Below, piece after piece: positions 1 to 64,000 of a stretch of DNA of 64,000 nt. The notes beneath the pieces are model-generated. The model saw nothing but the letters and a program-made list of their open reading frames with translations, was not told where the DNA came from and did no database searches. The stretch comes from Eledone cirrhosa (taxonomy: Eukaryota). The stretch spans positions 172,298,001-172,362,000 of the forward strand of contig OZ024741.1 of the NCBI GenBank assembly GCA_964016885.1, written 5' to 3'. How positions within the stretch are numbered: the first letter of the stretch is position 1; every line of letters starts with the position of its first letter. Made by a program: the position numbers and the translations under genes.

Positions 1-870
1 TCCACCAAGGCTCTGATCTTTCTTGTTTGTTGTTTCCTCTCGCTTTTATACCAAGTAATTTCCTCACCACATTTGCTGTTGCTTTGAGGATATTGTTGCA
101 CTGGTGAAGGCTCCTCGCCTCAAGGTATGGGATGACTTTGTTTACCTTAGCTGTTGTTTCTTTTAACTTTTTCCTGTCTACAAATCTTAGGTTCATAGGT
201 TTCCCACTATCATTGTTCAATTCATCTACCACTAAGTTTAGGATATCAACCAAATATTGTCCTAGCCCGTCAGCATTCATCTCCTCAATGGCCGTATCTT
301 TGTTCCAGGTATTATTTATTTCAGCATTCAGATCATTGTCTGCTTCGGATGGTTCCTCCGTTCTCTCAACCTCTTCACCTTCATTTCCCACTGGCTCGTT
401 TGCCTGGCATACTCCACTCTCCATTTCCCGTTTGCCTGGCATACTCCACTCTCCATTTCTAACCTAATCTCTCTGCTCAGTTCCTCCAGTTCCAGCTTGC
501 TTATCCAGCCATTAGTTCTTAATACCCGAGCCTGCCCGGCCAATTTTTCTTCATCTAATTTAAATAGACCAATCTCGTTCCAGATGTTATGCATCCGTTT
601 TCTATAGCCTTTCTCCTTGGGGTTACTCTTCAGGGAACATTGCATAACAGTTCTATTCAATTCTTTTGTCCAGTTGGTTCTGGTCCCTTTCCTTCTTCTT
701 CTTCCTCCGACACCAGCGGTATTTGGTTGACAGCTAGGTTCCTGCTGCTGAGCCAGGGAGCACCTGCTGGGTGAGAGTCTGTCACATGACATTCTAGTCT
801 CCACTTCACTGTTATTCGAACTGTTTAGGTTCGACATTTAAACACTCTTATCGAGGATTGGTGAATGTAT
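1..870 (-). mobile_element. R4/Dong-like non-LTR retrotransposon, N-terminal fragment (runs off window start)
   Basis: ORF 328-837 has WTKELNRTVMQC..NPKEKGYRKRMHNIW..EEKLAGQARVLRTNGWISKLELEE, resembling the N-terminal domain of R4/Dong RLE elements; 36-bp tandem duplication near 399-457 disrupts it. Confidence 0.65.
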
Positions 871-1744
871 GGTTACATAACCACCGGTGATTTCATCACT
901 CCCGGTGATTTTTTTGTGGCACTATCACGCTGTAGACGAACATAAATAAACAAGCAAACAAATAGGTAAAAAAAAAATAAAAAAAGAATAAGCATAAGTT
1001 TCATTGTAATGTAATGTTTGAATGTCTGACTGTAATGTAATGTTTTTCCCTTCCCTGTCTGTTTGTTTTTCTTTTCATTTTTCTTTTCTTTATGTTTTTC
1101 GTTGTTGCTGTGCAGCATTGATTTTGATTTTTGGTTTTTTGATTTTTTGACCGGGTCATCAAATCAGTCTATTTATATATTTTGATGCCTTCCTCTTTTA
1201 GTGGGGACACTACGATGCATGTCTTAGCAGGAGGTAGAGGGAGAGAATAGCGGTGGTAGTGATAATGAGGCAGTGGTGGTGGTGGTGGTGCTGTGCTAGT
1301 AGTACTTAGCAGGAGGTAGTGGGAGAGAATAGCGGCGGCAGCGATATTGAGGCAGTGGTGGTGGTGATGTGATCGTAGTACTGTAGTGATGGTGTTGAAG
1401 TTGAAGTAGAAATAGAAGTTGAGGTAACTTGACTAGAGTTTTTAGCGTGGCAGTGGTGGTGAAATTCTTTTTCTGTCTGTCCACTTAGCCATTTAGCTAT
1501 TTAGCTATTTTGCCATTTTGCCATTTTCCTCTTTTTCGACTATAACATTTCTGATCCAAAATTAAATATTAAATATTGGGGCCCTATGCCGTAAATTGAT
1601 GCGTTATGGCTTGCTGAACGTGAAAACTGTAATCTTATTGTTCATTTGTAATAAGAATTATTCTATCACAGCTGTTTTAAAGAAGTAAAAATCAAAAACT
1701 TACGGGAGCGATTCCATAACGATATATATCCACCATGTGCATTT

Positions 1745-1785
<41 letters not shown>

Positions 1786-2369
1786 GGCGACCTACGTAGT
1801 AAATCGTATCATCGTGAGCTCCGCAAAGGTTTGTTATTTTCAGTTGTTTAAAATTGCCATTCATGGAAATTTTTTATTGTTAACTATATATAAGTGCACA
1901 TACATTGATTTCTGAAAAGGACACTCAGAAATATTGGGGCCTTGGAGCCCAAAATTTAAACTTTTTTATAATTATCAAACAAAAATTTTTCTTTGAAAAA
2001 TCATGGATGTCTCAATGTCACTCCTTCGTCACACTCTAACACTTCACACCGACACCATCATTGTAACTATTGCTACGTTTGCCAACACTGGAAATGTAAG
2101 CAGTACCAATATTTTAAATTTGTCTCAGACAGACGTTCATTTCCCGCCATTACCAATGACTGCAGGTGTTAAAGCCGCCACCACCACCACCACCGCGACA
2201 ACCCCCCCCCCACCACCACCACAGCGACAACAGAAAAAAAATTAACTCGTGCTATCGAAATGAATTCAACTAAAATGAACTCTTCCACACCGAACACCAC
2301 TGACGCCACCTGAAACTAAAATTAACAATATCAAAAATAACGATAACATCAACAGCAACAATGAAATTA

Positions 2370-3902
2370 AGTAAACTACCCTTAGTTTTGCCAGAGTAGC
2401 AAAAACGTGCGAAGCGATCCAGGTAACTCAGGAGGAATTAGAAGAAGCCAAAGGAATGGTAAAGAAAGATGGGTACAGGGTAAGCCCCCACCTAATAAAT
2501 GGAGCAACGTCGCCTATGCACCGTATCTTATCGGACAATTAACATAAAATCGCGCCGAGTGGAACGGGCATCCGAGTCCCAAATCCAAAAAGCTTTGGGA
2601 CATGTGTGGGCAAAAAAAACCCACATCAGACGTGGGCAGAAGTATGGAACCGTGGACGTGTTCTTTGAAACACCACAGGAGGCCAGAGAACACTCCATGG
2701 CCCCATTAAGAAGTGACGACTTCACACTCGTCCCAAGCTATTGTGGCCAGAGACTTGTGAAGATCAGGGTGACCCACGTTCCACTGGCCATCGAAATTCC
2801 ATAGCTAATGGCTGCCGTCCTCGCCGGCATCGAGGCCAACACCAAAATAATAGAAATAGCAAAAGAAAAGCAGGAGAACTGGTCCGGACCTGGGATGAAG
2901 CTCCTGATCCAAGCGGACCATAAAAGCATTGAGGAGATCGCAGAGGTAATAGACCTCACTGACGGCAGCCACCTCACCGTAATCGTCGAGGGCAGAAGAC
3001 CTAGGTGTGTCGTTTGTGGTGAAGGAACCCACCTAAGGGCTTTCTGCCCTCAGGCTAAAAGGATGAGGCCACCTCTCTTACCCACCCCAGTGACTCAACC
3101 ATCAACACCACCAGCAGCAGAAATGGCAGCAACAACTGTAGCAGCAACAACAGAAGCGACTGTAACAGCAACAACCCCAGCAACAGTAGCAAACCAACAC
3201 CACCACCACCCAACGCGCCAGAACTAGCACCAGCGCCTACACCATCCACCACGCCACAACCAAAACCAACGCCTGTGGAGGATTTTCCACTCCCCGACTT
3301 ATCGCAACTGGAAACAGATTGTGACGACGAGGAGTGGGAAACGGTATCAGGAAAAAAAAAAGAAACCAAAAAAGAAAAAATTCTCTCCCTTCACCCTCCA
3401 AAAACAAAATACAGAGGGAAACAAATAAATTAACAAACAAAAAAGTTAGGACAGATATGCCACCATCCACACCAGCATCACCAACCCCATCACCACAAAC
3501 ACCAACACCATCACCATCATTAACCCCAACACCACCATCACCAACACCACAAAAGTCACCAAAAAGCCTAATAGAAACATACCCACAATAAACGCAAACA
3601 AAACAAAACAACCAAAACGATACACACTACACAGCATTAAATTATTATACTACATGCAACACAACACCAGCATCACAGAAAAAGACTACACAACAACCCA
3701 AAAGTTCACACCACCTCCACACATACAAATCACTCGCATCACACAGAAAACGTACACGACACTAAAACAAAAATTCCCCAAAGACATCGGAGACTTCCGA
3801 CAAACACTCTCCAGGAGGATTTATAAGGACATCCTTCCGGATGAGGCCACAAGCAGTGAAAAGGATGGACAAACCATCATTCCTCTACGAGAAGTAAGGT
3901 AA
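2370..3902 (+). pseudogene. Tx1-like ORF1 (gag-like) remnant
   Basis: ORFs 2499-2804 and 2808-3227 are in frame across one stop; EGRRPRCVVCGEGTHLRAFCP = CX2CX4HX4C; Pro/Thr-rich tail; homologous to 31680-32350. Confidence 0.8.
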
Positions 3903-3936
3903 GTGGTCTTTCCCATCTTTTCCACTCCATTTCAAC

Positions 3937-6900
3937 ATGACCTCACTCAGAATAGGCAGCATAAATGCGCGTGGCTTGGGGTCGTCATGGAAGCAGGCCC
4001 ACCTGCTCAACGACCTCAGGTCACTAAACATAGATGTAGTGGCCATAAGAGAAACCAGAATCTCCGAAACACGGGCCTTCGCACCGATCTTCGGCGGCTA
4101 CAATGTGTACGCATCTCCCAGCCCTCCGGGTCGGGGGGAGGAGTTGCTGTGCTTTTTCGGAGATCTCGCTATACGGGCCATCTTTCTGGACCCAGAAGGT
4201 AAGTTGGTGGTACTAGACGTGACCAGCGGAGACGGGCAAGCTTTCAGGCTAGTGCCGTCTATGCCCCGACAGGAGCAGGGCGGCCTGATTTCTTCCGGCG
4301 TCTGGAGACCTTTCTTGGAACGTCCCGCTCTTTAGTGTTAGTGGGTGACTGGAACGGGATCTTAGATGCAAGCTGGGACTGTGTGGGATTAGCGGATAGG
4401 GGAGGAGGGTGCAAGAGCCTCACCAACCTGCTCAGGCGTTTTGAAATGTCTGAGACGTACCGATTGGATTTCCCGATTGTGCCAATGTGGACTTGGACAA
4501 ATCGCATAGGGTCATCCAGATCATATCTAGATAGAGTAGTTTGTAGAAAAATAGATAGGACTAGCATAGGCTGTCCACAATTCAAGATAGTCAGCTACAC
4601 GGACCACAAATTCGTGTGCTTGACTTAGATAGGCTTCATAGACGAGGACCCGGATACTGGAAGCTAAACGCGTCCTTACCAGCGCACAAGGCATACAGAG
4701 ACCGGATTAGCGAACTAGTTAAGCGGGCGTTGACGGGGGCCATCGACAAAAACAAGTGGTGGTTTGCTCTGAAAAGAGCAATTAGAATAGAGTCCATTAG
4801 GTTTAGTAAGGCTTTAGCAATAGAGAAAAATAGAGCAGAGAGAGAATTAGTTAGAAAATTAGAAGAGGCGCTTAGCAAAGGCATCGCGACCGACGTACGT
4901 GCGGCGAAATTGGCCCTTGACCAATTCTTCAATGAAAATCCGAAGGCTGCGTTGTCAGAGCTAGGGTGCGTGCTCTCAGACACGAGGAGACGAAAGCCGT
5001 TCAATGGGCCCGAGTGGCGGAGGCGCGTCGTGGCAACAAAGCCACGATCCGGTCTTTGGTGGACCACGACGGGCGCATGCTACTCGATCCCGGGAAAATG
5101 TGTTAAGCTTTTCAGCGACACTTCGCTCAGTTGTTTGGGGTCAGCGGCGGGCCGGATCAAGAGATGGACTTTAGTGTCTACCTCGACAGACTGCCGCGGC
5201 TCTTGGCCACTGAGGTGGAGTGTTGCGAAAAACCGATAACAGCCGCTGAAGTACGGGAGGCAATGACTAGCTGCACAAGGAGTAAATCGCCTGGTTTGGA
5301 TGGTCTTCCCTATGAACTTTACGTACACAGAATTCAAGATTTATGAACACAGATTTATGAACACAGAATTCAAGATTTTGGCCAAGGTGCTAGCAAAGAG
5401 GTTGGCGCTTGTCGTTGGTGGTCTGGTGGGAGAGGCGCAGACATGCGCCATTCCCGACAGATCCATCCACGACAACCTCCACCTCATGCGATACATCGTA
5501 GAGAGGGTAGCTAGGGAACCTGGCACGGGTGGGTCCTTGATCAATTTAGATCAGTCGAAAGCTTTCGATAAGGTCTACCATCGTTACCTAGCGGCAGTCC
5601 TGAGGACGGCTGGCTTTGGGCCCGTCTTCAGAGGATGGATCGCTGCCATGCACAGCGACAGCTGCTCTGTGGTGAGAGTGAACGGTCACCTTTCGGAACT
5701 GTTCAACATCATGCGCTCGGTCCGCCAAGAATGTCCCCTCTCGTCCCTCTTGTACGTATTGACTCTCGAGCCATTACTGTACAAACTGGAGACGTTGAGG
5801 GGGTCCCGCGCGAACTAGGATGCGGAAGATCCGTGTCAGCATATGCGGACGATGTCACCGTAGTGGTGTCGAACGCCAAACACATCGAGGCGATCGGCAC
5901 TACACTAAGAGAATACGAAGCGGTGACAGGAGCAATGATCAACCAGGAAAAGTCAGTGGGCTTGCAGCTCGGCACCCGGAGAGGCAGGTCCATGCCGTCC
6001 AACAGCGTCGTCGGGCGCTGGACGGACGGACCGGTTAAATTGCTAGGGGTCTGGTTCGGTCCAGACCTCCAGACGGACAAAAACTGGGACGAGGTGACGA
6101 GCAGGGTGGCTTCTCTCACCCAGAAATGGGCCGAGAGGAAGCTATCCCTGAAAGGTCGAGAGGAGGTGGCTAACGCGTACATCGCGTCCGTCATCTACTA
6201 CCGCCTGGCCGTCGTACTTTGTCCTAAGCCCCGCCTGACTGCGCTGGAGCGTTTGCTCTTTCGCTTCTTGTGGAAGGGACGCGCTCCGATGGTCAGGCGG
6301 TCCATCTGCTATCAACACCCGCTACGTGGAAGGCTGGGCATGCCGTGGCTGTTGATGCGCTCACAGCCCTCGACCAATCGGGCAATGTGATCGGTGGAAA
6401 CTCCACCTCGGCGTTCTATAGAGGATTAGTGGAGGGGAAGAGCGACGACGTACTTGGGGAAACTCTAGGCGTCGACGAAAATCAACTAGCCAATCTCTTA
6501 GGAAGAACTTTCGGGCCAGGGCCTATGGACAACTTCCAGAAATCTCTGGCCTGGCAGTGCTACCGAGGAGCCTTGCCATTTCGGGATAAACTCTACAGGC
6601 ATGGAGGTGCCGTCAGCCGGGCATGTCCGAGATGCGCGCAGAGCGACGAAACCGTCCTGCACGCACTCATCCAGTGTCCGAAAATTGTTGACTTGTGGGT
6701 TTATGTCGAACACCTGCTGTCGCGTTTAGGACGGATCCGGCTATCATCTGAGTCCATCGTGAGGATTGCCCCGTCCTCCTCCTTTAGCCGGGAAGGGCAG
6801 GCAGTTTTTATCTGTCTGGTGGCCATGGCGAAAGAGATAGTATGGTGGACACGTTTGAAAGGGCTGAAGACGAGCACTTACCTCTTCGGTGATGCTCTGA

Positions 6901-7040
6901 TTGACTTTTTCAAATTTCATTTGAAAAGGAAAATCAGAGTAGAGAGGGAAGTGCTCTCTTCCCAGCATTTTGTTGAAAGATGGGTGAGAGAAGCAAGAAT
7001 GGCCCGAGTGAATGGGCCTACTCTGAGTATATATCTGTAA
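3937..7040 (+). pseudogene. Tx1-like ORF2 (APE endonuclease - reverse transcriptase - zinc finger), frameshifted
   Basis: IGSINARGL, GDWNG, SYLDRV, TDHK, GPGYWKLN (APE); KSPGLDGLP, DQSKAFD, SVRQECPLS, AYADDV (RT); CPRC..ETVLHALIQC. Confidence 0.92.
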
Positions 7041-8176
7041 ATTAAAGGTGGAAAACTGGGAGAGGGCACTTGCCTTGGTGGTCAGGGTCATTGTGGCCTT
7101 TTACTGAGCTTTCTCCACAAATGTCCCTCCGAAGTCTCCCCCCTATTGGGGAATTTTTCATTGTTATTTTTTGTTACATCCTCTGTTTTTGTTTTTTACA
7201 CGCAGAAATGCCCATTTGTACCGTCCTGTATTGTCCTGCACTGTCCTTAATGTCTACTTTATGTAAACCCTTGTGGTTAATAAAGAAAACATTATTATTA
7301 TTATTATTAATATTATTATTATTATTTTATTTCATGCTCCTTTAATGTTTCACTATTGTATAATCTTGTTTATTTGTTGGTGGCAAAGAAGCATTTCTTT
7401 GATATTTTTAGGCGGTGCCCCAGCATGGCCTCAGCCGGATGGCAGGAAAAGTGAAAAGAGTACACATCTAGCGATATATATAAATCAATTAACTGACCTA
7501 TTAAGACAGCGTATCTGGATAAATCTTGAAAAAGTTTACAATGGACTTGAGGTTGAGGATGCTTCTGATATTTTTTCTGTCTACATCTTTTTGAGAATAT
7601 CTGTACTGGATAGAAAGAATAATTTTCACATGGATGGGTCTTGTAAATAGTGTTCTTAGATGTTGTTGATATGTATTAATGTCAGTAGTTATTGTATATA
7701 ATAGAGTTTGGTATGGAATGTTGGGTTGAAGGTTGTAATGGCAGTAAACAGCTCCTATTTAATTACATATCAGTGCGATCTTCCCTTTTAAGCAATGTTG
7801 TTTCCTTATATAGGTGATATGTCTGTGTAGTTTGCGTGTCTGTCACATGGAATGCTACGGCGAATCTTAACAAAGACAGTAGATACGTTGTTTCTTACAT
7901 GACATTACGCAATTGTAAACAACCTACACACTGACTGGCCGCAATAATGCTGAAACCAGCTCAACGACCAGAGCCTAATATTAAAATCGTGAAACCGTAA
8001 GTGTACTGTGGCGAGAAACAATAAAAGAAAGAAAATTGTTTTTTCTAATTAGTTGAGCAATTATTCTCATTTCACATAACCCTCCCAGTTCTCTCTCTCT
8101 GCCTCTCTTTCCTCTCTCTATCTCTGTCTCTCACTCTCTCTCTCTATATATATGTGTTTGTGTGTACATATATATA

Positions 8177-8264
<88 letters not shown>

Positions 8265-8334
8265 AATAGAGAGAGAGGGGTGGGGTGTAGGGAGATAGAC
8301 AGACAGAGAGATAGACAGGCACATAGATAGATAT

Positions 8335-9408
8335 GTTTCTTTATTAGCCACAGGGACACAAAAGAAGGGGACAAATACAAAGGGGGGAGTTTACATACAA
8401 TAAAACCGTGTAAAATATTATCACAAATGCAATTTAAAAAATTAGTCGATTTTCCCAATAGGGGGAGACAGTTCATATGGGTAACACATACCCCCCGAAA
8501 AAATGTGCAACCCTCAACTCCAGGAATACGAAGAGTTTGTACTCCTTTCCTCTCCTCCTCCTTTTCCTCAACCTACATGCTGATATAGAGAGAAGGCCCA
8601 TTCACCCGGGTCATTCTCGCAACTTTCACCCACCTTTCATAAAACTTGCTGGGGTACAGCACCTCTCTCTCCATCCTGATTCTTCTTCCAAAGTGGTATT
8701 TGAAAAAAAGGGATCAGTTGTTGGCCGGAGAGAAAGGTGTCTGACCTCAGCCCTTTCAACCTTGTCCACCATACAACCTCTTTCGCTATAGCTATCACAC
8801 AAAGGAAAATCGCCTCTCCTTCGTTTTTGAAGGAGGGTGGCGGTTTGATCATGACAATGGACTCGGTGGTCAACCGGATTGGTCCCACCCGCGACAATAG
8901 TCGTTCTACATAGCCCCACAGGTTGGTGACGCCCGGGCAGTGTATGAATGCGTGCGCGACGGTTTCTTCGTCTCGCACGCACCTCGGACAGATCTTTTTT
9001 GCAGGGTCCCTGCTCGGGTGCCCATGTCTGTAGAGCTTGTCTCGAACTGGTAGAGCTCCTCGGTAGCACTGCCAGGCCAGGGACTTTTGGAAGTTGTCCA
9101 TCGGTCCCGAGCGGAAGGTCCTACCGAACAGACTGGCCAGTTCATCTTCCTCTACGCCTAGAGTTTCACCGAGCACGTCGTCGCACTTGCTGCGGATCAA
9201 CCCTCCATAGAATGACGAAGTGGAGTCTCCACTGATCGCCAGGTCCGTCTGCCAGAGGGCTGTGAGCGCCTCAGCACATTCGATGTGCCAGTCGCCCATT
9301 TTCCTCGGTCTTTGCTTGACCCAGGACTGCAGCTCGGTCAGCGAGACGAGTCGTGGGAAGGCTCGCCTCACGAACGGCGCCCACACCGGTTGTCCGGTGA
9401 GGAATACG
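8335..9408 (-). mobile_element. 5'-truncated Tx1-like LINE (related subfamily), ORF2 C-terminus and 3' UTR
   Basis: ORF 8637-9623 contains GPMDNFQKSLAWQCYRGALPVRDKLYRHG and CPRC..ETVAHAFIHC, matching ORF 6270-7040. Confidence 0.88.
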
Positions 9409-9899
9409 TAGATGGATAGATAGATAGATAGATAGAGAGATAGAGAGATAGAGAGATAGGTAGATAGGTAGATAGATAGATAAAGTACTGTGGCGGTGAA
9501 AAGCTTTCCATTAAAAATAATTAGAGTGAATAATATATACGATATATACATCTTAATTAAAAAAACAACAAAGAATGAAGAAACAATCTGAGAATGATAG
9601 ACATTTAAATCTATGGTAATCAATGTAGAAGGTTATTAACATGTTAGAATTAGCAATCAAATATCTCCCTCAAAATAATTGTTTCTACTTTTGGCACAAG
9701 TCCAGCAATTTGAAGGGATGGGGAAATCAATATAAAGGTAGTTGTTACAGATGCACACAATTCGGCTTAATGCTTTAAAATAAGTTGAAATGAAAGTTTC
9801 ATTCTATCTTCTGATCTTTCTGCTATACATGATTACATATATTCATTATTTCTTTAAGGTTTAATTTAAGCGAAGCCCTTATTTAGTCTTTGATATTGA

Positions 9900-10310
9900 C
9901 CTTGTATTCTTTATCGATTTCATTTTTTTTTTCTTTTGTCGAACCGTTATGTTACGGGACATAAACACACACAAACGTAAATCTAGATAAGCAGACACAC
10001 ACATATACATACACATACGGGCTTCTGCAGTTTCGGTCTACCAAATTCCACTACACATACGGGCTTCTGCAGTTTCCGTCTACCAAATTCCACTACACAT
10101 ACGGGTTTCTGCAGTTCCCGTCTACCAGATTCAACTCTGCATACGGGCTTTTGCAGTTTCCGTCTATCAAATTCCACTACACACACGGGATTCTGCAATT
10201 CCCATCCACCATATTCCACTACACATACGGGCTTCTGCAGTTTCCGTCTACGAAATTCCACTTACAAGGCTATCGCTAAAGACACAAGCCGAAAAGGATA
10301 CCGCAGAGCC
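9900..10310 (-). mobile_element. Degenerate SINE body with internal minisatellite expansion
   Basis: GGGCTTCTGCAGTTTCCGTCTACCAAATTCCAC..ACAAGGCT and TTTTGTCGAACCGTTATGTTACGGGAC resemble the antisense body of octopus SINEs (from recall); related motif at 63383-63410. Confidence 0.5.
10011..10262. repeat. 42-bp minisatellite, about 6 copies
   Basis: Unit ACACATACGGGCTTCTGCAGTTTCCGTCTACCAAATTCCACT recurs with period 42. Confidence 0.95.
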
Positions 10311-10680
10311 ATATCTCCAGATAATGTATTATTATATATTAGTATATGTGCAAACAGTATTACATTTTAAAAGGAACAGCGAGAAATGTGTATGTAATCG
10401 CTGATTATTTTATATTTAATCATGGAAACATTTCTTACTAAAGATGAAAAAAGATGAACAACTTGATCCGGATTATGATATCTGTTCAGATTTTTATCAG
10501 ACACTGTCTAGATCCATTATAATCTGCGCCTAAATATGGAATAAAACGATATATACACCTATCGAAAGCTACAAAGCTAGACAACTGTGCCAGCTACTTT
10601 GCTTAATTTTAGTGCTTACGGTGATAGTTAATTTAATAACTGTATTGGTCTATATATGTTTACATACATTATATATTTAT

Positions 10681-10870
10681 GGCGGTGGATTGGCAGTGTC
10701 GGTAGAGAGTCGGACGCTATGCTTTGGCGCATAGAGTTACGGCCCTTGTCATTCTGAGTTCAAATCCCGCCGAGGTTAACTTTGCCTTTCATCCTTACGC
10801 GGTCGATAAAATAAAGTACCAGAAACACACTGGGTAATTGCTGGCCTTGTGCCAAAAGTAGAAATAATTA
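10681..10870 (+). mobile_element. tRNA-derived SINE
   Basis: GGCGGTGGATTGGCAG (A-box-like), GAGTTCAAATCC (B box), TTTGCCTTTCATCCTTACG.GGTCGATAAAATAAAGTACCAG core; near-identical copies at 49585 and 54452. Confidence 0.9.
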
Positions 10871-10940
10871 TATATTTATGTACACACATACATATCTGCA
10901 CACATAAATGCTTGTGTATATATATATATATATGTATGTG

Positions 10941-10971
<31 letters not shown>

Positions 10972-11109
10972 GATATTTAAAATGGTGGAGAGAACAACAA
11001 AGATTTATTAATACATGTAAATATTTAATGGCTAACAAATTGTTTCAAATATTGCACAGTAAAAGTGGACACAGATGTATGTATATATATATATATATAT
11101 ATGTGTGTG

Positions 11110-11562
11110 ATTGGATTGGCTGCGTAGTTGCTAGTTAAGGAAGCTTAAAATGGAGTATGAATAAGAAGAAAGCAAGAACGAGGGGGAGTTTTCCTCATCA
11201 ATTGTCTGCTGGGGTCACGGATATTTCCACTCTTTAAAGACAAGATATCTACCGCCCAGAGCGTTCATTAACTGGGTAAGTTATTGGGAAAACGGAGAAG
11301 GGAGAGAAGGAAAATAGAAGGGAAAAGGGGGAAAAAACAGCGAAAAGAACAACAACAAACCGAGCAATGTGCGAGCAACTTAAGGTAAGAAAATCCAAGA
11401 CCACAGCGATAAGAGAACTTAAGTTGACGAGCGTGTGGGCGAGCGAAAAGACACACGTCTGACCCCAGCGATTTGTAAGTGAGAAAAGTACTACTCGGGG
11501 GTCAGGCGAGGGAAACATATTTATATATATATATGTCTCCCTCGCCTGACCCTCTAGTAGTA

Positions 11563-11567
<5 letters not shown>
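11110..11567. repeat. (TA)n-embedded insert ending in a short fold-back
   Basis: AAAAGTACTACTCGGGGGTCAGGCGAGGGA (11484-11513) inverted as TCCCTCGCCTGACCCTCTAGTAGTACTTTT (11538-11567). Confidence 0.6.
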
Positions 11568-11619
<52 letters not shown>

Positions 11620-11625
<6 letters not shown>

Positions 11626-11894
11626 AGTTAATATGCCCAAGGGTACTAAGTATCCCTGGAAATATATAGGTTGTCTATGATTCAAGGGTTTTCAATGGTA
11701 TTAATTTGACATACCAGAACTATAATATTAAGATAAGCAGAACAAACAAAATTCAACCAATTTATTAAAATAAATTAAAAAATATAATTTAAATATTTAC
11801 CTATCGGTAAGGGCGAAAAGGATAGGTAAATATTTAAATAATATTTTTTAATTTATTTTAAAAAATTGGCTGAATTTTGCTTGTTCTGCTTATC

Positions 11895-11900
<6 letters not shown>
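11620..11900. repeat. Fold-back element in (TA)n: about 85-bp arms plus one-sided tail
   Basis: ATATTAAGATAAGCAGAACAA..TTTACCTATC / GATAGGTAAA..TTGTTCTGCTTATCTTAATAT around loop GGTAAGGGCGAAAAG. Confidence 0.85.
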
Positions 11901-11940
<40 letters not shown>

Positions 11941-11942
<2 letters not shown>

Positions 11943-13262
11943 TAATTTAATATATCTATTAACATAAGCGCACAGATGTACGCTAATGCCAGCAAATACA
12001 CAGGTTATGTCATAGTACCTAGGTGGTTCAATGCAGGAGGATGCAGAACAATAATAAAAAAGACGTAAAATAAGAAAAATTAAAAAAAAAAATTTTAGAA
12101 AAGGAGTGAAAATTTTAGTAAGTAAGTTAATTTTTTTAAATTTTTTTTTTTAATTTTTCTTATTTTACGTCTTTTATATTATTGTTCTGCATCCTCCTGC
12201 ATTGAACCACCTAGGTGCTATGACATAACCTGTGTATTTGCTGGCATTAGCGTACATCTGTGCGCTTATGTTAGTAGATATATTAAATTATCTATATTTA
12301 TCTCCAAATCACTGATTTGTCGAGCAAACCTGCCAAAACCACTACTAAATTGTTGGTGTGTTAGTAGGCGTCTGTCTTCTTACCATCCCACACCCACCGA
12401 CTAGCCTCAGTGTCACGTGATTGATTCTTTAGAATCGGCCATTTGACCTGTGGCAGCGAGATTTTCCGTGCTTGGAATCCAGTCCCCGATAGCTGTTCCA
12501 TTTACCGAATTATTATTATTTTTATATGAGTCCCCAGTGTCCGCGAATTGCCTGGAGACTTGGCTGAGAATAGACTTCCCTGATGACGCAATGAAATTCT
12601 CAACAGTTCATTACGTAACTGTCTTTATCCCATTGCAGAAACTAATTAGTTGGAGTGAAAATTTTAGTAAGTAAGTTATTTTTTTTTTATTTTTTTTTTA
12701 AATTTTTCTTATTTTACGTCTTTTATACTATTGTTCTGCATCCTCCTGCATTGAACCACCTAGGTACTATGACATAACCTGTGTATTTGCTGGCATTAGC
12801 GTACATCTGTGCGCTTATGTTAGTAGATATATTAAATTACCTATATTTATCTCCAAATCACTGATTTGTCGAGCAAACCTGCCAAAACCACTACTAAATT
12901 TTTTGTGCGTTAGTAGGCGTCTGTCATTTTACCATCCCACTCCTACCGACTAGCCTCAGTGTCACGTGATTGATTCTTTAGAATCGGCCATTTGACCTGT
13001 GGCAGCGAGATTTCAGTGCTTGGAATCCAGTCCCCGATAGTGTTCCATTTACCGAATTATTATTATTTTTATATGGGTCCCCAGTGTCCGCGCATTGCCT
13101 GGAGACTTGGCTGAGAATAGACCTCCCTGATGACGCAATGAAATTCTCAACAGTTTATTACGTAACTGTCTTTATCCCATTGCAGAAACTAATTAGTTAG
13201 AGTGAAAATTTTAGTAAGTTAATTTTAAAAAGATTTTTTTTTTTAATTTTTCTTATTTTACG

Positions 13263-13270
<8 letters not shown>
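11941..13270 (+). mobile_element. Hammerhead-bearing tandem array (about 548-bp unit x2.1) with a 5' inverted arm; PLE pLTR/retrozyme-like
   Basis: Units start at 12103, 12652, 13199; 11941-12095 is the reverse complement of about 12135-12295; both ends abut (TA)n. Confidence 0.85.
12576..12655 (+). ncRNA. Type I hammerhead ribozyme motif (second copy 13123-13202)
   Basis: TTCC-CTGATGA-cGCAATG...CATTGCa-GAAAC-TAATTA-GTT^GGAG; palindromic stem III AACTAATTAGTT. Confidence 0.72.
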
Positions 13271-13334
<64 letters not shown>

Positions 13335-13530
13335 GTTATTCCGGGTTGAATCGGAGGTAACCACAGTAAGTAAGGTACTCAATACATACCAGAGTATAAC
13401 AGTTTTAATATAGATGAGATTCTACAGGACTAGAACTGTTTCATTCATTAGAAATCATCCGGAATCATGATTCCTGATGATTTCTAATGAATGAAACAGT
13501 TCTAGTCCTGTAGAATCTCATCTATATTAA

Positions 13531-13535
<5 letters not shown>
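13335..13535. mobile_element. Fold-back hammerhead element in (TA)n
   Basis: Near-perfect palindrome about 13401-13534 centred at 13467/13468; left tail TTCCGGGTTGAATCGG..AAGGTACTCAATACAT shared with 56421. Confidence 0.88.
13469..13517 (+). ncRNA. Type I hammerhead ribozyme motif
   Basis: GATTC-CTGATGA-tTTC TAAT GAAt-GAA-ACAG TTCTAGTC CTGT-A^GAATC. Confidence 0.82.
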
Positions 13536-13592
<57 letters not shown>

Positions 13593-13597
<5 letters not shown>

Positions 13598-13955
13598 AAT
13601 AAAATAACAAGGACGATTGTTTACTCCTTCATTACGTTTGTTGTTTGGTGACGCGCTTTTCGCCACTGATCAGCTCATGGTTCGATCCTTATCGATCTGA
13701 CCCGACTCTGTAACCCACGGCTCGTCAGACCCCTAGTAATCGGATCAGATCGATACAGATCGAACCTTGAGCTGATCAGTTGCGAAACGCGCGTCACAAA
13801 CCAATAAACCTAATGAAGGAGTAACCAATTGTCCTTGTTATTTTATTTCACTATAATACACCCTGTCTAGCTCTAGACCTCGACACCGAAGTGAACCTAA
13901 ACATCGAGTACTCACCCAGGTGAACCAACAGTAACTCCAAGTCATACTCCCTGGA
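13593..13955. repeat. Diverged fold-back element in (TA)n with hammerhead 3'-half-like motif
   Basis: Arms about 13593-13715 and 13738-13853; GAAAC-GCGC-GTC at 13784-13795; about 100-bp tail on the right. Confidence 0.75.
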
Positions 13956-13961
13956 TATATA

Positions 13962-15897
<1,936 letters not shown>

Positions 15898-16480
15898 ATA
15901 TATATATATATAATTGGTTATGCACGAGTGCATTAATGTTTTCCAGGACACAGTGTTATGTACCGTGTAGTGGAATGTCAGCTTACAACAGAGTGGTGCT
16001 CAACGCAATGCAGAAAAAAGGTGTATATTCCAGTTTAGCTATATTCCGGGGCGTGTATAAGGAATTAAAAAGAACAGAAAGATGCAGTAAAAGAGATTTA
16101 TTCGGTTCTTACGTACGTTTCAATAGACATCAATTCGCCTAGATCTCGCTACATCTATAATATTATATATTTAGTAGAGCATTCGATATCCAATGCACAA
16201 TCGATCCCATATCATCAGAGATTATGTCACTCTAGAAAATATACTTTATATATATAAACACTAGGTGGTAATAGTGGCGTAGGAAGAATACTTTTTCTAC
16301 ATCTGAGTATGTGTGTATGTGTTTCTATCGTGTATTTCTATCGTGTTAGTGGTCCAAGGTTCAGTGGGGGTGGAAGGACCGAAGGTATAAACAAGGAATA
16401 AGTGATTTGGGGTCCAGTTATAATTTGCGGTATGGGAGGAGAGAGATATAGGATTTGTCAAAGAAATTGTATGTCTACGC

Positions 16481-19400
16481 ATTGTATGTCTACGCCATTT
16501 TTATTCAGTCTTTCTATATATTTATTTATTTATTTGCTTGTTTGTTTATTTTATTTTATCTTCTTTGCGCATGCATTTTCGTGTGTGTGTAGTGTTTTGT
16601 TTGATGTGTGATGGGTGACTAGTGTGTGTTTATGTGCTTGGTGTTATTGTGCTTGTGTATGTATTTATTTATTTATTTATTTATTTATTTATCTACTTAT
16701 TTATACTTCTCTTAGGTCAGTGTTATTTGTTTGGGTGTTGTTGTTATTCCATTCATTCTTTCTGTTTAGTCTTGGTCTTCTAATTTCTATTTCACTGGCC
16801 TCTCTGATTTGCCTATCTGCTGGGTCATTTCTATGTTTAGATATTATTCTAATTTCTATGTTGTCTATGTTACCGTCATGTTGTTGTCTAGCATGTTCGT
16901 ATAGTACTGACCCGTTTTTTCGTCCTTTTAGTTCCCCCCAGTGTTGGTGTATCCTTTCACCTATGCTATGAGCTGTCTCACCTATGTATGCTGTTGTCAT
17001 GTTTCTGAAAGTACCCTCTGTACATCTTATTCTATAGATTACGTTTCTAGTTTTACAGTTTATCCGGGGGTTTACCTTACATATGATACATTTCCTATTG
17101 GTACAGTGGGTTTTCTTAAAAGGGTAGGTTTTGCTGATCAGGGATTTTATGGTGGTTCCTGGCTTTTCTACCACCTTCATTTTTAAGTGGGTCTTTCTCA
17201 GGGCCTTTCTACACTGGTTAGCTAATTTCCCTCCAGGGATAGCGTCCACAAACATGACACTCAGGTATCTCTGGTTGTCGTACCATGAGGTGGCTTTCCC
17301 TATCTTATGTCTAGCCCTATCTAAGCTATTCCATGATTTGCTCCTGTATAATGGGCAAATTCTTTTCATGTCCAGTTCCATGAGGGTCTTATACTTCTCC
17401 ATGGCTCCTTCGTATACTCTGACTCTGTCTCTTTGGTTGTAGCCAGAGAACTGCATGCGGTTGATGAAGTGTTGGGTGTGTCTTTCCATTTCTGTTGGGT
17501 CGCACATGCGGGACACATTCTTCATCACTCGTACCAAATCTGCGATCAGAATATTAAACTTAGCACTACTGGCCATTGCTGAGTTTTTGAGTATCAGGTA
17601 TTTGGAGGCCATGGGTTTAGCATAGTGTGAGTGGAGAATTTGGGCTCTCTCGTCTATAGTGTTAATCCAGAGTTCTGTGTCTAATACAGGTAGTCTGCTG
17701 TTAGGGTGTTTGGAAGGGAAGTCGATAGTTACAGTTATACTCTGGTGTATGGAATTAGCTATCTGCTGGATGCTTTCCATTGTGCTACGTTCTAAATCAA
17801 ACTTGTTAGTGCTCTCTAGTGGGGATGTTCTTATAACTATATTGATATCGTCTACATATCGAGAGTACATGATGAGGTCTATGGAGCTCTGATTAAGGAG
17901 ATCTTTAAGTCTCCTTTCCCACCATACCATGAAAAGGTTGGCAACATCACCAGCTATGCTGACACCAATGGCTGCTCCCTCATTTTGGGTGTAGATCTTC
18001 TCTTTGAACTTAAATATGTGGCCCTTTAGGGTAGTTTTGATACTAGCCCCTATTGCATGTGCGACCATTTTTCTTACCTGATCATTGTTTTGGGGGGTCC
18101 GTATAGCTTTGGTTCACCCAATCCACCTTCCCATGGGAGTCTTTTTTGCCATTGAGGTTATGGTGGCGGGTCTACCTCTTATGGGTCTACTAGGGCAGAA
18201 ACGTCTAAGGTCATGGCTGTCTAGGTAGTCAGTGTCGTAGGTAAGTCTAAGTAGGAGGCCCAGTTCGTCTGTGTCGACGTCACAGAACTCCACCTCACTC
18301 TCAATGATCATCTCCACACATCTTTTCACAGCAAAATCAATGTTAATGGATGGGTACAGTGACACCACATCCATGCTGCCTATTATGCAGTTGGATAGGT
18401 TCCTGTTTTTGTTGCACTCACTGATTCTGCTGAGGAGGTCCTCTGTACTGTCACATACATCTGGGGACATCTTGATTATGGGGCGTATAACCATTGAGAG
18501 GAAGTAGGAGATCCTGTAGTTACTAGCTATATTAGCTCCGCATACGGGTCTTGTTGGAGGTCCTGTTGTCGGGTCGTCGACTGTCTTGTGGTCTTTGCGG
18601 AGCCCATACAAAGGTGGTATGCCATTGTTAGACGCCTGGAAGTTGTTGGCAGTGCGTCTGCTTGGCTTTAGGATGTCAGTCCACATCCTCATGTGAGCGT
18701 TGAGGATTTTCTCTATCCCATCGTGTGTTTGTTGTGCAATTTCGCTCGTGTTGGTGATGTGGGGTTGCATAGCCCTGATGTAGTTCGGCATGCTATCTAT
18801 TGACATCCTACCAGACTTATCCGTGGGTAGACATACTACCTCACCATCCCTTGTGCGCTGCTTGAGGCTAACCAAGCCTTCTACAGGTTTCCTCCCAAGT
18901 TGTTGGGCCTCTGGTCTGCTCTGTCTCTTATTATACCTGTCTACTATTTGTCTAACCTTATTTCTAGCTATGGTAAACTCTGCCTCTGTCTCGTCATCTA
19001 TTTGTTGTGGTATGCACACTCTTTTATTAAAGGGTAACCTCATAGGATAGATATTACCCATCTTATATGTTTTGTCCGCTGGGTTGAAAAATAGTTTCTC
19101 TAAGGGGTTGTCATTATATCTATCGTCATAGTTGTGTGTGTTGCAATTATTGTTATCATGGTGGTTGTTGTTGTTCCTATCATTAGCATTATTATTATTG
19201 TTATGATTGCTAGATGTATTGTTGTTTACTTCACCGTTATTGTTGTTGTTACTGTTATTTCTACTATTGTGGTTGTTACTTTTATTATGTTTCTTGTTTT
19301 TGTTGTGTCTATCATTGATGTTGCTACATGTACTATTTCCATTATTACCACTGTGGTTATTGCTGTTGTTGTTCGTATTGTTACCGTTATTACTACTGTG

Positions 19401-20088
19401 GTCGCTGCTGCTGTGTCTGTGGTTAATGTTTCTATTATTATTATTATTATTGTGGTTGTTGTTGTTCTGTCTATCGTTAGTATTGTTACCATTATTACTG
19501 TTCTCACTTTCCTGCTATTGTTATTGTTATGGCTGTTATTTCTATTTCTCAGAGTTATTGTTTATATTACTACTACCGTTATTATTGTTGTTGTTGTTGT
19601 TGTTTACCTTTGCATTCCAACGTATTTTTGTGAAACACTTTTCCAGCTCCGTTTTGCACTCCATAGGGTGCACTCCATAGGTCTTTTTGTAGATGGCAAA
19701 TTTTGGTGGTAGCTGCAGGATTTGTTGTTCTTGTTCAATGATTAAAGTGTTCCCATAAATATTTACTGCAAATAAATAAATAAATATATAGACAGACTGA
19801 ATAAAAATGGCGTAGACATACAATGCAGCGGGAGGAAACGATAGCACCAGTGACGATGTTGCAGATGTGCAACGAAAGATTTATGATAAACTATATATAT
19901 GTGTTTATGTCTATATTGTATCTGTATTATTTTTGACCGTCGGTCAGTCAATGGCAACATTGAGGACCGAGTAAGTTAGATTACCGATATAAAAGACACA
20001 GAAGCGACAAGCGAAAACTAACCAAACAGTGAGTGTGTTCTGTTATTAATTCTGGCAATATTACACAAATATGACCCTCCCCAAGTAT

Positions 20089-20090
<2 letters not shown>
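16481..20090 (-). mobile_element. Penelope-like element (Naiad-like by motif recall) with inverted pLTR piece at its 5' end
   Basis: RT + GIY-YIG frame 16701-19760; 16481-16535 is inverted at about 19770-19823. Confidence 0.88.
16701..19760 (-). pseudogene. PLE polyprotein (RT + GIY-YIG endonuclease); one reading frame with in-frame stops
   Basis: LPPKF..ELEKCFTKIRW, TDKSG, LRKDHK, RPVCGA, SMDVVSLYPSI, QNEGAAIG, RYVDD, LPVLD, CTNRKCIIC, VIYRIRC..AYIGET; ORFs 19542-19847, 18114-19061 and 16701-18068 share a frame. Confidence 0.92.
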
Positions 20091-20143
<53 letters not shown>

Positions 20144-20183
20144 TATATGTTTATATACATGTACAAATATATACACACACACG

Positions 20184-20289
<106 letters not shown>

Positions 20290-20638
20290 TATGCTAAAAT
20301 ATGCTAACCACTACCTGTATCTCTTCTTTTGCCTCATCTTACTCATCTTATTTTCTCATTTTAGACATAATGGAATAAATTGGCGTAAAATTTATTATCA
20401 AGATACTATCAAGTAGAATGCTTCGAGCGAGAAATTTTTGCGGATCTGTAAAATATAATATGACTTGCAGTTCAAGGCAGGCCATTATTATGGCTTTAGG
20501 TTTTCATCACTCAAGCATTTAACAATTAAGTGCCGGAAGAGAAAATGTAGATGCTCAAACAAATTTACACACACATCTAGACACATGCACACAAACACAC
20601 ACGCACACACACACGCACACACGCACACATACAAACAA

Positions 20639-20671
<33 letters not shown>

Positions 20672-21432
20672 GATATATGTGTATATATATATACAGGCAC
20701 ACACATACACACACACATACGTATCTATCTTTCTATCTATCCCCCTCTCTCTATATATATATATGTATATATATATATTGTATTATATTTGAGGTCGTTT
20801 ACTTTTCCAATGTTTTAATTTTTTGACGAGAAGGCACTCGCCAGACAGTATTTCATGAAAGACATATTTTAAACGCTAACGTAATTACGTAAGACTTCAG
20901 TTCCAGAAAATGACATTTTGTAAACATTTATGGATCCTATTCTTTACTACGGTCACTAAATCAATTAGCTTCTATTCCGCTGAAATTGACGCTTCGGAGT
21001 TTCTACTTTTGTCATCATGTCATAATCAATTTCCATCAGTTTTATTATACATCATTTCAATTCATTGTTCAAAATGTAAGAACATTTAAAGAGTGTGTTA
21101 AAAATTTCTGATGATCAAGAAAATCTGCAGGTTTCATCGTCTCCTCCACCAGCAACTTACTATATCTACAGCTCAGAGTCCATCCACAACTGACACACCA
21201 TCACATGCTGTGATACATATTCTCAGGTATTTCAGTTTCTCTCATGCTCATTGAACAATTTTCGAGAGCAGCCTAAACTTTGACCTTCTGCGGGATTTCG
21301 AAAAACACAGCGTTTCCTCCGTCGAAGACTTTCCTTTCAAGCCACGAGTATGAACTCTGCTCATTACCCATTCCCCGCATTCACACCATTAATTCTTTCC
21401 AAACACATTTAACTGCTTCTAAAATTCCCGTA

Positions 21433-21634
21433 TGTCATCTCTTATTTCTGTCTTATTATATTACATTAAAAACTATAATCATGCCTAGTTAGCGGGAGTT
21501 TACAAAAAGTGAAAATGTGTAAACAAATAAATCAGGTAATAAAAAACATCTTAAACCACTTTTTGTAAACTCCCGCTAACTAGGCATGATTATAGTTTTT
21601 AATGTAATATAATAAGACAGAAATAAGAGATGAC
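21433..21634. repeat. Perfect about 79-bp inverted repeat with about 45-bp spacer (MITE/fold-back-like)
   Basis: TGTCATCTCTTATTTCTG..TTTACAAAAAGTG / CACTTTTTGTAAA..CAGAAATAAGAGATGACA; no obvious TSD. Confidence 0.85.
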
Positions 21635-21684
21635 ACCAAAATAACTATCAGGAGATGCCCCTTTCTTTTCTAAAGTCTCTAAAT

Positions 21685-23085
21685 CTACCAGCGGATGCTC
21701 AGAGTATTTCCATCCATTCGGATCATTCTCGCTACATTCACCCACCATTTAAACAGTGAGCTGAAGCACTTCTCTCTCTACCCTCACCTTCCTTTCCAGA
21801 TGGAAAGGTTGATGAGAGTTTCGCTAAAGAGGAAAGTATCTGTCTTCAGTCCTTTCAGTCACGTCCACCACACAATCTCTTTTGCTAAAATCATCAGAGA
21901 GAATACTGCCTGCCCCTCTCGACCAAAAGAAAGCGGTGGGGTCGTCTTCACAATGGAGTCGGCTGATAGGCGATAATAGCCATTCAACAAAATTCCACAA
22001 GTCAGAAATACTGGATGAATGCGGGCAGAACGGTTTCGTCATTCCGTGCTCATCTTCGACAGTTCTGTCTCACATCATTAACGTATCTGAAGAATGTGTC
22101 TCGAACTGACAGTACTCCACCCCAGTAGCACTGCCAAGTAACCCCAAGGATTTATGGAAATTGTCAATTTCTCGAACGATCTCCCGTATAGATTCGCCAG
22201 TTGAAATTAGTCGACGCCCAGCTTTTTTTTCGTGAACGTCGTCGTAGTTTTCTATGGAATGCTAACATGGAATTTAAACTGACCGCTTTGTCCGACTGGT
22301 AGAGGACAGTGTGTGTCTAACAACATTCAAGTTGCCAGACGCCAAGTTTCGGTCTTCGCTTGACACAACAATTGCATCTTGGTCAAAGAGACGAGCTGCG
22401 GAACGACGTCTTGCAAATGGTGTCCACATCTGTTGACCGTTTAGGAATATCTGGAGATCCCGGAGCCTCACCGCATGTTTGTGCATCATCAGCCCTGACA
22501 TGTCCAGTCCTCCGCGTAGAGGATGTTGGCAGCAGATGAACCGCTTCACCAGCGAAACATGTTCCTTACACAAGCAAGAAGTTGAAGAGCAGACGCTCAA
22601 ATTTGGTGAGGCGCGAACGGAGACAAGGTATCTCGGTCAAGCAGTAATAGAATATGGACGTGGTGTACGCGTTCACCATTTTTGCCCGACATTTCATGGA
22701 TAGGATTCTCTCGACTCATTTCTGGGTGAAAGTTACGACGCTACACGTTACTTCGTACCATTTCTTATCCACATGGAGGTCTGGATCACCTTCGCTATTG
22801 TTCACACCCAGGACCAATAACAAAACCTTTACGTACAGGAAGATCCTCCATACTTCTAGATCCAAGCCTTTCTTAAACAACACTTCCACCCCGCCTCCCA
22901 TTCCAGACCCACTAAAGTATGCATAGATCTTAAAGTCGTTAAGAATGGAGGCTAGAGCATGTGTCGGAAATCCTGGTCTAGATGACGACAGTAACATCGA
23001 TAGCAAGTGTAGTGATATGACATTTTTGAGCAAGCGGCTCCAGAACATACCCAGATCACCTACATTTATACCCTCCTCTTAGAAT
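21685..23085 (-). mobile_element. Old, internally deleted Tx1-like LINE remnant
   Basis: APE start (YFSGSGMGGGVEVLF) joined directly to post-RT region (PDLHVDKKWYEVT, ICCQHPLRGGL). Confidence 0.75.
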
Positions 23086-23338
23086 TTCCAGGTGCTGTTG
23101 AAGATAGAGTTTTTAGATTGCCATATTTCATCAGCACATAAACATAAGCAGAAATCTATAACATTCTAGCTTATTTTATTCTCAATGAACGCTAAACAGC
23201 GAGAAACGATTCATTGTCGATTACTTCACCTTGCTTTAGCTGAGGTTAAGTGTGTGACGTTTGTCAAAACCTTAAACATTCATAGCGAAAGGCCTTCAAA
23301 TGTTTTTCATAAAACATTCAGTAATTCAATATCCAATA

Positions 23339-23426
<88 letters not shown>

Positions 23427-23485
23427 GGAACGAGTAGGACCCTGACGGCCGATGGTCCACCTGGTTCCTTACCACATTTCCTTCG

Positions 23486-23487
<2 letters not shown>
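23427..23487. mobile_element. Internally deleted member of the 29029/49952 fold-back family
   Basis: GGAACGAGTAGGACCC.GACGGC fused to ATGGTCCACCTGGTTCCTTACCACATTTCC. Confidence 0.8.
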
Positions 23488-23561
<74 letters not shown>

Positions 23562-24093
23562 TGCAACTCGATTTCGAGTAATGCCATCGCTTGATATTTA
23601 AGCATGAGCATCACGGACATGGCCTCCTAGTCCTGTTAGGACTCGTCTATGGCCAGCAATACCATGCATCAGAAAACATGTCCCATATCAAGCCTGCACT
23701 TGAAGCTTTTTTAGATGAAGAAAGGATTTGCAAGGAGTCAGTCCCACTCTCTGAACATCGAATGCATTTGCCCGAAAAGAAGACATGGTCCACATCATTG
23801 GATCCAAAAAGTCTCAGGTGTTATATCATAGTGACCTTCTCCTAGAGAGATGTCTTAAATGAAGACTAGGAGTCTCTCGCTCCACAAAAGGAAATAATTT
23901 ATTGGATGGCCGTTGATTCCCTTAAGTTCCTCCATCCGTTGACAGGTTTAGTTTTATATCCGACAGAAGGTCCAAAATCAACCTCCTCACCAAGCAAACA
24001 AGCTTGGTGGGATTGCCGGTTTAGTCGTCAACAAGCCGAATATGCACAGGTTGTACTGGGTTACATGTTACCAGTAGAGCTGACGAGCGACCT

Positions 24094-24129
<36 letters not shown>

Positions 24130-24132
<3 letters not shown>

Positions 24133-25460
24133 ATAATAATAAAATTGAAGACTAAAATCCAAAGAGGGCTCGATAAGGAAAATATATATCAAATATATAA
24201 GAACCGTAGAGTAAATATTTATTAAAATAACAGATTAAAGTTTAAGCAAAGAATCGCTGCTTTCACCCTTAACGGGATCTTCTGAAACTAACAAAGTCAA
24301 TCTGTAAACGCAGAACTGGATATTTCAAAAAACGTTGCAACCGGAGGAAGACAGGAAGACGATACTTTGGTTCGTGGAAACGTTCGCTGGCAAAGAACGG
24401 GAAAAAACGAATAATACGTCATTAATAGGAGCGGTGAAAAACAATTACGCGCAAAGACAGAACCACGTTTATGGTATAAAAGAGGTCGTAGACTAATGTT
24501 CTCTTAGGTGGTGCATAGAGACGTTCTCTGGCAATGAACGAAAAAACGAAGATAATAAGTCATATGTGGAGCGTGGAGAACAATAGCACGCAAAGACAAA
24601 ACCACGTAAATGGTATAGCAGAAGTTGTAGACTAAAATTCTAACTAGGAGACCAAATGAATCTCCGCTACAGAGTTAAGAACAAAGTAAATAAATACAAT
24701 ACAGAAGTAATAGAAACAAATAAATACATACACGCAAACAGATACGTACATACACAAACACACGCAAAACCTTACCATGCTTGTGTACAAATAAATAAAT
24801 AATTATATAAACGTATATAAGTAAATAAATACGTATATAAATACGTATATAACAAGCGCACACACATACCTACAAATAAATACACGAATGTTCGGAGACG
24901 TAAGTCAACTAAAGCAAGAAGTACACATATACACACACCCACCATACGTACGAACCTGCATACTCACGCAGACGCAAAACTCCTGTATACACAAACCCTA
25001 AATACCAGAATATGTAAAAATTATACGCCATAACAGTCAAATATACGTACGAGAAGGTATACATACCTTCACAAAACATACGGGTAATATATACTTACCT
25101 ATGCAAATAAGTAAAGGAATAAACAAAACATATACTTAGCTCCCACATCAAGACGTAAAATATCCACGTATAGATCGTGCTATCCGTTAGGGTATTATGA
25201 CGTCACTTTCAGCTCATATCTGGAGTCTAAAAGACAACCACACCCAATATAAGTTACACTAGGAGATCCTAGCTAGGGCTAGATCGTATAACGGAAATAA
25301 AAGACCATGTGACCTCTGCGCCGCTGAGGCCCTGGAAATACTCTACGCCACAGACCACATCTTAAACAAAAAATCTGAGACAATATGGGATGTAAACATA
25401 AATTGCACAAAACTTTCCTGTATTACAGCCCCACGTTATATGCCGAGCAATGATGGCTCA
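24130..25460 (+). mobile_element. Penelope-like fragment: GIY-YIG C-terminus (about 25197-25420) preceded by probable inverted pLTR
   Basis: Manual translation TSLSAHIWSLKD..EILARARSYNGNKRPCDLCAAEALEIL parallels the end of ORF 52237-53457; 24165-24340 recurs in pieces at 33580-33842. Confidence 0.7.
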
Positions 25461-25504
25461 TATATACATATATACCGTTACATTCGTTTTTACTTTAATA
25501 CCTG

Positions 25505-25680
25505 ACATTTGGCAGGAGAGAGTCAGACACCATTCTTTATTGCATAGAGTTATTTACGTTCTGAGTTCAAATCCTGTCGAAGTAAGCTTTGCCTTTCAGC
25601 CATACGAGGCCGATAAAATAATGCATCAACTTTCGCCTCCTCCAAAATTAGTGGCCTCCTGCCTATAATAGAAATCATTG
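25505..25680 (+). mobile_element. Degenerate tRNA-derived SINE
   Basis: TTCTGAGTTCAAATCC..TTTGCCTTTCAGCCATACGAGGCCGATAAAATAA. Confidence 0.65.
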
Positions 25681-25961
25681 TTATTAGTTGAATGTGTTAA
25701 AACATTTCGCCCTACATCTAAAACGTTATAATACAATTCCACTTCACTTAATTTTATAAGACATGTTAGATTAAAATTGAAAACGACCTGTCTGAAGCAC
25801 TTCATAGATTTTCAAAGAACTCTGTAAGAGACAAGTGTTAAGTGATATGAATAAAACGATGCTCCAGACATATTGAAACAAGAGTTCATGGACTGAAGTT
25901 GACTATTAATCAAAACTGATTGAAATAGTATATTTTATATTTGTTACCAAAACACAATAAA

Positions 25962-26148
25962 ATAATTGTTTCTACTTTTGGAACAAGGGCAGCAATTAAC
26001 CAGTGCATTACTGGTACTTTATTTTATCGACCCCGTAAGGATGAAAGGCAAAGTTAACCACGGCAGGATTTGAACACAGAATGGCAAGGGCCGTAATTCT
26101 GTGCGTCAAAGCATAGCGTGCGACCCTCTACCGATACTGCCAAAGGAT
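25962..26148 (-). mobile_element. tRNA-derived SINE
   Basis: Reverse complement of the 10681/49585 family (CTGGTACTTTATTTTATCGACCCCGTAAGGATGAAAGGCAAAG). Confidence 0.88.
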
Positions 26149-26179
26149 TGTTAGTTCTAATCATGAAATGTATAGCCTT

Positions 26180-26261
26180 ACACACGCTGATGAACCGGGG
26201 TTATTTCATTTCTGTCAACAACTTACTGGCGAAACAGATCACTTTGGGTTTGTACGTGTGT
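26180..26261 (+). ncRNA. Type I hammerhead ribozyme motif with full stem III
   Basis: ACACACG-CTGATGA-aCCGG...CTGGc-GAA-ACAGATC ACTTTG GGTTTGT-A^CGTGTGT; followed by about 160 bp and then (TA)n. Confidence 0.8.
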
Positions 26262-26420
26262 TATATAGTTATAGAGGTATTTATTTACGCTTTAATTTAT
26301 ATTTTTAATTATCGTGTGTATACTCTGCTATTCATAGGTTATAGATTCCATACACTGGTGGTTTTTCCCTGTTTTATTGATGGCGCACTGTATCTCTCTC
26401 TAGTTTATTACCTTTTCAAC

Positions 26421-26477
<57 letters not shown>

Positions 26478-26482
<5 letters not shown>

Positions 26483-27652
26483 TCAGGGTGGTGGTTTGGA
26501 CGGAATAAGAGGAGAAAAGAAGAAAGAATCCTTCGTCAGCTGTAAAACCGCGATCCAGATGTTTCGGCGCTTATTTACAGGATATCTGAAGCGATCAGCC
26601 TTGCGCCCGAGGCCTTTTCTTAATCAAAAGGCCAGAAGGAAAAGAAGAGAAAAGGGAAGGAAAAAGAAGGAAAGGAGGTACAAGAACAAAGGGGGAAAGG
26701 TGGTGAGGAGAGAGGAAGAAAGAGAAAAAGGAAAATAGGAGAAAATCATGGGGAGACACATGACAAAGGAACATGCAAATGACTAACCATGAAAAAATAG
26801 GATAAGTAAGTTATAGCAAACCTGGTAGACATAAGCCTGGTAGGATGCGCTAACAAGAAGACGGTATTAGCGTGTCGACTCCATCGTAGAAGAGAGAGAT
26901 AGAGTGAGAGAGAGAGAGAGAGACGAGTAGCCGGAAGTGACAGGGAAAAGGGAAAGGGATATAATCCAAAGGGGTTTTACGACAGTGGTAAAAAGTGTCG
27001 TAAAAGATTGCGAACAGAGGAGTTTTTACGACACGTGTAAACATGTCAACAATCAAAACCGAACGGATAGATAGAGAGAGAGGAGGAGAAGGGAAGAGAG
27101 AAGGGGAGAGTCGATGCAAAAGTGTGGTAAAAACACAGATCGAACAAAACAGGTCGAGGCTGGGGTCACAGCGGTAAAAACAAAATAAGAAACGAAAGGA
27201 GCTGTGTGGTTACTAAAAACAAGGTTTAGGATGGTGGTTTGGACGGAACAAGGTTTGCTATAACTTACTTATCCCATTTTTTCACGGTTTCTCATTTGCA
27301 TGTTCCAATATCCAGTGTCTCCCAAGATGGGATCTGTTCACCTGTTCTGTTTTTTCTCTTTTTTTCCCCTTTTCTCTTTCTTCCTCTCTCCTCACCGCCT
27401 TTGCCCCTTTGTTCTTCTTCCACTTTTCCTTCTTTTTCCTTCCCTTTTCTCTCCTTTTTCTCTTCTTTTCCTCCTGGCCTTTTAATTAAGAAAAGGCCTC
27501 GGGATCGCTACAGATCTCCTGTAAATAAGCGCCGAAACATCTGGATCGCGAGTTTACAGCTGACGAAGGATTCTTTCTTCTTTTCTCCTCTTGTTCCGTC
27601 CAAACCACCATCCTAAACGTTGTTTTTAGTAACTACACAGCTCCTTCCGTTT

Positions 27653-27656
<4 letters not shown>
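26478..27656. mobile_element. pLTR-like insert with direct and inverted repeats in (TA)n
   Basis: 26484-26820 inverted at about 27256-27610; GGTGGTTTGGACGGAA repeated at 26490 and 27233; 27184-27240 inverted at 27600-27656. Confidence 0.75.
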
Positions 27657-27709
<53 letters not shown>

Positions 27710-28039
27710 AGTAAATATATATAGATATATGAGAAACGTATATACATATGAGTGTATGTGTGTCCATTTATGTTTAGTGGTTCACCACTGTATATAACTG
27801 GCCATTCTGTTTAGTTAACCATGATGTAATATTAGAAAAAAATACTCAACGTCACGCAACGAATCCATCGTTGATGTTGAATCCTGTGGCTGATGCAGGA
27901 TGGAGTTAGATATTACTTTGATAAAAGTAACAGGAAGCCGGACTGGTGATGTTCCTTTAAAGTTTTATTGTTGCAAAAACACTAGATATATATTTCAAAA
28001 TTAGTTAATTAATAAAGGAATTACGGTAAACACAATTTC

Positions 28040-28490
28040 CTGAGAGGGTCGTGGGAACAGAATCTTCAAACATTCCATCCATCGTGTCCTGTCAGAAGCA
28101 ACCATCTCCAATTGATCCGGCTGGATTCTCAAGCGAGCCAGAGCCAATCTCATTAATGTTATCCATCCATCTTGTTCGAAGTCTACCCCTTAGTTGCCTG
28201 CTGGCTCGTTTTGCTCGTAAAATCAGTCCATCGATTCTTTCCTGAGACAATCTAACCCAGAGGATCTCAAAGTGGGTGCTAGTCTAACCACATGCCCGTA
28301 ATATCGGAGCTGTGATCTCTCAATTCAGAGATGTACATTTAGCTTCTAGTGATATAACTATGATGAAGCGAATAAAGGCTGCCTCTAAAAACGGCTAGTC
28401 TTGGTGGGTCAGAGAAAGTACACGATTGGGGTCTGGCGCGAAGTAGAGCACCAAAACTGCATGCAATATAGTAATAGTTAACAAAAATAA
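28040..28490 (-). mobile_element. RTE-clade LINE 3' fragment, decayed
   Basis: Minus-strand RGRLRTRWMDNI C-terminal motif. Confidence 0.55.
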
Positions 28491-28539
28491 TCCTACTGCA
28501 TCGTCATTCGCATGGGTTAAAAAGGGACGCATTTTGGCC

Positions 28540-28880
28540 TTAGGTAGAGCGTCCTGATTGAAAAATATATTGCAGTCTCCATTTCATGCAGTAAAAACTG
28601 GCGAATGGGCCTGCGACATGTCCTGGGAGGTGTGGGATGAACGCACAAAGATCGCGTATCCTGAGAACCCAAAGAGGATTGGGAAGGAAGCAAACATTAA
28701 AAATTGGAACCTTGAACAGCCAAGCCATTTCGGGTAAAGAATAGAAACTGGTGGAGGAGGCTAGATGCTACCGACTAGATATAGTGGGTGTTTCCTCAAT
28801 AAAGGTAGCTTCGTGGTTCCGGTGTTATAGATTTGGATGGAGAAAAGAAATTCCACTGTTCAGGTGTGGTACTAAACTCC
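28540..28880 (+). mobile_element. RTE-clade LINE 5' fragment (APE N-terminus)
   Basis: LKIGTLNSQAISGKE*KLVEEARCYRLDIVGVSS. Confidence 0.6.
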
Positions 28881-28895
28881 GAACGTCAGAATATG

Positions 28896-28941
<46 letters not shown>

Positions 28942-29028
28942 CTACTTTCCACAAAACAAGCTCTCGTATCCATGCGTTTTCTCCCCTCTCCAACATCTTT
29001 GCCTACTATATATATATATATATATATA

Positions 29029-29223
29029 GGAAAATGGTCAGGACCCCGACGGCAGAGCTCAAGCCATTTCGACGGCTATTTCTGGACGCCAGAAATAGCC
29101 GTCGAAATGGCTTGAACTCTGCCGTCGGGGTCCTGAACATTTTACTATTATCCACTCTACTACTCAAAGTATCGAGTACTCTGGTGCGTTATGGTCCACC
29201 TGGTTCCTTATCACATTTCCTTC

Positions 29224-29226
<3 letters not shown>
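29029..29226. mobile_element. Fold-back element in (TA)n with hammerhead 3' half
   Basis: Palindrome 29031-29143 with axis 29087, plus tail ending GGTCCACCTGGTTCCTTATCACATTTCC; same family as 49952, 56998, 23427. Confidence 0.88.
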
Positions 29227-29260
<34 letters not shown>

Positions 29261-29773
29261 GGCAAAGATGATGTAAGGAAGATGTTGGAGATGGGAGAAA
29301 ACGCGTGGATATGTGAGCATGTTTTGTCGAAAGTAGTAAGATAAGTATAGAAAGACTCTCGCCTACCAAACGGTTTTCTCGCCACTTCTCGCAGTAAGCC
29401 ATGTTTGTTTGCAAAAATCCGTCTGACAAAAGATTAGGCTTTATTAATTTTAAAACAAGCGTAGCACTGATTTGAGAAACTTGTAATATTTATAAATAAT
29501 TATACCTCTTCAGGCATGTCTCTCTACACATTTGGATATTCATATACCTATATTATCTGCGTATATGATATATATATCTATATATATCTATCTATATATA
29601 TATATATATACATGTATATATATATTAAAATTCAAATATTAATAAAGTAGATGTTCTCGTGATCAATAAAATTTTATTATAAACATTTCAGAGATACTTG
29701 AATCAGGCTCAACAGTACGTCCTCGTCAGATAAAATAAAATGATACATGACATACCCTGAGATGTTAGATGGT

Positions 29774-31031
29774 TAAGCCCCGCCTGACTGCGCTGGAACG
29801 TTTGCTCTTTCGCTTTTTATGGAAGGGACCCGCTCCGATGGTCAGGCGGTCCATCTGCTGTCAATACCCGCTACGTGGAGGGCTGGGAATACCGTGGCTG
29901 ATGATGCGCAGACACGCGCTCAGGATACGACATCTCCACCTCTTCCTCGACGGTGATCAGGTGTGGTCGCCGTTTGCTAGATGCGTCTTTCCCCAGCTCA
30001 TCCCCTTGACGGAGCTGCAGTCCTGGGTCAAGCGAAGACCGAGAGGGAGCGCTTGGAGACTGGAATGTCTTCAGGCGCTCACAGCCCTCGACCAATCGGG
30101 CAATGTGATCGGAGGAAACTCCACCTTGGCGTTCTATAGAGGATTAGTGGAGGGGAAGAGCGACAACGTACTTGGAGAAACTCTAGGCGTTGACGAAAAT
30201 CAATTAGCCAATCTCTTTGGAAGGACTTTCGGGCCGGGGCCTATGGACAACTTCCAGAAATCCCTGGCCTGGCAGTGCTACCGGGGAGCTTTGCCAGTTC
30301 GGAATAAACTCTACAAGCATGGAGGTGCCGTCAGCCGAGCATGTCCGGGATGTGCGCAGGGCGACGAAACCGTCCTGCACGCACTCGTCCAGTGTCCGAG
30401 CATTGCTGACTTGTAGGTTTATGTCGAACACTTGCTGTCGCGTGTGGGACGGATCCAGCTGTCAGCTGAGTCCATCGTGAGGATTGCCCCGCCCTCTTCC
30501 TTTAGCCGGGAAGGGCAGGTAGTTTTTATCTGTCTGGTGGCCATGGCCAAAGAGATAGTATGGTGGACGCGTTTGAAAGGGCTGAAGACGAGCACTTACC
30601 TCTTCGGTGATGCCCTGATTAACTTTTTCAAATTTCATTTGAAAAGGAAAATCAGGGTAGAAAGGGAAGTGCTCTCTTCCCAGCATTTTGTTGAAAGATG
30701 GGTGAGATAAGCAAGTATGGCCCGAGTGAATGGGCCTACTCTGAGTATGTGTCTGTAAATTAAAGGTGGAAAACTGGGAGAGGGCACTTGCTCTGGTGGT
30801 CAGGGTCACTGTGGCTTTTTAATGGGCTTTCTCCACGAATGTCCCTCGGAAGTCTTCCCCCTATTGGGGGATTTTTTTCATTGTTCTATTATTACATCCT
30901 CTGTTTCTTGTTATTTTTACACGCAGAAATGCCCATTTGTACCGCCCTGTATTGTCCTGTACTGTCCTTAATGTCTACTTTATGTAAACCCTTGTGGTTA
31001 ATAAAGAACTCATTATTATTATTATTATTAT
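29774..31031 (+). mobile_element. 5'-truncated Tx1-like LINE copy
   Basis: Highly similar to 6224-7330 and 35358-36645; ends in (ATT)n. Confidence 0.92.
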
Positions 31032-33548
31032 TGCTCTGTTCGGACGTCTTTTTGCTCGCTCCCAGCGAGTCGCTTTATTTACCTGGTATAATTATTTGTT
31101 GTTAAATGTTTCTTGTTGTGTAAGAGATATAAGCCCTTAGACTTTGTCCAGTGAGGGAGAAAGTATAATATTTCGGCCTTTTGGCCCAAATATTTGAATA
31201 TTTTACTTTTAAAAATATTAAAAATAAAAACATGGCTAAGCCACGCCCCCCAGCAATATGTCTCCTGTCATGTGAGAACGGCGGAAAAGTCGCGAGGAAG
31301 GTTACAGAAACTGATACAACAAAGACCACCACGGTAACAAAGACAGCAATGACAACAACACTGAGAACACTAATTTTTAAAAAATTACCACACCAACTAC
31401 AACAACAACAGCGACAACCAAAATACAGACAACAGAGAAAAATAACAACAAATGCAACCACGATATTAACACCACTAACAAGAAAATAAACAACGACAAC
31501 AGCAACAATACAAATTGCACCGAAAACAACAACAACGGTGGCACCAAAAACACAACCAAGTACAACAGTGATAACAGCAACAATACCAACAACACCGTTT
31601 GTAGCAGTAGCAACAGCACCAACAACAAGAGCAGGAGCAGCAGTAGCGGCAGCAATAGTGGTGCCGCTGAAAAAGGGGCCACTTCTTTCGCAGGTGTGGC
31701 CCGAAATATAGAAACAGTGCTAGTCACGGAGGAGGGGATGGCAGTCGCAAGGGCCATAGTGACAAGAAATGACAATAGAGTTTCCCTGAAACCTCCACCC
31801 GATCTTTTCAAAGACCAGAAGCTACGCACGATGACTTACCGCACCGTAAGCAAAATGTCACATCGGGTGGAGAGAACCACGGAGGCTCAAATCCAAAAGG
31901 CCTTGGTGTGCGTCTGGCGCGCAAAACCCACATCACCCGAGGCAAAAAGTATGCCGCAGTAGACGTACTTTTCGCCACCCCTAAGAGGCGAAGTCTCACT
32001 CTTTGGAAATCCCAAAGAGTGATGAGATAGTCCTGGTGCCCTCCTACTGCGGGCAGAAAATTGTGAAGGTCAAAGTGACGCAGGTCCGGCTCGACGTACC
32101 CATACATTGGCTGGCCGCGTCTGCACTTGCTGGAATCGAGGACAGGACCACCATACTTTAAATACAGAGAATTGGAAGAGAGAACTGGTCATGTATAGGC
32201 ATGCAAATGCTAATACAAACTGACCAGGAGTGCATCGAGGCCATCCCAGATATCATAGACTCCAATTCCCTATAAGCGTGGAACGAAGGCGCCCAAAGTG
32301 CTATCTCTGTTGGCAAAAGGGTCAGCTTAGGGCCTTCTACCCGCAGAAGACAGCCAAAAAGTGGGGCTACTTCCTTCTGACGCCTGATCCGCTGCTACCA
32401 AGAGCAGGGCAGGCAACAGAGTCAGAAGACACTTCCATGGTGAGTAGGAGAGCAACGTCCGTGGCACCCATACCAAGGCTACGGACAACTAAAACAGCGG
32501 CAGCAGTGGCGGCAACACTCAACAGTCGCTGTAGCTACACCGGGGGCAATGCTGTGGCTGATGATGCGCAAACACACGCTGAGCCTGCGACATCTGCGAC
32601 ATCTCTGGTGCTTCCATGACGGTGAAAAGTTGTGGTCACCGTTTGCCAGACGTGTTTTTCCCCAGCTGCAGTCCTGGAGTAGGAAAAGACCGAGGGATAG
32701 CGCTTGGAAGCAGGAATGTCTCCAAACGCTCACAGCCTTCTACCAGCTGAGCACTAGTATCTGTGGAACATCCATCTCGGTGTTCTATAGAGGAATAGTG
32801 GAGGGGAAGATGACGACGTACTCGGGGAGACCCTGGGCGTCGAAGACGATCAGTTGTTCGCTCTCTTCAAGAGAACTTTCAGCCCGGGGCCTATAGACAA
32901 CTTCGTTCAGTGTCCGAGCATTGCTGACATGTGGGGCTATGTCGAACATTCGATGTCACGTGTAGGACGGATCCAGTTATCGTCTGAGTGCATTGTGCAG
33001 ATAGCCCCGCCATCCTCCTTTAAGGAGGAGGAAGCGCAGGCAGTTTTCATCTGCCTGGTGGTCATGGTGAAAGAGATTGTATGGCGGACAAGGTGGAAAG
33101 GATTGAAGTCGGGCACTTTCATCTTCGGCGAATCCCTGATTAACTTATTCAAATTTCACTTGAAGAGCAAAATCAGGGTGGAGAGGAAAGTGCTGTCTTC
33201 TAGTAAGTTTGTTGAAAGGTGGGTGAAAGTGGCGGGTCTGGTCCGAGTGAACGGGCCCGCTCTGAGTATGCGCCTGTAGACTGAGGAGTGTAAAACTGAG
33301 AGAGGGCGCCTGCCCTGGTGGTCAGGGTGGTCGTGGTCTTTTGTGTGGTTTTCGCCACGAGTGACTCTCGGAAGTTTCCCCTCTATTGGGGAATTTTTGT
33401 TGTTTGAATTTTTTTGATATTTCTTTCTTGTTATAACCTTTTTTACACGGCCAAAACCCACTTTGTATCGTCCTGTACCGTTCTGTGCCGTCTGTAATAT
33501 TTTCTTCATGTTAGCCCTTGTGGTCAATAACGAAACCATTATTATTTT
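31032..33548 (+). mobile_element. Tx1-like element retaining ORF1 and the ORF2 C-terminus but lacking EN/RT
   Basis: ORF1 homology (TYRTVSKMSHRVERTTEAQIQKAL; RRPKCYLC) joined near 32545 to WLMMRKHTL..FKFHLKSKIRVER; Tx1-type 3' UTR. Confidence 0.82.
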
Positions 33549-33690
33549 CTAGCAGAATGGCCCAACGTTGCTCGGGATTTGCTCTAGGGTTCTTATATAT
33601 TTGATATATATTTATCCTTATTGAGCCTCGTGAAATAAATATGTTTGTTCATATTTTGTTATTGTGTATGCAAAAATATACAAGAATATA

Positions 33691-33730
<40 letters not shown>

Positions 33731-33841
33731 TAACAGATTAAAGTTTAAGCAAAGAATCGCTGCTTTCATCCTTAACGAGATCTTCTGAAACTAAAATCAA
33801 TCAATCTGTGAACGCAGAAGTATATTTCGAAAAACGTTACA

Positions 33842-33913
<72 letters not shown>

Positions 33914-34019
33914 TATATATATACATATATATACACACACACACACAGGTAGCGACGTCAAAATATCGTAATAAAGGCAGCTAGACATACAGACAGATAT
34001 TATATCTATATTTCTATCT

Positions 34020-34200
34020 AAAAAGAAAGACTAAGTATTATAGAGAGTGATCGCTAAATCGCCTAATACGGTCCCTAGGTCATTGAAAATTTGAAATTAT
34101 TTTTCTCAAAACACTCACAAGACCATAAGTGTTACATCTGTAAAGTTTCAAAAAAGTCGGTTGGGTGGTTCTCGAATTTTAGGGAGTCAGTCAGACAGAC
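34020..34200 (-). mobile_element. Helitron/DINE-like non-autonomous fragment
   Basis: Minus strand GTCTGTCTGACTG..CCAACCGACTTTTTTGAAACTTTACA resembles 42190-42260. Confidence 0.4.
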
Positions 34201-36587
34201 GGACTGCCGCGGCTTTCGGCCACTGAGGCAGAGTGTTGCGAAAAGCCGATAACAACCGCTGAAGTACGGGAGGCAATGACTGGCTGCACAAGGGGTAAAT
34301 CGCCTGGTTTAGATGGTCTGCCCTATGAACTTTACGTACAAATGCCAGACTTGTTCGGAGGCCTCTTGGCGGACGTCTACTGCAACTGGCAACAGAACGG
34401 GAAAATTCCCAGCTCTGTGAGCCGAGGAGCGGTGGCGCTGCTGAGAAAGGATCCGAACAAGGGGGATAACATAGATAATTTTAGACCCATAACTCTGCTA
34501 AACACAGAGTTCAAGATTTTGGCCAAGGTGCTAGCAAAGAGGTTGGCGCTTGTGGATGGTGGTCTGGTGGGAGAGGCACAGACATGCGCCATTCCCGACA
34601 GATCCATCCACGACAACCTCATGCGATACATCGTAGAGAGGGTAGCTAGGGAACCTGGCACGGGTGGGTCTTTGATCAATTTAGATCAATCGAAAGCCTT
34701 CGATAGGGTCGACCACGTTACCTAGCGGCAGTCCTGAGGGCGGCTGGCTTTGGGCCCGTCTTCAGAGGCTGGATCGCTGCCATGCACAGCGACATCTGCT
34801 CTGTAGTGAGAGTGAAGGGTCACCTTTCGGAACCGTTCAACATCATGCGCTCGGTCCGCCAAGGATGTCCCCTCTCGTCCCTACTGTACGTATTGACTCT
34901 CGAGCCATTACTGCACAAACTGGAGACGTTGAGGGGGGTCCCGCGCGAACTAGGATGCGGAAGATCCGTGTCAGCATATGCGGACGATGTCACCGTAGTG
35001 GTGTCGAACGCCAAACACATCGAGGCGATGGGCACTACACTAAGAGAATACGAAGCGGTGACAGGAGCAATGATCAACCAGGAAAAGTCAGTGGGCTTGC
35101 AGCTCGGCACCTGGAGAGGCAGGTCCATGCCGTCCAACAGCGTCGTCGGGCGCTGGACGGACGGACCGGTTAAATTGCTAGGGGTCTGGTTCGGTCCAGA
35201 CCTCCAGACGGACAAAAACTGGGACGAGGTGACGAGCAGGGTGGCTTCTCTCACCCAGAAATGGGCCGAGAAGAAGCTATCCCTGAAAGGTCGAGCGGAG
35301 GTGGCTAACGCGTACATCGCGTCCGTCATCTACTAGCGCCTGACCGTCGTACCTTGTCCTAAGCCCCGCCTGACTGCGCTGGAGCATTTGCTCTTTCGCT
35401 TCTTGTGGAAGGGACGCGCTCCGATGGTCAGGCGGTCCATCTGCTGTCAACACCCGCTACGTGGAGGGCTGGGCATGCCGTGGCTGTTGATGCGCAGACA
35501 CGCGCTCAGGCTACGACATCTCCACCTCTTCCTCGACGGTGATCAGGTGTGGTCGCCGTTTGCTAGACACGTTTTTCCCCAGCTCGTCTCCTTGACGGAG
35601 CTGCGGTCCTGGGTCAAGCGAAGACCGACAGGGAGCGCTTGGAGACTGGAATGTCTTCAGGCGCTCACAGCCCTCGACCAATCGGGCAATGTGATCGGTG
35701 GAAACTCCACCTTGGCGTTCTATAAGGGATTAGTGGAGGGGAAGAGCGACGACGTACTTGGAGAAACTCTAGGCGTCGACGAAAATCAACTAGCCAATCT
35801 CTTCGGAAGGACTTTCGGGCCGGGGCCTATGGACAACTTCCAGAAATCCCTGGCCTGGCAGTGCTACCGGGGAGCTTTGCCAGTTCGGGATAAACTCTAC
35901 AGGCATGGAGGTGCCGTCAGCCGGGCATGTCCGAGATGCGCGCAGGGCGACGAAACCGTCCTGCATGCACTCGTCCAGTGTCCGAGCATTGCTGACTTGT
36001 GGGTTTATGTCGAACACCTGCTGTCACGTGTAGGACGGATCCAGCTATCAGTTGAGTCCATCGTGAGGATTTCCCTGCCCCCTTACTTTAGCCGGGAAGG
36101 GCATGTAGTTTTTATCTGTCTGGTGGCCATGGCGAAAGAGATAGTATGGTGGACACGTTTGAAAGGGCTGAAGACGAGCACTTACCTCTTCGGTGATGCC
36201 CTGATTAACTTTTTTAAATTTCATTTGAAAAGGAAAATCAGGGTAGAGAGGGAAATGCTCTCTTCCCAGCATTTTGTTGAAAGATGGGTGAGTGAAGCAA
36301 GTATGGCCCGAATGAATGGGCCTTCTCTGAGTATGTGTCTGTAAATTAAGGGTGGAAAACTGGGAGAGGGCACTTGTCCTGGTGGTCAGGGTCACTGTGG
36401 TCTTTTAATGGGCTTTCTCCACAAATGTCCCTCGGAAGTCTCCCCCGTATTGGGGAGTTTTTCTTTGTTATTTTATTTCAACCTCCGTTTTTTTTACACG
36501 CAGAAATGCCCATTTGTACCGTCCTGTATTGTCCTGTACTGTCCATAATGTCTACTTTATGTAAACCCTTGTGGTTAATAAAGAAAA

Positions 36588-36646
<59 letters not shown>
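34201..36646 (+). mobile_element. 5'-truncated Tx1-like LINE copy (RT to 3' end)
   Basis: KSPGLDGLP, FRPITLLNTEFKILAK, VRQGCPLS, AYADDV, zinc finger; (ATT)n tail 36589-36646. Confidence 0.93.
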
Positions 36647-36647
<1 letters not shown>

Positions 36648-37239
36648 ATATATATATATATGTGTGTATGAGAGTCGGGACCCAACTCACCAATATATTT
36701 ACACCCTACTATCCCAAAATATCGATTCCTCTGCTTAATGAATGGACTTACTAGTATAAACCTTGTATTCCTGTTATATATATATATACATATATATATA
36801 ACAGTTAAGAGGTGTCAAGAGGTAATCACCTCTAAATTATCAGGTCAATTAGAAAAAAATTAAACATGCTGGAGTGTGACCTTGGGGCTTATGCTGCCAA
36901 GTGCCCGGATTTGTTGTTTTCTATCAGATAGTGGTGTTGAAAAGTCATCGTCACCACGGGAAAGAAGAATCCAAAGACATTGGGTATATGATCTCATTGG
37001 CGTGTTGGTGACGTCAATAAGTCTGTTGAGTCTTATTTCCCGGTGGTCTGGATGTTCAATTGCTTTGATGGTCACCATTTGTAGGTGTACTTATCGGTTT
37101 AAACTGTCTTCCTCATATTTATGTTCTAATCTGGTGAACAACACCTTTGGATAAATTATCGAGACCCGCTGGAATTTGGAGACGATATGGTACTTCATAA
37201 CGCATCGGAGGATGACTTCCTACATGAACTACGTGCAGC

Positions 37240-37895
37240 ACAAAAGAATGAGAATCAGTGCTGAGACACACGTCCTCACAAGGAAGCTTGCGCAGTTCAC
37301 TCTCGTTTTTACGAGTGACGGATGAAAGGAGGCTGAATTAACTTCAAAAATTGCAAGAGCTGGTGCAGTAATGTGCCAGCTTCAGCACTCATCAGAAAAA
37401 GGGAGGTAGATGTAAAAGCCGAAATCGCTAAATTCAATAGAGTGTTCCAGTCTACCTTTACTTATAGTCATAAATCTTTAGTAGTGACCAAAACAATATG
37501 AATGCGATTAGAAGCGACCGAAATGTTATTATTTCGAAGGGCCTTTGGAGTAAGGTTACTCGATAGTGTGCGTAGCTCGGATATCAGAAAATCGCCCCAA
37601 ATAGTGTCGCTACTCCTCCAAATTGATAGATCATATCTGTAGTAATATGGTCATGTGGTAAGAATGTCCCAGGTAAGAATCGATGGAGAGACTTTACGGA
37701 CAAAACCAAACGACAGAACATTCAAAGATAGACCACGGTCAAGATGGTTGGATAACATCCAAGAACTGGATGAGTCGCGCTTGGAGATCCAGCCGAATCA
37801 ATTGGAGACAGTTGCTTATGACAGTACTCGCTGTCAGGCATCTTCCAAAGCTCTTCCCCCACGAGCCCCTCATGAATAAATTGACGACGAAGAAG
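37240..37895 (+). mobile_element. RTE-clade LINE 3' fragment, decayed
   Basis: LTYSH..MRLEATEM..YGHVVRM..RPRSRWLDNI. Confidence 0.65.
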
Positions 37896-37965
37896 AGATA
37901 TATATGTATGTATGTATATATTTATATATAAATATATATATATATATATACATACAAATACATAT

Positions 37966-38061
<96 letters not shown>

Positions 38062-38193
38062 ACATACACATATATATATATTTATAACATATGCAGCTTC
38101 ATATGCAAATGAGATTAATCACCTCGTTTACACAGCCGAGAAAACTATATATTCTCGACTGTTTCCAAGTCCACCAGTTGCAAGCGGAGTAGG

Positions 38194-38239
38194 GGCCGTC
38201 CTGACGAAGGCCAGTCAAGCCTGAAATGCATAGACGGTT
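38194..38239 (+). ncRNA. Minimal type I hammerhead ribozyme motif
   Basis: ggCCGTC-CTGACGA-AGGC CAGTCAA GCCT-GAAAT-GC-ATA^GACGGtt; canonical core; palindromic ATGCAT. Confidence 0.85.
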
Positions 38240-38350
38240 GTTCCCCTTGTTTCTTTAGAAATACGAAATTTTTATACATATGTGTATAAATCTATGCTTG
38301 AAGCGAAATCTTATATATATATATATGCTCATATATATGTGTGTGTGTGT

Positions 38351-38560
38351 GTATGTAAAAGGCAAACAGAAATAACAAAAATAAGAAAACAAACGGCACA
38401 GTACATGAAAGAAATATATTAGTTTAACGCTTGAAATAGCAGGAAGAGAGTTGTAACGTTTCGGACACAACTCCTTCATCGGAAGATAGTGTCAGAAATA
38501 ATAGATAAATAAAATGTAAAGTGTGTTGAGAACGCCGAAAATGAGAAACAAAATGGGCAG
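38351..38560 (-). mobile_element. Solo PLE pLTR 3' end, related to 47675-47830
   Basis: Shared GTATGTAAAAGG.AAACAGAAATAAC..TTAACGCTTGA.ATAGCAGGAAGAG; degenerate hammerhead CCGATGA..GAAACGTT. Confidence 0.7.
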
Positions 38561-38964
38561 AAAAAAACACACGTGTGATTTTGTCGGTCATTTTGTATGT
38601 ATGTATGTATGTATTTGGCCAACCTTTTTTTTTGGTCAACCTTTTTCGAGAAACGGGCCGCATGAGATATGGCTCATTCTCAGGCTGGCCTCAAGCGCTA
38701 ATTTACATTCGTACTTACATTAAAAAAAGGGCGGTAACTCAGGTTGTTTTGATTTGTCTCTTCAGAATTCGTACACTTTGTTTTCCTCGATCGTAAAAAT
38801 GATAGAAAGATAAATTACGACTGAAAAGTTGGGGTAAAAAAAAATCAGAAAGATTTCACTTAGGTGACTTAGGCGAGCCATTCAGAAAGCTTCGCGGGCC
38901 GCAGGTTGCCCATGACTGATGTATATGTATGTATATATGTATATATGTATGTATGTATGTATGT

Positions 38965-39354
38965 TATCTCTTTCTCTTAATTTCGAGTATATTTTTTTTG
39001 ACCGGCCACCTTCCTGGTGGCAAGGTTGTAAAAGAAAAGAAATTGTCATCCCTTGAATCGCAAGAATGTTTTGCAAATTTTGAAGGTGCCAGCTATCGCA
39101 GCCATTTGTAGACTATGAATTAGGGAGCTGCGCTCTTTGTCCGCAAATCCAAGTTCAGTCATACTTTGGTCCAAACGAGTTGGTATATAACCCGTAGCTC
39201 CAATAATGATGGGTATGAAGCTAAAGGTGTATCTTGGATACTGGATTTGTAAACTCCTCATCAATGGTCCGTAGATGTCCTCCTTCTCCTGTATTTTTCT
39301 GACAACGTTTACATCAAGTGGGCAGCTGATCTCCACAACAGAACACGTTTTCAA
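38965..39354 (-). mobile_element. R4/Dong-like 3' fragment (restriction-like endonuclease C-terminus)
   Basis: VVEISCPLDVNVVRKIQEKEDIY..FIPIIIGATG; flanked on both sides by (TATG)n. Confidence 0.8.
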
Positions 39355-39851
39355 TGTATGTATGTATGTATGTATGTATGTATGTATCTATGTATGTATG
39401 TGTGTATTATGTATTCATTAATGTATGTATATGTATAAATTATATGTAATCTTTGCCGGTGATGCTCGTTCATACTTTCATCGAATCCTTGTTTCATTCA
39501 GTAAGTTAATCCATATATTCATATATCAATATTTTTAGAAATGGGAGAATGTCCAGGCGGATATGTAGGAAAGTAGGAGAAGGGGGAGGAAGAGGAAGAG
39601 AAGGAAGCGGGGATAAGAATAACAAGACAAGAAGACAAACACTTGAAAGATGGAACATTGCTTTGAATGAACGTAAAGAAAAAACACAAACGAAGCAATC
39701 TAAAAGCTAAACAATGGACGAAGTCTGTATTTAATCTAGCTGCATTAAATTTAGCTTATCCAGCTGCTGTGTTCGCAGAACACAACACTCGGAACAAGGA
39801 AATTTGAAACTGAAGCACTAGTAGCCATACTTATAATAACAATAGTAATAA

Positions 39852-40180
39852 CAATAATTGTTTCTACTTTTGGCATAAGGCCAGCAATTATCCCAGTGTA
39901 TTACTGGTACTTTATTGTATCGACCCCGTAAGGATGAAAGGCAAAGTTAACCTCGGCGGGATTTGAACTCAGAATAATTACAATAATGATTGTTTCTAAT
40001 ATAGGCTCAAGGCCAGCAATTTGAAGTAAAGGGAAAAGTTGATTAAATCGACCCCAGTCCATTACTGGTACTTTATTTTAAGGATGAAAGGCAAAGCTAA
40101 CCTCGGCGAGAACCGAGAATGCAAAGGGGCGTAACCCAGTGCCACGAAGCGTGGTGCCTAACGCGCAACCACTACTGCTA
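39852..40180 (-). mobile_element. Two adjacent tRNA-derived SINE copies
   Basis: CTGGTACTTTATT..AAGGATGAAAGGCAAAG.TAACCTCGGCG at about 39904 and 40064. Confidence 0.8.
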
Positions 40181-40194
40181 ATAATAATGGTTTC

Positions 40195-41669
40195 ATTAAT
40201 TAGTCACAGGGGCCGACATATAGGGGACAATACAAAGACAGGGACGGTGTTGGTTTACAAAAATATGGAGTAAAAATACACAATAACATAAACAATTAAC
40301 AATAAAAATATATGAAATATATATAAATATACCAAAATAAATTCCTCAAAGGGGGGGGGGGGGTGAACCACCCAGGAACGATTCAAGTACCTCACCAATC
40401 TTGAACAACCCGACTTTTCGAGGGCATTCGAGAAGGGAACACCTCCTCCTTAAATTAACCAGCCTGCAAGCATATGCTCAGAGTAGGCACAGTCACACTG
40501 GCTATTCTCGCCACATTCACCCATCTTTTATCAAATGTAGTGGAGGGAAGCACTTCTCTCTCCACCCTCACCTTCCTTTCCAAGTGAATATAGCAAAGTT
40601 GATGAGAGATTGGCCGAAGAGAAAAGTGTCTGTCTTTAGTCTTTCAATCTGGTTCACCATACAACCTCTTTCGCTACCACCACCAGATAGAGGAAAACTG
40701 CCTGTCCTTCCCGTCCAAAAGAAGTAGGTCGATAGCAGGATCTGTCCTACACGCTACAGCATCTGTTTTGACAACTCCATAAGTCAGTAATGCACGAACA
40801 CTGGATGAGTGCATGCAGAACGATTTTGTCACCCTGGGCGCATTTCTAGCGGGTCCGTCTGACAGCACTTTCTTGCCTGCAGAGTTTATCTCAAACCGGC
40901 AGTGTCCCCCAGTGGCAATGCCAAGCGAGGGACTTCTGGATGTTATCCAGAGTCCCCGGCTAGAAGGTCCTCCTGAACAGACTGATCAGTTTGTTTTTGT
41001 CGATGCTCAGAGCCTGTCAGATACTCTGTCGCACATGCCACCACTAAATGCTTTATAGAACTCCAGAGTGGAATTTTCACTGACCGCATTGCCCGCTTGG
41101 TAGAGGGCAGTGAGCGCATGGCAACATTCCGGATGCCAGGCTCCCAGACTTTGTCTCTTCTTGACCTAAGACTGCAGCTCAGTCATAGAGATGAGCTATG
41201 GAAAAGCCTGTCTCACAAACGGCGGCCACACATGTTCACCGTTTAGGTAGAATATCTGGAGATGCTGAAGCCCCAGCGCTTCTTTACGGAACTGTAACCA
41301 CGGTATGCTCAGCCCTTGGCATAGGGGATGCTGGTAGCAGATGGACCACCTCACACACAGAACATGTCCCTTCCACGTGAGGATGAAGAGAACCTGTTCC
41401 AATTTGACGAGGCAGGAACGGAGGAATGGCACGACGGTCAAGCAGTGGTGGATGACGGAGGCGATGTACTAGTTCACCACCTTCGCTCAACATTTCAGGA
41501 ACAGCTTCCTCTTGGTCTATTTCTGGGTGTGAGTGGCTACCCTGTTCGTAACCTCGCCCCAATTGTTATCTGCCTGGAGGACTGGTCCGAACCAAACCTC
41601 GAGTAACTCTGCCTGTCCATCCGCCCAGCGCCCAATGACGCTGTTGGAGACGGCATGGACCTACCTCTC

Positions 41670-41670
<1 letters not shown>
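40195..41670 (-). mobile_element. Older 5'-truncated Tx1-like LINE
   Basis: Decayed homology to ORF2 C-terminus (WFGPVLQADNNWGEVT, ICYQHPL). Confidence 0.8.
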
Positions 41671-41708
<38 letters not shown>

Positions 41709-41722
41709 CGTTTCTGAATTTG

Positions 41723-41779
<57 letters not shown>

Positions 41780-42168
41780 GTAGTAACATGTACTTACGCC
41801 GTATTTGGCTACATAGAATTAGTCTCTTAGTTGGGATTTTAAAAAACCTCTGAATGGAAAAAAGGATGCGCATTGACGTACATGGGACAGGAATTCACAT
41901 CTTTGGTTTCCCGGACCAATGTGACGACCAAACCAGAAGATGCATTAATTGTCACGCTTAAAAGAAAGAGAGAGTGGCGCAGTCAATATATCGGACATTT
42001 GCCCTTCATTAGGAAAAACCCAAAAGGAAAAGCGCAAAGAAAATAAAAAGTAAAAAGTTGTTTGTTTTTAATATAATTAACAAGGCAATAAAAAGAAGAG
42101 GGAAGGGGAATAGTGATAGGCGAGGGAGTGCTCTGGCGTGCGGGTTTGGGGGTCGATATACATATATA

Positions 42169-42995
42169 TCTATATACATAAATGGCAATGTCTGTCTGTT
42201 TGTTTGTTTGTGAACCTAAAACTCAAAAAGTACCAAACCATTCTTGATGAAACTTGACACGTGTGTGGGGCTCATGCCCCTTTGATTTCTTACATATATT
42301 TCATTTTAATCAAAGGGTTCCTCGGGAGCTCAAACCCCCACTGAAAACCCCCGCTGAAAATGTTTTCCTTTCGATTTATATGAGATTTAAACCATAGGCA
42401 AATGACAGGATATGATGCCTATTTACAAGATTTCAGCAAATTTCCATAATATTAAGACACCCTAATGGGGGTTAAACCCCATATAGTGACAATTTTGGCC
42501 AATAAATGGAACAAGATTTCACGAACTCCTCCTATGATTTTGGAGATAGACCCCATAACCACATATATTCTGAAACTACATTGCCCAGGGTACTTGGATA
42601 AGTATATTTCATTTTAATCAAAGGGTTCCCCGGGGGCACAAAACTCCCGCTGAAAATGTTTTCCCTTCGATATATATGAAATTTAAACCATAGGTAAATG
42701 ACAAGATATGATGCCTATTCACAAAATTTCAGCAAATTTCAATAATATTAAGACACCCTAATGAGAGTTCTATTTTTTCCTTATAGCAACACTCAACTTC
42801 TCTAACAAACATTTTTTCGCCTCACAAATACAATCAACAATATTTGTTTGTATTATTGTTTCGTAAATGAATTTGTCTTCGCTTTTCATTATCTGTCCTA
42901 CATTTTGATTTCATTTTTGGTCTAAGAGGCATTGTGCATTTTAATCGGACCCTGGAATACCCCCGCTCCCGGGTATTACCGGGTTCCTCAGCTAG
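42169..42995 (+). mobile_element. Non-autonomous Helitron-like element
   Basis: 5' TCTATATACATAAA then (GTCT/GTTT)n; 3' hairpin CCCGGGTATTACCGGG shortly before terminal CTAG; internal duplication 42295-42465 / 42603-42762. Confidence 0.7.
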
Positions 42996-43017
42996 AATAT
43001 ATATATATATATATATG

Positions 43018-43400
43018 CAAAAGTTTTATTTAAAATTGTTGGGTTACAACGAATAAATATTTTATAACTGATATAAAGCACTCAACAAGTCTTGGAGTAG
43101 ATATACGATATTAAACAAATGGAAACTATATTTATAAAACCATATTTATTTCATTATACATATTTCAGGGATACCATATTAGAAATATGGCATGCCTTCT
43201 TCAGATAAAATACTACCAAACCAACTTTTTTAACTGGAAGTTGAACAATATTTATGGTACGTCAAATTTATTTATAAAACTGCTTATATATTGTATTTTA
43301 TCTGAAGAAGGCATGCCATATTTCTAATATGGTATCCCTGAAATATGTATAATGAAATAAATATGGTTTTATAAATATAGTTTCCATTTGTTTAATATCG

Positions 43401-43402
<2 letters not shown>
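43018..43402. mobile_element. Fold-back pLTR of the 50830-54282 PLE family, hammerhead-like core on both arms
   Basis: Arms about 43105-43212 and 43293-43402; CTGAAGA-long stem II-GAAA at 43302-43343; stem I weak. Confidence 0.85.
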
Positions 43403-43427
<25 letters not shown>

Positions 43428-43432
<5 letters not shown>

Positions 43433-43625
43433 AGGCGTGTGGCTGAGTGGTTAAGGAATTGGATTCACAAGCGTAAGGTTGTGAGTTCGATTCCTGGACC
43501 AGGTGATGCGTTATGTCCTTGAGCAAGACACTTTATTTCACGTTGCTCCTTCTACCTGGAGTTGCGACCGATAGATAGTATTAGCAAGTGGAAAGACCAA
43601 CGGAAACATTGTTCCCTCGGTCCGA
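43428..43625 (+). mobile_element. tRNA-derived SINE, second family
   Basis: TGGCTGAGTGGTTAAG (A box), GAGTTCGATTCC (B box), TGTCCTTGAGCAAGACACTT central domain. Confidence 0.75.
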
Positions 43626-43645
43626 TTTGACGAAAGTCGATCGTT

Positions 43646-43676
<31 letters not shown>

Positions 43677-44097
43677 TATGCGCTTACCTTTCTGCATACA
43701 CGTATATGACCAGACTGTGATACATAATCAAAAACACTCAACGTTATATGTATCGTCCGTCCTAGATATGGTATCTTGTGCTTGATGCCGGAGCAAAGTT
43801 AAATACTTCAATGAAAAATAGAGGCCAGGCCGTCTGACGCAATTATTGCATCGTTGGACGGGCAACCTCATGAATTCTTTGTTTATATTTTCCGTAACCC
43901 ATTAGGGATTACTGAACCCAGTCTTTTAAATCTTTTAAATCTTTATGTTCATTACACCTGATAACTTCACCGATTGTCTCGCATCATGATCTGATGACGT
44001 AAGCCGGTCATAGAAACACGTATTAGAATCCAGCCTTCTCTTTGTTATTGAATATATATGTGTGTGGGTGTGTGCGTGTGTAAATATATACATACAT

Positions 44098-44128
<31 letters not shown>

Positions 44129-44171
44129 CACACACATATATATATATGTACATACATATATATATAAATAA

Positions 44172-44260
<89 letters not shown>

Positions 44261-44264
44261 TAAC

Positions 44265-44301
<37 letters not shown>

Positions 44302-44342
44302 AAAACTTAATAAACGGCATCAATAACCACATCCAATTCACA

Positions 44343-45299
44343 ATGGAATACAGCCAAGATCAACTCCCATTTCTGGACATCTTAATCTTAAAAAAAGACA
44401 CAAATATCGAAACTGACATACACTACAAACCAACAGATTCCAAACAATATCTGCTATTCACCTCCAACCATCCAAAGTACACGAAGACGAACATTCCTTT
44501 TAACCTAGCAAGAAGAATTTGCACAATTGTCTCCAATTATGAAACGCGAAATAAAAGACTTCAAGAATTAAAGGAAACTCTACTCGAGAGAGAGTACCCA
44601 CTATTACTAATAAATAATGGAATAGAAAGGGCTAAAGCAATAGGCATTGATGAATTACGGAAACAGAAACAAATTCAAGGTACGTCCAATATTCTATCAT
44701 ATATCTCAACACACAACCCAAGAAATGCGGAAGCTTACAACACTATTCACAATAACATCCCACTACTAAAACAAAACCCAAGAATGAAAAAAGCCCTTGA
44801 AACACAAAAAATAATCAAAAGCAAAAGACAACCAAAATCACTGAAAACATTACTCACCAATGCCAAATTACCTACCACAAACCCACAACCAAGTATCAAA
44901 AAATGTGGTCGCTCTAATTGTGGAACCTGCACTCACCTCATTGAAAGCAACACGTATACATTTAAATCAGGACAAAATTTTACTGTAAAAAATCACTTCA
45001 CTTGCTCATCAAAAAATCTGCTTTATGCCATTAAATGTAAAGGATGCAATGAAGATTATATAGGACAAACTAAACTCACACTCAGAAACAGAATGACAGT
45101 TCATTGCCAACAATTACGAGATCCAACCACGAGACAGATACCACTAAGTGCACATCTAGACATTTGCGCAAATAATAAAACACCCAAATTCCAAGTCTTC
45201 CCATTTTACCTTTGCGCTAACAATACAACAGAACAAATGCGAATAAATAAGGAAAATATGTTTATTCAAAAATATAGACCAACATTAAATATGGTTTAA
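44343..45299 (+). pseudogene. PLE RT thumb + zinc finger + GIY-YIG endonuclease (N-terminally truncated, frame open)
   Basis: HIQFTME..LPFLD..TDIHYKPTD..SNHP; CGRSNCGTC; LLYAIKC..YIGQT..LRNRMTVH. Confidence 0.9.
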
Positions 45300-46670
45300 T
45301 ATACATTATGTCAACACCATAATATGACATACACACACACACATAACACCTTCTACTTTAGAAAATAAAAATACCCGAACTAAATAAACCTTAACATACG
45401 TTTGCACTGACAATACAACAGCAAACACGAATAAGTAAGGAAAATATGTTCATTCAAAAATATTCCTACTAAAGGAATCACTTTCCTACACACACACATA
45501 CACACACACAATATATATGTATATATATTCTCTTCATCTTAACATGCTAACCATACTCCCACACACATAACACCCATACACACACATAACAACCCCCACA
45601 CCCACAACTCCCTCCCCATTTCTACTAATAGAACCACTTTCCTACACACATATATATACACACACACAAAATATATATTCTCTCCATCTTAACATACTCG
45701 CACACACACACATAACACCCATATACACACACACACAACTCCCTCCCCCATTTCTACTAATAGAATCATCTTCCAATACACACATACACACACACACACA
45801 CATACACACACACAAGCACACAAATAAACATACATATCTTCACTTTAATAGAAAATCTGAACTCTGACACCCCAGCGAACTAACCATATTCACTGAACCA
45901 TAACAATTCTCCCAATCCCATTTCTCTTGACCACTATCTTTCCATTGTCATAACATTCGCTATAAAGGCTACAGAATAGTTTTCCAAATAAGGGCGCAAA
46001 AATGTAATGAAAACTTGTTCACGTGACAGCCAAATTTCATTTATAACCAATCAAATCACGTTTATTAAAAAAAGCCTTCGTGAGCCACCTTTTTTTAAAG
46101 TAAAGAAATTCAAACACACACACACACACAACACACACACACGCGCACACACACACAAGCACACAAATAAACATACATATCTTTACTTTCTTTATTCAAT
46201 AGAAAATCTGAATTCTGACACCCCAGCGAACTAACCATATTCACTGAACCAGAACAATTCTCCCATCCCTTTCTATTGACCATTATCTTTCACTTATCAA
46301 AAAATTCTCTAAAAAGGCTACAGAATGGATTTCCAAATAAGGGCACAAACATTTAATGAAAACTTGTTCACGTGACAGCCATAATTTCATGTATAACCAA
46401 CCAAAAAGAAAGCCTTCGTGAGCCTCCTTTTTTCAAGTAAAAAGAAATTCAAACACTCATATATGAAAAAACAACCTGTGACAACCCCTCCTATTATTTG
46501 AAGAACTATTGTAACGCGAACTGGCGCAAAATTTATTATAATTATTGACAAACCAATCAAATTACTTCTCGAAAAACCTGGCATTTCGAGCCACTTTTTC
46601 CATATAAAACAAGTAACATTCAAAGACCAACCAGATGTGAGAAAAACCACAGACCCTCCATTTCAACTCA

Positions 46671-46708
46671 CCTTTTGAAAAGCAGAAGAACTGCGAAACC
46701 GGTAAAGG
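46671..46708 (+). ncRNA. Minimal hammerhead ribozyme motif, U3-A8 core variant
   Basis: CCTT-TTGAAAA-GCAG AAGAA CTGC-GAAAC-CG-GTA^AAGG. Confidence 0.78.
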
Positions 46709-46852
46709 AACCAAATAAATATATATATATTTTTTTTAAATAAGACTCCTGTTGCATTTTCGATTTCATCTCTTTTTTTTATACTTTCACTCGTGTAGGA
46801 CACCTCGGTTATTTTTCATTTTGTAAAAAAAACCTCACTTTCTAAAATATAC

Positions 46853-47646
<794 letters not shown>

Positions 47647-47763
47647 GTATATATATGTATATATATATATGTGTGTATGTAAAAGGTAAACAGAAATAAC
47701 GACACAATCGGTACAGTATATGGAAGGTAATATTAGGTTAACGCTTGATATAGCAGGAAGAGG

Positions 47764-47799
47764 TCTTAACGTTTCGGACGCTAGTCCTTCATCAGAAGA
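47764..47799 (-). ncRNA. Minimal hammerhead ribozyme motif (loopless stem III)
   Basis: TCTT-CTGATGA-aGGAC TAGC GTCC-GAAAC-GTT^AAGA in the sense 3' end of the PLE. Confidence 0.8.
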
Positions 47800-48031
47800 A
47801 AGAATGAGAAATAAAATAGATTAAGGGAACGGGCGGGATGGAATTGGAAGAAATGTGTTTAGATAAAAATAATAGGTCCATTCATGTTGACATCTCTTGC
47901 AAAACTGCTGCTGCTGGCGTTTTGTGTATGATTTGTTTTTTAGGAAAGTGGATGATGGCGCGCGTCTACCTGAAACAGAAAAAAACTGTTTTGTTAAACG
48001 AGCTATATTTGAGCACGTGCGTAAGCATGAG

Positions 48032-48187
<156 letters not shown>

Positions 48188-49584
48188 ATACGTCCGTATG
48201 AAGCTAAGAAGAAATGTTTGTGTATATGTGAGTAAAAGAGTGTGTGTACATGTAAGTACGAAGCTATGAGCAACGAGAAAGCGATACGAATCTAGGGGTG
48301 TGATAAAGGACGAGGTATTAGAGAAATTGGGGAGGTGAGATGAGTCCAAGCGGGGAATATGACCCAAGACAGTGAATCAGACTTGGTTCAATCCTGGTGC
48401 GAGAGGCCTGTGATCCATGATGTAAAAGGACACCCAGGACTGAAACATGTAGGGAAGAATGACCAGGAGAACAGAAATGACGGGCGACAGGAGTATCCAA
48501 TCCGAGTCGTATGTCCCTCAAATGTTCGGCAAAACGGTCCGCCATACGGCGTCCCGTTTGTCCGATATATAAAGACCCGCAAAGGGAACACCGGAGGGCA
48601 TAGACAACGTGGGTGGATGTGCAGGTGAAGGAATGGCAGATACGGAAAGACCCGTCAGGGCCTGTAAGAGTGGTGAGGGTGGAAATAAAGGGACAAGTAT
48701 TGCAGCGGGAACGGGAAGAAGGATGAGAGCCGGGTGGAGTCGTGGGACAGGACGAAACAGAACTGCGAACCAGGAGGTCGCAGAGGTTTCTGACGCGCTT
48801 AAAAGCAGTAATGGGTGGTTTTGGAAAAAAGCGAGAATTGACGGGGTCAGAAGACAGGATACGGAAGGAACGGAGGATATGTTGCCGGAGTGGTAGGGTG
48901 CTGGAGTGGTAGGTGAGGGAAAGGAACACGGGTGTTGGGAGGGCGGGCGTGAGGTGAGAGGGCTGTGGTGCGGTCTATTTCACGGGCGCTGGTGAGAGCA
49001 GCTTAGATCAGGGAGAGGGGACATCCACGCTGGATGAAGCAGGAAGCCATGCGAAAGGATTGGCTTTCGAAATCGTCGTCCTGGCTACAGAGACGACGAA
49101 GACGGAGGAATTGGGAATAGGCTATGGAGTGTTTGGTGTGGGTTGGATGGGAGGAGGTGAAGTCGAGATAAGACTGGGAGTCTGTTGGTTTAATGTAGAT
49201 GGAAGTAGAGAGGGTGTAGTGAGAGTGATTAATAGATAGAGAGATATCTAGAAAAACGACAAAAGAATCGGAGACGGAGAGGGTGAAATAGAGAGCAGGA
49301 AGGAAAGATTGGACAAAAGAAAGAAAACAGTCGAGCTGTTTTCGTGATAGAGAGGTATGTATGTATGATGTATATATGTTCATATACACATACATACGTA
49401 CGTATATATATATATATATATATATATAAATATATATATATATGTACGTATGTATGTGTATATGAACATATATACATCCCCTTGTTCATAAAGATAAACA
49501 CTAGACTCTGTAAAACAGAGCTATGAATTTCGATGTTAAATACCCGTCTTACTCATACACGTGCGGGGTTCATTATTAAATTGA

Positions 49585-49775
49585 GGGCGGTGGATTGGCA
49601 GTATCGGTAGAGGGTCGGACGCCATGCTTTGACGCATAGAGTTACGGCCCTTGCCATTCTGAGTTCAAATCCCGCCGATGTTAATTTTGCCTTTCATCCT
49701 TACGGCGTCGATAAAATAAAGTACCAGTAATACACTGGCTGTTTGCTGACCTTGTGCCAAAGGTCGAAACAACTA
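49585..49775 (+). mobile_element. tRNA-derived SINE
   Basis: Same family as 10681. Confidence 0.9.
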
Positions 49776-49878
49776 ATAAATTCTTTACTCTCAGACGAGT
49801 CCCATTGCTTTTGGCAAATAATCATCTGTATCGTTTCTGTCTATACCTCTTCTTTCCATCCTCTCCGACGATACTGTA

Positions 49879-50262
<384 letters not shown>

Positions 50263-50556
50263 CTTTTGAGGTATTTTTGTTTTGAAAATCAATAGAGTCT
50301 CAGGTGTACGGAGACGCCGTCGTCGCCAGTGTGGGTTAATAGATACGACGATCCATACTTTCAATATAGACTGAATTATATAAAAAAAAAAGTACTTCAA
50401 ATAATTCATGGCTCATCAGTTAACACATTCGCAATACTGGCAGTTTGGTGTTATATAGAATGACATTTCATTACCTTGCACTTATTGAGGTCGAATCATG
50501 CTGATACAAACTGCTTGACGCGATATATATCTACCAATAGGCATGCATGCATATGC

Positions 50557-50621
<65 letters not shown>

Positions 50622-50779
50622 AAAATATATATATATATATAAAAATATATATATATACAAACGCGCACGTATACATGCATAAAACACATATATACACACG
50701 TACATACATATATACATATATAAACATGCATATATACATACATACAATGATACCTACACCGTTGTGTACAAATATGCAA

Positions 50780-50829
<50 letters not shown>

Positions 50830-50831
<2 letters not shown>

Positions 50832-51241
50832 GATATTAAATAAATGGAAACTATATTTATAAAACCATATTTATTTCATTATATATATTTCAGGGATATC
50901 ATATTAACAATATGTTATGCCTTCTTCAGACAAAATACAATATAGACAGTTTTATAAATAAATAGATTTGACATACCTTTCAACATCGACTTGCATTTGA
51001 AAAGTTGATTTGGCAGTGAAAATTGTAAACAGAAAGAAAGAAAGAAAGACGGAAAGAAAGAAAGAAAACGAAGAAAAGAAATGCATGCAACTAAATAGAG
51101 AGATGGAAAGATAGATAAAGAAAAGAACTTCATGTAAAGAAACAGAGAGAGATATATAGAGAGAGGAAATAGATAGAGATAGATATATATAGAGAAAAGT
51201 AGGTAGTTGAACATCCGTTGAATGACGTATCAATGATACAT

Positions 51242-51272
<31 letters not shown>

Positions 51273-54200
51273 GCTCTAGTATTAATGTAAGGGAGATATA
51301 TGTGGTTAGGAGAGAAACCAGCCGTTATATATAGAGAAAAAAATGAAAAGTAACCAGACATAGGCGAGGCAGAATTTAAAAACCCTATGTTTCAATGTAG
51401 AAATATTAGTTCGTATAAAAACAGGCACTATAATGTAAATATCAGTATTCATGAATGAGACACGTATCTATAATGTGTGAAAAGTAATGATCTTATGTTT
51501 AGTTTTAAAAATTCATATGTTTATATCATAACTACAAACATCGATGTGAATTTACGTGATCAGCACTGCAAACTCCTATTTCACACGGAGAACATTCTCA
51601 TTGTGCTATAATATTTAAGTATACATATATGTGTATATATACACATATATATAGAGTCTATATTAATTTTAACAATACTATTCTTGTCTTTACTCTACAT
51701 GATTATCTATCAAGCAGAAATAGAGAACAGATTTCAATATATTAATAAAAATATCAGAAACAAAAACAAAAAATAATAATAAATAAATAAAACAGAAAAC
51801 TAAAAAATATTAAATATTAAAAATAAAAATATTAAAAATATTAAAAAATATTAAAATAATAAAAATAAAAACATAGTATGCCACGCAAATCGACCACAAA
51901 GATCAACCCTTCAAAGTTAATTGAAAATATATTGCCAAGTTCATTATAAGCATCAGTGTCGAAAACAGATAAAACCAAAAATTATTTACCAAATCCTGTC
52001 TAGCAGAAATCATTTCAAAAGTTTAGGATACCCATTTGGTCTACATATGTTCTTATATTTAATATAGAAGTTTATCTAGTGTAACATTTATTCGATATAT
52101 TTGGAGCATCAACTTTTAGGGTAGTTTAATTTTTCATGAAGAATGTTTAAAATAAAAATAAAAAGAAGAATAAAAAGAAGAAATCGAAAGATTTATCGGC
52201 TAGTTTCATAAATAATTACAAATCAAACTAAATATACTACATTTTAAATTTAAATTTATATTTAAAAGTTGAGTTCAATCTATGTTTGCAGCAACTGAAT
52301 AAATTTGTCCGTAGATTAAGGGAATTTTTAGATTTTAGTATAAAGAATATCTCCTCCGCGCAGAGGTCACATGTCTCAGAGGATGAATTAAAAGGAATCC
52401 CTCTTGAGACTATATTCCAAGCCGTCGAATATCTAACGTTATCATGCCTAAGTTGCCAGAGTACGCCTGATAGTGCTGTTGAAGATTTTTTGCTTGGATC
52501 TGTGAAAGAATTCTTGTGGTTATTATAGCGAAGTTTAAATTCCGTCGATGTGGAACCAACGTAGTTAAAAGAATTAAAGTCCGTTTTAACATTACAGTTG
52601 TATATTATATTTTTAACTAAGCAGTTGTTATTTAACGGACATTTAGATCTATCTCTACAGTTACATTTGTTAACTTGTATATTATTTATGCTATTATCGC
52701 TAGGTTTTAAGTTCCTATTATTTATTCTATTAATATTTTGTGCTAAATTTTTGGTGGATGAGTAGGTTAATTTTATAGTATGTCTATTGAAAATTGAGTG
52801 ATACCTATGTGTTCTAGGGAAGCGATTATCAAGAGCTTTAAAAAATAGTTTAGCGATGTGGGTGTTAATGTTTAGTGAGAAAGGGGGGGCAAACCATATT
52901 ATGTTCCTAGTTCTATTTCTTTTTTGGCTTTTGGAATTATTGTAATGCTTTCTATTATAGTTGTTAAGGTTGTGGCCGTAATTAAAATAGTTGTTATTTT
53001 GTTTAGTTTGTCTATCATTATCTATGTACATAATTTTATCACTATATCCTGCTCTAGCTAACGCTTCATTGTAGTACTGGGCTTTTTCGTCGAAAATCTT
53101 TCTATTAGACGAGATTCTAGAGATACGTTTTTGAACAGAGTTTACTATAGTAATTTTAACAGATCTGGGGTGGTTAGAGTTAAAGCTGACATAGTTTAAG
53201 TTTTCATTCAACTTGTGAAATGGATAGTGAAGACATGTGTTGAGATTTAATGTTATATCTAGTAAATTGACTATTCTATGGTTATTCTCAATTTCTATTT
53301 TTAGATTAAAGTAATTAAAAAATTGTGTAATTTGTTTTCTTTTTCTATTTAGTTCAGAGTTATTATTATCAATAAGTAAAAGCATGTCATCTCTATATAA
53401 ACCTCCGGTAGTACCAGGTATTTTCCTATGCAGCGAATTGATTAAAAATAAGCCCACAAGGTCAGTTACCTGAGCTGAGTAAATTCACATCGATGTTTGT
53501 AGTTATGATATAAACATATGAATTTTTAAAACTAGACATAAGATCATTACTTTTCACACATTATAGATACGTGTCTCATTCATGAATACTGATATTTGCA
53601 TTATAGTGCCTGTTTTTATACGAACTAATATTTCTACATTGAAACATAGGGTTTTTAAATTCTGCCTCGCCTATGTCTGGTTACTTTTCATTTTTTTCTC
53701 TATATATAACGGCTGGTTTCTCTCCTAACCACATATATCTCCCTTACATTAATACTAGAGCTAAATAAATAAATAAATAAATGTATCATTGATACGTCAT
53801 TCAACGGATGTTCAACTACCTACTTTTCTCTATATATATCTATCTCTATCTATTTCCTCTCTCTATATATCTCTCTCTGTTTCTTTACATGAAGTTCTTC
53901 TCTTTATCTATCTTTCCATCTCTCTATTTAGTTGCATGCATTTCTTTTCTTCGTTTTCTTTCTTTCTTTCCGTCTTTCTTTCTTTCTTTCTGTTTACAAT
54001 TTTCACTGCCAAATCAACTTTTCAAATGCAAGTCGATGTTGAAAGGTATGTCAAATCTATTTATTTATAAAACTGTCTATATTGTATTTTGTCTGAAGAA
54101 GGCATAACATATTGTTAATATGATATCCCTGAAATATATATAATGAAATAAATATGGTTTTATAAATATAGTTTCCATTTATTTAATATCGTAAATATAC

Positions 54201-54279
54201 TCCAAATACTTGTTGAGTGCTTTTATATCAGTTATAAATATTTACTCGTTGTAACCCAACAATTTAAATATAACTTCCC

Positions 54280-54282
<3 letters not shown>
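50830..54282 (-). mobile_element. 5'-truncated Penelope-like element flanked by about 720-bp inverted pLTRs
   Basis: 50830-51554 inverted at 53480-54192; ORF 52237-53457 lies between; both ends in (TA)n. Confidence 0.92.
52237..53457 (-). pseudogene. PLE RT C-terminal half + GIY-YIG endonuclease (truncated, frame open)
   Basis: GLYRDD, VNLLDITL, SNHP, IIWFAPPFS, CNCRDRSKCPL, IIYNC..YVGST..FKLRYNNH, CDLC. Confidence 0.9.
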
Positions 54283-54353
<71 letters not shown>

Positions 54354-54451
54354 ATAGCATAACTAGGCTGTATAACCACCGTGGAAACATTTGTAAGCAC
54401 ACAGAATAAATTACCTTTTTATGATGTCTACCTGTTATTATTCATTCTACC

Positions 54452-54640
54452 GGCGGTGGATTGGCAGTATCGGTAGAGGGTCGGACGCCATGCTTTCTAG
54501 CATAGTTACGTCCCTTTACGATCTGAGTTCAAATCCTGCCGAGGTTGACTTTGCCTTTCATCCTTACGGGGTCGATAAAATAAAGTACCAGTAATGCACT
54601 GGCTTATTGCTGGCCTTGTGCCTAAAGTAGAAACAATTAT
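54452..54640 (+). mobile_element. tRNA-derived SINE
   Basis: Same family as 10681. Confidence 0.9.
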
Positions 54641-54645
54641 TCATT

Positions 54646-54693
<48 letters not shown>

Positions 54694-54713
54694 ATGTATG
54701 TGTGTGTGTACAT

Positions 54714-54766
<53 letters not shown>

Positions 54767-55063
54767 TTAAAACAATAAATAAAAAATCAAGTCATTAGAG
54801 ATATACTTCACTGCTTTACAATCGTTTCTAGATGGTGATAATACATTGTATCTATACTCAGCTATTGATCTATGTAAGTTTACAAACTATCAGATAGAGA
54901 GAATATTTACTTACATGCATACCACGAGCTGTTTTCAAAAGCAATGTTTTATTGTTTTCTGAGTTTTATTGTTTTCTGAGATTTATCTTAACCTACATTT
55001 TCAACATATGGATTACATTGAGATCTTCATACAGAATAGACCCCACAACTTACAGTGGATACC

Positions 55064-55679
<616 letters not shown>

Positions 55680-55800
55680 TATGACTCCAGTTCCTCAGTG
55701 AATTAACAACCAAACAAGGAACTGGGCATATCAGAGTATTGACAATATTATACTATACACCTAAACAACATATGTACTTGTATATACCATAATAATTCAA

Positions 55801-55855
55801 ACTGCCTGAAGAGGTCACAGCCAAAGATGGCTGTCACTGAAATATATATAGCAGT
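55801..55855 (+). ncRNA. Type I hammerhead ribozyme motif
   Basis: ACTGC-CTGAAGA-GGTcACAGCC AAAGAT GGCTGTcACT-GAAAT-ATAT-ATA^GCAGT, inside an about 330-bp insert between microsatellites. Confidence 0.85.
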
Positions 55856-56011
55856 AATAAACGAAGCTAAATTTTAATCATTTGACTTTTATTTAACTTT
55901 ATTTTACACTACTCCGGAGTAACCAAACCAACCTGCGCACTTCGTCGAGTGCTCCAGCCTGCATACTGAGGTGTTGGTATACAACCAACATAAACTCAAA
56001 ATCTCTCTCTC

Positions 56012-56082
<71 letters not shown>

Positions 56083-56377
56083 CTGAGTCGGTTTGTATGC
56101 GCGTGTGCGTCACCCTGTTAATATAAGTGTTTGTGGATAAGATGCATAGAGAGGTGTGAGAATCTACTGATATTACATTATTAGCATGAATGAACGTAAA
56201 TCGTACATCGTTTAAGTTTCTCAATGTAAGTTTTTCACACACTTAACGTTTCATACGTGTAGGTATGTGTGTGTGTTTCTGTGTCATACTAGACGGAAAA
56301 AAATACACATAGATACATTATACATATATAAATATACATAGACACTCACACACTCACACAGATATATATGAAGTATG

Positions 56378-56415
<38 letters not shown>

Positions 56416-56416
<1 letters not shown>

Positions 56417-56686
56417 GTAGGTTCCGGGTTGAGTCGGGGATAACCACAGTAACTAAGGTACTCAATACATGACAGAGTAAAATATATTTATTGTATAGAA
56501 GGAGCTTCTACAGGACTAGTACTGTTTCATTCAGATAAAATCTTCAGAAAGCTGGGTGTCTTAGTAAGCCACCCCTCTTACCACTACCTAACTGTATAAA
56601 TACCAGAACTTAATATGACACCCAGCTTCCTGAAGATTTCCATCTGAATGAAACAGTACTAGTCCTGTAGAAGCTCCTTCTATACA

Positions 56687-56693
<7 letters not shown>
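56416..56693. mobile_element. Fold-back element with hammerheads on both strands (56624-56675 +, 56503-56553 -)
   Basis: AGCTTC-CTGAAGA-tTTC CATCT GAAt-GAA-ACAG TACTAGTC CTGT-A^GAAGCT; arms 56482-56560 / 56617-56695. Confidence 0.88.
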
Positions 56694-56760
<67 letters not shown>

Positions 56761-56939
56761 TAATAAAAACAATGAAATAAAAACAAAGGACAAGTTCCTT
56801 ATATTAAAAAATTCATCATTTTACGATCGTTTCAGGGATGTATATGTGTGTTGGTATGTATAACATATAGATCTATGTAAAAATATTACAAATTATCAGA
56901 GGCAATATACATCCCTTCACATATACATGCCGCCCTCAG

Positions 56940-56997
<58 letters not shown>

Positions 56998-57002
<5 letters not shown>

Positions 57003-57091
57003 GAAGGAAGTGTGGTAAGGAACCAGATGGACCATCCAGAAATATCCGTCGAAACGGCTTGAGCTCTGCCGTCGGGGTTAAACATTTTCCT
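56998..57091. mobile_element. Internally deleted member of the 29029/49952 fold-back family
   Basis: Tail GGAAGTGTGGTAAGGAACCAGATGGACCAT fused to CCAGAAATATCCGTCGAAACGGCTTGAGCTC. Confidence 0.8.
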
Positions 57092-57333
57092 ATATATATA
57101 TATACATAGATTAGATATATTAGATATATAACTATATTCGGATATTTATATCCCAATTCATATATACGATATATATATATATATATGTGCGTGTATACAT
57201 GTTTACATATATATATGCGTGTATATATATGTGTTTGTGTGTGTATGTATATATATATATGTGTGTTTATATATATATATGTGTATTTTTTTGTGTGTGT
57301 GTATGTTTATATGTATATATATATATATATATA

Positions 57334-57387
<54 letters not shown>

Positions 57388-57827
57388 TTAATGTATATTT
57401 ATATATATGTATGCATCTATATATTTATGTATGTATGTATCTATGTATGTATGTATGTATGTAAGTATGTATATATATATATGTGTAAGTAAGTATGTAA
57501 GTATGTAAGTATTTAAGTATGTAAGGAACAGCACTGATTAGGTGGTTGTAGTTGAACTAGATGCAAATGTGTTTGTAAATGTCAAGGTTCCAAATACACT
57601 TGCTGCTACCTTTGTGTTAATTTATGTTTTTGTTGTTTGATTTTTAGTTTGGCATCTTTTCATATTTTCCATATAAAAACGAAGAAATAAAGAACAACCA
57701 TTTGCTTTCATTTCCGCATTTCTGTTTCCTTGTCTTGTTGTTATTGCTTTTGATTCCGTCTTCATTTGCCTCTTTGTAAATGTGTCTGAGTATGTGTATG
57801 TGTGTGTATTTGTATGACTGCTTGCGT

Positions 57828-57900
<73 letters not shown>

Positions 57901-58059
57901 TACGAAGAAAGCTTGTATTTGTATATTTGTGTGTTAAGGTAATTCTTCTATTCGTTTTGAAGCTTAACACTCTCCTGTGTAAAGGAATGATATATCCCCG
58001 AGCTGATTCACAGACCCGTACACTATAATACGATAGTATGAGGAAGTAGAAATCGAATT

Positions 58060-59200
58060 AATCACCCGCATAATCTATCGGGAAAAACAGTATGGGGTCA
58101 TACACAACGACTGGCGTAGCAGTATACTCATTAATTGTTACAAGGGAAACGATAATGCGCTAGAAAAGAGCAGCTACAGGAGCATAAATCTGATGAAACA
58201 AATTATGAAAGTGATAGAAACAGCTTTAGTGTACCTGATTAGTGAAAGAGTAAAATTTGATGAGATGCAGTTTGGTTTCATGCCAGAGAGTAGCACCACA
58301 GTTGTCCTTTTCTAGAAGTTTGTAGTTACGTGTAAGCCACTATATCTAACGTTCTTTCAACTGAAGAAGGCTTTTGAAACAGTACCACGATTTGTCGTCT
58401 GGTGGCCCCTAAAGAAACTAAGCGTAGAGGAATGGTTTGTCATAGCAGTGCAAACTATGTACGGAGAAGCTGCCAGTAAAGTGATAGTTGTTCATCACTG
58501 CTAAGTCCTTAGCGCACTCTTGTATATCTATTTCTCCAGGACATAACGGAGGAGTTTAAGACTGGTTGATCATGGGATATACTAAACACTTTGGTAAAAA
58601 TAATATAATAAAATAGTTTAGAGTAAACTGAGATAAACTGAAGTATTAGTAAGAAAGAAGACAGGACACGGATCCTATTGAGAAAATGGCAAAATTCAAT
58701 AAGTAGAAAATGAATAGCTAGAAACTCTATACAATGTAGACAATGTAAATCTTGGGAACACAAGCGGCGTGATCGGATAGCAGGCAAGCTAACAGAAAGA
58801 CTAGGTTTTGTATGTAGCAGCTGCACAGGAATAGTTGGTAGTTTGAGAAACAGTGAAATAAACTTTTTTCCAATCCCAATAAAGATCAATGGAAAGACGT
58901 TGATAGGGTTCCTCTGAGAATAAGGAATCAGATACAGCGTGCAAGAGAGGATACTACGATGGCATGGGCATGTGATGTGTTTGGATGGTGATCGTTGGGT
59001 GAAGATATGCCAAGAAATACCTTTGGAAGTTTGCTGTAGTAGAAGGAGATCGGGGGAAACCTGGGCGGAGAAAACGAAAGACCGCAAAGAGTAGATGGAT
59101 GATGTACTGGAAAAGATCCTTCAACCAATGTAAGCATATGTAAGCATGAAAAATGACGTGATAGTCCCGAATTAAACATCTTTGGTCATACGTATCATGG
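58060..59200 (+). mobile_element. Highly decayed RTE/BovB-like LINE fragment
   Basis: SYRSINLMKQIMKVIE..DEMQFGFMP..LKKAFETVPR; later RWHGHV and GRRKRK motifs. Confidence 0.65.
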
Positions 59201-60010
59201 GTAAATACTGACCTAAACAACCCTTAGTACAAAGATAAAAGGCTCCTAGCATATATCAAGTGTGTGACCTTGTATATAACTAAAACAGAGGCACCTGATG
59301 ACGATGAGAAATTTAATAGATCGAAACGTATTACCTATACTACCCAGAGATTTAAACACATAAAAATAAAACTGAGAAAATACAAGTCATCTCGGTTGAT
59401 ACTAACATTTCAACAAATCAATCAGCCTGAAATGGTACTTTATTTTATCGACAACGAAAATAGGAAAGGCAATGTTGACCTCTTTTGGAATAAAATCCAA
59501 CATTAGATACCGCATAATAGTTCATACTCAAGTGACTCATCCAAATTACCGCCTTTCTAGTATATGTAACCTAGAAGGAAGTATGATATTTACGAATGTT
59601 ATCAAACATCTGCAACTTTCTTTCCACAAGGCCCACAAAAAGCGGAATTGATTTCTAAACTATTAAAAAAATGTCTTGACTCAGTGCAAACTGATCAATG
59701 CAAGAGAAAGCAGGGATGCGAAAATACACCAAACTTATTTCTAATATGATCAATAGAAACTGGAATTGATTACCATAGGAAAGTTTTCTTTCATTATTTT
59801 ATGGTTTTTAATAGTTTTATTTATAGAACTGCGGTAATGCTGGAGCAGTACCTTCAAGGTCGATCAAATCGACTAAGTAACATCTTCATAACAAATACAC
59901 ACACGTGCGCGCATACACAGATATATGCAATCATATATACGCACATACCTACAGACATACACACATGCACACATGCACATACACACATGCACACATGCAC
60001 ATACACACAC

Positions 60011-60066
<56 letters not shown>

Positions 60067-60101
60067 CTGGCATTGATAAATATGCTGGGTCCGTCAACCC
60101 T

Positions 60102-60149
<48 letters not shown>

Positions 60150-60214
60150 TCAGCGATACTTCGAAGTATACATTCATCAAAATAACAATTAAATATATAT
60201 ATGTATAAAGAGAG

Positions 60215-60262
<48 letters not shown>

Positions 60263-60556
60263 TATTTACGTATCGAGAGAGAGAAAAAAAAGGGAGGATA
60301 GGTGATACATATAGTTATTTGCCAAGTAGCATATGCCAAAGGTGCTCGATACTAGTGCCGGCAGTATTAAATATTCGAAGTGTTAATATTTAGTGGGCTA
60401 GAGAGTTAGCAGAGCGTAAGCACGTGGGAAAGTAAGAAATCGGAGAATATACCGTTAAAACTTCTTTCGCCCAGTTGGGCTTCTCAAGGTTCATTGCTCG
60501 CAAAAATACCTTGTTTTGATTATATATATATATATATTTGATTATATATATATTTG

Positions 60557-60715
<159 letters not shown>

Positions 60716-61429
60716 AGAAAAAGTGACATACTTTTCTTTATACACATTTATTTGAAATATGTATGTCGCTTTTCTCTCCATCTCCCTTCCTCTTTCTCCA
60801 TCTCCCTTATTCTTTCTCAATTTCCCACTCTCCCTCTCCCTTCCTCTCTCTTTCTCCATCTCCCTTCTTCTTTCTCCATTTCCCACTCTCTTTCTCCCTT
60901 CCTCTCACTTTCTCTCTCCCACCTCTCTCCTACCACTCTCTCTTATTATTTTTGACGACTGTTTTATTCGAGGTATCGCCGACAATTTTGTCTTATCAAA
61001 ACAATCTGATAAAATCAATATGGCCGGCGAAACTTCGACGGAAAGCGACAATATTAATAACAATTATCATATTCACCGTATATTCTGTATACTATGTATT
61101 TTAGTGTGCTTATCACACAACCGCATAAAAGCTGTGTGCGTGTTTTTTTAGTAACATGGCTCTCCCAAAATAAAAGAAAATCTTTTTCTACTCAAAACTT
61201 CAGATCAAGAATCTTAAATGACAAATAGAAACACTAACAGATATATTTATATAGAAGCTAACTATGATGGATGTAATGTGTTACACAGAGACACACATAC
61301 AAACACTAACAGATATATTTATATAGAAGCTAAATATGATAGATGTAATGTGTAACACACTCACACACACATACAAACAAACAAACAAACAAACAAACAA
61401 ACAAACAAACAATATCACACATGTGTGTG

Positions 61430-61461
<32 letters not shown>

Positions 61462-62067
61462 CATGCGCGGGGACATAGAAATAGTCGGGTTGGACACTCG
61501 ATCGCGCGGTTAAACCACTGGGAGTGAAGGACCCCTAGCCTTTGTCAGGGCATTCTTCTAGGAGAAGGCAACTCAGGAAATTGGGATAACTCCGATATAA
61601 AACCTGCAGCTCAGTAGTTACCGATGATGTTGGTCTTTTTTTCTTTTCGGATTATAGCTACTGTCGCTCAGAGAATGGGATTGGCTCAGTGCACAGTCTT
61701 TCCTCACTTCAAAAAATATCTTCAGGCACAGGCATTACACAATAGCATTAATTAAAATTATTAATAATGGTATATCATGCAATGGCCATACTCAATAACG
61801 AGGGGGAAGCCATCATGTATGTATGTATGTACGTTCTGGTTTTATAATTTCACAAATATATGCTAATAGAGAGAGAATCGGTTTCTAGCATAGACACAAG
61901 ACTCTCTCATTGGAATTTACACAACATCAACTAGGTAGATATGTATGCATGTCTGCATGCATGCATCTGTGTGCAGGTATGGATGTTATTGTATGTGTGG
62001 ATGTGAATGTTTTTAGTTGTATGTGTGCATGTGCATACGTTTTGTATCTGTACATGTGTATATGCAG

Positions 62068-62352
62068 TTATTAGATGCAAAATTTTTGGAATGTTTTACA
62101 TATTTTTACTGTTCCATTAATGGCTTGTACTTGTAATTTCCTAACAAGTTATGTTCTTTCTGTTTCTGTGAAGCCCAGCTTCCCAAGATTTGTATTGAGG
62201 CAGTTACTAACATATCCCAGTGCCCCAATAATCACAGGCATAAATCTGAAGGTATAGTCAGGGTGGAGTATCTGCAGATTTCTCATTAATTCTGCATAAA
62301 TATTATTCTTTTCACTAATCTTTGATATTATATTGGCATCTGCTGGACAGAT
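62068..62352 (-). mobile_element. R4/Dong-like 3' fragment
   Basis: ICPADANIISKISEKNNIYAELMRNLQILHPDYTFRFMPVIIGALG, homologous to 39046-39354. Confidence 0.75.
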
Positions 62353-62401
62353 ATGTGTATGTTTGTATGCGTATGTTTGTATGCAAGTGTGTACGTGTGT
62401 A

Positions 62402-62550
<149 letters not shown>

Positions 62551-63773
62551 TGAATTTCTTCTGTGTTCGTCTACTACATACAATTACTCACAAGATGTCA
62601 AGTAAAACGATGCCATGGTAGACATCACTTATCCCAAATATTATACAACAGGATTCGAACCCGGAACCATGTGCTTAAATAAAGAAACTTTTTAACCGCA
62701 CAACCCAAACTTAGATAAATGACATCATTTATAACTGATGTGGTAAAATGTACATTTACTGAAGTGCATTTCACTTACGTACTTGTTAGGTTTTTTTGTT
62801 TGTTTGTTTGTTTTTGTGTTTTCGTTATGTTTACATCTCTGAATAAAATGCCGTTTGTACACGTGCCTCTGTGCTGTTTTCTCAATCTCTATTTATTTAT
62901 AATAAAAAAAAACGAAGCTCTGTTCTTATTAATAAGCATCTAGTTATAATAAACAAAGTAATAGTGGTGTTGTTGTTAATTTATTCCGTAGTATAATGGT
63001 TATTCATTGCAGGCGTTTTTTGTCAATACTATATTATTTTTATCTTCTATTCAGATGAAAGACGTCTTCCCTCCAATATCTTTCCTGTATTTATGCATCA
63101 AACGCAACAAGTTAATAGGAAAAACATGTGTACTTTTTCTTTTTTTTTTCTTTTTACTTGAAATGAAAAAGCTCTTAACATGTTTTTACATGAAGCCTTC
63201 AAGCTATCGTTTATTCAATACCACCTTATTATAAAACCAAATTTCCAATAGACACAAAATCAGTTATGTAGATTCCATGACTGCATAGTTTAACTCGCAA
63301 CAACAAACTACTGAAGGATCCCTTTGGCACTTGTGTTTTACTTTTTCTTCTGATTATCCAATATCGCTTGATTGAAATTTAATAGACGAAAACTGCGCAG
63401 AAGCCCGTCATTATATTGTTATCATTGGTAGTATGAACATAATTATACATTAATTATGCAGAATGAATCCTTAAAATTTTTTCCAACGCCTCTATTTTAA
63501 ATTGCCAAATTAGTGAATTATTTTTAGACCAAAATTAAATATTCTCCAAGTTGTACATACACGATATATCTGTTAGTTCTTTTGTTACTTTGGTATTGTG
63601 TGGTTGGGTTTTGCCTACTGCAATGTTCAATTTGTCAAGCTATTTAAACGTATGTTATTGCTCTAAGGACCTACCCTTATTGAGTGCTTTGCTAACTCAT
63701 TCCTTATTGTAGGTCGACTTTGCTTAGCCACAGCCAAAGCTTCGATTTTACTAAGCTTCCACTTGTATATATA

Positions 63774-63900
<127 letters not shown>

Positions 63901-64000
63901 ATAAGAGAAAATGCGAAGTAGTTTCAGAAGTTAGAATCCTTTATTGATAAGGCTGTGATACATATTTCAATGACGTCAGAGGGAGGCCACACGATTCCAA

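Follow-up and report, generated by a model that had tools for sequence, protein, structure and literature searches.

The closest described systems to the element reported here are the animal non-LTR retrozymes. In two reports their units measure 170-400 nt (Cervera and de la Pena 2020, PMC7229834) and 51-972 bp (Li, Clavereau and Pollet, bioRxiv 10.64898/2026.07.22.740005). Like these retrozymes, the 548-base family described here from the genome of Eledone cirrhosa consists of non-coding tandem units of low GC content (38%), each with a type I hammerhead, and is dispersed in thousands of copies for which Penelope-like mobilisation is proposed. It differs in its 548-nt unit and in a minimal Penelope-type hammerhead that takes the place of the canonical motif. 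Insertion ends, inverted arms and 5' ends at the cut are not mapped in the accessible text of either report.

Minimal hammerheads, which cleave weakly in vitro, were described from Penelope-like elements, where paired motifs on opposite strands, spaced 100-700 bp, were also noted (Cervera and de la Pena 2014, PMC4209133). Ours share with these motifs a palindromic helix III, a long helix II, a helix I of 4-5 bp, the G10.1-C11.1 pair and one extra base that follows A9 and precedes G10.1; the 548-base family differs in a second inserted base, an A that separates helix II from GAAA, in a 37-nt loop II region and in the lack of a frame between the repeats. Partial tandems, an adjacent inverted 5'-truncated copy, microsatellite targets with a bias to TA and a tail often present at one end only are shared with Penelope-like insertions (Craig et al. 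2021, PMC8557442). A further likeness is to the element of the anole, which is primed internally at two sites downstream of its ribozyme, with the tail between them, and in which both target strands were extended in vitro (Frangieh et al. 2024, PMC11167929). Compared with both, our family has a longer tail (122 nt instead of 30-40), follows the one-sided rule strictly (55/55) and is non-coding. What hammerheads do in Penelope-like elements is described as unclear (PMC8557442), and in the one biochemically studied element, that of the anole, no RNA reads begin at the cut (PMC11167929), whereas ends at the cut are seen in the DNA of the 548-base family. Genomic 5' junctions that record the cut, with untemplated bases, are known from R2 with its HDV-like ribozyme (Eickbush et al. 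2013, PMC3774820) and resemble those described below. In R2, however, the cut sets the full-length 5' end, while in our family it is found in only ~2-3% of arms, and both the ribozyme and the enzyme class differ.

The class of element is therefore already known, and the recording of a ribozyme cut by genomic 5' ends is already established for R2. What the 548-base family adds is a set of countable footprints that bear on the role of the ribozyme and on the mobilisation of retrozymes: the ends of a non-coding retrozyme are of Penelope type, its two putative priming sites are used strictly one of each, and its 5' ends are in slight excess at the cut. That Penelope-like enzymes move retrozymes has so far been argued from co-occurrence and phylogeny. 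A search covering mainly the literature outside subscription journals found no mapping of retrozyme insertion ends or of hammerhead-defined 5' ends.

The insert lies in a window of 64,000 nucleotides, by which we mean the whole stretch of DNA that was analysed, between a left (TA)n target microsatellite (11898-11939) and a right one (13268-13333). On the plus strand, an array starts with unit 1 (12103-12651, 549 bp), whose first base is +1 after the predicted cut, and continues with unit 2 (12652-13198, 547 bp), which BLAST aligns to unit 1 at 96% identity, and with a partial third unit of ~75 bp (13199-13272) that ends at the family's fixed +77 end. The array is preceded by a minus-strand arm (11932-12102) corresponding to unit +199 to +29 and 96% complementary to it; on the outside it stops at +199, a fixed end of the family, and its outer ~8 bp are indistinguishable from the TA repeat. 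The base before 12103 is A, in contrast to T in the ribozyme, and by inspection the junction with the inverted arm at 12102/12103 has no microhomology across +1. The unit has a longest ATG frame of 46 aa and a longest stop-free frame of 92 aa. The original prediction of a forward array that begins at 12103, right after a predicted GUU cut, and is headed by an inverted arm is thus borne out by the sequence and by BLAST, and its view of the unit as lacking coding capacity agrees with ATG frames of at most 46 aa. Its further claim, that each unit ends in a hammerhead, holds for two complete predicted ribozymes, the second of which carries a G to A change at 13199.

The predicted hammerhead 1, of minimal type I, spans 12576-12655 on the plus strand. 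Helix I pairs 12576-12579 with 12652-12655, and the core, recognised by a descriptor match, starts at 12580. An extra C at 12587 is followed by helix II, pairing 12588-12593 with 12631-12636, then by an extra A at 12637, GAAA at 12638-12641 and the palindromic helix III, and the cut is predicted at 12651/12652 after GUU. Hammerhead 2 (13123-13202, plus strand; predicted cut 13198/13199) has its core from 13127, likewise found by descriptor; the strict form of the descriptor matches hammerhead 1 only, because the G to A change at 13199, the first base after the second cut, disrupts the closing pair of helix I. The descriptor matched the real unit and none of 20,000 mononucleotide shuffles of one unit. 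An Rfam search gave no hammerhead match at the gathering score, nor at E values up to 10; the sub-threshold matches were only long-hairpin miRNA models, far below their cut-offs, which appear because of the inverted repeat. The minimum-energy fold of the single motif differs from the active fold (z -0.86 and -1.21), and the circular fold gave z scores of -3.5 to -6.3, which, with 20 shuffles each, are no more than suggestive. Judged from its sequence, the motif fits the Penelope-type minimal hammerhead, and its architecture seems minimal rather than canonical.

Across the family, the hammerhead core columns are conserved at 94-100% (180 segments). In helix II, and in counts that ignore relatedness, pair 487:533 is formed in 189/191 segments and shows four Watson-Crick types, and 490:530 is formed in 181/190 and shows two; 486:534 is G-C in 187/192 segments, and the extra A stands opposite the extra C in 180/191. 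An unguided covariation scan was dominated by subfamily structure and was set aside. Helix I has 5 bp in most subfamilies. The cut triplet is GUU at 117/124 sites of a first, position-based sample and at 67/67 sites of the best BLAST loci. The predicted cut at a less common triplet therefore stands as far as GUU itself is concerned, and it is a family-wide conserved feature, no peculiarity of the 12103 copy. GUU is a less common hammerhead triplet in nature; a literature search on natural GUU hammerheads returned nothing relevant. In addition, a conserved hairpin is predicted at unit +130 to +179 (12232-12281, plus strand), between the two fixed ends, where pairs 149:162 and 150:161 vary on both sides with pairing kept; the hairpin is a candidate protein-binding element.

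In the 3.0-Gb genome, the +1 to +21 motif (21-mer) has 2,198 exact matches and the +56 to +77 motif 3,295. The first 100 listed places of each motif search, all on contig C1, were merged into 115 loci, one duplicate locus being left out. We parsed 234 arms, of which 194 end at +77 or +199; after removal of 40 arms ending elsewhere and of 13 that were short or at an edge, 181 were kept. Their outer ends lie at +77 in 89 and at about +199 in 92, leaving a tail of 122 nt (+77 to +199), and 160/181 reach TA within 8 nt. All 55 head-to-head pairs combine one +77 end with one +199 end (p 3e-17 vs independence). This two-site pattern of outer ends is the strongest signal in the data, and it goes beyond the original prediction. 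The arms of most pairs abut or share a few bases, and arm lengths within pairs are uncorrelated (rho 0.16, p 0.25). Arrays reach up to three full head-to-tail units among the 115 merged loci. Divergence within an element is lower than the best between-element value in 27/67 inverted and 22/86 tandem comparisons.

These features place the family. Tandem type I hammerheads, a short non-coding unit of low GC and dispersed monomers to multimers are those of a non-LTR retrozyme, and no RT plus GIY-YIG frame lies between repeats, either in the unit or joined to the sampled arms. On every testable feature the 548-base family is a non-LTR retrozyme, not an autonomous Penelope-like element. Meanwhile, its insertions carry the Penelope-like signature of an adjacent inverted 5'-truncated copy, a microsatellite target and a one-sided tail, departing from it in tail length (122 nt against 30-40 bp). 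The inverted arm is the ordinary Penelope-type layout and is not specific to a cleaved template.

The inner (5') ends of the 181 arms are scattered over the whole unit at ~0.002 per base, and 158/181 arms run through the cut. Three start exactly at +1 (1.7%, CI 0.3-4.8%), two of them with 6 nt of microhomology with the partner arm. The hazard at +1 is 0.0136 vs 0.002 overall (p 0.01), while +1, -1 and -2 combined are non-significant in this sample (3 vs 1.3 expected, p 0.14). All 92 read-through unit junctions are free of indels. For a genome-wide scan of starts we used a pattern with three mismatches at -14 to -12, which gave 56 matches, the first 30 checked by script and the remaining 26 tallied by hand; 47 were left once 5 duplicates and 4 copies with mutations or internal deletions had been excluded. 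Nineteen of these start at +1, -1 or -2 (4, 9 and 6, respectively), the others at the nine positions -3 to -11 (14), at +2 to +4 (8) and at +5 (6). Compared with 4.7 expected, the 19 starts at the cut are a significant excess (p 7e-5, or 1e-4 with +2 to +4 added to the background; an alternative count gave 18 vs 14, p 2e-4) that, at a capture rate of 45/181, amounts to ~57 ends, or 2.6% of sites. Most of it lies at apparent -1/-2, which requires an untemplated A or a chance T; this weight would fit an untemplated A added at run-off, like that in R2. Twelve cut-site starts lie in inspected loci; of these, one shows microhomology of 3 nt reaching into the cut, six show none, and the other five are untraceable. 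Two mismatches before +1 were found at 17/2,198 sites, a count that has no matched control and does not serve as a test.

In a second genome-wide pattern scan, both arms were found to start at +1 at 11 loci whose flanks differ. Ten have 0-3 nt between the arms, and in one the second arm turns into another family after +21. Control anchors gave 3 loci, two of them on a natural palindrome, and 0, so that the excess reaches p 0.001-0.003 after weighting by anchor frequency. In contrast, arms joined directly to TA show no +1 excess, with 5 loci vs 15 at the control anchor (p 0.48, anchor frequencies 103:189). The same test on the 431-bp family described below gave 0 vs 1 and is uninformative, the anchor variant being absent (0) from the sample. 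Mapping the 5' ends of the other copies, as the original prediction had proposed, therefore gave a divided answer: the ends are scattered, with 3/181 at the cut, and genome-wide they are in excess there. Since starts at the cut exceed the background genome-wide, the odds that the exact +1 start of the 12103 copy is not a chance truncation are 75-85%. Likely, then, a small non-random share of copies starting at the cut records cleavage in the living animal, and the idea of a genomic fossil of in vivo cleavage survives in this reduced form, given only 3/181 arms at the cut and none extra among those joined to TA. The value is carried by the statistics of the family, and the 12103 copy alone is weak evidence.

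Apart from the cut, starts are ~1.6-1.9 times the mean at unit positions 461-530, the ribozyme's own 5' half (44 events), possibly because transcription starts there, through microhomology in helix I or through a stall in helix II. Short duplications bounded exactly at +1 were noted at G000:C7:36329982 and 36331299, and at loci L144 and L077.

We assign a probability of about 0.7 to the following reading: the family is a non-coding, non-autonomous retrozyme with a predicted hammerhead, which a Penelope-like reverse transcriptase-endonuclease inserts at (TA)n through double priming, with ~2-3% of templates cut. The enzyme would nick both strands of the TA repeat, and two cDNAs would be primed inside the RNA, one at +77 and the other at +199. 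Both would extend upstream, stopping at ~0.2% per base, and would be joined end to end, mostly via short microhomology. Most templates would be continuous across the cut, as circles or uncut multimers, and ~2-3% would be linear RNAs with a ribozyme-made 5' end. As 158/181 arms cross the cut and 92/92 unit junctions lack indels, the usual template is likely circular or uncleaved; conversely, with 3/181 arms at +1 and the rest spread, cleaved RNA is not the usual template. With internal priming, an arm can exceed 199 nt only if its template continues past the cut, and, since a circle has no end at +1, an arm that starts there points to a linear, partly cleaved multimer. The 12103 copy probably derives from such a molecule, cut once and with two ribozymes left uncut. 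Reverse transcription as the origin of the insert, which the original prediction had put forward, is supported, and of its self-cleaved multimeric or circular template the linear, partly cleaved multimer is retained for the 12103 copy, the circle dropping out for want of an end at +1.

More tentatively, at slightly below even odds, double priming may be obligately asymmetric, with two enzyme subunits at +77 and +199 each working on its own RNA and the cDNAs joined end to end; the GUU hammerhead would cut in vivo, and the genome would record ~97% continuous vs ~3% cut templates. Separate RNAs are favoured, for one insertion at least, by a locus where arms of the 548-bp and 431-bp families meet with no TA in between. 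If true, asymmetric double priming and in vivo GUU cutting would provide direct fossil evidence on ribozyme function and retrozyme movement. Classical LINE-1 twin priming was rejected, because the inner ends do not lie at the second priming site.

Several other explanations have to be weighed, and one of them leaves the family as described and takes the +1 start of the 12103 copy as a chance truncation. With 5' ends all over the unit at ~0.002 per base, several exact +1 starts are expected among ~2,000 arms, and the arms joined to TA are without an excess at +1; however, the hazard at +1 is ~7 times the sample mean, the three positions at the cut stand ~4 times above background genome-wide, which leaves 15-25% for chance, and the 12103 junction has no microhomology across +1. 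We consider this explanation unlikely. A real excess at +1 might instead reflect where transcription starts, or where the polymerase stalls at the folded ribozyme, in keeping with a broader excess at +1 to +15 (17 events vs 8 just upstream, p 0.02) and with the anole ribozyme, which was dispensable for in vitro insertion (PMC11167929). Yet an 8-nt palindrome underlies the broad excess at +7 to +14, +1 matches, to the exact base, the cut that the core predicts, and a stall at helix I would be expected at +5/+6 rather than at +1. Moreover, 9/11 of the +1/+1 loci have blunt junctions with 0-2 extra A/T and no extra G, which a copied cap might give. A start or stall is thus decidedly unlikely as the source of the excess.

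The nature of the copies themselves can also be read differently. They could be the 5'-truncated ends (pseudo-LTRs) of an autonomous Penelope-like element, given that the ribozyme is of the minimal type known from pseudo-LTRs (PMC4209133) and that the insertion layout is that of truncated Penelope-like copies. This is made very unlikely by head-to-tail units without a reading frame, up to three full ones in a row, and by the sequence upstream of 51 single arms, which on inspection is mostly TA, other flank or more unit. No match to a Penelope-type protein runs into an arm at the few hundred sites covered of some thousands, tblastn of five window frames found no autonomous partner sharing the unit sequence, and the downstream regions of 13 nearby Penelope-type elements, containing their 3' ends, show no real or significant similarity to the unit, z values above 4 in this comparison being due to TA repeats. 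If, on the other hand, self-cleaved linear RNA were the normal template and arrays arose by jumps between cleaved monomers, the excess of ends at +1 would follow, and non-LTR reverse transcriptases do add bases on template run-off (PMC3774820); but 178/181 arms start elsewhere than at +1 and 92/92 unit-to-unit junctions are without an added or lost base, so that this idea is hardly credible. The least credible of all is a DNA-level satellite formed by local tandem duplication and fold-back repair without an RNA step. Divergence within and between elements is indistinguishable in the comparisons made, and a local-amplification model has been discussed (bioRxiv 10.64898/2026.07.22.740005). The short arrays are nevertheless dispersed with differing flanks, the two fixed outer ends stand in strict opposition while the inner ends are scattered, and the RNA structure is conserved with compensatory changes.

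A second hammerhead family, with a 431-bp unit, is present in the window at 14385-15899 and has a like layout, an inverted arm and 2.5 forward units lying in TA. Its core is at 15590, its cut is predicted after GUA at 15620/15621, and its outer ends lie near +217 and +276; the copy does not start at its own cut. Both families meet at locus L162 (G000:C7:82350083-82353109), where, within positions 1324-2526, an arm of the 548-bp family from +1 is linked by a +1 to +21 piece to about two 431-bp units, with no intervening TA.

Frames in the window and at the loci look, by their motifs, like Penelope-type RT and GIY-YIG proteins; in Pfam, 0/5 Penelope-like frames were matched. On the minus strand, 15910-20110 holds a Penelope-type element, by its motifs presumably Neptune-like, whose two long frames are separated by a single stop and which has an inverted terminal arm on its upstream side. 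Its 3' end is unlike those of its close relatives L082 and L030 and contains another hammerhead-like core with a long helix II. In one Penelope-like family the copies run into TA at either of two sites (3 and 4 copies) separated by ~60 nt, and the tail is ~60 nt in two other families of the Eledone cirrhosa genome. The frames at 44172-45299 (plus strand) and 52237-53484 (minus strand), neither with a Pfam match, are presumably, again by their motifs, 3' fragments of other Penelope-type frames. In addition, near-perfect short palindromic inserts lie between TA repeats at 11640-11897, 13401-13534, 13590-13855 and 14042-14263, and are probably two-armed truncated insertions of other families. Further minimal hammerhead motifs occur at 38201 (plus strand) and 47795 (minus strand), the latter also with GUU and ~0.5 kb past a GIY-YIG-like frame at 48318-48974.

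Follow-up and report, generated by a model that had tools for sequence, protein, structure and literature searches.

A hammerhead-shaped RNA motif with a U3-A8 core in a Penelope-like element tail from Eledone cirrhosa

Natural covariation of the 3-8 core pair to U3-A8 has been reported in several hammerheads and is cited as active in vitro (Perreault et al. 2011, PMC3088659). These covariants carry the same compensatory change as the motif described here; the available part of that paper states no tie to Penelope and does not include the present sequence. The variant was also described in Penelope pLTRs, with about 1,300 motifs in Schistosoma mansoni (Cervera and De la Pena 2014, PMC4209133). 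According to the accessible portions of that work, the Cercyon hammerheads of S. mansoni are likewise of type I, lie in the pLTR and have a U3-A8 core, and the supplement row Schistosoma_mansoni(4) shows the identical heptamer UUGAAAA, whereas S. japonicum has CUGAAGA. The same source reports that minimal Penelope hammerheads show weak activity as dimers and none as monomers. Since the U3-A8 variant and its Penelope setting are already in print (2011, 2014), the novelty implied by a preliminary description of the present locus is not supported. No paper on this particular Penelope family was found in the literature searched, which did not include Lunse et al. 2017, where similar variants may be listed.

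Elements of the Neptune/Nematis type share with the present one a C-terminal GIY-YIG with CCHH, a CX2-5CxxC linker and a pLTR hammerhead, as well as inverted truncated copies and insertion in microsatellites (Craig et al. 2021, PMC8557442, available sections). The Poseidon element of Anolis carolinensis also has a pLTR hammerhead, in which the 3-8 pair was demonstrated by compensatory mutants; it differs from the present motif in its C3-G8 core and in overlapping the start codon, and its cleavage required the element's protein (Frangieh et al. 2024, PMC11167929).

The window analysed, 64,000 nucleotides of animal DNA, is rich in microsatellites and crowded with fragments of retroelements. On its forward strand, at 46671-46708, lies a minimal type I hammerhead motif of 38 nt. 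Its stem I consists of a 5' arm CCTT (46671-46674) and a 3' arm AAGG (46705-46708), giving 4 bp, and the core TTGAAAA occupies 46675-46681, with U3 at 46675 and A8 at 46680. It is followed by stem II, GCAG/CTGC (46682-46685/46691-46694), with 4 bp and a 5-nt loop, by GAA (46695-46697) and by the palindromic 6-nt stem III ACCGGT (46698-46703, A15.1 to U16.1). The predicted cut site is the GUA triplet ending in A17, with cleavage after A46704. The general core NUGANNA...GAAA...UH is represented by TTGAAAA, GAAA and GTA, the 3-8 pair is Watson-Crick as U3-A8, the topology is that of type I with a short stem I, stem II opens with G10.1-C11.1, and the ACCGGT palindrome permits a dimer. The extra base between positions 9 and 10.1, which minimal Penelope hammerheads usually though not always have, is absent, as stem II directly follows A9. 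This base is also absent from a C3-G8 relative (L002, see below) and from an Apostichopus-type row ending in 'japonicus' in the accessible supplement of PMC4209133, so it is evidently not required.

The Schistosoma motifs, as far as the published rows at hand go, resemble this one further in their short stem I, their palindromic positions 15-16 and their copies, often on opposite strands 100-700 bp apart (PMC4209133). In contrast to them, the motif at 46671 has a stem II of 4 bp and no extra base after A9. Its stem III, a palindrome of 6 nt, is like that of the 'variants' which the same source shows for Drosophila, rotifers and shrimp. Residue 17 also differs, being A in the present motif, where it can pair with U3, and U in the Schistosoma row.

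The 38-mer was found exactly as the preliminary description gave it, in three copies: 46671-46708 (+), 55382-55419 (+) and 55275-55312 (-). A strict type I descriptor matched four times in the window (the three copies and a C3-G8 motif at 38201), against a single match in total in 100 dinucleotide shuffles, and a 24-letter pattern matched three times against none in 100 shuffles. The counts are thus far above those of shuffled sequence. The motif was also predicted to escape a canonical search, and this was borne out: an Rfam search of 46600-46800 returned two matches at E up to 10, neither of them a hammerhead, and no hammerhead was present among the 150 listed of 184 matches over the window. 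The Rfam matches in the window were discarded as microsatellite and hairpin noise.

Upstream on the same strand lies a 5'-truncated Penelope-like ORF (44301-45299), which begins at a (TA)n tract and encodes the end of the RT, the thumb, a CX4CxxC linker and a GIY-YIG domain with CCHH (PF01541, E 1.6e-7). In lacking the RT core and in having a long probable 3' UTR with internal duplications, this copy differs from the described Neptune/Nematis elements (PMC8557442, available sections), and because the RT core is missing it is not autonomous. Its linker, CGRSNCGTC, fits the CX2-5CxxC pattern before GIY-YIG, with three cysteines invariant or among the listed positions; by this linker, as described in the accessible part of PMC8557442, rather than by a tree, the element appears to be of the Neptune/Nematis type.

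Of 2062 longer candidate proteins, 80 matched the ORF at E up to 1e-20, their lengths being 588-906 aa. In 57 of these 80 relatives PF00078, the reverse transcriptase family RVT_1, was present. Where relatives are named, their sources are molluscs or the bins of mollusc symbionts, which makes a mollusc host likely. Four Penelope-like proteins under symbiont names (P0017, P0035, P0045 and P0066; Thiodiazotropha, Solemya gill symbiont) are located on contigs of 3-4 kb, and such proteins under bacterial names are likely host DNA in bins.

The hammerhead follows the ORF by 1.4 kb, a longer gap than the 120-450 nt of relatives, which show the identical order of an RT and GIY-YIG ORF and then a hammerhead on the same strand. 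Judged by position, the stretch 45300-46636 (+) is the probable 3' UTR of the ORF. It contains (AC)n tracts and internal duplications, in which 45207-45275 recurs at 45397-45463 and a 349-bp tandem covers 45771-46459. Run alignment showed that the sequence from 46465 onward belongs to a repeat family; across 45300-46464 the ORF and the hammerhead are probably linked, a connection drawn from position only. Taken together, the tail of this Penelope-like element contains a genuine small RNA motif of hammerhead shape. The hammerhead reading of the preliminary description stands, and the element carrying the motif, which it had left unnamed, can be added.

The motif is contained in a pLTR-like unit (46637-46846, +), which measures about 210 nt and stops at a (TA)n tract. 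A solo copy of this unit, 91% identical to 46637-46845 and also ending at (TA)n, occupies 55348-55569 (+) and includes the hammerhead at 55382-55419. A shorter, inverted copy (55192-55346, -) includes that at 55275-55312, and both are arranged head-to-head about a one-base axis at 55347. Such an arrangement has been described for Penelope pLTRs in PMC3846280 and PMC4209133. The three copies in the window are probably inert, since one trails a truncated ORF and read-through of the other two in a single transcript would trap both in a long hairpin.

Non-LTR retrozymes form head-to-tail tandem arrays in which every repeat, of 150-400 nt, carries a single hammerhead. No such tandem was formed by the pLTR-like copies, which were dispersed or head-to-head.

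Metagenome contigs were scanned for loci related to the ORF. Seventeen were obtained, and in six of them the match, at 39-49% identity, covers almost the entire ORF; the other 11 match it only in part and were left out as comparators. In four of the six (L001, L002, L004 and L006) a C3-G8 hammerhead with a 6-nt palindromic stem III was found 120-450 nt after the ORF, that of L001 being spotted by eye, and in L001 and L006 stem III is the same ACCGGT. The motif of L005 has C3 opposite U8, a mismatch, and no hammerhead was found in L003. Weak matches at L003:1892 and L007:629 were rejected, as they fall inside the ORF and have implausible stems. The contig of L001 carries an exact repeat of 1655 nt at its ends (1-1655 and 3700-5354), with the hammerhead present twice, like a tandem or circularly assembled Penelope-like element. 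A degenerate core pattern had no matches in the metagenome contigs, and scans for related loci gave 23 stretches in prokaryote genomes and 29 in viral contigs, none of which was confirmed.

In an alignment of eight rows (five relatives, the motif at 46671 and two other hammerheads of the window), the 3-8 pair was C-G in six, U-A in one and mismatched in one. The overall covariation scores of this alignment were set aside as evidence, because the descriptors that picked rows demand stem I, the patterns or the eye behind three rows demand the 3-8 pair, and row 8 is misaligned. The other hammerheads within the window, which belong to other families, are all C3-G8. Because C3-G8 is found in four of six relatives with the same architecture, the U3-A8 swap can be read as compensatory, in agreement with the preliminary description. 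The family appears to have changed both letters yet retained the pair, the direction from C-G being suggested by the general hammerhead consensus rather than by a tree.

The preliminary description had also argued, from the identity of three copies, that the variant is a family trait and not decay. That argument is weak. Only six of 135 columns vary in the three-copy alignment, and the probability that none of them lands in the 38-mer is 0.13; moreover, the two copies near 55 kb are not independent, because they are the arms of one head-to-head palindrome. Invariance among the three copies was consequently rejected as proof of selection.

The trait itself was established from public sequencing runs. 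Four of 22 runs were aligned to 46465-46845, a comparison that covers sequences at least 80% alike and in which more distant subfamilies are invisible. In run X1 (4674 contigs), three A>G and four T>C places were present at 2% or more, all of them at positions other than 46675 and 46680; the variant places listed were 24 of 29, and the remaining five are of kinds other than A>G or T>C. As all A>G and T>C places are accounted for elsewhere, neither T>C at 46675 nor A>G at 46680 reaches 2% in X1. Two other organisms are represented by runs X5 (7 contigs) and X9 (2 contigs), and in both a hand count showed no change at either position. For X20, a set of 3126 raw reads, 40 of 116 variant places were listed, among them four of the eight A>G and seven of the 17 T>C places. 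Neither position is in this list, so that a minor C3 or G8 subset is possible in that run. U3 and A8 are therefore the family majority in reads and contigs of three organisms, and U3-A8, not CTGAAGA, is the norm for this Penelope-like repeat family in X1, X5 and X9 and, among the places listed, in X20.

These counts also dispose of the reading in which the resemblance is due to chance, or in which the copies at hand decayed from a CTGAAGA consensus. The value of 0.13 for three-copy invariance and the lack of an Rfam match speak for it; it is refuted, within the 80% identity limit of the run alignment, by four strict matches against one in 100 shuffles and by the U3-A8 majority in three organisms, and it retains next to no probability.

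The claim of a perfect stem I, CCTT/AAGG, was correct for the three window copies but does not extend to the family. The outermost pair is altered on its 5' side in a large subfamily: 46670 A>T occurs together with 46671 C>A in 40% of the X1 depth and in about 80% of the X20 reads. For stem I the run comparison covered the 5' arm only, the 3' arm lying inside the skipped stretch 46704-46745, so the 5' change may or may not be compensated.

Folding of the 38-mer was predicted with probabilities of 0.70-0.74 for stem I and 0.83 for stem II. The active fold of the monomer lies at +0.7 kcal/mol, against -6.4 kcal/mol for the minimum. When a dimer was modelled, the ACCGGT palindromes paired between molecules at 0.92-1.0 and stems I were exchanged at 0.60-0.65, the double hammerhead being 1.4 kcal/mol above the dimer minimum. 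A competing U3-A17 pair was predicted at 0.56 in the monomer and 0.46 in the dimer; it lengthens stem I across the cut site. The gap of 1.4 kcal/mol corresponds to this extra pair, which would hide the cut site and depends on the combination of U at position 3 with A at position 17. In a context of 94 nt, copy 1 kept a stem I probability of 0.08 and copy 2 one of 0.35; in the whole unit the value was 0.02 or less. In a modelled transcript across the palindrome at 55 kb, stems I and II were both at 0.0, and the two motifs would be absorbed in a long hairpin.

The reading preferred here, with a probability of roughly 0.7, is that of a minimal hammerhead of a Penelope-like family with fixed U3-A8, which in intact elements would cleave slowly after GUA and only as a dimer. 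Stem III seems too short for closure in one molecule; two ACCGGT palindromes would then pair (6 bp) with stems I exchanged, giving a double hammerhead. The U3-A8 pair would preserve the Watson-Crick geometry of the 3-8 pair, and by analogy with the anole element, cleavage may need help from the element's protein.

It is also conceivable, although unlikely, that the motif is a relic of the same origin, in which U3-A8 was fixed by a family that spread without cutting and whose short copies came from uncut RNA. Both changes go toward A+T, and the genome is rich in A+T. Every short copy extends across the predicted cut site and hence derives from uncut or re-joined RNA. The competing U3-A17 pair and the weakness of stem I in context point the same way. 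In the anole element, according to the accessible part of PMC11167929, catalytic mutants leave insertion in vitro unaffected and RNA read ends are absent from the cut site, and Naiad elements thrive without canonical hammerheads (PMC8557442, sections at hand). However, a double change that preserves the pair, with the other core letters, the stems and the palindrome intact, is what would be expected under selection on the active fold, and among the 24 of 29 variant places listed for X1 no variant above 2% reverts or sits at the core.

The start of the repeat unit was also considered. A TATAAAA (46603-46609) and an initiator-like CCAGATG (46631-46637) are found 30 nt apart on the forward strand and mark a possible transcription start. 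The X1 depth rises about threefold from the bin 46621-33 to 46647-85, fold-back joints occur at 46632/46635 in both X1 and X20, and both copies at 55 kb start at the position corresponding to 46636-37, a starting point shared by many copies of the family. The chance of a TATAAA in the 11-nt slot is about 0.02, for a match noticed after the fact, and no conservation of the TATA/initiator spacing was seen by eye in relatives. From these sequence features, it is possible that this point is the transcription start of the family. If 46603-46637 holds the start site, the short copies would be transcripts copied uncut to their 5' end.

As a further alternative, the letters may be kept for a role at the level of DNA. 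The odd palindrome CTTTTGAAAAG (46672-46682) could be a putative protein-binding or promoter element, with the hammerhead shape inherited and secondary. This palindrome, some 40 nt downstream from the putative start, requires both U3 and A8, and Penelope promoters are located inside the pLTR (PMC2377424, portion consulted). Such a role is nevertheless very improbable, given that C3-G8 relatives without the CTTTTGAAAAG palindrome retain the hammerhead anatomy and that the same heptamer carries different flanks in Schistosoma in the rows available (PMC4209133).

A more speculative and rather doubtful reading is that U3-A8 together with A17 acts as a tuned brake through U3-A17 pairing. The ribozyme would be slowed to the point that short RNAs from the upstream TATA/initiator are reverse-transcribed uncut and fold back, and the pLTR would have given rise to a very abundant, SINE-like family of 210 nt with a fixed start. 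If true, this would tie a change in a ribozyme core to how a Penelope family spreads.

Taken alone, the motif is of little significance, since the variant and its setting are in print. It adds a further case, apparently an independent one, of a Penelope lineage that has fixed U3-A8 next to relatives with C3-G8. The U3-A8 family and its C3-G8 relatives, two of them with ACCGGT, nevertheless form a natural pair for asking about selection to cut and about cutting speed. For the role of Penelope hammerheads (PMC8557442 and PMC11167929), a family with so many copies and so sharply defined a 5' start could help to show whether uncut RNA is the template in vivo.

Several other elements were observed in the window. 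A second Penelope-type family forms a head-to-head palindrome at 43098-43408, with C3-G8 hammerheads at 43204 (-) and 43302 (+) that have a long stem II and an AT palindrome as stem III. The same family provides the hammerheads at 50929 (-) and 54093 (+) of an element at 50823-54268, in which a Penelope-like ORF (52237-53484, -) is placed between long inverted repeats (438 nt at 100% and 304 nt at 99%). At 47757-49485 (-), broken pieces of a Penelope-like ORF (48318-48974 and 49003-49485) are followed by a minimal C3-G8 hammerhead with its core at 47795 (-) and a 4-nt ACGT stem III. Solo C3-G8 hammerheads of different families occur at 38194-38240 (+), 55801-55855 (+) and 29670-29736 (-). A long Penelope-like RT and GIY-YIG-like ORF covers 16701-19514 (-) in two open stretches, beside which the descriptor search found no hammerhead; its asparagine-rich N-terminal part recalls the N-rich inserts of rotifer elements.

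A LINE-like RT family whose copies end in (ATT)n is represented by several decayed copies, at 4565-7335, 29769-31047 and 32444-36624, and by inverted copies near 8637-9632, 22575-22785 and 40777-41648. A near-perfect, GC-rich hairpin of 106 nt (49955-50060), flanked by (TA)n tracts, is perhaps another fold-back insertion; a related start occurs at about 23424. Finally, short units in alternating inverted and tandem order, with 171-nt arms and a 431-nt period, were found between (TA)n tracts at 11932-12850 and 14440-15899.
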